Origin: Macrostomum lignano
Taxonomy: Eukaryota
Assembly (NCBI GenBank): GCA_002269645.1
Contig: NIVC01000942.1
Coordinates: 1-64,000 of the forward strand
Direction of reading: 5' to 3'
DNA length: 64,000 nt
Below are positions 1 to 64,000 of this stretch, in pieces. The notes beneath the pieces are model-generated. The model worked only from the letters and a program-made list of their open reading frames with translations. It searched no databases and had not been told where the DNA came from. Position numbers and translations under genes: made by a program. Position 1 is the stretch's first letter; every line of letters begins with the position of its first letter.

Positions 1-278
1 AGATGACGTGATGAGATTCAAAACGAGATTGTTCTTAGTAGTCTTTTATATACTCGTACTTCTATCTGAGAATAGCTGATAGCTGAGAAATGTGACACTG
101 CCGGATCCATAGTCATTAGAAAACGGGAACTCTAGCCATTGCCGCATTATTCGCAGTGAACAAAAAATAGCAAATATTAAATGCTTGAATTCAACCTACC
201 TACCTATTCGCATGAGTTGAAAGTACGCTCGCGAATCTTCGATAAAGAATGAAATCCTGTATTTCACGGACTTTTCAG

Positions 279-3200
279 CGCTGCTATGGAATGATCGGCG
301 CGCAGCCGCAATCGTGAAGGATCTGTTTGACAGTAAATTCTGGCCATTGATTGCGGACACCTGTCCGGAAGTAATCAAAACAAAACCAATCCATTTACAG
401 TTCGTGGAGATTGCTCAGACAAGACTCATGAACATCCCAACTGCTCTTGATAGTAAGTATATTTCAATTAGCTGCACCAATAAGGGGTTGTGGATAAGGG
501 GCTGTAGCCTAGTGGTTAGAGCGTTGGACTCACGACTTGAAGGTCGGGGGTTCGATTCCCAAGCCCAATGGAACAATTTTTGTCCTTGAGCAAGATACGT
601 AACTCTGCATTGCTTCAGTTTACCTAGCTGTAAAATGGGTGCCAGCATTAGCTGGGGTAATTGAGGGTGTGTGTGGCGACCCCCCAGTCCTTGGACTGAA
701 CAGACGTACGCAGCCTTCAGATGCCCTGCGCAATAGCTGTGGCTGAGCTGTGGGTTGCACATCTGCCCAATTGGGGCAGGTGTAATAAAAAATTCAATCT
801 TACTTGTATCTGCGCTCCTACAAAGTCCATCCTGCCCTCGTATTTTAAAGCTTCTTAATACTCATTTCAGCCATTGCCAACCTCGGCAACTGCTTGTTCA
901 TCGGTGCCCACGCCGACGTATCGACGGCGCCGCTGTTCGTTCAGGCAAACTTGTCGACCGGCCTGACGCCGGGCTCTGTCGCTGCCCGCCGCTACCCCCG
1001 CATGCGGCTGCACCAGGTGGCGCCGATCCCACTGCCGCTGGTCTCGGACGGTGTGGCGCGGGCTCTGTCGCTGTCTGCAGGAACCAACCTGGCTGTGGGC
1101 AGCCGGCTCAGCATCATTCTCGGCCCCGGCTATCAAGCATTTCACGTCGAACTTCTCTCTGCCAAGTTCCCAGGCTCTGTTCAGATCTACCGGCTGGTGC
1201 CTGGCTCTGAGTTTGATCTCATTGACAAGCTTAAATCGAAGGATGCCACCAATTTTTTTCTTGCAGCTGAACCGGCCGAAGCCGAGGAGTTTTTGTATGC
1301 TGCATTCAAAAGCCGATTGCTGCACCCAACGTATCGCTGGTTTCTGTTCAACACTGTGAGGCTCTTTTTGTGGCTGCAATGGATTTTTTCGTACGAGCAT
1401 TATTGCTCATCCCAAAAATGTACATGGGCATACAAGAATTAGATTGTAATTTTTATGCAGAGTCGCCTTCCATCAATAATATATATAATGAAAATTGACT
1501 ACACCAGCCCTAATGGGCAGATGTGCAACCGACAGCTCAGCCGCAGCTATTGCGCTGCGCATTTGAAGGCTGCGTACGGCTGTTCAGTCCAAGGCCTGGG
1601 GGTCGCCACACACACCCTCAGTTACCCCAGCTAATGCTGGCACCCATTTTACAGCTGGGTGAGCTGAAGCAATGCAGAGTTAAGTGTTTTGCTTAAGGAC
1701 ACAAATGGTTTCGAGTGGGTCGAGAATCGAACCCCCGACCAATGCAAGATTTCAGATATTTTCATGACTAGTTAAAAAATATTCCAGGTACTGGTACAGA
1801 AGAATAATTTCTATGGCTTTACGGTAGTCTCAAAAAATATTACGTCCATGGACTTTGGCCTTGTGGCAACTGCCATCAACATTGGACTGAACTCAACGCG
1901 GTCAATATACTTGTTTGATCTACTGTCAATCTGGTCGGTGTATTTGACGAACATACTTTGCGATCAGGTGCGAAATCTATATAGTTCATTATTGCAGTTT
2001 TTACTAAGACAGATTAGTACCTAGTCACATTTCCCACCATTCTGCCAAACTCCAGTCAGCAGAAGTGAACACAACTGTTGAAGGTATGACCGGTTCGTTC
2101 AGTCTTGCACCTGATGGCACAGTCTCTAGGCTGAACTGGTTTATGAACTTTTATAAAGGGCTTGGCCATCAGCATGAGTGGGTAAGGAACCAAAGCATTG
2201 ATGTGTGGCTTAGTTAGTATTTTTATCCAACAGATCATAAATACTGGAGTCCGCATTTATAGTCAATTCTGGACAAAAGATTCCATATCATATCTTATTG
2301 ATAATGACCACACCTTGAAGATTGGCAACTGGTCAAGTGTCGGAGACTTTCACTTCGAACCAGCTAAGTTGAGAACTCCAACTGACCAGGTTTTAAAGAG
2401 TGAACTCAACGTGAATGTGTTCAGAGTAGTAACTCTATTGGTAAGTGTCCTAGACAACCATCCTGCAATTGAGTACCTCTAAATGCACATTCTGTTAATG
2501 ACATTTGTTCGCAGCTCCCCGTTTTTGTGGTTTTTTAGGCGCCGCCATTCGTGCAGTATAAGAAAGGCTATGAGAATAGAACGGATGTAAGCTTATACGA
2601 CCGTCTAGAGGGGTTTGCGATGGACATTTGTAAGCAGATCCTAGAGAATATGTCGGTGAGTTTTTGTGACGTGGTTGTTGAGTCTTTAATCTATCACAGT
2701 TCAGCCTACGCTCATGTTATGTATTTCCTGCGGCCAGCTTCTATTAGCTGTCTTTCCATTAGCTCGCAGCTTATAAAAATCAACTAAATGCATGGCCTGT
2801 ATACAGCTTTCAGATATAGAATATAGCTCGTAAATAAAACATTCGCATTGAAATTTCACGACACCCCAAGTGTATCCGAATTTAAACGCAATGACTCTAG
2901 AAGACTTTAAAAGCTATTCGAGCTGAGTGAATATTTTTTAATTTGGCAACAAAACTCATCATCGTTCAATGCTAGTCAATAGGTTTAGAACTTGATTTGA
3001 CTGTGACAGGAAAATTTAAGCTGTAAAATTCATAACTTCATAAGCAGTTCTACTTTACTCCAACAGTTAAACTCTGTCGAAGTCTTTCTACAGCCGGATG
3101 GTAAATATGGCTCTTACGATCCGGTAGATGGCTGGGGCGGCATGGTGGCTACACTGATGCTGAATGCTGCTGACATGGCCTGCGCTTCAATGTCCGACAC

Positions 3201-4610
3201 GGAGCTGCGCCGTAACGTCGTCAAATTTACGCAGCCCATCCAATCATTTCAGCTATCCATCCTGTACTCAAAGCCAGAGGTCAATCCAGTTAAACTGCTA
3301 TTTGAATTTCTCTCTCCGCTACACCTGTACACCTGGCTGGCCTTGCTCGGCTCCGGCCTTGCATCGGGGCTGGTGCTGGCGGTGCTGCATCGAATTAGCA
3401 GGAACGAACAGCGGCTCAGCTTGTACGAAGCCATCTACGTCGCATTGGGCACGCTGATCCAGGGCGTGAAGACAACGATACCGGATCGCCCGTCAGCACA
3501 GCTGGTGAAACATTGTGATACGCTTGTATTACTGTTCAAATGCTTAATTCTCGATATAATTATAAATTGTGAAATTGCACTCTGATATTTTGCAGATAAC
3601 AATGGTTTTCTGGCTATTTGTGCTCATCTTTCTAATCATCTACGTGACACACTATGCAGCTAAGCGGACTCTGGAAAGAATCCAGATGGAGATCACTGAT
3701 CTCAAGAGCCTCCCGATGCAGGAGGCGTACGAATACGGTACGCTCTTCGGCTCTGTGTACCTGGACTTCTTGAAGCACTCGTATGTCAGGCTGGAGTTGC
3801 TAGCTTACCGGCACATCGCCAACGACCCACATCGTACCCAGCCACGGAACATCAGCCACGCGCTCAGCTTAGTCAGAGGCGGTACTTTTGCATTCATTTA
3901 CAACTCGGCCATGAACCATTACTACTCGAAGATGTTGTGCGACTTTTATGAGACTGGCAGCTTTGGGCAGGACAGCGCGCGCTTGGGACTCCCGGCGAAC
4001 GCGGAGTACGATGATATGATCAATCGAATTATCAATCGACTGGTGAGCAGCGGGGAGCGAGACCTGCTGTACAAAAAGTAAATCGGTTGGTTTGTAAATG
4101 TTTCGGAGTACTTTATGTTATTTAATCAAGCTCCTTGTTTAAACTAGAGTGAGTTATATTGGTTAAGAATATCTATAAATAAAAATTCGTAGAAGTCAAT
4201 GGTAAAGGGTCTGCAAATTTGTACCTATAAGGGCACCCCGATTCAGCAAAAGCAATATGACTCTTGATTTTTACAGGTACTTCAATCCACCCAAAAGCAA
4301 CCTGCCGGACTGCACAAACAATTCTCTACCGCACTCCATCATCAACTGGATTCCCTCGGAGGCAGAAGTTTTCAACACAAAGCGGGGCGCGCTGACCCTT
4401 AACAATAATACCATGGGCATCACCGCCATCAACCTGGCCGTTTGCGTGCTCACCCTGCTGCTGGCGCTCATAGAATTTGCCTGCTTAAAAATCAGGCTGC
4501 AGGTTAGACGCATATGGAATACAGCCCAGAAAAATAGGAGCCTGCGAAAGGCTGCTGCGGCGGCTGCCAAAGAGTACCAGGGCGAGGAGTCGATGGAGTC
4601 GCAAGCCTAG
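279..4610 (+). CDS. Divergent ionotropic glutamate receptor-like subunit A (ATD-S1-M1-M2-M3-S2-M4), multi-exon; the signal-peptide exon was not found
   Basis: Hand-spliced in-frame GT-AG exons: 279-452, 871-1355, 1788-1967, 2056-2181, 2321(or 2234)-2440, 2539-2655, 3067-3504, 3596-4077, 4277-4610. iGluR motifs: RVVTLL|APPFV, RLEGFAMDI, PDGKYG..WGGMVATL, ADMACASMS..R..VKFTQP, M1, YGTL, ALTLNN..GI..LALIEF (M4). Confidence 0.88.
498..790 (+). mobile_element. tRNA-derived SINE, family A, in intron of iGluR-A
   Basis: A box (TAGCCTAGTGG) and B box (GGTTCGATTCCC) head, followed by a body shared with the copies at 1490-1740, 27800-28335 and 44989-45315; A-rich end. Confidence 0.85.
1490..1740 (-). 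mobile_element. SINE family A copy, 5'-truncated
   Basis: Reverse complement of the 498-790 body, running from the B box to the 3' end. Confidence 0.85.
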
Positions 4611-6342
4611 CAGACGCTTTCTAGGCAGGGTCAGGACGCACCTGATTTGCTAAGCAAATGACGTCTATAAAATTTGAAACAGGCTCTAAATGCAAGTGGA
4701 TTCTTAGAACTTTTGGCACTCACAGACTACATTGTTATGCAACCGTAGGAATACTAATCCAGTTTCCATGCGTTTTTGCATAGCTCGTAGGGAAGGAAGG
4801 GTTTCATACATTTTTCCCAGGTATGACGCTTTTCGCTGCAGCTGAACGGAATATCACAGGTGCATTAGATTCTACCACAAAGATGTAAAACTGCTCCTCT
4901 GTGGAGAATATATCTGTCGAGATCCGAGTGTATTCAACAATTTCCATTGGAAAATATTTTTCTCCGTGTGAAAAACACCGGAAACCTGCACACTTTCTTT
5001 TTCCATCAATTTCCCTGTTAATTAATCGATTAAGGGAACTGAGTATCCCACATCTCGATTTCTCATCCATCGTCGACCTGACAAACTTTCGGTACTTTAA
5101 ACGATTTTTTTTAAATTTGTTGGAAATTCACAGATTGGAAAAATTTAGAAACACAGATACTTTAATAACTAAATGGGACATTCAGCACATTTGCGTGTAA
5201 GCTACTTTAAGTTCACTAGAAAGTTTAAGAAGAAGCATTTTTATGTATTTTAAAGCCAAGGCTCATTTATTTGGCTCTTACCCCCCCCCAACCCTCCAAC
5301 CGTGCCTTTCCACACTACCCCCCACCCCGCCCCAAATTTTATTGCCTTTTTGGAATTCCAGCCTAAAGCTGCCATGTACATTTCAGTGGACTGGCTAATG
5401 TACATTATGGCTGAACCAATTAGCAAGTTGTTTACGTCTGCAAGCTTGGGCTTCTAAACTTATCAAAGTCATTTCAGCTGACTTTATTTTTATAAAATAG
5501 CTTATGTATTCTTCTTTGCTACTGAAATGAAAGTAGAGAGCTGTTTTCCAAGTATACAGTATATGCCTGGGTGGCCCATCTACGAGCGTAGTTATTTTAG
5601 TATCTGTGGTTGGAAAGAATAAGGAACGGAGGTAGTCTGCTTTCGTGAATTTTACAAGCCTACCTTCTTGAATTTGGGTATTAAATATCTTATTTTGTAC
5701 TAATTTTTAGGGAATTTCTCTCGTGTACTTTTAGCTTGTAATACTTGTCGAGGTTTTTTTACAAAACAAGCACCTGCACCAGGTTTGCATATGTTGCAGT
5801 TTAAACGAGCACGAAGAAAATAATAGTTTGATACGTGATTTCTCAAAATTAATTCATTTTTAAGTAAATATATTTGCTTATATATATATTGGGTTTATTA
5901 AATTAATATATTTATTTATGCTGCTTTTACAGATATTCCTTAATATAGCTCGTACATGACAAATATTTTGTAACAGTCAAGAGTTTTGTGTTTTTGTATG
6001 GCTACATTTATTAAAAATTATTAACAGATTCTAATTTTTATCTTCATGTAATTATTATACTATCAAAGGACCATGCATGTTAAAACAAAGACGACTGTAA
6101 AAACAAAAATGCATGCATAAATCAAGTTCTTTGATCGCTTTGTATTGTTAATGACCGATTTTCTGTTTTTTTTGTTATGAATGTCTATCCTTCAATTATA
6201 AATTTGTTTGATGAGTCATCAAGACGCAATAATGTCAAAAAGCATTGCCTTAAATTGCAGAGTGGATTTTTCTGAACTTTTAATGTATTATTTCAAACGA
6301 TAATATAAAATACAAATTCACTGATGCAGGGACCAAAGAATC

Positions 6343-9300
6343 TCATAATATGCTTTCGTCCACCTGCATCAGCACCAGGGTGCTTCGCCTACGGTCGCCG
6401 GAGCTGCCCCGGACGCTGTCCTCCCGGTCAACCAGATTCCGGCCCCAGCGGTTGCGGCAGCGGTCAAAGCCGTGCTCCAGCCCGGCCACCAGTAGCACCA
6501 GCGCGCAGCTGAACAGATTCAGTAGCGACAGCCCAAGAGTGTCGCGTAGCGTCAGAGCGCCAGGCCGAGGCGCCAGGCTTGGCGGCTCCTCTGGCGCCAG
6601 GTGGGACAGGAAGGCGCCAATTCTGCTGCTACTGCTGGCGTCGCTGCAAAGCGGGCGCTCGCCGGCGGGCACCTCAAAGTATCTGCGGGAGCCCCGATGG
6701 TGGTCCCTTGCAATTAGGCGTAGTGGCTCGTAAAATTTTGAGCTGGGTAACCTAGATTAACCCTGTTGCTATGCCAAATTACCCTGCCCTAAGCTTACCT
6801 AGCTACAATACCCCAATAGCTTTAAAACAATCAAAACATGTATACTTGCTTCATCAGGCAAGAATTTTTGTAAATAAGTAGCTTTGGTCATATTTGTTAT
6901 TTAATTTATTGATAAATACTTGGGTAGTAGCAAAAAACCTAGGAAGGATATTTGCATGAAAGACTCTTCATATCATGTCAAAGGAGAAGCCTCATTGCCA
7001 TGCCGACAGAGTTTGAAAACTTGGGTCCTTGACCTTTCGCTGATTTACTCAGTGGTACGAGCTAAACACGTCCAATTCTCGTGCCACGACCTCTGGTTCG
7101 ATTCTGTGTGTACATAGAATGTACATGTCTGACGATTAGAAAGTCAGTACCGCTGTACACCCTGTGTGAGCGTGTGCGTGAGTGCGTGCCTGCGTACAGC
7201 ATTGGCGAGCTTGTCTGTGCTCAGAAATGAGCAGAATTGCCTCAGAGCTGGTTGTGGGACGATGTCGCTGAAGGCGCTGCGTCATGCTGCTCACAGCACT
7301 TCTGCAAATGTTTTATTATCATCTGTGCACCCAGCGAGGCTATACATACTCCTACATAGGGGTCAATTGCCACTACTGTTCTAGTTCTCAAGACAAGATG
7401 CAGGTGACTCTCTGGCCTATAGACGGCTGCTGATACCATCCGCTGTGCTTTGCTGACTATCATCGCAGAGTGCAGGGGTCTGTGTGGGAACTCAGATTTC
7501 GGGATATTTTACTCTTACACTTTTGACTTTTTATACATATTTACTCAGCAACATAGAAAAGTCGCCATCACAAAAGATTCCGTCTGTGGTCACCACTTTT
7601 GAGAGGGCAGGTAAAGTCTCTCAATCTTTGCGAGTGACTAAGCTAACTCAGCTACGCCGCGGCAGACTTGAGTTGAGGAATGAAGCGGGGGGAGCGGTGT
7701 GCGAGAGTTGGACGGATTTCAATTTAGCTGAGTATACTCGTTAGATTAACATCTAAATTAATAGCACACCAAATTAGGTAGGTTAAATTACCCATGCAGT
7801 TTAACGGAGTTGATGAAAAATGTCAAACATGCGCAAAACTGACTTTTCTTAGTCATGCAGGTCAGGGGCTGCGTTAAGAGTTCTAGTATAAGCATGCGAC
7901 TCTGCGGCTAGACTATGCTTCAAAGTTGACTAACATTTTCAGTTAGAAAATTTTTTTGTGAAAGCAAGCGCACCTACGCTCCAACTCGTCTAGCCAGTCG
8001 TCAGTTCTGTTGTCCATGGCAGCCGCCAGCTCCTCGTTTATCAGCGGCAACAGCCGAGATCCAGTCGGCAGCGCCAGCCCCAGCTCGATTGGGATGCCGT
8101 CGAACACAACAAGCCGGGCGTCGCAGGTCAGCTGGCTCCAGTAGGCGTTCCGCTTGGCGTCGTAGACCAGAGCAAAGTCGCCGGTCTCCATGGCGGCGCG
8201 GCCGATCTGGGCGTTCGAGAACAGGCCGCCGCGGTGCTGCATTCGCTCATAGACCATGCGCAACTGAGGGAATGGCGACTCTTTGAAATAGGCGGAATAG
8301 CTGGAATTAGCCAGAGTGCCGAACCTGTGGGTTGTCTGGTCCAGCAGGCTCCTCAGCGTTCCCCCGATGGGCACCTGCACTCTGTTCAGGCATCGCTGGC
8401 CGGCTAAGTTGGCCGCGAAGGCTACAAGAAGCAGCAGCGCTGTCAGGCGGAAGGCCGACACAGCAAACCGGCCGGAGGGTCGCTGCGGCTGCCGGCATCT
8501 GCCCTAATAAGGTTTAATTCGGCATTGAATAAATGTGACTTAAAGCCAGCTTTTGCATTCGAGTTAGAGGAATTCTATAGCTTAAGTTTTTAGTTTTTAG
8601 TACCATTTATTTAAGTAACACGTTAGTAACACGTAGCAATGTTTGTCACATGATATTTAAATCCAGTGTTGTGGCTGCTAGCTAAATGACTTAAGTCGAC
8701 TCGGGAGTCGAGGAATGAACCAAATTGGCTCTGTCGGACCCTTCAAAGAAGGGACAGAGGCATGGATTCAATACCAAGAGTGCATTGAACAGTTTTTTTT
8801 GTTGCCAACGACATTGCAGATGAGAAAAAGAGAGCAGTGTTGCTCAGTATGTGTGGGAAACAAACATATCAGTTGCTCTGCAGCCTTCAGTTGGAACGTC
8901 TTATGCTGACATCTGCAAAGTACTGAAGGAACACTTCGACCCAACGCCGCCAGAAATCGTTCTGCGCCATCGCTTTTTCACTCGAAACCGTCAGTCTGGT
9001 GAATCCATTGCCGTCAGCTTGGCAAAGGTTGCAATCTCACCAACCTGAACGGAATGCTGAGGGACACGCTCGTGCTGGGCATCAACGATGACGGAATCCA
9101 GCGGAAACTCCTTGCTGAAAAGGAACTGACGCTAGCAAAGGCACCATCAACAGCACAGGCCCTTGCTACGGCCGCCGAGGGCACTCAACTTGTGATGAAG
9201 GGCACCGAGCCAGAGTCCGTTCACGTCGTTCAGCAGTCGGCAACTGCCAGACGCTGTTTCCGGTGTCTCTCACAGCGGAATCTGGTATCCAAGTGTCCCT

Positions 9301-12300
9301 TCTTGAGCAAGAAATGCTTCAACTGCTCCAAGCAGGGGCACACGGCAGCTGCATGCAAGTCCCAGGCATCCAGTGGTCGACGCAAGAACCAGGCGGCGGT
9401 GCGCGAAGTCGAGTCGGAGATGGAGGAGACAGGTCCTGCCGCTGCTCGTGGTAGATGGCTCCGGTTCAGATTTGATTGGGCGAGACTGGCTGGCCGATCT
9501 GCCCCTGGACTGGCGCGGGATCGAGCAGATGCAGTCGCATCAGAGCGGTGAGCATCCTATGATCCGCGACCTGCTGAAGCAGTATTCCGGTGTGTTCGAG
9601 TCCGGACTCGGCCAGTATACAGGGCGGCCAGTGTAGCTGCGACTGAATGACGGGGCCCGGCCTCGCTTTCTAAAGGCCCGCAACGTGCATTTCGCGCTGA
9701 AGGCCAAGGTTGAGGCACAGCTAGACAAAGAGATTGAGCAAGGTGTGCTAAAGCCCGTGAGTAGCTCTGACTAAGCATCGCTTATTGTTCCGGTGCTCAA
9801 GCCCGATGGATCCGTTCGCATCTGTGCCGACTTCAAGCAGACGGTGAATCTCGACGTGGAACCGGAAAAGTATCCGCTGCCTCGGATTGACGAGCGATTC
9901 GCTAAGCTGGCCGGAGGGCAGAAGTTTACGAAGCTCGACCTCTCTCTCACAGGCGTATTTGCAGATGCCTCTGGACGAGGTCTCTCAACAGATCTGCACC
10001 ATCAACACGTCCAAAGGGCAGCTGCGCTACACCCGGCTTCCGTTTGGCGTGGCGCCTGCAGTCGGAATTTTTCAGCGGCTCATGGATAGCCTGCTGCAGG
10101 CCATTCCGCATGTCACCTGTTTCATCGATGATCTCATCATCACCGGGAGCGACGACGAGAGCCCCCTGCGTTCACTAGAGTTGGTTCTACAGCGCCTGCA
10201 GCAGAGTGGCCTGAAGTGCGGACTGAACAAGTGCAGCTTCATGCAAGAGAGTGTGAGCTATCTGGGACATCGAATCGATGCTGCCAGCTTTCACCCGCTG
10301 TCAGAGAACTTGACTTACTTGACTTAGCTGCAGGGGGCTCCGGAAACAGCGAGTTTCCAGTTTCGAGTGTTTGTGCGTCCGGAAATAGCGAGGAGGCGTT
10401 GCCGCCCATTTCGCTGTCAGAGAAGGTGCGGGCCATCATGGATGCGCCAGCGCCCAAGGACGAGACTCAGCTCCGCAGCTTCCTGAGGTTGGTCAACTAC
10501 TATGGCAAACTCCTGCCGAACCTGTCCACCGAGCTGGCCCCACTGCATCGTCTACTGAACCGGGATGCTGCCTTCCGTAAGTGCAAAGAGCTGTTCAGCA
10601 GGGCGCCAGTGCTCGCACATTTCGATGAGCGGCAGCCGCTAGTGCTGGAGTGCGACGCTTCTCCATACGGCTTAGGCGCTGTCATCAGTCATCGAATCAA
10701 CGGTATCGACAGACCGATCGCCTTTGCCTCGCGCTCCTGATGTCATCCTTCAGCTTCATTCAGAGCATGCATTTATTAATATTAATAGTGTGGTGACTTG
10801 GCTGGGTTGATTTTTGTTAGTGATGTTAGCTTGTACTTTATTCAGTGTTTGGGGGTGGTGTTTTTACCTGTTTCGCTCTGTGCGCCTTTCTACAATATCT
10901 TGATGTACTCTCTTACTCATGTACGTTCTTCAATCTGGCTACTTTTGTTCTCCACCCCTAAGCGTTATCCACTAAACGTATCGTGCTCAATACTTACAAT
11001 AAAAATCGCAGTCGCTTGCCTCGTATCAAGCTTATATCGTTCTACAATCTAAAGTGAAGTCTTTACAAATAGCATAGAGCATAGAGCATTGGTCTTAATA
11101 ATAGCATAGAGCATAGAAGATTAATCTTATTAATAGCATTGACAATAGAAGATTAATCTTATTAATAGTATAGAGCATGCACATTCACAACATCCAGCAA
11201 ACCTGGAACAGCATCGCCAGAGCCGAATAGGCAGTGTAGACAGCATGGAATCGGCTTCGGTCCTTGTGACGCCGGTACAGACCAGTCAAGGTCAGCGCGA
11301 GGAGAACGGCGCTCCCGAGACCTGCCAGCCAGACGTACAGGTGCATCGAAGTGGCAAACTGAAACATGGACTCGGTGGGGTCGCTGCGCACCTCGCGGAA
11401 AAGCACAGACATGTTTGTCTGGATGTACGCGCGGCTTAACGTCGCCGGCCAGCTCGCCATCTGGTGCGAAAGCGACGTCGACGGCGGCGTCATCGCTGAA
11501 CAGGCAATGTCGGCGCGACCGTCGGCGAGTGCGCCGGCAACTCGCACCCATGCGTCATTGTCGATTGCAGTGGCGTTGGGAAGCAGCTCCAAGGACAAGT
11601 TGGTAATCTGCCAGTTTTATTGGAATTTTTCGGGCTGAATGTAATCTAATTAGAGAACCTATTACGTAAATAAGACCTCTAAAATATTGGAAATCCTTTG
11701 ACAAGTTTCAGTTGACAGGTGTTAGATAGCAGGTAGGTCAGTGGAAAGGACATCATTAGTGGGCATCAATAGACAGGGGCGTCAATGAACTGCTATTAGA
11801 GGAAATTCACCCCAAATAGGAACGCTCACCCCAAGGTTCTGCCTGAGCAGCCGGATGCACAACTCGAAGGAAAATCCTTCCAGGCGATCCTCCAACGCCT
11901 GACCGGTCTTGTCTTCCATGCCCGTCTTGAATCGGACGTACGGGTTGTCCTGTAGTGTTTTGGTTAGATGTAGAAAAAACATAATTTATTACTCCGATAA
12001 GTAGTGCAATGAGGAGATGCAGTCTCTCCGCTGTCTCCTTTTCACTTCTGTGTTGACTGTTTGCACTACCGGTAACGAATTGTCTATGGCCATGTTGGAG
12101 TTCATGTTATTTCAGTGTACATCTCGAGCTGCGCCATCAGCTTCTCTCCATCCTATCCTCGCTTCTCCCCATCCTCTACTCGCTTCTCTCCATCCTCTCC
12201 TCGCTTCTCTCCATCCTCTCCTTCTCGCTTTTTTCCACCCTGTCCTTCTCACCTCTCCACCCTCTCTTCGCTTCTTTCCATCCTCTCCTTCTCGCTGTTC

Positions 12301-15300
12301 TCCATCCTCTCCTCGCTTCTCTCCGACCTCTACTCGCTTCTCTCCATCCTCTAATCCTCGCCTCTCTCTCCTCTCCTTTCCCCCCCCCCTGCCCTTCTAA
12401 GCCAGACTTGCCAGCACGAGAAGCACTTTCAGCGGCGCCTGTCGGTAGTGCTGCAAGACGGCCTCTCGCGAAGTGTCGGTCGGCCTCATCGGACTCAGGC
12501 TGAACCGACCGTCTGTTGAAAACTCGCCCACCTGTACGTGCGGCAAAAGAGAATTCATGACAGAACAAAGCAATATATCAAGCAGTTATATGTCCTTCTT
12601 TTACTACTGTTAGTACACTTTGAGCTGCTAAAGGGCGCCTATTTGCAGCTGACTCACCAGTTCCGGTCGCAGCGGCAAGTTCCGGTAGATGCCGAGGCGC
12701 CAGTTGTCACGAGCGACTGCACCGTCGGGGAGCAGGCGAAATGTTCCCGTCAGCCCGGTGACATTTTTCTCCTGCAGCGTCTGTGGAAGGCATTAATAGA
12801 GCCTTTAAATGCACATACTGCTAATAGTAGTCAGGCTACCTTGCCTTAATCACTTTAGTCACAATAAATGAGCCAATGCACATGCGTGCCTGAATTGCTG
12901 TGCTTTCTTCGAAAGACGTACTCGCAGACCTCGCTTTTTCTCTTCCCATCATTCTCGCCTTTCCCTCCTTCTTGCCTCTCTCCCTCCTTCTCGCCTCTCC
13001 CTTCTTCTCGCCTCTCTCCCTCCTTCTCGCCTCTCTCCCTCCTTCTCGTCACTCCCTTCTTCACGCCTCTCTCCCTCCTTCTCGCCTCTCCCTTCTTCTC
13101 GCCTCTCTCCCTTCTTCTCGCCTCGATCCCTCCTTCTCGCCTCTCCCTTCTTCTCGCCTCTCTCCCTCCTTCTCGTCTCTCCCTTCTTCTCGCCTCTCTC
13201 CCTTCTTCTCGCCTCGATCCCTCCTTCTCGCCTCTCCCTTCTTCTCGCCTCTCTCCCTCCTTCTCGCCTCTCCCTTCTTCTCGCCTTTCTCCCTCCTTCT
13301 CGCCTCTCCCTTCTTCTCGCCTCGCTCCCTCCTTCTCGTCTCTCCCTTCTTCTCGCCTTTCTCCCTCCTTCTCGTCCCTCCCTCCTTCTCGCCTTTCTCC
13401 CTCCTTCTCGCTTCTCTCCCTTCTTCTCGCTTCTCTCCCTTCTTCTCGCCTTTCTCCCTTCTTCTCGCCTCTCCCTTCTTTTCGCCTCGCTCCCTCCTTC
13501 TCGCCTCTCCCTTCTTCTCGCCTCGCTCCCTCCTTCTCGTCTCTCCCTTCTTCTTGCCTCTCTCCCTCCTTCTCGCCTCTCCCTTCTTCTCGCCTCGCTC
13601 CCTCCTTCTCGCCTTTCTCCCTCCTTCTCGTCTCTCCCTTCTTCTCGTCTCTCCCTTCTTCTCGCCTCTCCCTTCTTCTCGCCTCTCCCTCCTTCTCGCC
13701 TCTCCCTCCTTCTCGCCTCTCTCCCTCCTCCTCGCCTCTCTCCCTCCTTCTCGCCTCTCTCCCTCCTTCTCGCCTCTCTCCCTCCTTGTCGCCCCTCTCC
13801 CCTCTCCTTCCGTCCTTTCTCCAGACCAGCCAATTCTAATCTTAATTCCATTCCCAGACTGTCCGACTCAGCTGAATTGATAATAAATGGTCTTACGCCA
13901 TTGCCGCAGGCGAGCTGCCTGACGAACTCGGTCCACACGCTGAGCAGGTCGTACAGCATCACGTGCTCCGTAGTTAGCAGTTTGCGGCCCAATTCCTCAG
14001 TAAAAGGTCCGAACTCCATAGCAGTAACGTTGTCGGCCTCGTTGGCAAACACCAAAGACTCGGTGTCATTGCGCCGCTCGCTACCCACCGCTAAGCCCTT
14101 TGAGGTTCGTGTGTGGTTCAATGAGACTTCTCTACAGTCTTGCAAGTTTTTCTGCATCCCGAATGCAAATTTTATTGAAATAGCAAGTCATGCCTTCGCT
14201 GACAGAACTTGTATTGTTGAACAACAATTGAGGGTTGTGAAAGAGCCTGGGTTGGGGTTGTCCGCACCAAGTTTTGTCTATGGTAAAACCCCCACTATGC
14301 TAAAGTTTGTGCGGACTTCAGCGGCATTTTGCTGTTTCTCGATCATTCTGGGAATGAACCTTCACAAAACGCGCACTTTCTTAATTTTATTGCAGGAACT
14401 TGAGAGGCCGACCATTTTGTCTATCATTACGATAATGCTAAAGCTTGAAGTTTCTTATCTCGAAAAAGCCTGCCTTCAACCCAAAATAGGGATATTTTGA
14501 AATGCCAAGAATGGTTAATTCTGGCCACTTTCTGTCTTGTAAAGAGCATCAAATCCGTCACGATCACCGGTCATTTTACCGGTATAAGCGACAGTCCCAG
14601 CTCAGTCTGCATGCCCCCGGTTGTCCCCCAAAGCTAACCTGAATCTCTCGCTGCAATTTGATTCTTCACAATAGCAGAAAGCGAAGACACTTTATTTACG
14701 CACAAATTTACCAACAGATAAAATCTCTCCTCCATTTGGCTGCGCGTTTTTTGCGATTTTTTTGTGCTTTTCTACGCCGGCGAGTCCGTCAATCCAGTCT
14801 CCCAGCTTCATCGTAAACAGGCTGACAGGGGATGACAGCCGATTTCCCGGCGCTGATTAAAGCCTCGATTTCCTCTTTTTTAAGTAAAAGAAGACAAGCA
14901 AAATTGTTTCTGCTTTTTTCTCTCCTGAACAGCCAGCCGGGCTCCTCAAATCTGATGACACTTTGCCCTAACAAATCTTTCCAAGACAGATGAGGTCTGA
15001 CAGGTGGATGCTGGAGAGTCATTTTCGCCTCCTTGGGGCTGCAGTGGCAAGAAAAACATTTGGCCGGCTTTCTGTCGGCAACTGCGCAGCCGCATCAAGC
15101 CAGCTGAGCTCTTTGTGGCTCGGCTGCTTTCTGGGACCTATTGACTGATATAAATGTAGTTTTAGAATCGGAGATTAGGAATTCACTAACTCCTCATTCA
15201 GAGTATCAGTCAGTTCATTGCAGCACACTGATCACTGACCGTCCTTCTTCATCAGTCATCAGTGAATTCACTCATCCACTTGATTCACTCATCACTCCAT

Positions 15301-16715
15301 TCACATATCACTATATTCACTCATCACTACATTCACTCATCACGCCGGTCACTTTGCATTAGCAGTGGCAGCAGAGCTGATCCTACCGTGTCAAACAGCA
15401 GCCATCGCTGCTGGGTTTCCCGCAGTCTGGTGCCAGCAGCAGCCTGCAGCAGCCGGGTCAGCAGCGGCCGTCCGGCCACCACCAGCAGCAGCCGGTCTGG
15501 CCTGAAGGGGTGCAGCAGGCGGTCCACAATCTCGGCGGCGTTGCTTCCGTCAACGTCCAGTCGGTGACAGTTGACGCCGCCTCCGCTGCCAGCGCCGCCG
15601 CCGTTGGGAAAGAGCGGCGCCAGATCGCGCACCCGGTACGGTGCGCCGACAATCAGCGACGCCGAGGTGACGAGCTGCGTGGCCGCGGCTGCCAGCGCCA
15701 GTCCGGGCGCCAGCTGCAGCATCGGCGGCGACGGCGCAGCCACTGACGAGTGCCAGCGGAGCGAAGGCGGCGCCGCCGATCGCAGCATCCGACTCCAGGT
15801 ACTGCGGCCCATATTGTCGGTGTTGTCCTCTGCATCGACAGCGAAGAGGAAGTTCGAACTCGACAGCCGGTAGGCGTCTGGAAAGTTTTTGTTGTTAGGA
15901 GAAGGTCTTCTTTGAGTTCCTTGGTGACTTTTTGCTCTGAGTTCCTAGCATTTATACTGTCAAGGACGCTTAAGTCCCAAAAGTATTGGACTGACAAGGA
16001 CATTGGACTGACAAGGTCATTGGACTGACAAGGTCATTGGACTGACAAGGACATTGGACTGACAAGGACATTGGACTGACAAGGACATTGGACTGACAAA
16101 GACATTGGACTGACAAAGACATTGGACTGACAAGGACATTGGACTGACAAGGACATTGGACTGACAAGGAAAAATTGGACTGACAAGGACATTGGACTGA
16201 CAAGGACGTTGGATTGGCAGAATTTTTTGAAGAGAAAGTAGAATCAGAAAAATTGAAGCCCAGCTCAGATCAGAGGCAGTAGTTGATGGTCTTACAGGTG
16301 CAAAAAGTATTGATTCACACTAACTCAATTTCAGAGAATTTGAACTCAAAGTTTAGAATCTCAGGGAGACTCTCACAGGACTCCAGCAGCTCCAGGGGCG
16401 GCCACTTTGGCAGCGGGAATTCTTCGAATGTCAGAGCCGCATGCGCGGCGGCGGGACACGAGCTGCGCAGTTTGGACTCGAACAGGTCTTTGTACAGGCC
16501 GCTCAGGTCCGCTGCCACCCCGGCCCGGGTCCAGAACACGGCTGCAATCATGGCGGTGGTGTTGTACAGGAAGAGAATCACTCCAGTTTAAAATAGCAGT
16601 CAATTTCTGGATAGCAGCGCTGCTCACCGAACGAATAGTTGGCCGCGCCCTGTGATGAGGCTGCCAAGGCAATGATGACGGCAATGCTGCCTAAGAGAGA
16701 TCGCGACTTTGCCAT
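6343..16715 (-). CDS. Divergent ionotropic glutamate receptor-like subunit B, complete 10-exon model
   Basis: Exons: 16715-16628 (signal peptide [23 protein letters not shown]), 16541-16377, 15877-15387, 14097-13897, 12780-12658, 12531-12412 (GC donor), 11949-11830, 11607-11203, 8503-7974, 6682-6343. All phases are consistent. The protein aligns exon by exon with subunit A (KDLFESK/KDLFDSK, RWLLFDT/RWFLFNT, RLEGFS/RLEGFA, AANLAG, FGTL, ALTL). Confidence 0.88.
7035..7295 (+). mobile_element. Diverged tRNA-derived SINE related to family B
   Basis: A/B-box-like head (TACTCAGTGG ... GGTTCGATTCT). The body TGTACATGTCTGACGATTAGAAAGTCAGTACCGCTGTACACCCTGTGTGAG matches 28080-28150. Confidence 0.65.
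8715..10740 (+). mobile_element. Degenerate Ty3/gypsy (Mag-like) retrotransposon remnant: gag, partial protease, RT and RNase H; inside intron 8 of iGluR-B
   Basis: gag with two zinc knuckles (CFRC.., [14 protein letters not shown]), [58 protein letters not shown]. Several frameshifts and stops; no integrase or LTRs found. Confidence 0.9.
10309..10411 (-). mobile_element. 103-bp truncated non-LTR 3' end inserted into the gypsy RT
   Basis: Flanked by the 13-bp direct repeat CGCTGTCAGAGAA (10296-10308 and 10412-10424); on the minus strand it ends in a TAAGTCAAG x2 tail. Confidence 0.75.
12130..12390. repeat. Pyrimidine-rich degenerate minisatellite (TCTCCATCCTCTCCTCGCT-like)
   Basis: Visible tandem CT-rich units in an iGluR-B intron. 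Confidence 0.85.
12945..13835. repeat. CT-rich minisatellite (CTCCCTCCTTCTCGCCT-like units)
   Basis: Tandem degenerate units of about 16-18 bp; they produce the spurious SP-rich and RE-rich ORFs. Confidence 0.9.
15985..16205. repeat. 20-bp tandem repeat GGACTGACAAGGACATT(GGA)
   Basis: About 11 near-identical units in iGluR-B intron 2. Confidence 0.95.
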
Positions 16716-17174
16716 CTGGAATTGTGATTTGATTTTTATTTCCGTTCAAAAAGCATCGAATCCTTCGGCTAATTTGTCTTAATTGTGCTTGTTCTTATAG
16801 GTGACGAGGGAGAGAGAGAGACAGAAACGGAGGGGTTGACAGTGAGAGCGAGTACATCTCTAGCTCACAGCTCAAGCTCTCAACTCAAGCCAGACAATGG
16901 AGCAGGCAGACAATAGGCAGTGCAGAGATCAGCCTCAGGCTCAGAGACTGGCGCACAAGAAGGAGCTGGGGGCGAGCGGCCAAATCCATGATTTCCAGCT
17001 CTCAAAGAGCGTTTTTGGTTGCGGCTGCACATCCAGGTTGTTTCTGCTTCAAGAGGCAGCAAAACTTTGATTGTCAATCTCTGCCAGGTAGTTACAACCG
17101 GCCCTGAATTTTTCATTGACCCCATGGGAGCGCATAGAGAAGACTATTTTTCCATTGCCAGTGCCAACTAGTCG

Positions 17175-17248
17175 CAGTTGTGAATGCTGATATCTAGCCA
17201 GTTGTGAATGCTGATATCTAGCCAGTTGTGAATGCTGATATCTAGCCA
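17175..17248. repeat. 24-bp tandem triplication CAGTTGTGAATGCTGATATCTAGC
   Basis: Three exact copies. Confidence 0.95.
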
Positions 17249-17898
17249 AACCGTACAGGCCTACTAAAAGAAAGCCGAAAGGCAAACATCGGCTTAGGAA
17301 TGTTTAAACTGTAATTTGCGCTCAATTGAGCAGCTCGGCCCCCGTCAGGTGGAGGACGGGGATGGCTGCCGGGATCAGCTGGGATCGGGGCGAGAGCGGG
17401 AGGGGCAGAGCGTGACTCGAGAAGCTCAAGAAGGGGGAATAAATAAGGGAGAAAGGCGGGGGATAATGATACAGTGGCATCCTCAATCCTGATTACAGCG
17501 CGCCTGTCTGTTAATTCGTTTGAATCAGTCAGATGCGGCAGTAAGGCAGTAAAAGGTAAATCATGCGGTGAGCTTGAGGAGTTGTGAGATGACGGGGAGA
17601 GGCAGAGAAAAAATTAAAACATCCCATTAAGCTGGGCCTGTTGGGATGGGGAGGCCGCCTCTCCGTTTGGCTATTCATTACTGAGCGGAGTGAAGCCCCA
17701 GCCATTAATCACTGCTCACGGTCGATATCCCCTGGCGATCAGCCCCCCTCCCCAACAACCCCTGGGACTTCGGTCTGAGCCTCCTCTCTTCCCCATATCT
17801 ATTTTTGAAGATCGCCCGGCCCCTCAATTCTGCGTCTCTCTAACTTTGTTGTGCGCTCGCAATGTCAATTCACGATGCTCGCTTCGATTGCTCTTCTA

Positions 17899-20800
17899 GA
17901 GTCACTGTCACTGTCACTGTCACTGTCACTGTCACTGTCACTGTTACTGTCACTGTCACTGTCACTGTCACTGTCACTGTCACTGTCACTGTCACTGTCA
18001 CTGTCACTGTCACTGTCACTGTCACTGTCACTGTCACTGTCACTGTCACTGTCCCTGTCACTGTCACTGTCACTGTCACTGTCACTGTCACTGTCACTGT
18101 CACTGTCACTGTCACTGTCACTGTCACTGTCACTGTCACTGTCACTGTCACTGTCACTGTCACTGTCACTGTCACTGTCACTGTCACTGTCACTGTCACT
18201 GTCACTGTCACTGTCACTGTCACTGTCACTGTCACTGTCACTGTCACTGTCACTGTCACTGTCACTGTCACTGTCACTGTCACTGTCACTGTTACTGTTA
18301 CTGTCACTGTCACTGTCACTGTCACTGTCACTGTCACTGTCACTGTCACTGTCACTGTCACTGTCACTGTCACTGTCACTGTCACTGTCACTGTTACTGT
18401 CACTGTTACTGTCACTGTTACTGTCACTGTTACTGTCACTGTCACTGTCACTGTTACTGTCACTGTTACTGTCACTGTTACTGTCACTGTTACTGTCACT
18501 GTTACTGTCACTGTCACTGTCACTGTCACTGTCACTGTCACTGTCACTGTCACTGTCACTGTCACTGTCACTGTTACTGTCACTGTTACTGTCACTGTCA
18601 CTGTCACTGTCACTGTCACTGTCACTGTTACTGTCACTGTCACTGTCACTGTCACTGTCACTGTCACTGTCACTGTCACTGTCACTGTCACTGTCACTGT
18701 CACTGTCACTGTCACTGTTACTGTCACTGTTACTGTCACTGTCCCTGTAACTGTGACTGTCACTGTTACTGTCACTGTCACTGTGACTGTTACTATTACT
18801 GTCACTGTCACTGTCACTGTCACTGTTACTGTCACTGTCACTGTCACTGTCACTGTTACTGTCACTGTTACTGTCACTGTCACTGTCACTGTCACTGTTA
18901 CTGTCACTGTCACTGTCACTGTCACTGTCACTGTCACTGTCACTGTCACTGTCACTGTCACTGTTACTGTCACTGTTACTGTCACTGTCCCTGTAACTGT
19001 GACTGTCACTGTTACTGTCACTGTCACTGTGACTGTTACTATTACTGTCACTGTCACTGTCACTGTCACTGTCACTGTCACTGTCACTGTCACTGTTACT
19101 GTCACTGTTACTGTCACTGTCACTGTCACTGTCACTGTCACTGTCACTGTTACTGTCACTGTCACTGTCACTGTCACTGTTACTGTCACTGTCACTGTCA
19201 CTGTCACTGTCACTGTCACTGTCACTGTCACTGTCACTGTCACTGTCACTGTTACTGTCACTGTTACTGTCACTGTCACTGTCACTGTCACTGTCACTGT
19301 CACTGTTACTGTCACTGTCACTGTCACTGTTACTGTCACTGTCACTGTCACTGTCACTGTTACTGTCACTGTTACTGTCACTGTCACTGTCACTGTCACT
19401 GTCACTGTCACTGTCACTGTCACTGTCGCTGTCACTGTCACTGTTACTGTCACTGTTACTGTCACTGTCCCTGTAACTGTGACTGTCACTGTCACTGTCA
19501 CTGTCACTGTCACTGTCACTGTCACTGTCACTGTTACTGTCACTGTCACTGTCACTGTCACTGTCACTGTCACTGTCACTGTCACTGTTACTGTCACTGT
19601 TACTGTCACTGTCACTGTCACTGTCACTGTCACTGTTACTGTCACTGTTACCGTCACTGTCACTGTCACTGTCGCTGTCACTGTCACTGTTACTGTCACT
19701 GTTACTGTCACTGTCCCTGTAACTGTGACTGTCACTGTTACTGTGACTGTGACTGTGACTGTTACTATTACTGTCACTGTCACTGTCACTGTCACTGTCA
19801 CTGTCACTGTCACTGTCACTGTCACTGTCACTGTCACTGTCACTGTCACTGTCACTGTCACTGTCACTGTCACTGTCACTGTCACTGTCACTGTCACTGT
19901 CACTGTCACTGTCACTGTCACTGTCCCTGTCACTGTCACTGTCACTGTCACTGTCACTGTCACTGTCACTGTCACTGTCACTGTCACTGTCACTGTCACT
20001 GTCACTGTCACTGTCACTGTCACTGTCACTGTCACTGTCACTGTCACTGTCACTGTTACTGTTACTGTCACTGTCACTGTCACTGTCACTGTCACTGTCA
20101 CTGTCACTGTCACTGTCACTGTCACTGTCACTGTCACTGTTACTGTCACTGTTACTGTCACTGTTACTGTCACTGTCACTGTCACTGTCACTGTCACTGT
20201 TACTGTCACTGTTACTGTCACTGTTACTGTCACTGTTACTGTCACTGTTACTGTCACTGTCACTGTCACTGTCACTGTCACTGTCACTGTCACTGTCACT
20301 GTCACTGTCACTGTCACTGTTACTGTCACTGTTACTGTCACTGTCACTGTCACTGTCACTGTCACTGTCACTGTCACTGTTACTGTCACTGTTACTGTCA
20401 CTGTCCCTGTAACTGTGACTGTCACTGTTACTGTCACTGTCACTGTGACTGTTACTATTACTGTCACTGTCACTGTCACTGTCACTGTTACTGTCACTGT
20501 CACTGTCACTGTCACTGTTACTGTCACTGTTACTGTCACTGTCACTGTCACTGTCACTGTTACTGTCACTGTCACTGTCACTGTCACTGTCACTGTCACT
20601 ATCACTGTCACTGTCACTGTCACTGTCACTGTCACTGTCACTGTCACTGTTACTGTCACTGTTACTGTCACTGTCCCTGTAACTGTGACTGTCACTGTTA
20701 CTGTCACTGTCACTGTGACTGTTACTATTACTGTCACTGTCACTGTCACTGTCACTGTTACTGTCACTGTCACTGTCACTGTCACTGTTACTGTCACTGT

Positions 20801-22815
20801 TACTGTCACTGTCACTGTCACTGTCACTGTCACTGTCACTGTCACTGTCACTGTCACTGTCACTGTTACTGTCACTGTTACTGTCACTGTCACTGTCACT
20901 GTCACTGTCACTGTCACTGTTACTGTCACTGTTACTGTCACTGTTACTGTCACTGTCCCTGTAACTGTGACTGTCACTGTTACTGTTACTGTCACTGTCA
21001 CTGTCACTGTCACTGTCACTGTCACTGTCACTGTCACTGTCACTGTCACTGTCACTGTCACTGTCACTGTCACTGTTACTGTCACTGTTACTGTCACTGT
21101 TACTGTCACTGTTACTGTCACTGTCACTGTCACTGTTACTGTCACTGTTACTGTCACTGTTACTGTCACTGTTACTGTCACTGTTACTGTCACTGTCACT
21201 GTCACTGTCACTGTCACTGTCACTGTCACTGTCACTGTCACTGTCACTGTCACTGTTACTGTCACTGTTACTGTCACTGTCACTGTCACTGTCACTGTCA
21301 CTGTCACTGTTACTGTCACTGTCACTGTCACTGTCACTGTCACTGTCACTGTCACTGTCACTGTCACTGTCACTGTCACTGTCACTGTCACTGTTACTGT
21401 CACTGTTACTGTCACTGTCCCTGTAACTGTGACTGTCACTGTTACTGTCACTGTCACTGTGACTGTTACTATTACTGTCACTGTCACTGTCACTGTCACT
21501 GTTACTGTCACTGTCACTGTCACTGTCACTGTTACTGTCACTGTTACTGTCACTGTCACTGTCACTGTCACTGTTACTGTCACTGTCACTGTCACTGTCA
21601 CTGTCACTGTCACTGTCACTGTCACTGTCACTGTCACTGTCACTGTCACTGTCACTGTCACTGTTACTGTCACTGTTACTGTCACTGTCCCTGTAACTGT
21701 GACTGTCACTGTTACTGTCACTGTCACTGTGACTGTTACTATTACTGTCACTGTCACTGTCACTGTCACTGTTACTGTCACTGTCACTGTCACTGTCACT
21801 GTTACTGTCACTGTTACTGTCACTGTCACTGTCACTGTCACTGTCACTGTCACTGTCACTGTCACTGTCACTGTCACTGTCACTGTTACTGTCACTGTTA
21901 CTGTCACTGTCACTGTCACTGTTACTGTCACTGTCACTGTCACTGTCACTGTTACTGTCACTGTTACTGTCACTGTCACTGTCACTGTCACTGTCACTGT
22001 CACTGTCACTGTCACTGTCACTGTCACTGTCACTGTTACTGTCACTGTTACTGTCACTGTCACTGTCACTGTCACTGTCACTGTCACTGTTACTGTCACT
22101 GTTACTGTCACTGTTACTGTCACTGTCCCTGTAACTGTGACTGTCACTGTTACTGTCACTGTCACTGTCACTGTCACTGTCACTGTCACTGTCACTGTCA
22201 CTGTCACTGTTACTGTCACTGTTACTGTCACTGTCACTGTCACTGTCACTGTCACTGTCACTGTCACTGTCACTGTCGCTGTCACTGTCACTGTTACTGT
22301 CACTGTTACTGTCACTGTCCCTGTAACTGTGACTGTCACTGTCACTGTCACTGTCACTGTCACTGTCACTGTCACTGTCACTGTTACTGTCACTGTCACT
22401 GTCACTGTCACTGTCACTGTCACTGTCACTGTCACTGTTACTGTCACTGTTACTGTCACTGTCACTGTCACTGTCACTGTCACTGTCACTGTTACTGTCA
22501 CTGTTACCGTCACTGTCACTGTCACTGTCGCTGTCACTGTCGCTGTCACTGTCACTGTTACTGTCACTGTTACTGTCACTGTCCCTGTAACTGTGACTGT
22601 CACTGTTACTGTGACTGTGACTGTGACTGTTACTATTACTGTCACTGTCACTGTCACTGTCACTGTCACTGTCACTGTCACTGTCACTGTCACTGTCACT
22701 GTTACTGTCACTGTTACTGTCACTGTCACTGTCACTGTCGCTGTCACTGTCACTGTCACTGTCACTGTCACTGTCACTGTCACTGTTACTGTTACTGTTA
22801 CTGTCACTGTCACTA
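17899..22815. repeat. 4.9-kb (GTCACT)n hexamer satellite with variant-defined higher-order structure
   Basis: Continuous GTCACT/GTTACT units with recurring variants (GTCCCT-GTAACT-GTGACT, ATTACT, GTCGCT, GTTACC). Confidence 0.98.
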
Positions 22816-24039
22816 TTGGCATTGTCGGTACGAATCTCAATAAAATTCATAATGGCACATTCCCTCTTAATGGCGATCTCATTGCCACCAGTGTCTCTCT
22901 TTGAGTCACTATCAGTATCACTCTGAATGGCACACTCGGTATCATTCTCAGTGTCACTCTCAGTGTCACACCCAGCGTCACTCTCAATGGGAGCCATCGG
23001 CTTTCTGGTTACTGCTTCCTCTGTTTCTCCCTTTCCTTCCTCCTCATTGCTGCAGTTGCCAATGCCAGGAAATCCTTTCTGAGCCTCAACCGCCCGCCAT
23101 TGCCTCCCGTCACGGATTTCAAAGAGGTGTAAAATTATTGTTGGTGCAAAAAGCCGATCTGCATTTCGCGCAAGCAAAATTCTTTATGACGAATTCTTTA
23201 TGCGGCTGAGCAGCGCAATGCGGCACACCTGGAGGCTGGTCAGGTGTAAGAAAAGCATTTTGATGTCTCTGGCCAGATGCTCGATCCCCCCAATCGGCAA
23301 GGTGGCTCTCCACCCCATCGACTCTTTTTTATTAATCCACTTAAGAGCGGCCCGCAGCGCCGCTCCCGAGGAACCCCTGCCTCCGGTCGCACTTTACACA
23401 GAAAACGTTTTAGTCCCCAGCCCAAATTGGTCAGTTTTTGGCCTCCTTGACACTTGAATGCCGGCGATAAAAAATGATACAATGCCCCCGCCAAGTGGCA
23501 CCCATCGCTTCACATTCAGATACTGTCTTCAACTTATCCGTCTCTACAGTCAACAGGTTATGCAAATGGGGGATATTTAGTAGCAGAGAAATTCTGCAAC
23601 GCTGGGAAACTAAACAGCCGTCCTCAGGCCCCCAGCAACCCGGGAAATCAAAGACGCCTCTTTCAGAATCTGCGAACTTCCACAACTATCCGACCTCCGC
23701 AGTTCCGCGGCGCGGCAGCTGACGCGTTGCAGATATTGCGGAACAACAGGGCTCGGACTTCCCCTCACTAAAGGGAAAATGATGATGATGACGCCACCTC
23801 AATCCCCAATTCAATTCCTGGGTTAAAATTCTAAATGCAGATTTTGTCAGCCAAGTTGTAAGCCATGGTTGCATCACGGCCGGGCCTGGGCTGGCAACAC
23901 GGCCGATTCACTGGGGAGTTCGACTCGGCATTCTGGGACTTGGCTCCGCAGCTGTCCTGATGCATCACGCGGCCATTAAATAAACTTTGTCCGGTCTTGT
24001 CGTTACCTGTCCATCCTGCAGTCCCAGCTGCTGTCAATC

Positions 24040-25490
24040 TTCTGTCATGTCTCTTCTATCCTGTCTCCGATCCCGTCTCTTCCATCCCGTCTTTCCTATC
24101 CCATCTCTCCCATCCCGTCTCTACTATCCTGTCTCCCATCCCGTCTCTTCCATCCCGTCTCTTCCATCCCGTCTCTTCCATCACGTCTCTTCCATCCCGT
24201 CTCTTCCATCCCGTCTCTCCCATCCCGTCTCTCCCATCCCGTCTCTACTATCCTGTCTCCCATCCCGTCTCTTCCATCCCGTCTCTTCCATCCCGTCTCT
24301 CCCATCCCGTCTCTACTATCCTGTCTCCCATCCCGTCTCTTCCATCCCGTCTCTTCCATCACGTCTCTTCCATCCCGTCTCTTCCATCACGTCTCTTCCA
24401 TCCCGTCTCTCCCATCCCGTCTCTTCCATCCCGTCTCTTCCATCCCGTCTCTTCTATCCCGTCTCTTCCATCCCGTCTCTCCCATCCCGTCTCTCCCATC
24501 CTGTCTCTTCCATCCCGTCTCTTCCATCCCGTCTCTTCCATCCCGTCTCTCCCATCCCGTCTCTCCCATCCTGTCTCTTCCATCCCGTCTCTTCCATCCC
24601 GTCTCTTCCATCCCGTCTCTTCTATCCCGTTTATTCCATCTCATCTCTCCTATCCCGTCTCTCCCATCCCGTCTCTCCTATCTTATCTCTTCCTTCCTGT
24701 CTCTTCCATCCCATCTCTCCCATCCTGTCTCTTCTATCCTGTCTCTTTCTTCCCATTTCTTCCATCCCATCTCTCCCATCCCATCTCTCCCATACTTTCT
24801 GTCCCATCCCACCTCTCCTATCCCATCTCTCTCATCCCGTCTCTTCCATCCCGTCTCTCCCATCCCGTCTCTCCCATCCTGTCTCTTCCATCCCGTCTCT
24901 TCCATCCCGTCTCTTCCATCCCGTCTCTTCTATCCCGTTTATTCCATCTCATCTCTCCTATCCCGTCTCTCCCATCCCGTCTCTCCTATCTTATCTCTTC
25001 CTTCCTGTCTCTTCCATCCCATCTCTCCCATCCTGTCTCTTCCATTCTTCTCCCATCCTGTCTCTTCTATCCTGTCTCTTTCTTCCCATTTCTTCCATCC
25101 CATCTCTCCCATCCCATCTCTCCCATACTTTCTGTCCCATCCCACCTCTCCTATCCCATCTCTCTCATCCCGTCTCTTCCATCTCGTCTCTCCCATCCCG
25201 TCTCTCCCATCCCGTCTCTCCCATCTCATCTCTTCCATCTTAACTCTCCCATCCCGTCTCTTCCATCCCGTCTCTTCCATCTCGTCTCTCCCATCCCGTC
25301 TCTCCCATCCCATCTCTTCCATCTTATCTCTCCCATCCCGTCTCTCCCATCTCATCTCTTCCATCTTAACTCTCCCATCCCGTCTCTTCCATCCCGTCTC
25401 TCCCATCCCATCTCTTCCATCCCGTCTCTCCCATCCCGTCTCTTCCATCCCGTCTCTCCCATCCCATCTCTCCCATCCCATCTCTCCTAT
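24040..25490. repeat. 14-bp minisatellite CATCCCGTCTCTTC/CATCCCGTCTCTCC
   Basis: About 100 degenerate tandem units; source of the PVSSIPSLPSRL-type ORFs. Confidence 0.95.
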
Positions 25491-27799
25491 ATTCCTTACC
25501 TCTCACCCTCTATCTCAAGCAGTATTCTGGATCCCCATTATTAATTTCGCTCTGCTCAGCTGCTTTCATTGACTTGCTACTTGTAGATTTACCAGCAGAG
25601 TGGTTCTCAATCTGACCTGTTGTGCCCTCAGTTGTCTGCTCAACCAACTCTGCAGGTGCTCAATTCCATTCAGGCGGAGTCAAGAGGGCCGCTTGGAGAG
25701 GACAGCCTGAAGGGGCCACTCAGCAGTCCGGGCCGCCTGTCTGGCTCCCACTGCAGCTCCCCTCCGACCCGCGTGACCCCTCAGTCCGGTGACAAGCATT
25801 GACTCCGCTGCTGCTCCAAGCTTTTCCAACTGTTTGAATTTCGGAGGCAGCACTGCTCAGGCGATTTCAGCCGCGTATGCAGACTCCGCCAAAGCCTCAT
25901 CGTATGACAAATGGCTCGCGATAGCGCCTGAAGAGGCTGGCTAATGATGAAGGGCAGGCTTCGTGGGATTATCGAAAGGAGCGGCGGATGAGGCAGAGAG
26001 AGAGAGAAAAAAGACAAATTTGCGAATAGGTTGGAATTAATAATTCAGTTTATTGGCGAATCCATTTCGGCCTGGCGCTCCGGTCTCCGCCCGATTCCCC
26101 AATCAATTATCGCCAGGTAGGCAGCCCCCCCCCCAACAAGACGGGCTTCATCCGATTAGGAGGCTGAAAGATTTCCTGATATCCGCTCGATCCCACCTGG
26201 GGCTTGGGATCTAGATGAGAATGAGGATAAATCTGTAGTGAGAAAGAGAGATCGAAGAGGAGAGGTGAGTGTGGAGAAAGGAGGGAGGAGAGAGCAGAGA
26301 GAAAAGAGAGGAGACAGGAGGGACGGGAGAGGAGAGATCAGAATCCAGGGAAGCTCGCGCAAACACCGGGGATTTGACGGGCATTCGCAGATTTTATCCT
26401 ACGATCTAATTATGCCATGGTTGCTCTGCGGCGTGGCGCCCCTCTCCGCAGTCGCAATATCTAGATTCCTGCAGGCCCGGCTGCCAGGTAGGGCGGCTGC
26501 TTTGCAGTGAAATTTATGAACCCAAGCCGCTCCCCGCCAGGCCTCTCCTCTGTTCCTGCAGATTCCCGGAACGACAGTTGCGAATTGGCACTCAGTTGAT
26601 GGACAGGTGAGATAGCGGCTGTCAATTGCGGCAGAATCCCGGATATAAACTGAAAGTCCGCGCCCAGCCCCATTGCTTCAATCTGCGTTGGGATTCATTG
26701 ATTAGCCAGGGAAATCGAAAGCACCTGTTCGAAGTTTTCCTGTGCTACATCTCCCCCTCCCAGCTGTCTCATGCGGAACTGCGGGTCGCGCCTGCCTGTG
26801 CAATCGAAGACTTTGACGGCCTCGCTGTGACAGCAGATGACGCGCCGCGCATGGCTCGAATCTCAATAAATCAAGTTTGAAATGCCAATGAGGAGTAATT
26901 GTAAATTCTGTTTCGCTCAGGTGTTTAATGCCCTGACACAATGCGTCCTGACTGAATTTCTGGGCTGCTCGAGGGCGCCACCTGCCAATCTGGGGACTGC
27001 AGAGCCGGAGGAGTGGGCGAGCGGGAAGATGATGGACACGGAAGACTGCGCTCGCCGAAGCCTGAAGATTAGGCACCTGGACACCCCGGCCTCTTTATTG
27101 AAGCCCCTACTCAACGCGGTGGGATATTGGGGGTGAGGATTCCGCGCGTGCGAGATGGGATATCAAAGTGTTTTGAGTTTGAGTGCGGGGCGCGAGTAGC
27201 GGCAGTGCGGTGGGCAAAATCCAATTGCGGCACTTGTCGGTGGGAATCGGGAAGTGGGGGGGGGGGCTGGCAGGATTCGCCACCTTCAAAGCTGATGGAG
27301 AGAAGTGGATGCTGGCCCCATTCCCAACTCATCCTCCGCGGTCCATTAAGGAATTGAGGGGACAGGCTTTGGGATTTCGATCGGCGGGCTTACGGCGGGA
27401 GACAGAGCTGAAGGAGAGAATTTTTGAGTAAGCAGAGACGCCCCCCCCCCCGATTTTATTGAATCCGATCGATGGCCGATCAATGCCGGGTTGGAATGAC
27501 GGGTGGAGTGCGGCAGCCGGGCTCGGGCTGAGACAGTTCAGCTTTGCCGTCCAAATCTGAAGTGATGCATTTTGAATCTGCACTCGCGATACGTGCTGGC
27601 ATGAGAATACTCAGCTCGTATTCTTGGGAGCATTGTTCGGAGTCAACATCGAGGAGACTCTCACTGAAAGCTGTGTTGACTTTTAAAGCGCAAGAAGCCT
27701 CGCAGAGACTACAGAACTTGAACTAATAATATAATCATCATATAATCAGGTAAATTGGCTCGCTTAGCAAGTAAGATGAAAAGAAGTTTCCCCAAACAC

Positions 27800-28335
27800 A
27801 CCCTCAGTTACCCCAGCAAATGCTGACACCAATTTTTACAGCTGGGTGAACTGAAGCAATGCGGAGTTAAGCTTCTTGCTCAAGGACACCAATTGATCCA
27901 GTGGGATGGGAATCGAAAGGGGGGCTGTAGCCCAGCGGTAGCGCAGCTGCTCTGGTGTGCCAGCGACCCAGGCTCGATTCCAAGTGCAGTCACATTAATT
28001 TGGGGCTGAATTGGAATCTCGGCTTGGCTCTGCTCGTGCAATTAACGGCCTTGAGAGCCAACCCCCCAAGGCGCAGTGAAGTGTACATGCCTAACGATAA
28101 TATAAAGTTAGTGCCGCTGTACACTCCTGTGTGAGTGTGTGCCTGCGTACGTATCCGCGCGCTTGTATGCCTGCTCAGGGGAGTCGGCGGAATGGGCAGT
28201 AATGCCTCTCGCCGGTTGTGTGCCTATGTCGCTTAAAGTGCGCCAGGGTGCACACAGCCCCCTTGCCTCTAATAAAAAAAATGGGAATCGAACCCCCGCA
28301 CCTTCAAGTCGTTAGTCCGACGCTAGTCTACAATC
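27800..28335 (-). mobile_element. SINE family A copy interrupted by a family B SINE
   Basis: The family A body (27800-27917) resumes at 28281 with the rest of the tRNA-like head. Confidence 0.8.
27919..28280 (+). mobile_element. Full-length tRNA-derived SINE family B with poly(A) tail and TSD
   Basis: GGGGGCTGTAGCCCAGCGGTAG head, GGCTCGATTCC B box and AATAAAAAAAA tail; target duplication ATGGGAATCGAA at 27906-27917 and 28281-28292. Confidence 0.85.
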
Positions 28336-28689
28336 CGCTTGAACTAACTTCAGGTTAATTTGTATTTTCTAGAGGACTAGTCCAAGCAATGAATTGCAGG
28401 ACATTGCCAACTTAGAATGAGAAATGCGCAGACTCTGCAGCCGTGTTTATCAGTCTGCTAAGCTCATAACTGGCATCGCCGCCGCCAACATTCGAAGACT
28501 GACGCGAGGCCAAAGCCAAAATTCACTCCGCTAGGGCTGCGGGAGCTGCTGCAAAACAGTGCGCAGCCTGCGAGCGTACAGGCCGCCAATTAGCCTTCCC
28601 TGTTAATGAAAACTGAAGTTCAATTCCCTGCGGGCCGCTCTCTGCCCCCATCTCCCCCCTCTCTCTTCCCTCTTCCCTCACAAAGAAAA

Positions 28690-29096
28690 ATTGCTAAATT
28701 GTCAAATCCCAACATGTGGCGCGACAGGATCACGGCAGAATCTTCCCTTTCCACTTCGATAGCTTTCCCTTCCTGCCCGGCCTGCCCGCCAATGGCCGGC
28801 CGCCGGAGGCTGGGGAATGGCGGTTAAAGCAGCGCCGGCTATCAGCCTCATCATCCATCCAGATCCCATTCCAGTCTCCTCAGCCCGACTCAGCGCCTCC
28901 CCAGCCTCCCAGGCCCAATCGCCGATTGCCGCATTCCATCGGGCCGCCCGCCTCAGCCTCCGCCGCATCGCATTCAATTTATATCCCCCTTCATCTGCGC
29001 CCCGGGAACGCCGCATCTGAACAGCCAGCTTCGCGAATCCCGCAGCCGGACAGCCAGATTCGAACCGCCCACCGACAATCTGCAAAAAACGCACAG
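28690..29096 (+). other. Probable non-coding 5' UTR exon of ARID3 (5' boundary approximate)
   Basis: Strong donor CAG|GTAAGG at 29097 and strong acceptor CTCCTCGCAG| at 29651, 2 nt before the ARID3 ATG; no in-frame upstream ATG. Confidence 0.45.
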
Positions 29097-29653
29097 GTAA
29101 GGAGAAATCAGGAATCTTCTATTCGGGTGGGACATCAATTAAGCGGTGATAAATTTTATTCCCCAATAGTAAAATCCCCGCGGTTGCGCAGTTCTTCATT
29201 GCATCGGTGGAGTAGAAAAACTTTGCTCTTTTGGACGCTGCCGGCTTTCTGTTATTTCTCGCGATGAAGTTAATTATGGCTCTGCCGGCTCTCCGTCTGA
29301 TTCTCCGCCCCGCTTCCTACCGGCGGCCGGACCTGCCGTCTCCCCATGGGGATAATTCCGGCTAGGGGGAACGATACGGGGGGAATTATATTGTTTTTTA
29401 TAGACAGATTTTTCGGACTGCCTCGAATTTGCCGCTGAGCGAAGGAGGGCGGGAGGTGAAAATTGGTGGAACAGAAAAAAATACGAGCTTCTCCGTGTCT
29501 CCGGGCGCCTCGATGACTCATCGCCTGGCACCGAAAATAAGTCTAGGGACCAAATTTCTTTAAGGGGGTGATGACCCGGCCCCATAAAACCTCCGGTTTG
29601 CATAGCGCAGCATAATAACTGACTGCCCTCTCCGCTGCCAACTCCTCGCAGTC

Positions 29654-40661
<11,008 letters not shown>

Positions 40662-41883
40662 ACTGAGAGACGTGAGGCTCTGAGGAACTCGTGACGATTC
40701 GCAGTCGGAGGCTACTTGTAGATTTCCAAGCTGTCACTTTTCCGCGGCCATCGGGGGGAGTTGGTAAATGAGATCAGAGTGCCATTTCGCTGCAGAATCT
40801 CTGTTACACAGCAATAGTAGATTGTAAATTACTTAAAATCCTGGAGGACCTTGCTTAATTTCTCTTTGTCGATGCAGTTGTTATTATTGCTTTAGCGAGA
40901 TGCACGCTTGGCCCGCGAAGGTCTGCAAACAAAAGTCCACAGTCGAGCTTTTTCAAGCGCATCCGCACGAGATTTTATTCGAAGTTGCTAATAGCATTCG
41001 AAATCTTTGTTTTACACCACTTTAAATATTGGCTATGAATTTCACTTGTTGTATGGACGAACTGCAGACTGTATTCTGCGCATAGAATTTCTCTTTTGTT
41101 ATATTCTTGTACATGGCCCACACAAATTAAACATATAGGTGTCGTGCATAGACCAGTAGGCATGAAATTTTGTGTTTCAAAGCTTCTTTATCCGACTGTG
41201 GCATTGTGCATTCACTGTGCTTCAATTATTTGAAATGCTGCTTTGTCGAGTTAATCAACCTAAATAAAATACATGATTGTTGTTACTGCTTGATTAACCA
41301 CGGTGGTTCATTAACCACTAAATTCAGCTTATAAAATGCTTAAAAGTTTTATCTATAACTTATTTCAAACTTTCAATTCGTGATGAAGGGGATGTGTAAC
41401 TTGCGAGCTAAGTACAAAATGTTGCCAAACAGTACCCTGGATCGGCTGTCCTACATCACCGAATGGAAGAAACAGATACCTCAGAAATTCAGGTAGATGC
41501 GGGAACATCATGCAAACGCAAAAGAAGATAAAATTTCAAATAAATATCCGCACATCTGTCGATAAACTTCTCTGACGGCTGTTCAGGCGCGATCCGCGGA
41601 GAAAAACCTGCGATGACAGTTTTGACAGCGATCCGCGATCCGCAGTCATCCCCGCGGTGACAATGACACAAATAGAAGACCGAGAATACAGCTGCAAAGC
41701 TTTCAGAAGTTTCTAATCTTCGCTGAAAATACTTGCCACTGATTGCTGGCTTGTCACTGAATTCTGAGAAGCGACATGCTTAGTGTCACCCGCCCGAGCT
41801 CGCGCGTGACCCAGCTGCTCAGCGCATGGATATAGATCTAAGCTGGCATCGGCTGACAACTGACAGACACGAGCGTTCCTGTG

Positions 41884-41890
41884 TATAAAA
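41884..41890 (+). promoter_or_regulatory. Candidate TATA box of the cysteine-rich peptide gene
   Basis: TATAAAAG about 100 nt upstream of the ATG at 41988. Confidence 0.55.
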
Positions 41891-41987
41891 GAGAAAACAT
41901 TGGGCCGTCTGTTTTGAAGCAGCCATCTCCCAAGTCTCCCTTCTGCATGTTGATACAAAAGCTTCCAAAACTCCAAAAGCTCTGGCC

Positions 41988-42328
41988 ATGTCTGCTAGCA
42001 AAGCTGCTGTGATCATCTTCCTGCTCAGTTGGCTGATTTCCGCTGGCCAGGCGGTGCGGCGCCCCAGCCCGATGGAGCTGTCCCGAACGGAGGTCAAGCG
42101 AATTCGCATGGACAGTGAGTTGACAGCTCGTAATGCTTTTAGGAACAAAACAGCAGAACTTTTTTTCTGACCCACGGTTCACTTTCTGTTCCAGCGCACC
42201 AAGCTTTCGTGCCGTTCTGCAGCTACCGATGCAAGGTGCACTTCGGGCCGGAGCGCCAGTGCATCGGCTACTTCAATCCGAAGACGAGCGTCTGCTATTG
42301 CGTGTGCACCAAACCGGCTCCGGCCTGA
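41988..42328 (+). CDS. Small secreted cysteine-rich peptide precursor (86 aa), defensin/mytilin-like
   Basis: Exon 41988-42114 (A|GTGAGT), 80-nt intron, exon 42195-42328 (TTCTGTTCCAG|). Product: MSASKAAVIIFLLSWLISAGQA-VRRPSPMELSRTEVKR-IRMDTHQAFVPFCSYRCKVHFGPERQCIGYFNPKTSVCYCVCTKPAPA*. Confidence 0.85.
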
Positions 42329-42607
42329 GTGCGAGCCAGAGCGCTTTGAGCGCTTCTCTATGGACAAGAAAGACAAACAATTTTCGCACCGTTGCACTTT
42401 GCAAGACAAAAATGCGAAGAAAAAAGTTGCACAATGTTAGATTTCAATTTTTCTGCACACATAACAGGTTAAACTATACAGTATGCGAAATTAGGTACAT
42501 GCCGCAAAAAGTTGTTATTTTTCAAATTTTTATAGACAAGTTGCCGGAGGAAAAAAACTGAGCAAGAGACAATGAAAAGTTTCCCGCTTAAAATACACAC
42601 TTTTTAG

Positions 42608-43342
<735 letters not shown>

Positions 43343-44988
43343 TAGATACAGCAGCACTTTTCCTGCGCAAAAGCTAAGTCTCAATATTGCTTGCTTGCTT
43401 TAATTATTTCCTGAACTTCTGCAACGCCTTGCGCTTGCTTTAGTAAAGCTGAGTTCAGTTGGCGTTGACAGTTGTTCCTAAAAATTTTTCGATTCCACAC
43501 GGTAGATTTCTAACCACAACAAGGTAGGAATGAGTTTGTCTTCTTTTCTCAATCCATAGCAGCGCGGAATCTGCGGTGGTGCAAAGCCAGCCAGGGTCCT
43601 GAGAACCTCAATTTTCTGTGGGTATGTGACTTGCACACAATGACTACTCAGGTAGAAGGACAATCATTCTATCAATACTTGAGTAGTTCTTACTTGCACA
43701 CAGTATCTTTCAAATACTTTTAACTATATTTTGGAATCGGTCGTAAATAGTAGCCACAACACAAATATCAGCTGGTTACATTTCATCTCCATCGAGCAGT
43801 TGCAGTCCGTGTAGGCTTTCCGCCCTGAGAAGAACAGGGTTTCATCCTCATCGTGGCCCAGTGGCTCAGATCTTGACTCTTTGTTGGATCATCGAACAGG
43901 CATCATTCAATTAATCTTGATTATAGCCTTCGACTAAGGTCGTCGGTGATGTGTTCCTACTGATCATGCTTCTTGCACCAGAGCAGATTGTTTCTGACAT
44001 CAAAGCGATGTAGTTCGAGACGAAGATGCTCTGTCAACCACCGGGTTTGTCTATCAGTTTCATTCAAGAAATTCTCTCCTGGCATGAATTTTTCAGTTAC
44101 TTTTCTGCGCGTTCAGGTACTTGGTTGGATCCTTTGCGAACTTGCTCTCCCTAACAACGATGATGGCTTGCTCTCCCTAACAACGATGACTGGCGCTGTG
44201 CCAGTGGGCCAACTGAAGAGGCGGATCAAAACGCTCTGCTACGCCAGTTTATCTGTCGCACTGTTGTTCTCAATGTTCCAACGCTAGCACTGGTCCACAT
44301 GAGCAACACTGGACAGTTTTGGGACTTCAAGAGCACCGACGAGTGGCCCTCGAGTGCTGGTGGCCATCGAGTCCATCGAGTGCTGGTGGTGGCTGTGCAC
44401 TTAGGACAGGAATAAATGAAAGCATTGACTGATGTAGCTCGTATGGCTACAGCTATAGCTTATAAGCTAGAATGCGCGAGCAAGATGAGCATTTTCATCG
44501 TCCCGATTTCATCATCCCTGATTTCGTAGTTCTGAGACAATGACTTTTTTAAGCAGGGAGTCAAGACCATTATATACATGTAGCTCAGTTAACCCACTAA
44601 TAGCTCGCCCGGCCGGTGATGTTATCTTCTTTACCTGAATTTTTCTTACTCACATCAAATTATGCTGTATAGTTTTGTAGTCTCACATAATAATCTTCAC
44701 ATATGAGCGTCATGTCGAGAGATTCATAGCGACGTAGTTTGTAAATCTAAGAATATAAGATACGAGAATTCGCTCGTGAAATACTTAAAATTTATCAATT
44801 GCAAAAGCACGAATCCCCTAACTTTTTAAAAATTATTTTAACGAATTGCGCGACTTAACTTTGAGAAATTTGCTTTTTGGTTTGAAAAAAGGATCGCACG
44901 GAGGATTCATTTATTTAGAATAGTCCTCATCATTTTAGTTAAGTCTAGGTCGAAGTTGGTTGAGGGGGTTGGTTGAAGGGGTCGAAGA

Positions 44989-45315
44989 GGGGGTTGTAGC
45001 CTAGTGGTTATAGAGCGTCGGCCTCACGACTGGAAGGTCGGGGGTTCGATTTCCCGATCCCACTGGAACAATTTGTGTCCTTGAGCAAGACGTACCACTT
45101 AACTCTATTACTTCAGTTCACCCAGCTGTAAAATGGGTACCAGCATTAGCTAGGGTATAAATTGAGGGTGTGTAGTGACCCCCCAGTCCTTGGACTGAAC
45201 AGCCTACATATACATGTACGTCGCAGCTTGATCAGATGCACCGCGCAATAGCTGCGGCTGAGCTGTCGGCTGCACATCTGGCCCAATTGGGGCAGGTGTG
45301 ATCAATTATTACAAT
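44989..45315 (+). mobile_element. SINE family A, full-length copy
   Basis: Same head and body as 498-790; GGTCGAAG on both flanks (44980-44987, 45320-45327) as a probable TSD. Confidence 0.85.
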
Positions 45316-45673
45316 TATAGGTCGAAGTGAATTAGAACGCGATTATTGGTATTAGCTTGCGTGTACGAGTATTTAATAGGCCTATTGTAATATATTTGGA
45401 TCAGCCCCAGGGTCTTGCAGATTGTTACCCACTGCACATGAAGCACTAGATAATAGATATATACTAGATCTACATCATGATCACGTCACGTGCTAGTAGC
45501 TGGCTACTGATTGTACATGGTGGACCTACTAGTTAACCAACCGGACCAGCTAATTTTAACTAGCGGCATAAATAAATGCAGAACTTTCCCGCGTTAAATT
45601 ATTTTTTGAAAATTACGTGATATTAACATATTGCCGAAATTAGTATTGGCACTGCGGATTGTTAAGAGTCACT

Positions 45674-45934
45674 GGGCCTTTTCATATTACCAATTCCAGA
45701 ACCAGAATCGGTTCGGAATTCCAAGAAAAAACAGCAGTATAACTATTAAACTCTGTTAATATTTGACTGCCTTAACAACCTAACTTAGCACAATTTTTCA
45801 CTTTCTTCTTGGCGATTTTCATTCAATAATAAAAACTTTATAGCACGTATCTCCCTCTAGTTATGGAGACAAAAAGTTATACTTCACAAATTGGTTCTGG
45901 TTCTGGAACCAGAGCAAGCAATATGAAAAGGCCC
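45674..45934. mobile_element. 261-bp MITE, PIF/Harbinger (Tourist)-like
   Basis: Perfect 15-bp TIR GGGCCTTTTCATATT (45674-45688 / 45920-45934), 14-bp subterminal IR TTCCAGAACCAGAA (45694-45707 / 45895-45908), and 3-bp ACT on both flanks. Confidence 0.75.
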
Positions 45935-48181
45935 ACTAAGTTAACAAATCTGTCACAAATCTTCAGATATCGAAGATCACCGATTGGAATTATTGTTGTC
46001 GGTACACGGTACAGGTGGACGCCCAGTGCTCCATTGCGTTGCATTGCATTGCAATTGAAATGAGTGTAAATTTAAACGAAAAATAATTTTACGCGGGCCG
46101 TGGGATGACCCCTAACTGCATTACGCAGCATTTGTAGTTTGTGCCTAAGTAGCTAATATTATATGAGTACAATATGTGTCTCTCACTATCTGGCATTTTT
46201 TTCGATGCAGCTGGGTACCCTATTAGTGAGCTAGGGCTGCTAGGTCCTATATTGTAGCCTATATCCTAGGAAATTAATCTATATTCTATAGGAAATTAAA
46301 TGCATTGATTTACGAGTAACTATTCTAATGTCTTTAAATCAAAATATGATGCCTAATTCAGTAATTGGGTTCTTAGACACTTTGTCATCTTACCACTTTG
46401 TTATCCACTCATTATATTGTGATGGATCTGGGTGGGTCGGGTGAGGTTGCAGGACTACTTTCTATTGAGTTGATAAGTTGTATAGCAGTCTATCAGGATT
46501 AGATGATCATTACATTAGGCCTAGACACAATAGGTTATTAGCATATTTATGAGTTAAAAACACTAGCTCAGATTCTATTTATCTTGCATTTTATTTCTAT
46601 ATATTGTTCTGTTCTCAAATATAGAAAACTTGTAAATGAAAAAATGAATAAAGAAAAAAAATTAGGTTTTAAATTGTAACCTAGATTTTATGTTTCTATT
46701 TGTTTTCTTTTTATAATCAATTATAATCCATTGCATTGCTGCACTATTTTGATATCAAAATGATAGAATGTCTTCATTAGTAATATCTTTGCATTGGCAC
46801 TGATGGCTCTTTAGCTAGGGCCTAACATCAATTAAACTAATAAAACCATATTGACTAGACTTTATTTCTAAGTAAGTGTTTATCAGGATGTGGGATATTC
46901 ATGGTCACAAAGCTTCTTATCTTAGATGATTATATAAAATTATATTGACTATTACTAATCCAAGGCCAACACTAATTGATTGCTAGCATATCTAATATCC
47001 ATAGAGATTTATAGATCTTAAAATAGATCAAGTCAAGTAGATCAATGGCAATGGCAACTGGTTCTTGACTTTGGTCATTGTTATCAGAGACTTTCTTAGG
47101 TTATGGGCCATCAAAAAGGCTTTTTTCCATTTAGAACTTGTGGTACCAATGCAATTATATATAAATAAGACATAAGGATGCTTAAGTCTTTAATGCTACC
47201 ACAAACTTCATACAAGGTTTAAGTGCTATAAACCTTTGCAGATAATATAATTTGTACAAATGATTAAATTGCAAAACTTTTATAGAGTATTCATTATGCA
47301 TATATTAGAACAAAAATTATGCATTAATTAAATATTATGCCATCTAATTTGATGTAACAATAAATAGTCCAAGTTTTGTTTAGTGTACAAAGTCAATAAT
47401 AAATATATACATGCCCAACACCCATTTGACCTGTCCAAAATGGACAAGGTAAGTCAAGTCGCAAAATAAAAAATGTAAAAAACTAAAAATTGGGAGAAGA
47501 AAGAAAGGAAAGGAAAAGAAAAGGAAAAGAAAGGAGGGAGAAGAGAGAGAGGGAAAAGAGGAGAGAGAAAGAGAAGAGAAGAAAAGAGAAAAAGGCAAGA
47601 AAAGTCATACAAAATGAAAATTAAGTTGCATGAGGAGAAACTAAGATAAATAAAAAGTTTCAAGCTTTTTAATAGAAAATCAATATACAATTATTTTATT
47701 TCTAAGGTAATAAATATTAAATACCTATGTACAAGCATGGCAAGAACAAGTATATTTAAAAAATCTAGCTTAGATGCTTAGGTTAAAAGTTGGAATAATG
47801 GATAAAAATACATGTATTTATCATCTAAGAAGCATTGATCAGACTGGGATATTTTAATGATAAAAGAACCATTTAAATATTTATTTTGTTATCATTCTAG
47901 TACATGGCCAATGGTAGCTGGTATGATACAAGGGCCATTTGTTGGGATAATAATCATTTACATATAACTTTTTACTGCCACATTGAAATTGCTCTAATTA
48001 GAAATCAACTTTAAGAGCAATATCCAATGCTACTGTTGAATGTTGAATAGCTTCTCTATGTCATTCTATTGCTGATTTATGGCTCATTAAGTGATGAGGT
48101 CTAAGAAGTTGCAATTTCGACCTGATCTCTCGACTCTTTCATGCTCTCATCACCTGGACTTGGTACACTCTTGCCCGCGCA

Positions 48182-51100
48182 ATGTCCAAGAGAAACCCAA
48201 CATCGGAATTGAATCACGAAAACTGGGATCAGGAGGACGAGAAGGAAGATGTGAGTTGGCTAATTGGGACAGATCTGCTCAGCGGTGAACGCATTTGATT
48301 CTCGCGCCACCACCCTTGGTTTGATTCCATGCGCGACCGAATTCATTGGGGCTTGTGCGCGGAGATTGGCCGGGGTTGCCACCCATGAGGGCCTAACCCT
48401 CTCTCCACTCTCCCTCTCTGCCCCTATCCACTCTGCCTCTGCCTCTCTCCACTCTCCCTCTCTGCCCCTATCCACTCTGCCTCTGCCTCTCTCCACTCTC
48501 CCTCTCTGCCCCTAACCACTCCCTCTCCCTCTCTGCCCCTATCAACTCCCTCTGCCTCTCTCCACTCTCCCTCTCTGCCCCTATCCACTCCCTCTCCCTC
48601 TCTGCCCCTATCCACTCCCTCTGCCTCTCTCCACTCTCCCTCTCTGCCCCTATCCACTCCCTCTGCCTCTCTCCACTCTCCCTCTCTGCCCCTATCCACT
48701 CCCTCTGCCTTTCTGCCCCTATCCACTCCCTCTCCCTCTCTGCCCCTTTTCACTCCCTCTGCCTCTCTCCTTCTCTGCCCCTATCCACTCCCTCCCTGCC
48801 TCTCCACTCTCCCTCTCTCCCTCTGCCTCTCCCTCCCCGCCTCTCTCCACTCTCCCTCTCTGCCTCTCTCCAACCACCCTCCACTCTCCCTCAAGCTCCT
48901 GCGAATATGCGAATATGATAATTATCATTATTAATGAGATTTACAATTCTTGTGTCTATCTAAGAAAACATATTCCAACTGTTTCCAACTAATTCTCACT
49001 AACCTAGGCTGGCCGTTTCAAGACCGCGTCGCAGGATGTGCTGAAGGGTCGCGAAATTCGAGTTGCTAAGCGGCGAGCTCACGATAGTGAGGTGAGAGCT
49101 GTTTGACTCAATTATTTTGTCTGTTCTTTTCTACATTATTTATGGTAAGGAATTGTGAAGTTTGGGTATTGTAAAGGTTAAGAATTATGAAGGTTGGGGA
49201 TTGTGAAAGTTCGGGATTGTGAAGGTTGGGGATTGTGAAGGTTGGGAATTGTGAAAGTTCGGGATTGTGAAGATTGGGGATTGTGAAGATTGGGGATTGT
49301 GAAGATTGGGGAATGTGAAGCTTGGGGATTGTGAAGATTGGGGACTGTGAAGCTTGGGGATTGTGAAGATTGGGGACTGTGAAGCTTGGGGATTGTGAAG
49401 ATTGGGACTGTGAAGATCGGGACTGTGAAGATTGGGGATTGTGAAGATCGGGATTGTGAAGATTGGGACTGTGAAGATCGGGACTGTGAAGATTGGGGAT
49501 AGTGAAGATCAGGATTGTGAAGATTGGGACTGTGAAGATCGGGACTGTGAAGATTGGGGATTGTGAAGATCGGGATTGTGAAGATTGGGGACTGTGAAGC
49601 TTGGGGATTGTGAAGATTGGGACTGTGAAGATCGGGACTGTGAAGATTGGGGATTGTGAAGATCAGGATTGTGAAGATTAGGGACTGTGAAGCTTGGGGA
49701 TTGTGAAGATTGGGACTGTGAAGATCGGGACTGTGAAGATTGGGGATTGTGAAGATCGGGACTGTGAAGGCTGGGATTGTGAAGCTTGGGGACTGTGAAG
49801 ATTGGGGACTGTGAAGATTGGGGACTGTGAAGCTTGGGGACTGTGAAGATTGGGACTGTGAAGATTAGGATTGTAAAGATCGGGGCTGTGAAGGCTGGGA
49901 TTGGAATAGTTGGATATTAGTTTTAAGCCCATGAGAGCGAGAAACAGCTTGAAATTCAAATGCCCAGGGAATATGCAGTTAATATGGTGAGTCTGAACGG
50001 CCCATGTTGCGGACAAACCATGCTCACAGTTATACAGCAAAACTCTTCTCTGACCCGGCAGGGCAAAGGCACTGGCGGGCTCTTCAAGTCGTTCACTGGC
50101 TTCACCGGCTTCGGTGCCCAGGCCGCGTCGGCCACGACAGCCCCCTCTTTGGCTTTCAACTTCTCGGCCAACGCCACCGCCGCCACCACCACCGATTCGC
50201 TGGCGGCCTCGTCGACGACAACAACGGCGAAATCGGCAACGCCCGCCGCCGATCCGAATGCCGCCCACCTGGCCCAGCTGAAGGCGCTGAACCAGTCCGT
50301 GCTGCGCTGGATTCAGAGTCACGTGGCTGACAGCCCCTACTGCGTTCTCACGCCCGTGTTCCGCGACTACGAGCGCCACCTGGCCGACATCGAGCGCCGG
50401 CACCCGTACGTGGAGTCGTCGGCAACTGCAAATTCGTCGACTGGAACGGCGGCGGCTGCGGCGGCGACTCCGACGACGACTTCAACAACGCTGGCAGCGC
50501 CTTTGAAGGCGTCGACAAGTCCGGCAAAGTTCAACTTCTCCGCCGCGACTACGTCCACCGCGGCATCGGCACCGACGACTGCTGCCACCACGGCCACCAC
50601 GATGGCGCCTGCGATGCCTGCCACGTTTAGCTTCAACTCGCAGCAGCCGCAGAAGCCGGCGACTGACGGTGCGGCCACAACGGCAACATTCTTTTTTGGC
50701 GCGTCAGCCAAGTCAACGACGGCTTCGTCGACTTCAACAACGACAACGACGGCGACGTCGGCAACGTCAACGACTGGCTTGACGACAGCGTCGAGTGGGT
50801 TCACAGGATTCAAATTCAACTCAGGGCCGGGGGCGGCGCTGCCGCAACAGCCACCTGGTGGCCTGTCCCTGTTCGGGCCTGGCGGTTTCGCCGCCGCCTC
50901 CGCCGCGGCTGCCTCGAGCTCCCAGGAGGAGCAGGAAGACGAAGAATACGAGCCGCCGAAGCCGGAGACGCGGGAGATTCGCGAGGACGGCGCCGTGTTC
51001 AGCCAGAAGTGCAAGCTGTTCTATATGGCCGCCGGCGAGGCCAAACAGTGGAAGGAGAAGGGCGTCGGCTGCGTGCACGTCAAGCCGGCGGAGGCGGAGG

Positions 51101-51351
51101 GCGGCAGCCGGGCGCAGTTGATCGTGCGGGCGGACAACACCCTGGGCACCATCATGCTCAACACTCTGGTTACTAAGGACATGAAGCTGTCGGTTGCTAA
51201 GAACAATCTCAGTTTGGCTTGTCCGCCGAATCCGCCAATGCCGAAGTCGGCCAATGACGACCGGCGCATTGTGCCGTTCCTGGTCCGGCTGAAGACCGAG
51301 GCCGACGCCAAGGAGCTGCTGGCCAAGATTGACGGGCTGAGGGAGGCCTGA
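48182..51351 (+). CDS. NUP50: Nuclear pore basket protein Nup50
   Basis: Exons 48182-48250 (MSKRNPTSELNHENWDQEDEKED), 49008-49091 (AGRFKTASQDVLKGREIRVAKRR) and 50038 or 50062-51351. Contains FG-like motifs, the conserved LKALNQSVLRWI..TPVFRDYERHL block and a C-terminal RanBD1 (KLFY..WKEKGVG..LIVRADNTLG). Confidence 0.93.
48400..48880. repeat. CT-rich minisatellite (CCACTCTCCCTCTCTGCCCCTAT-like) in Nup50 intron 1
   Basis: Tandem degenerate units. Confidence 0.9.
49175..49900. repeat. 15-16-bp minisatellite GGGATTGTGAAGATT(G) in Nup50 intron 2
   Basis: About 45 tandem units. Confidence 0.95.
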
Positions 51352-52677
51352 GCCGGACTGCTCAAATATATGCACTATAGGATATACTAACCCGCTAAAA
51401 ACGTATGAGAAATAGGTTAGAATTGTAAAGAAGGGTATAAACTCGTTAAAAGCCTGTGTGCCGGCGATTTTTAAGTAATATTGTGATGCTTGATTCCTTA
51501 ACCCTGATGACGCAATCGATTTAGTCGTTTAGCTCTCCTGGGGTCTCTTGCCCCCCCCCACTGCTGCCTGGTTGAGTTAAGCTAAGGAGGTTTAAGGTTG
51601 TGGCAGGTCATTGATGCTATTAATAGAACCACAAATAATGTCAATAATCCTGCTATCTGAGAAAGTTGGTTCCACTTACGTTTCTGAAGTACACTATGTG
51701 TACTTTTACTGCAAATTCCCAGCAACTGTTCCATGTTAGTGGTCTCAACAATTCATCAAGTTTGGTTCGATTCTCTCTGCATGCAATCATAATCTACTAG
51801 CTGCTTAGCAACCCCTTAGCAACGGAAATTTTCTATTGTTATTCATGAGTATTAACTGTTGCTATGGGCTTGGCTTAATGATTCGAAACTTTATACATAG
51901 AACGTTATTCGCTAATTTCAAGCTGTTTATTATTATGATAGGAAATTCGATAGAAAATGATGAAAATCCAGCCAGTTCTTTGGTCCAGCATTTCCTTTGT
52001 TCGCAATATCCGGTTCGCTGTCTGTTTTGATAACATATTGCTTTTTTAATTCGAACATGTGTACCTGATACTCTCTTGCGTTTGTTTCCATTTAGTTATG
52101 AATTTGACAATTTGTGTTAGTCTTGTCATCCAATATTGACCCTTCAACACCATTTCTGTCTCGCATTCGTGTCAAACTTCGCTCTTATCTTCAATCATTA
52201 TAACTACAGCTGGACTGTATGTCGCTCGGAAATGGAAGTTAAAGTTAATCAAATAAAAGCTTTTTTTCTCGACAAAGAACTTCGTTGTTTGCTCAACTCT
52301 TCTGTCAACTCTTCCAAGCTCTTCTGTGACTACTGATTTGTCCTCTCTTGGCTACCTGTGGGAAAGTTATACGCATGCACGGGCCAAAGGAGGGCGGAGA
52401 CAGAGGGAATGAAGGAAAAGAGGGATGAAATAGGAGAGAGGAGGGAAGGCAAAGGAGTGGAGAGTAAAGAGAGAAAATAGAAGAGATTAGAGAGAAGAGC
52501 TGAGAAGAGACAAACATTGAGCAGGCCAGATTGCTATTGTGAAGTTTGAAAGGACCAGAGGATGAATCTTTTAGGCTGAAAGTGTTTTAGCTTCTGTCTC
52601 ATTGCCATAGGATATTTCTGCTGTTGAAATGAAAGTATAAATGAAATATCCATAAATTTCATTGGCTGCCTGCCAAG

Positions 52678-58506
<5,829 letters not shown>

Positions 58507-58524
58507 ACTGACCGCTTACCGCGA

Positions 58525-60885
58525 TCTCAAAGAATGAGCACCCAGATCTCAAGGATGAGCACCCAGATCTCAAGGATGAGTACCCAGATCTCAAGTATGA
58601 GCACCCAGATCTCAAGGATGAGCACCCAGATCTCAAGGATGAGTACCCAGATCTCAAGTATGAGCACCCAGATCTCAAGGATGAGTACCCAGATCTCAAG
58701 GATGAGCACCCAGATCTCAAAGGATGGGCACTCAGATCTCAAAGGATGGGCACTCAGATCTCAAAGGATGGGCACTCAGATCTCAAAGGATGAGCACCCA
58801 GATCTCAAGGATGAGCACCCAGATCTCAAGGATGAGTACCCAGATCTCAAGTATGAGCACCCAGATCTCAAGGATGAGTACCCAGATCTCAAGGATGAGT
58901 ACCCAGATCTCAAGAAATGAGCACCCAGATCTCAAAGGATGGGCACTCAGATCTCAAAGGATGATCACCCAGATCTCAAGAAATGAGCACCCAGATCTCA
59001 AAGGATGGGCACCCAGATCTCAAAGGATGAGTACCCAGATCTCAAAGGATGGGCACCCAGATCTCAAAGGAACGAGCACCCAGATCTCAAAGAATGAGCA
59101 CCAGATCTCAAGGAATGAGTACCCAGATCTCAAAGAATAAGCACCCAGATCTCAAAGGATGGGCACTCAGATCTCAAAGGATGAGCACCCAGATCTCAAG
59201 GATGAGCACCCAGATCTCAAGGATGAGTACCCAGATCTCAAGTATGAGCACCCAGATCTCAAGGATGAGTACCCAGATCTCAAGGATGAGTACCCAGATC
59301 TCAAGAAATGAGCACCCAGATCTCAAAGGATGGGCACTCAGATCTCAAAGGATGATCACCCAGATCTCAAGAAATGAGCACCCAGATCTCAAAGGATGGG
59401 CACCCAGATCTCAAAGGATGAGTACCCAGATCTCAAAGGATGGGCACCCAGATCTCAAAGGAACGAGCACCCAGATCTCAAAGAATGAGCACCAGATCTC
59501 AAGGAATGAGTACCCAGATCTCAAAGAATAAGCACCCAGATCTCAAAGGATGAGCACCCTGATCTCAAGGAATAAGCACCAGATCTCAAAGAATGAGCAC
59601 TCAGATCTCAAAGGATGAGCACCCAGATCTCAAAGGATGAGCACCCAGATCTCAAGGAATAAGCACCAGATCTCAAAGAATGAGTACCCAGATCTCAAAG
59701 AATAAGCACCCAGATCTCAAAGGATGAGCACCCTGATCTCAAGGAATAAGCACCAGATCTCAAAGAATAAGCACCAGATCTCAAAGAATGAGCACTCAGA
59801 TCTCAAAGGATGAGCACCCAGATCTCAAAGGATGAGCACCCAGATCTCAAGGAATAAGCACCAGATCTCAAAGAATGAGCACTCAGATCTCAAAGGATGA
59901 GCACCCAGATCTCAAAGGATGAGCACCCAGATCTCAAGGAATAAGCACCAGATCTCAAAGAATGAGCACCCAGATCTCAAGGAATAAGCACCAGATCTCA
60001 AAGAATGAGCACTCAGATCTCAAAGGATGAGCACCCAGATCTCAAAGGATGAGCACCCAGATCTCAAGGAATAAGCACCAGATCTCAAAGGATGAGCACC
60101 CAGATCTCAAGGAATAAGCACCAGATCTCAAAGGATGAGCACCCAGATCTCAAGGAATAAGCACCAGATCTCAAAGAATGAGCACTCAGATCTCAAAGGA
60201 TGAGCACCCAGATCTCAAAGGATGAGCACCCAGATCTCAAGGAATAAGCACCAGATCTCAAAGGATGAGCACCCAGATCTCAAGGAATAAGCACCAGATC
60301 TCAAAGGATGAGCACCCAGATCTCAAGGAATAAGCACCAGATCTCAAAGAATAAGCACCCAGATCTCAAGGAATAAGCACCAGATCTCAAAGAATAAGCA
60401 CCCAGATCTCAAAGAATGAGCACCCAGATCTCAAAGAATAAGCACCCAGATCTCAAAGAATGAGCACCCAGATCTCAAAGAATGAGCACCCAGATCTCAA
60501 AGAATAAGCACCCAGATCTCAAAGAATGAGCACTCAGATCTCAAAGGATGAGCACCCAGATCTCAAAGGATGAGCACCCAGATCTCAAGGAATAAGCACC
60601 AGATCTCAAAGAATGAGCACCCAGATCTCAAGGAATAAGCACCAGATCTCAAAGAATAAGCACCAGATCTCAAAGAATGAGCACTCAGATCTCAAAGGAT
60701 GAGCACCCAGATCTCAAAGGATGAGCACCCAGATCTCAAGGAATAAGCACCAGATCTCAAAGAATGAGCACCCAGATCTCAAAGAATGAGCACCCAGATC
60801 TCAAAGGATGATCACCCAGATCTCAAAGGATGAGTACCCAGATCTCAAGGAATGAGCACCCAGATCTCAAGGAACGAGCACCCGA
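58525..60885. repeat. 2.3-kb 21-22-bp minisatellite CCAGATCTCAA(A)GGATGAGCAC immediately after the DDX39-like stop codon
   Basis: About 105 units, each with AGATCT; internal 391-bp duplication. Confidence 0.97.
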
Positions 60886-61194
60886 CTTTCTTTGCTAAGC
60901 TTCTGCAACATCAGCCTCAATTCGCCTTATTGCATGCTTTCAATATTCACTGTAGTGACTCTCTGATGCATAAAAAATGGCTGTGATAATTCAATTTTTA
61001 CACACTTATCTTCTAGTTCTATCTTCTTTTTACAATTCATAGTTGTTGACTACTTGAGTAACTTTATATGCATATATATCTGATACATAAATAATCGATT
61101 TTATGATCTGAAATGTAGCTTTGTTTACTTTGCTTTTTGGTGTTTTTGGCTTCAATCAAAATAGCTAAATAAGTCAGCTAGAGACAAACTAGAT

Positions 61195-61690
61195 TGCAGC
61201 TAGGTGCTAAATAGTTGGCAGATAGATGCTAATTAGTTGGCAGATAGATGCTAAATTAGGTGGCAGATAGATGCTAATTAGGTGGCAGATGGATGCTAAT
61301 TAGGTCGCAGCTGGATGCTAATTAGGTGACAGCTGGATGCTAATTAGGTGACAGCTGGATGCTAGTTAGGTGGCAGATAGATGCTAATTAGGTCGCAGCT
61401 GGATGCTAATTAGGTGGCAGATAGATGCTAATTAGGTGGCAGATGGATGCTAATTAGGTCGCAGCTGGATGCTAATTAGGTGGCAGATAGATGCTAATTA
61501 GGTGGCAGATAGATGCTAATTAGGTGGCAGATAGATGCTAATTAGGTGGCAGCTGGATGCTAATTAGGTGGCAGATACATGTAGATGCTAATTAGGTGGC
61601 AGCTGGATGCTAATTAGGTGGTTGATAGATGCTAATTAGGTGGCAGATGCATTTAGATGCTAATTAGGTGGCAGCTAGATGCTAATTACC
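61195..61690. repeat. 22-bp minisatellite GATGCTAATTAGGTGGCAGATA
   Basis: About 22 units ending just upstream of the AMDHD2 acceptor. Confidence 0.95.
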
Positions 61691-61706
61691 ACCTGAAGTG
61701 TTCCAG

Positions 61707-62879
61707 GCAGCCGAGGCCGGGCAGATTACCTGCTTCCACAACTGCTTGTCGCTCCGCGGCGGCCGACTCACGCCGCAGGATGTCTGGGTGCGCGACGGCC
61801 GTGTTCTGGACTCTCTGAGCGTCTTTTATGGCGAACGGCGCAGCCCCTCCAAGTTTGTGGACTGCGGCGGGCACATCCTGGCTCCCGGCTTCATCGATGT
61901 GCAGGTGGGTGGCCTTCTGTGCTGCTGTGAAGTGAGGATGCTGATATATTTAGATATTAGTAAAAGATAGATAGATGCGGATATTAGTAGATAGATACAG
62001 ATATTAGTAGATAGATGCGGATATTAGTAGATAGATACAGATATTAGTAGATAGATGCGGATATTAGTAGATAGATACGGATATTAGTAGATAGATACGG
62101 AACGGATAGTAATAGATAGATGCGGATATTAGTAGATAGATGCGGATATTAGCAGATAGATGCGGATATTAGTAGATAGATGCGGATATTAGTAGATAGA
62201 TGCGGATATTAGCAGATAGATGCGGATATTAGCAGATAGATGCGGATATTAGTAGATGGATACAGATATTAATGGATAGATGCAGATATTGGTAGATACA
62301 TACGGATATTAGTAGATAGATGTGGATATTAGTAGATAGATGCCGATATTAGTAGACAGATACGGATAGTAATGGATAGATGCGGATATTAGTAGATAGA
62401 TGCGGATATTAGTAGATACATACGGATATTAGTAAATAGATACGGATACGCTTATAGATGGTTCTGTTCCAGAGGTCTGATTGCGCCTCCATTCTTGCTA
62501 GGTGAACGGCGGCCTTGGCCACGACTTCTCCGTCATCGCCAGCGACGCTGATTTCCGCCAATCCGTGGACGCCGTGGCTCGCGACCTCGTCAGGCGCGGC
62601 GTCACCGCCTTCTGCCCGACCCTCATCAGCTGCGATTCGTCCATCTACCGCCGGCTGCTTTCGCCGGTGCCGCCTCCCCAGCTGAAGACGCCCGGCTCGC
62701 CAGAGGTAGCCGCAGTGCTCGGCCTGCACCTGGAGGGGCCCTTCATCAGCGCCGACAAGTGCGGCATGCATCCCAAGCGGTGCACCAAGCAGGACTGCCG
62801 GGCCGGCTTGGCCGACCTATGCAGCGTCTACGGGACTGAGGACTTCAGGTATGCGGGCTTGCGGGCCTGTCTGCTTGCC

Positions 62880-62926
<47 letters not shown>

Positions 62927-62933
62927 GTCTGTG

Positions 62934-62970
<37 letters not shown>

Positions 62971-62973
62971 GCC

Positions 62974-63014
<41 letters not shown>

Positions 63015-63743
63015 GCCTGTCTGTCTGTCTGCCTGTCTGTCTGTCTGTCTGTCTCAAAGGCTCGAGCTCACTACCGCAGCCAGGTTGCCATCGTCACGCT
63101 GGCCCCCGAGCTGCCCGGCGCCTTAGACGCAGTCCGTGGCCTCCACAACCTTGGCGTCTGCGTTAGCCTTGGCCACTCGGTGGCCTCTCTGGAAGTTGGC
63201 GAAGCCGCGGTGGCCGCCGGGGCCAGGATGCTGACGCACCTGTTCAGCGCCATGGGCCCCTTCCACCACCGACAGCCGCACCTGCCCGGCCTGCTGGTCA
63301 GCGAGGCCGCCCGCCAGCCCGTGTACTACGGCCTCATCGCCGACTGCGACCACACCCACCCGGCCGCGCTACGCCTCGCCTGGCGATCCAGCTTCCCGGG
63401 CCTCATCCTGGTTAGCGACGCCTGCCCGGCGCGCGGCCTTCCCGACGGCCGGCACTCCTTCGGCGGCGTTGACGTCGACGTCGCTGGTGGCCTCTGTCGG
63501 CTGGCCGGCTTGGACACCTTGGCCGGCAGCATGGTGACACTGGCCGACTGCGTCCAGCGGATGCACCTATCCGGCGTCTGCCCGCCCGAGCGGACTCTCG
63601 AGGCGGCCTCGCTTCACCCGGCCGACATGCTGGGCCTGCGGGACCGCGGCCGCATCGAGCCGGGCGCTCTGGCCGACTTTGTGCTGCTTGACTCCGACCT
63701 GCGGCTGTTGCGCACCTTTGTGCGCGGCCTGTCCGTTGAGTAA
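61707..63743 (+). CDS. AMDHD2: N-acetylglucosamine-6-phosphate deacetylase (NagA/AMDHD2); start codon uncertain
   Basis: Exons 61707-61904, 62502-62848 and 63080-63743. Motifs LAPGFIDVQ|VNGG, GVTAFCPT, LHLEGPFI, VTLAPE, SLGHS, THLFSAM, IADCDHTHP, LVSDA, LAGS, ASLHPA, G.IEPGALADFV; the metal ligands and catalytic Asp appear retained. Confidence 0.95.
61945..62450. repeat. 20-bp minisatellite GATGCGGATATTAGTAGATA
   Basis: Tandem units in AMDHD2 intron 1. Confidence 0.95.
62870..63055. repeat. (TCTG)n microsatellite
   Basis: Fills most of AMDHD2 intron 2. Confidence 0.97.
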
Positions 63744-63769
63744 TGAGCAGACTAGGTTAACAGATGCGA

Positions 63770-64000
63770 CCTTGGCTGACCCGGTTGCCACCCTGGTTTC
63801 TAGTTTCATGATGACCTTAGCAGACCCTTTTTCAACTGGCTTGACCTTAGCTGACCCCTGTTTAACTGGCTTGACCTTAGCTGACCCATGTTTTAACTGG
63901 CTTGACCTTATCTGACCCCTGTTATAACTGGCTTGACCTTAGCTGACCCATGTTTTAACTGGCTTGACCTTATCTGACCCCTGTTAACTGGCTTGACCTT
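63770..64000. repeat. About 31-bp tandem repeat ACTGGCTTGACCTTAGCTGACCC(C/A)TGTTT(T)A, running off the window end
   Basis: At least six units downstream of the AMDHD2 stop. Confidence 0.9.

Follow-up and report, generated by a model that had tools for sequence, protein, structure and literature searches.

Organization of the locus

The candidate gene lies on the forward strand of a 64,000-nucleotide stretch of Macrostomum lignano DNA, referred to here as the window. Its upstream neighbour on the same strand is an ARID3/dead ringer gene at about 29.65-40.66 kb; the assembled ARID3 exons match the Macrostomum lignano protein A0A1I8GWD8 with an E-value of 2.7e-179, and by eye the protein and the translation of the window are nearly identical, with a single substitution, in the first exon, gene-model gaps aside. 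The candidate is found about 1.3 kb 3' of the ARID3 stop codon, and a fragment of a non-LTR retrotransposon starts 300 nt downstream of its own stop. Residence of the candidate within a mobile element was considered and rejected, there being no inverted or direct flanking repeats that point to one. The window as a whole is very rich in tandem repeats and contains a 344-nt dispersed repeat that matches M. lignano contigs with 96% identity.

An earlier note on this DNA had described a TATA box, an 80-nt intron and a precursor made up of a signal peptide (22 aa), a propeptide (16 aa) with KR at its end and a 48-aa mature peptide with a characteristic cysteine spacing and a charge of about +4, and each of these elements was recovered at the position it had assigned. 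All coordinates given here are on the + strand. A TATA-like box, TATAAAAG (41884..41891), is read from the sequence 104 nt 5' of the ATG, where it may act as a promoter element. The main start codon (ATG 41988, context CTGGCCATGT) opens a 22-aa signal peptide, MSASKAAVIIFLLSWLISAGQA (41988..42053), whose hydrophobic core reaches mean Kyte-Doolittle values of up to 2.9 and whose end, G-Q-A, places small residues at -3 and -1; the predicted cleavage site follows from the -3/-1 rule. The 16-aa propeptide, VRRPSPMELSRTEVKR (42054..42101), carries a dibasic KR at its C-terminus and is followed by the 48-aa mature peptide, IRMDTHQAFVPFCSYRCKVHFGPERQCIGYFNPKTSVCYCVCTKPAPA (42102..42325), the coding sequence of which is interrupted by the intron. 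The coding part of exon 1 comprises 127 nt (41988..42114) and ends in a phase-1 junction after ATG GAC A. The 80-nt intron (42115..42194; GTGAGT...CTGAC...TTCCAG) has canonical GT..AG ends, with ACA/GTGAGT at the donor, TTCCAG/CG at the acceptor, and a CTGAC branch-like site and a pyrimidine tract between them. The coding part of exon 2 (42195..42328) encodes most of the mature peptide, including all six cysteines, and closes with a TGA stop codon at 42326-42328.

The spliced precursor is 86 aa long and consists of MSASKAAVIIFLLSWLISAGQA, VRRPSPMELSRTEVKR and IRMDTHQAFVPFCSYRCKVHFGPERQCIGYFNPKTSVCYCVCTKPAPA, in that order. Its mature part shows the cysteine spacing C-x3-C-x9-C-x10-C-x-C-x-C and a net charge (K+R-D-E) of +4, while the unspliced frame is closed by a stop once 60 aa have been read, none of them cysteine. 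Third-position GC content is 0.78 in the spliced coding sequence, similar to the 0.74 of a neighbouring bona fide exon; the intron and the 3' flank have GC contents of 0.42 and 0.39, respectively, as expected of non-coding DNA. Minus-strand ORFs of 114-118 aa that overlap the locus were set aside as mechanical ORFs without a homolog or other support.

Two further features concern the predicted transcript. Provided that transcription begins about 30 nt past the TATA box, an ATG at 41947 would be part of the presumed 5' UTR; it opens an out-of-frame upstream ORF of 21 codons with a weak start context, TTCTGCATGT (41947..42012), that overlaps the main ATG. This upstream ORF is absent from the earlier note. 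At the other end, no canonical AATAAA occurs within 700 nt 3' of the gene; the motif is also missing in the paralog contig L001 introduced below, though the gene there is annotated.

A family of paralogs in Macrostomum lignano

When the exon-2 translation was compared exhaustively with 1.84 billion representative proteins using HMMER, one convincing relative emerged, P0121, which corresponds to M. lignano PAA68142/PAA77746 (BOX15_Mlig020375g1/g3; E 4.8e-11, 61% identity with exon 2). A third copy, Mlig020375.g2 (P0124), is near-identical to g1/g3. These paralogs are deposited as PAA68142, PAA77746 and PAA67319 in GenBank and as A0A1I8H4X4 and A0A267F2J5 in UniProt. tBLASTn with the peptide against the window and the paralog contigs L001/L002 gave no additional or tandem copies, and the loci lack synteny. 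The spliced precursor gave no match in a word-index search, and a profile built from two sequences recovered the P0121 cluster only, with no orthologs from other species in the searched collections. Two further hits, P0122 and P0123 (E 1e-6 to 1e-5), are long multi-repeat proteins whose scores sum four to six short C[VI]G[VI]FNP.T..FSC stretches; we judged them to share a hairpin motif by coincidence.

The window gene and Mlig020375.g1-g3 come from the same species and follow the same precursor plan, in which a signal peptide leads into a KR-terminated propeptide and a C-terminal peptide of 48 aa. The paralog precursor is longer, at 96 aa, and the two are 57% identical over the full precursor and 63% identical over the mature part, where 18 of the 48 residues differ and the charge is +4 in the window peptide versus +3 in the paralog. 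All six cysteines and the spacing C-x3-C-x9-C-x10-C-x-C-x-C are common to both, as is the mature length. The G-x-A motif of the signal peptide is kept in the paralog as LGLA and the KR is likewise kept, whereas the remaining propeptide has diverged and contains an indel that leaves the window version 8 aa shorter. A TATA-like box lies 80-105 nt 5' of the ATG in both cases; that of the paralog, TATATAAGAGAGAG, is situated about 83 nt upstream, and its 5' region contains no upstream ATG. The upstream ATG and the lack of representation in protein collections distinguish the window copy.

In contigs NIVC01000725.1 and NIVC01001419.1 of assembly GCA_002269645.1 the paralog coding sequence is interrupted at the identical codon position and in the identical phase (after ...RMD). 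The splice sites read ACA/GTGAGT...CAG/CG in the window and ACA/GTGAGT...CAG/CT in paralog contigs L001/L002, and a 19-nt segment at the donor site, ATTCGCATGGACAGTGAGT, is the same in both, whereas the paralog intron, of 331 nt, bears no sequence relationship to the 80-nt intron of the window. The codons for the conserved segment KRIRMDTH[QR]AFVPFC are divided between exons 1 and 2, and the segment can therefore be produced from the window only via the proposed splice. That the ORF list had overlooked a two-exon gene on account of its intron, as the earlier note maintained, is borne out by this homology across the junction and by the shared position and phase of the intron.

The best-conserved segment between the paralogs is the run of 12 residues ahead of the first cysteine (IRMDTH.AFVPF), directly after the cleavage site. 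Such a segment is atypical for antimicrobial peptides and could point to receptor binding; together with a KR site that has no Arg at P4, it is just as consistent with signalling or with some other secretory function.

Coding status and expression

Comparison of the window gene with its paralog gives a pS of 0.71, with synonymous sites near saturation, and a pN of 0.28, corresponding in this two-sequence comparison to a dN/dS of about 0.16 for the whole coding sequence and 0.22 for its mature part. Similarity is confined to the coding sequence, as alignments of the promoter, intron and 3' flank do not rise above shuffled controls. Judged from these comparisons of sequence, the window locus is a real protein-coding gene and a diverged paralog of Mlig020375, and the substitution pattern indicates long-term purifying selection on the pair. 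A chance ORF, in which a signal-like start, a GT..AG pair and a set of cysteines have come together by accident, has nothing to recommend it other than the short length of the gene. We exclude it because homology in both exons (E 4.8e-11 to P0121, spanning the junction), the shared intron position, selection and the switch in composition at the exon boundaries all agree, and its residual probability is negligible.

No protein from the window copy is present in a collection of 5.8 billion clusters, though the RNA-based annotation of the species is represented there, and the protein collections likewise hold no record of the unspliced 60-aa ORF. The window copy therefore appears to be unannotated, and its detection flags a gene that is absent from the annotation examined. 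The earlier note had spoken of a hidden gene and of a candidate new family; neither description fits the family entirely, since paralogs with 57% identity are already in GenBank and UniProt, the latter giving them an automatic defensin name. The Mlig_3_7 annotation of the species was made from RNA-seq (PMC5730564). The homologous junction of the paralog is probably transcript-supported; here we infer that the GenBank Mlig identifiers link to this RNA-seq annotation.

These observations bear on a second explanation, that the window copy arose by duplication within the Mlig020375 family and is now silent or decaying, its frame intact but its transcription or translation lost. The missing protein, when the paralog is annotated three times, counts in favour of this, as do the ATG that lies upstream and out of frame in the presumed leader, the lack of a canonical poly(A) signal nearby and the retrotransposon fragment 300 nt past the stop. 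The lack of AATAAA carries less weight in view of the annotated paralog contig L001, which shares it. The ORF itself is intact, the intron has a canonical donor and acceptor as well as a canonical branch-like site, and the six cysteines, the KR and the 48-aa mature length have all been kept, with GC3 still at the coding level. A dN/dS of about 0.2 with saturated synonymous sites implies constraint for most of the divergence, although as a two-sequence value it is also compatible with a recent loss. We consider it quite unlikely that the window copy is such a duplicate.

Predicted fold and disulfide connectivity

AlphaFold2 was run on the exon-2 peptide (mature residues 6-48) with a three-sequence alignment, and a second model was obtained for the paralog precursor; the alignments behind both models contain only 3-4 sequences. 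The exon-2 model has a mean pLDDT of 82.3 and consists of a helix at residues 4-16 (FVPFCSYRCKVHF) followed by strands at residues 22-27 (CIGYFN) and 32-37 (SVCYCV). DSSP assignment of this model places C8 and C12 of the CxxxC motif in the helix and C33, C35 and C37 of the CxCxC motif in the last strand. The paralog model has the same helix-strand-strand order, with pLDDT values of 87-91 in the mature domain.

In the CS-alpha-beta or cis-defensin arrangement, two parallel disulfides join the last strand to the helix (PMC7203481). The topology predicted for the window peptide is CS-alpha-beta-like in this sense. In the predicted register of the hairpin Cys22 sits opposite Cys37, and the simplest pairing that results would be C8-C33, C12-C35 and C22-C37 in exon-2 numbering, or C13-C38, C17-C40 and C27-C42 when counted along the mature peptide; we infer this connectivity from the model. 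When both models were compared with the PDB using Foldseek, no match with E < 1 was obtained in a search that has low power for 43-residue queries.

Proposed role of the mature peptide

The sequence and the models suggest a route by which the mature peptide may be made. Removal of the single 80-nt phase-1 intron from the mRNA would yield the 86-aa product, which would enter the secretory pathway, where the signal peptide would be cut after Ala22 and three disulfides would form. A proprotein convertase would then probably cut after the conserved Lys-Arg to release a cationic 48-aa peptide with a charge of +4. In the mature product an alpha-helix would pack on a beta-hairpin, the helix CxxxC being bonded to the first two cysteines of CxCxC, and the third disulfide would connect the first-strand cysteine to the last cysteine of CxCxC.

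Among invertebrates, secreted, disulfide-rich and cationic CS-alpha-beta-like peptides that are released by dibasic processing most often serve in host defence. Because the window peptide is predicted to combine these features, we propose host defence as its most likely role: we lean slightly towards the view that the locus is a real gene for a CS-alpha-beta-like secreted peptide that acts as an antimicrobial effector. An antimicrobial function is plausible by analogy with such peptides. The literature and supplements consulted contain nothing usable on Mlig020375, on Macrostomum defensins, or on the expression or function of either paralog.

The same gene and fold might instead serve a non-immune purpose, as a signalling peptide or hormone, or as a secretion of glands, whether reproductive (seminal fluid, prostate), adhesive or of another type. 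CS-alpha-beta-like scaffolds have been reused as toxins, channel blockers and signals. A KR site without Arg at P4 is of the neuroendocrine-convertase type, the placement of the most conserved block, IRMDTH.AFVPF, right after the cleavage site is a pattern common in receptor ligands, and the net charge is just +3 to +4. In the collections searched, the family also appears to be confined to Macrostomum, and two published studies indicate that lineage-restricted, fast-evolving secreted proteins of Macrostomum are often related to reproduction (PMC7336406, PMC5977470). Against this, nothing positively ties the family to neurons or prostate, and Mlig020375 was not found in the supplementary text of a germline/neoblast or a positional RNA-seq study, which is possibly incomplete or uses other identifiers; the cationic CS-alpha-beta-like design is, moreover, mostly antimicrobial in invertebrates. 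On this evidence a non-immune role seems to us rather unlikely. Were the product a signal or reproductive protein after all, the locus would still represent a lineage-restricted family of secreted peptides under purifying selection.

Returning to host defence, the window gene is a new, diverged member of a family that the models describe as CS-alpha-beta-like and that, within the collections searched, is known from Macrostomum only. The earlier note had placed the peptide outside bivalves, and the host is indeed a flatworm. A 2023 survey of 33 flatworm species, both M. lignano assemblies among them, arrived at the conclusion that CS-alpha-beta peptides are absent from flatworms, and described this as surprising (PMC10414684). 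Sequences of the Mlig020375 family were not found in part of the supplements to that survey. UniProt names the paralog automatically as 'INVERT_DEFENSINS / Invertebrate defensins family profile domain-containing protein', which implies a match to PROSITE PS51378; the paralog is thus public with a defensin label and appears to be undiscussed in the searchable literature.

A bolder reading, possible but doubtful in our estimation, is that the window gene and Mlig020375 are the first genuine CS-alpha-beta host-defence peptides of Platyhelminthes, built on a rewired three-disulfide framework, and that the window copy is an immune paralog which stays silent until induced. If true, this would overturn the conclusion that such peptides are absent (PMC10414684). 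If both the fold and the defence role hold, the family would fill this gap and provide M. lignano with its first candidate cysteine-rich immune effector, and homology searches would have missed it owing to its altered cysteine framework. Macrostomum lignano is a marine flatworm of free-living habit in which transgenesis and RNAi are established, so that the effector would be directly testable in its host.

Comparison with known cysteine-rich peptides

The earlier note had assigned the peptide to the CS-alpha-beta class. The predicted helix with its CxxxC and the predicted hairpin with its CxCxC agree with this assignment, whereas neither sequence nor fold searches returned a significant match to a defensin family. 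Pfam gave no significant family match to the peptide, and no Defensin_2 match at E-values up to 10. A sequence search of the PDB returned no significant match and a profile built from both mature peptides returned 0 hits there, and in an hhalign comparison with seven PDB-verified CS-alpha-beta defensins the probability was 2.3% and the cysteines were aligned out of register. Two sub-threshold Pfam hits were dismissed: YacG (E 0.001; 19 bits, below the cut-off of 25.5) has in common with the peptide the FCSxRCK string of a bacterial cytoplasmic zinc finger, and Sha_B_N (E 0.02-0.05) was seen with the paralog only. The nematode peptide ASABF (PDB 2D56) is the sole disulfide-rich peptide in the fold-search listings, where it superimposes over 36 columns with an rmsd of 3.5 Å; the match is weak and not significant (E 9.5, TM 0.23-0.35). 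ASABF has eight cysteines.

The earlier note had also made a specific link to the mussel mytilins, and we compared the peptide with mytilin B, whose sequence was verified as PDB 2EEM. The two share a CxxRCKxH start, GY[FY] past the middle cysteine, CYCxC near the end, a cationic character and a helix plus hairpin, the last of these predicted here for the window peptide. BLASTP of the mature peptide against mytilin B gives 12 identities in 34 positions with an E-value of 0.007, which refers to a single hand-picked comparison; by Smith-Waterman alignment the similarity has a p-value of 0.001 over full shuffles, and of 0.03 (0.02 for the paralog) over shuffles in which the cysteines are held fixed. 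With the cysteines fixed the similarity reaches only p 0.02-0.03, and common descent with mytilin B can therefore not be claimed. The window peptide has six cysteines, not the eight (four disulfides) of mytilin B, and the loop lengths differ. As the earlier note had observed, mytilin Cys3 and Cys8 are absent: alignment to 2EEM places Phe at Cys3 (Cys10) and nothing at Cys8 (Cys34). The disulfides of mytilin pair as 2-27, 6-29, 10-31 and 15-34. If this pairing is right, loss of Cys10 and Cys34 would leave unpaired the two cysteines that are opposed in our model, a coherent rewiring. The precursor layouts are opposite, as mytilin is made with a signal peptide, the mature peptide and a C-terminal extension (PMC11767717), whereas in the window precursor the propeptide is N-terminal and the mature peptide stands at the C-terminus. 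Given these differences in cysteine count and precursor layout, alongside an E-value from one pair and the marginal p-values, the mytilin link was overstated; the window peptide is not a mytilin, and the weak though non-random similarity offers a lead without establishing that it belongs to that group.

Likeness to the classical six-cysteine defensins is of a more general kind. Insect defensin precursors contain a propeptide with a dibasic end, as does the window precursor, and in insect defensin A (1ICA) CxxxC is followed by a cysteine nine residues on, CAAHC-x9-C, which matches the spacing found here. The hairpin loop of classical defensins spans 4-7 residues; that of the window peptide has 10. 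The CxC in the last strand is common to the peptide and the classical group (1ICA, lucifensin 2LLD, MGD-1 1FJN; Defensin_2, PS51378). The classical framework, C1...C2xxxC3...C4...C5xC6 with the N-terminal C1 bonded to C4, is not matched, as the window peptide has no cysteine before CxxxC and has instead an additional one that extends CxC to CxCxC. On the doubtful reading of the family as the first flatworm defensins, a cross-strand bond to this third cysteine of CxCxC would replace the bond made by the classical N-terminal cysteine.

A neighbouring gene and retrotransposon-like sequences

The nearest gene identified upstream of the candidate six-cysteine peptide gene, on the same strand, is a multi-exon ARID3/dead-ringer gene (29650-40660, forward strand) with near-identity to the M. 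lignano UniProt entry A0A1I8GWD8. Exons encoding the ARID are found at 36781-36858, 38416-38601 and 39416-39541; the final exon of the gene, at 40561-40660, encodes ...MEINGLMYHGVLFAQPKRH, all on the forward strand. The UniProt model lacks two short stretches, SSITSAAFTLRTQ and FNGDSG, both of which are present in the ARID3 exons of the window; no GenBank Mlig_3_7 protein was found among the top matches to this gene.

Downstream, 300 nt separate the stop codon of the candidate from a 206-aa ORF (42629-43249, forward strand) with an RNase H tail (PF00075, E 1.5e-4, below the Pfam threshold) and a Cys/His-rich C-terminal region, which resembles the 3' terminus of a non-LTR retrotransposon. Far upstream, LTR-retrotransposon remnants occupy 9054-10740 on the forward strand: an ORF at 9054-9551 encodes a gag-like zinc knuckle, and 10216-10740 codes for an RT-RNase H domain (PF17919, E 2.3e-16).

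Sequences shared with the paralog contigs

A 344-nt dispersed repeat at 27939-28282 recurs, at 96% identity, on both contigs that carry the Mlig020375 paralog, L001 (19472-19813) and L002 (13090-13429); a second, more diverged copy (68%) lies at 7120-7295 of the window. By eye, a GGCTGACA(G/A) motif was spotted at 41850-41870, immediately 5' of the window gene's TATA-like box, and also at L001 9815-9835 and 10640-10650, both upstream and downstream of the paralog. The motif did not rise above chance when the promoter, intron and 3' flank of the window gene were aligned with those of the paralog.

An older M. lignano gene model, P0125 (UniProt A0A1I8I6D2, 400 aa, 'Apple domain-containing protein'), has the bulk of the Mlig020375 precursor, as far as the fourth cysteine of that peptide, fused into it, and is probably mis-merged.

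Tandem repeats and other coding sequences

The density of micro- and minisatellite arrays (periods 4-167 nt) is unusually high: they lie at 12939-13801, 24049-25485, 32838-33582, 35561-36619, 38630-39344, 48397-48872, 49152-49893, 53224-54636, 57167-57995, 58523-60883 and 61196-62448, several of them within ARID3 introns. A further array, 4.9 kb long (17901-22814), consists of a 12-nt unit, GTCACTGTCACT (409 copies, 94% matches), and gives rise to artefactual ORFs of 1,600-1,770 aa on both strands. All these arrays combined account for a large part of the window.

Two ORFs similar in sequence resemble fragments of a ligand-gated ion channel (ionotropic glutamate receptor), one at 3569-4081 on the forward strand (Lig_chan, E 8.6e-5, sub-threshold) and one at 7943-8461 on the reverse strand, the latter with no Pfam match. 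A large forward-strand exon at 49960-51351 encodes a RanBP1-domain protein (PF00638, E 4.8e-11), similar to Nup50/RanBP3, and also carries FG-like repeats rich in Ala, Thr and Ser. An amidohydrolase-family ORF that resembles N-acetylglucosamine-6-phosphate deacetylase occupies 62502-63743 on the forward strand. Its frame stays open across a (CTGT)n microsatellite (62867-63054), which is probably intronic.
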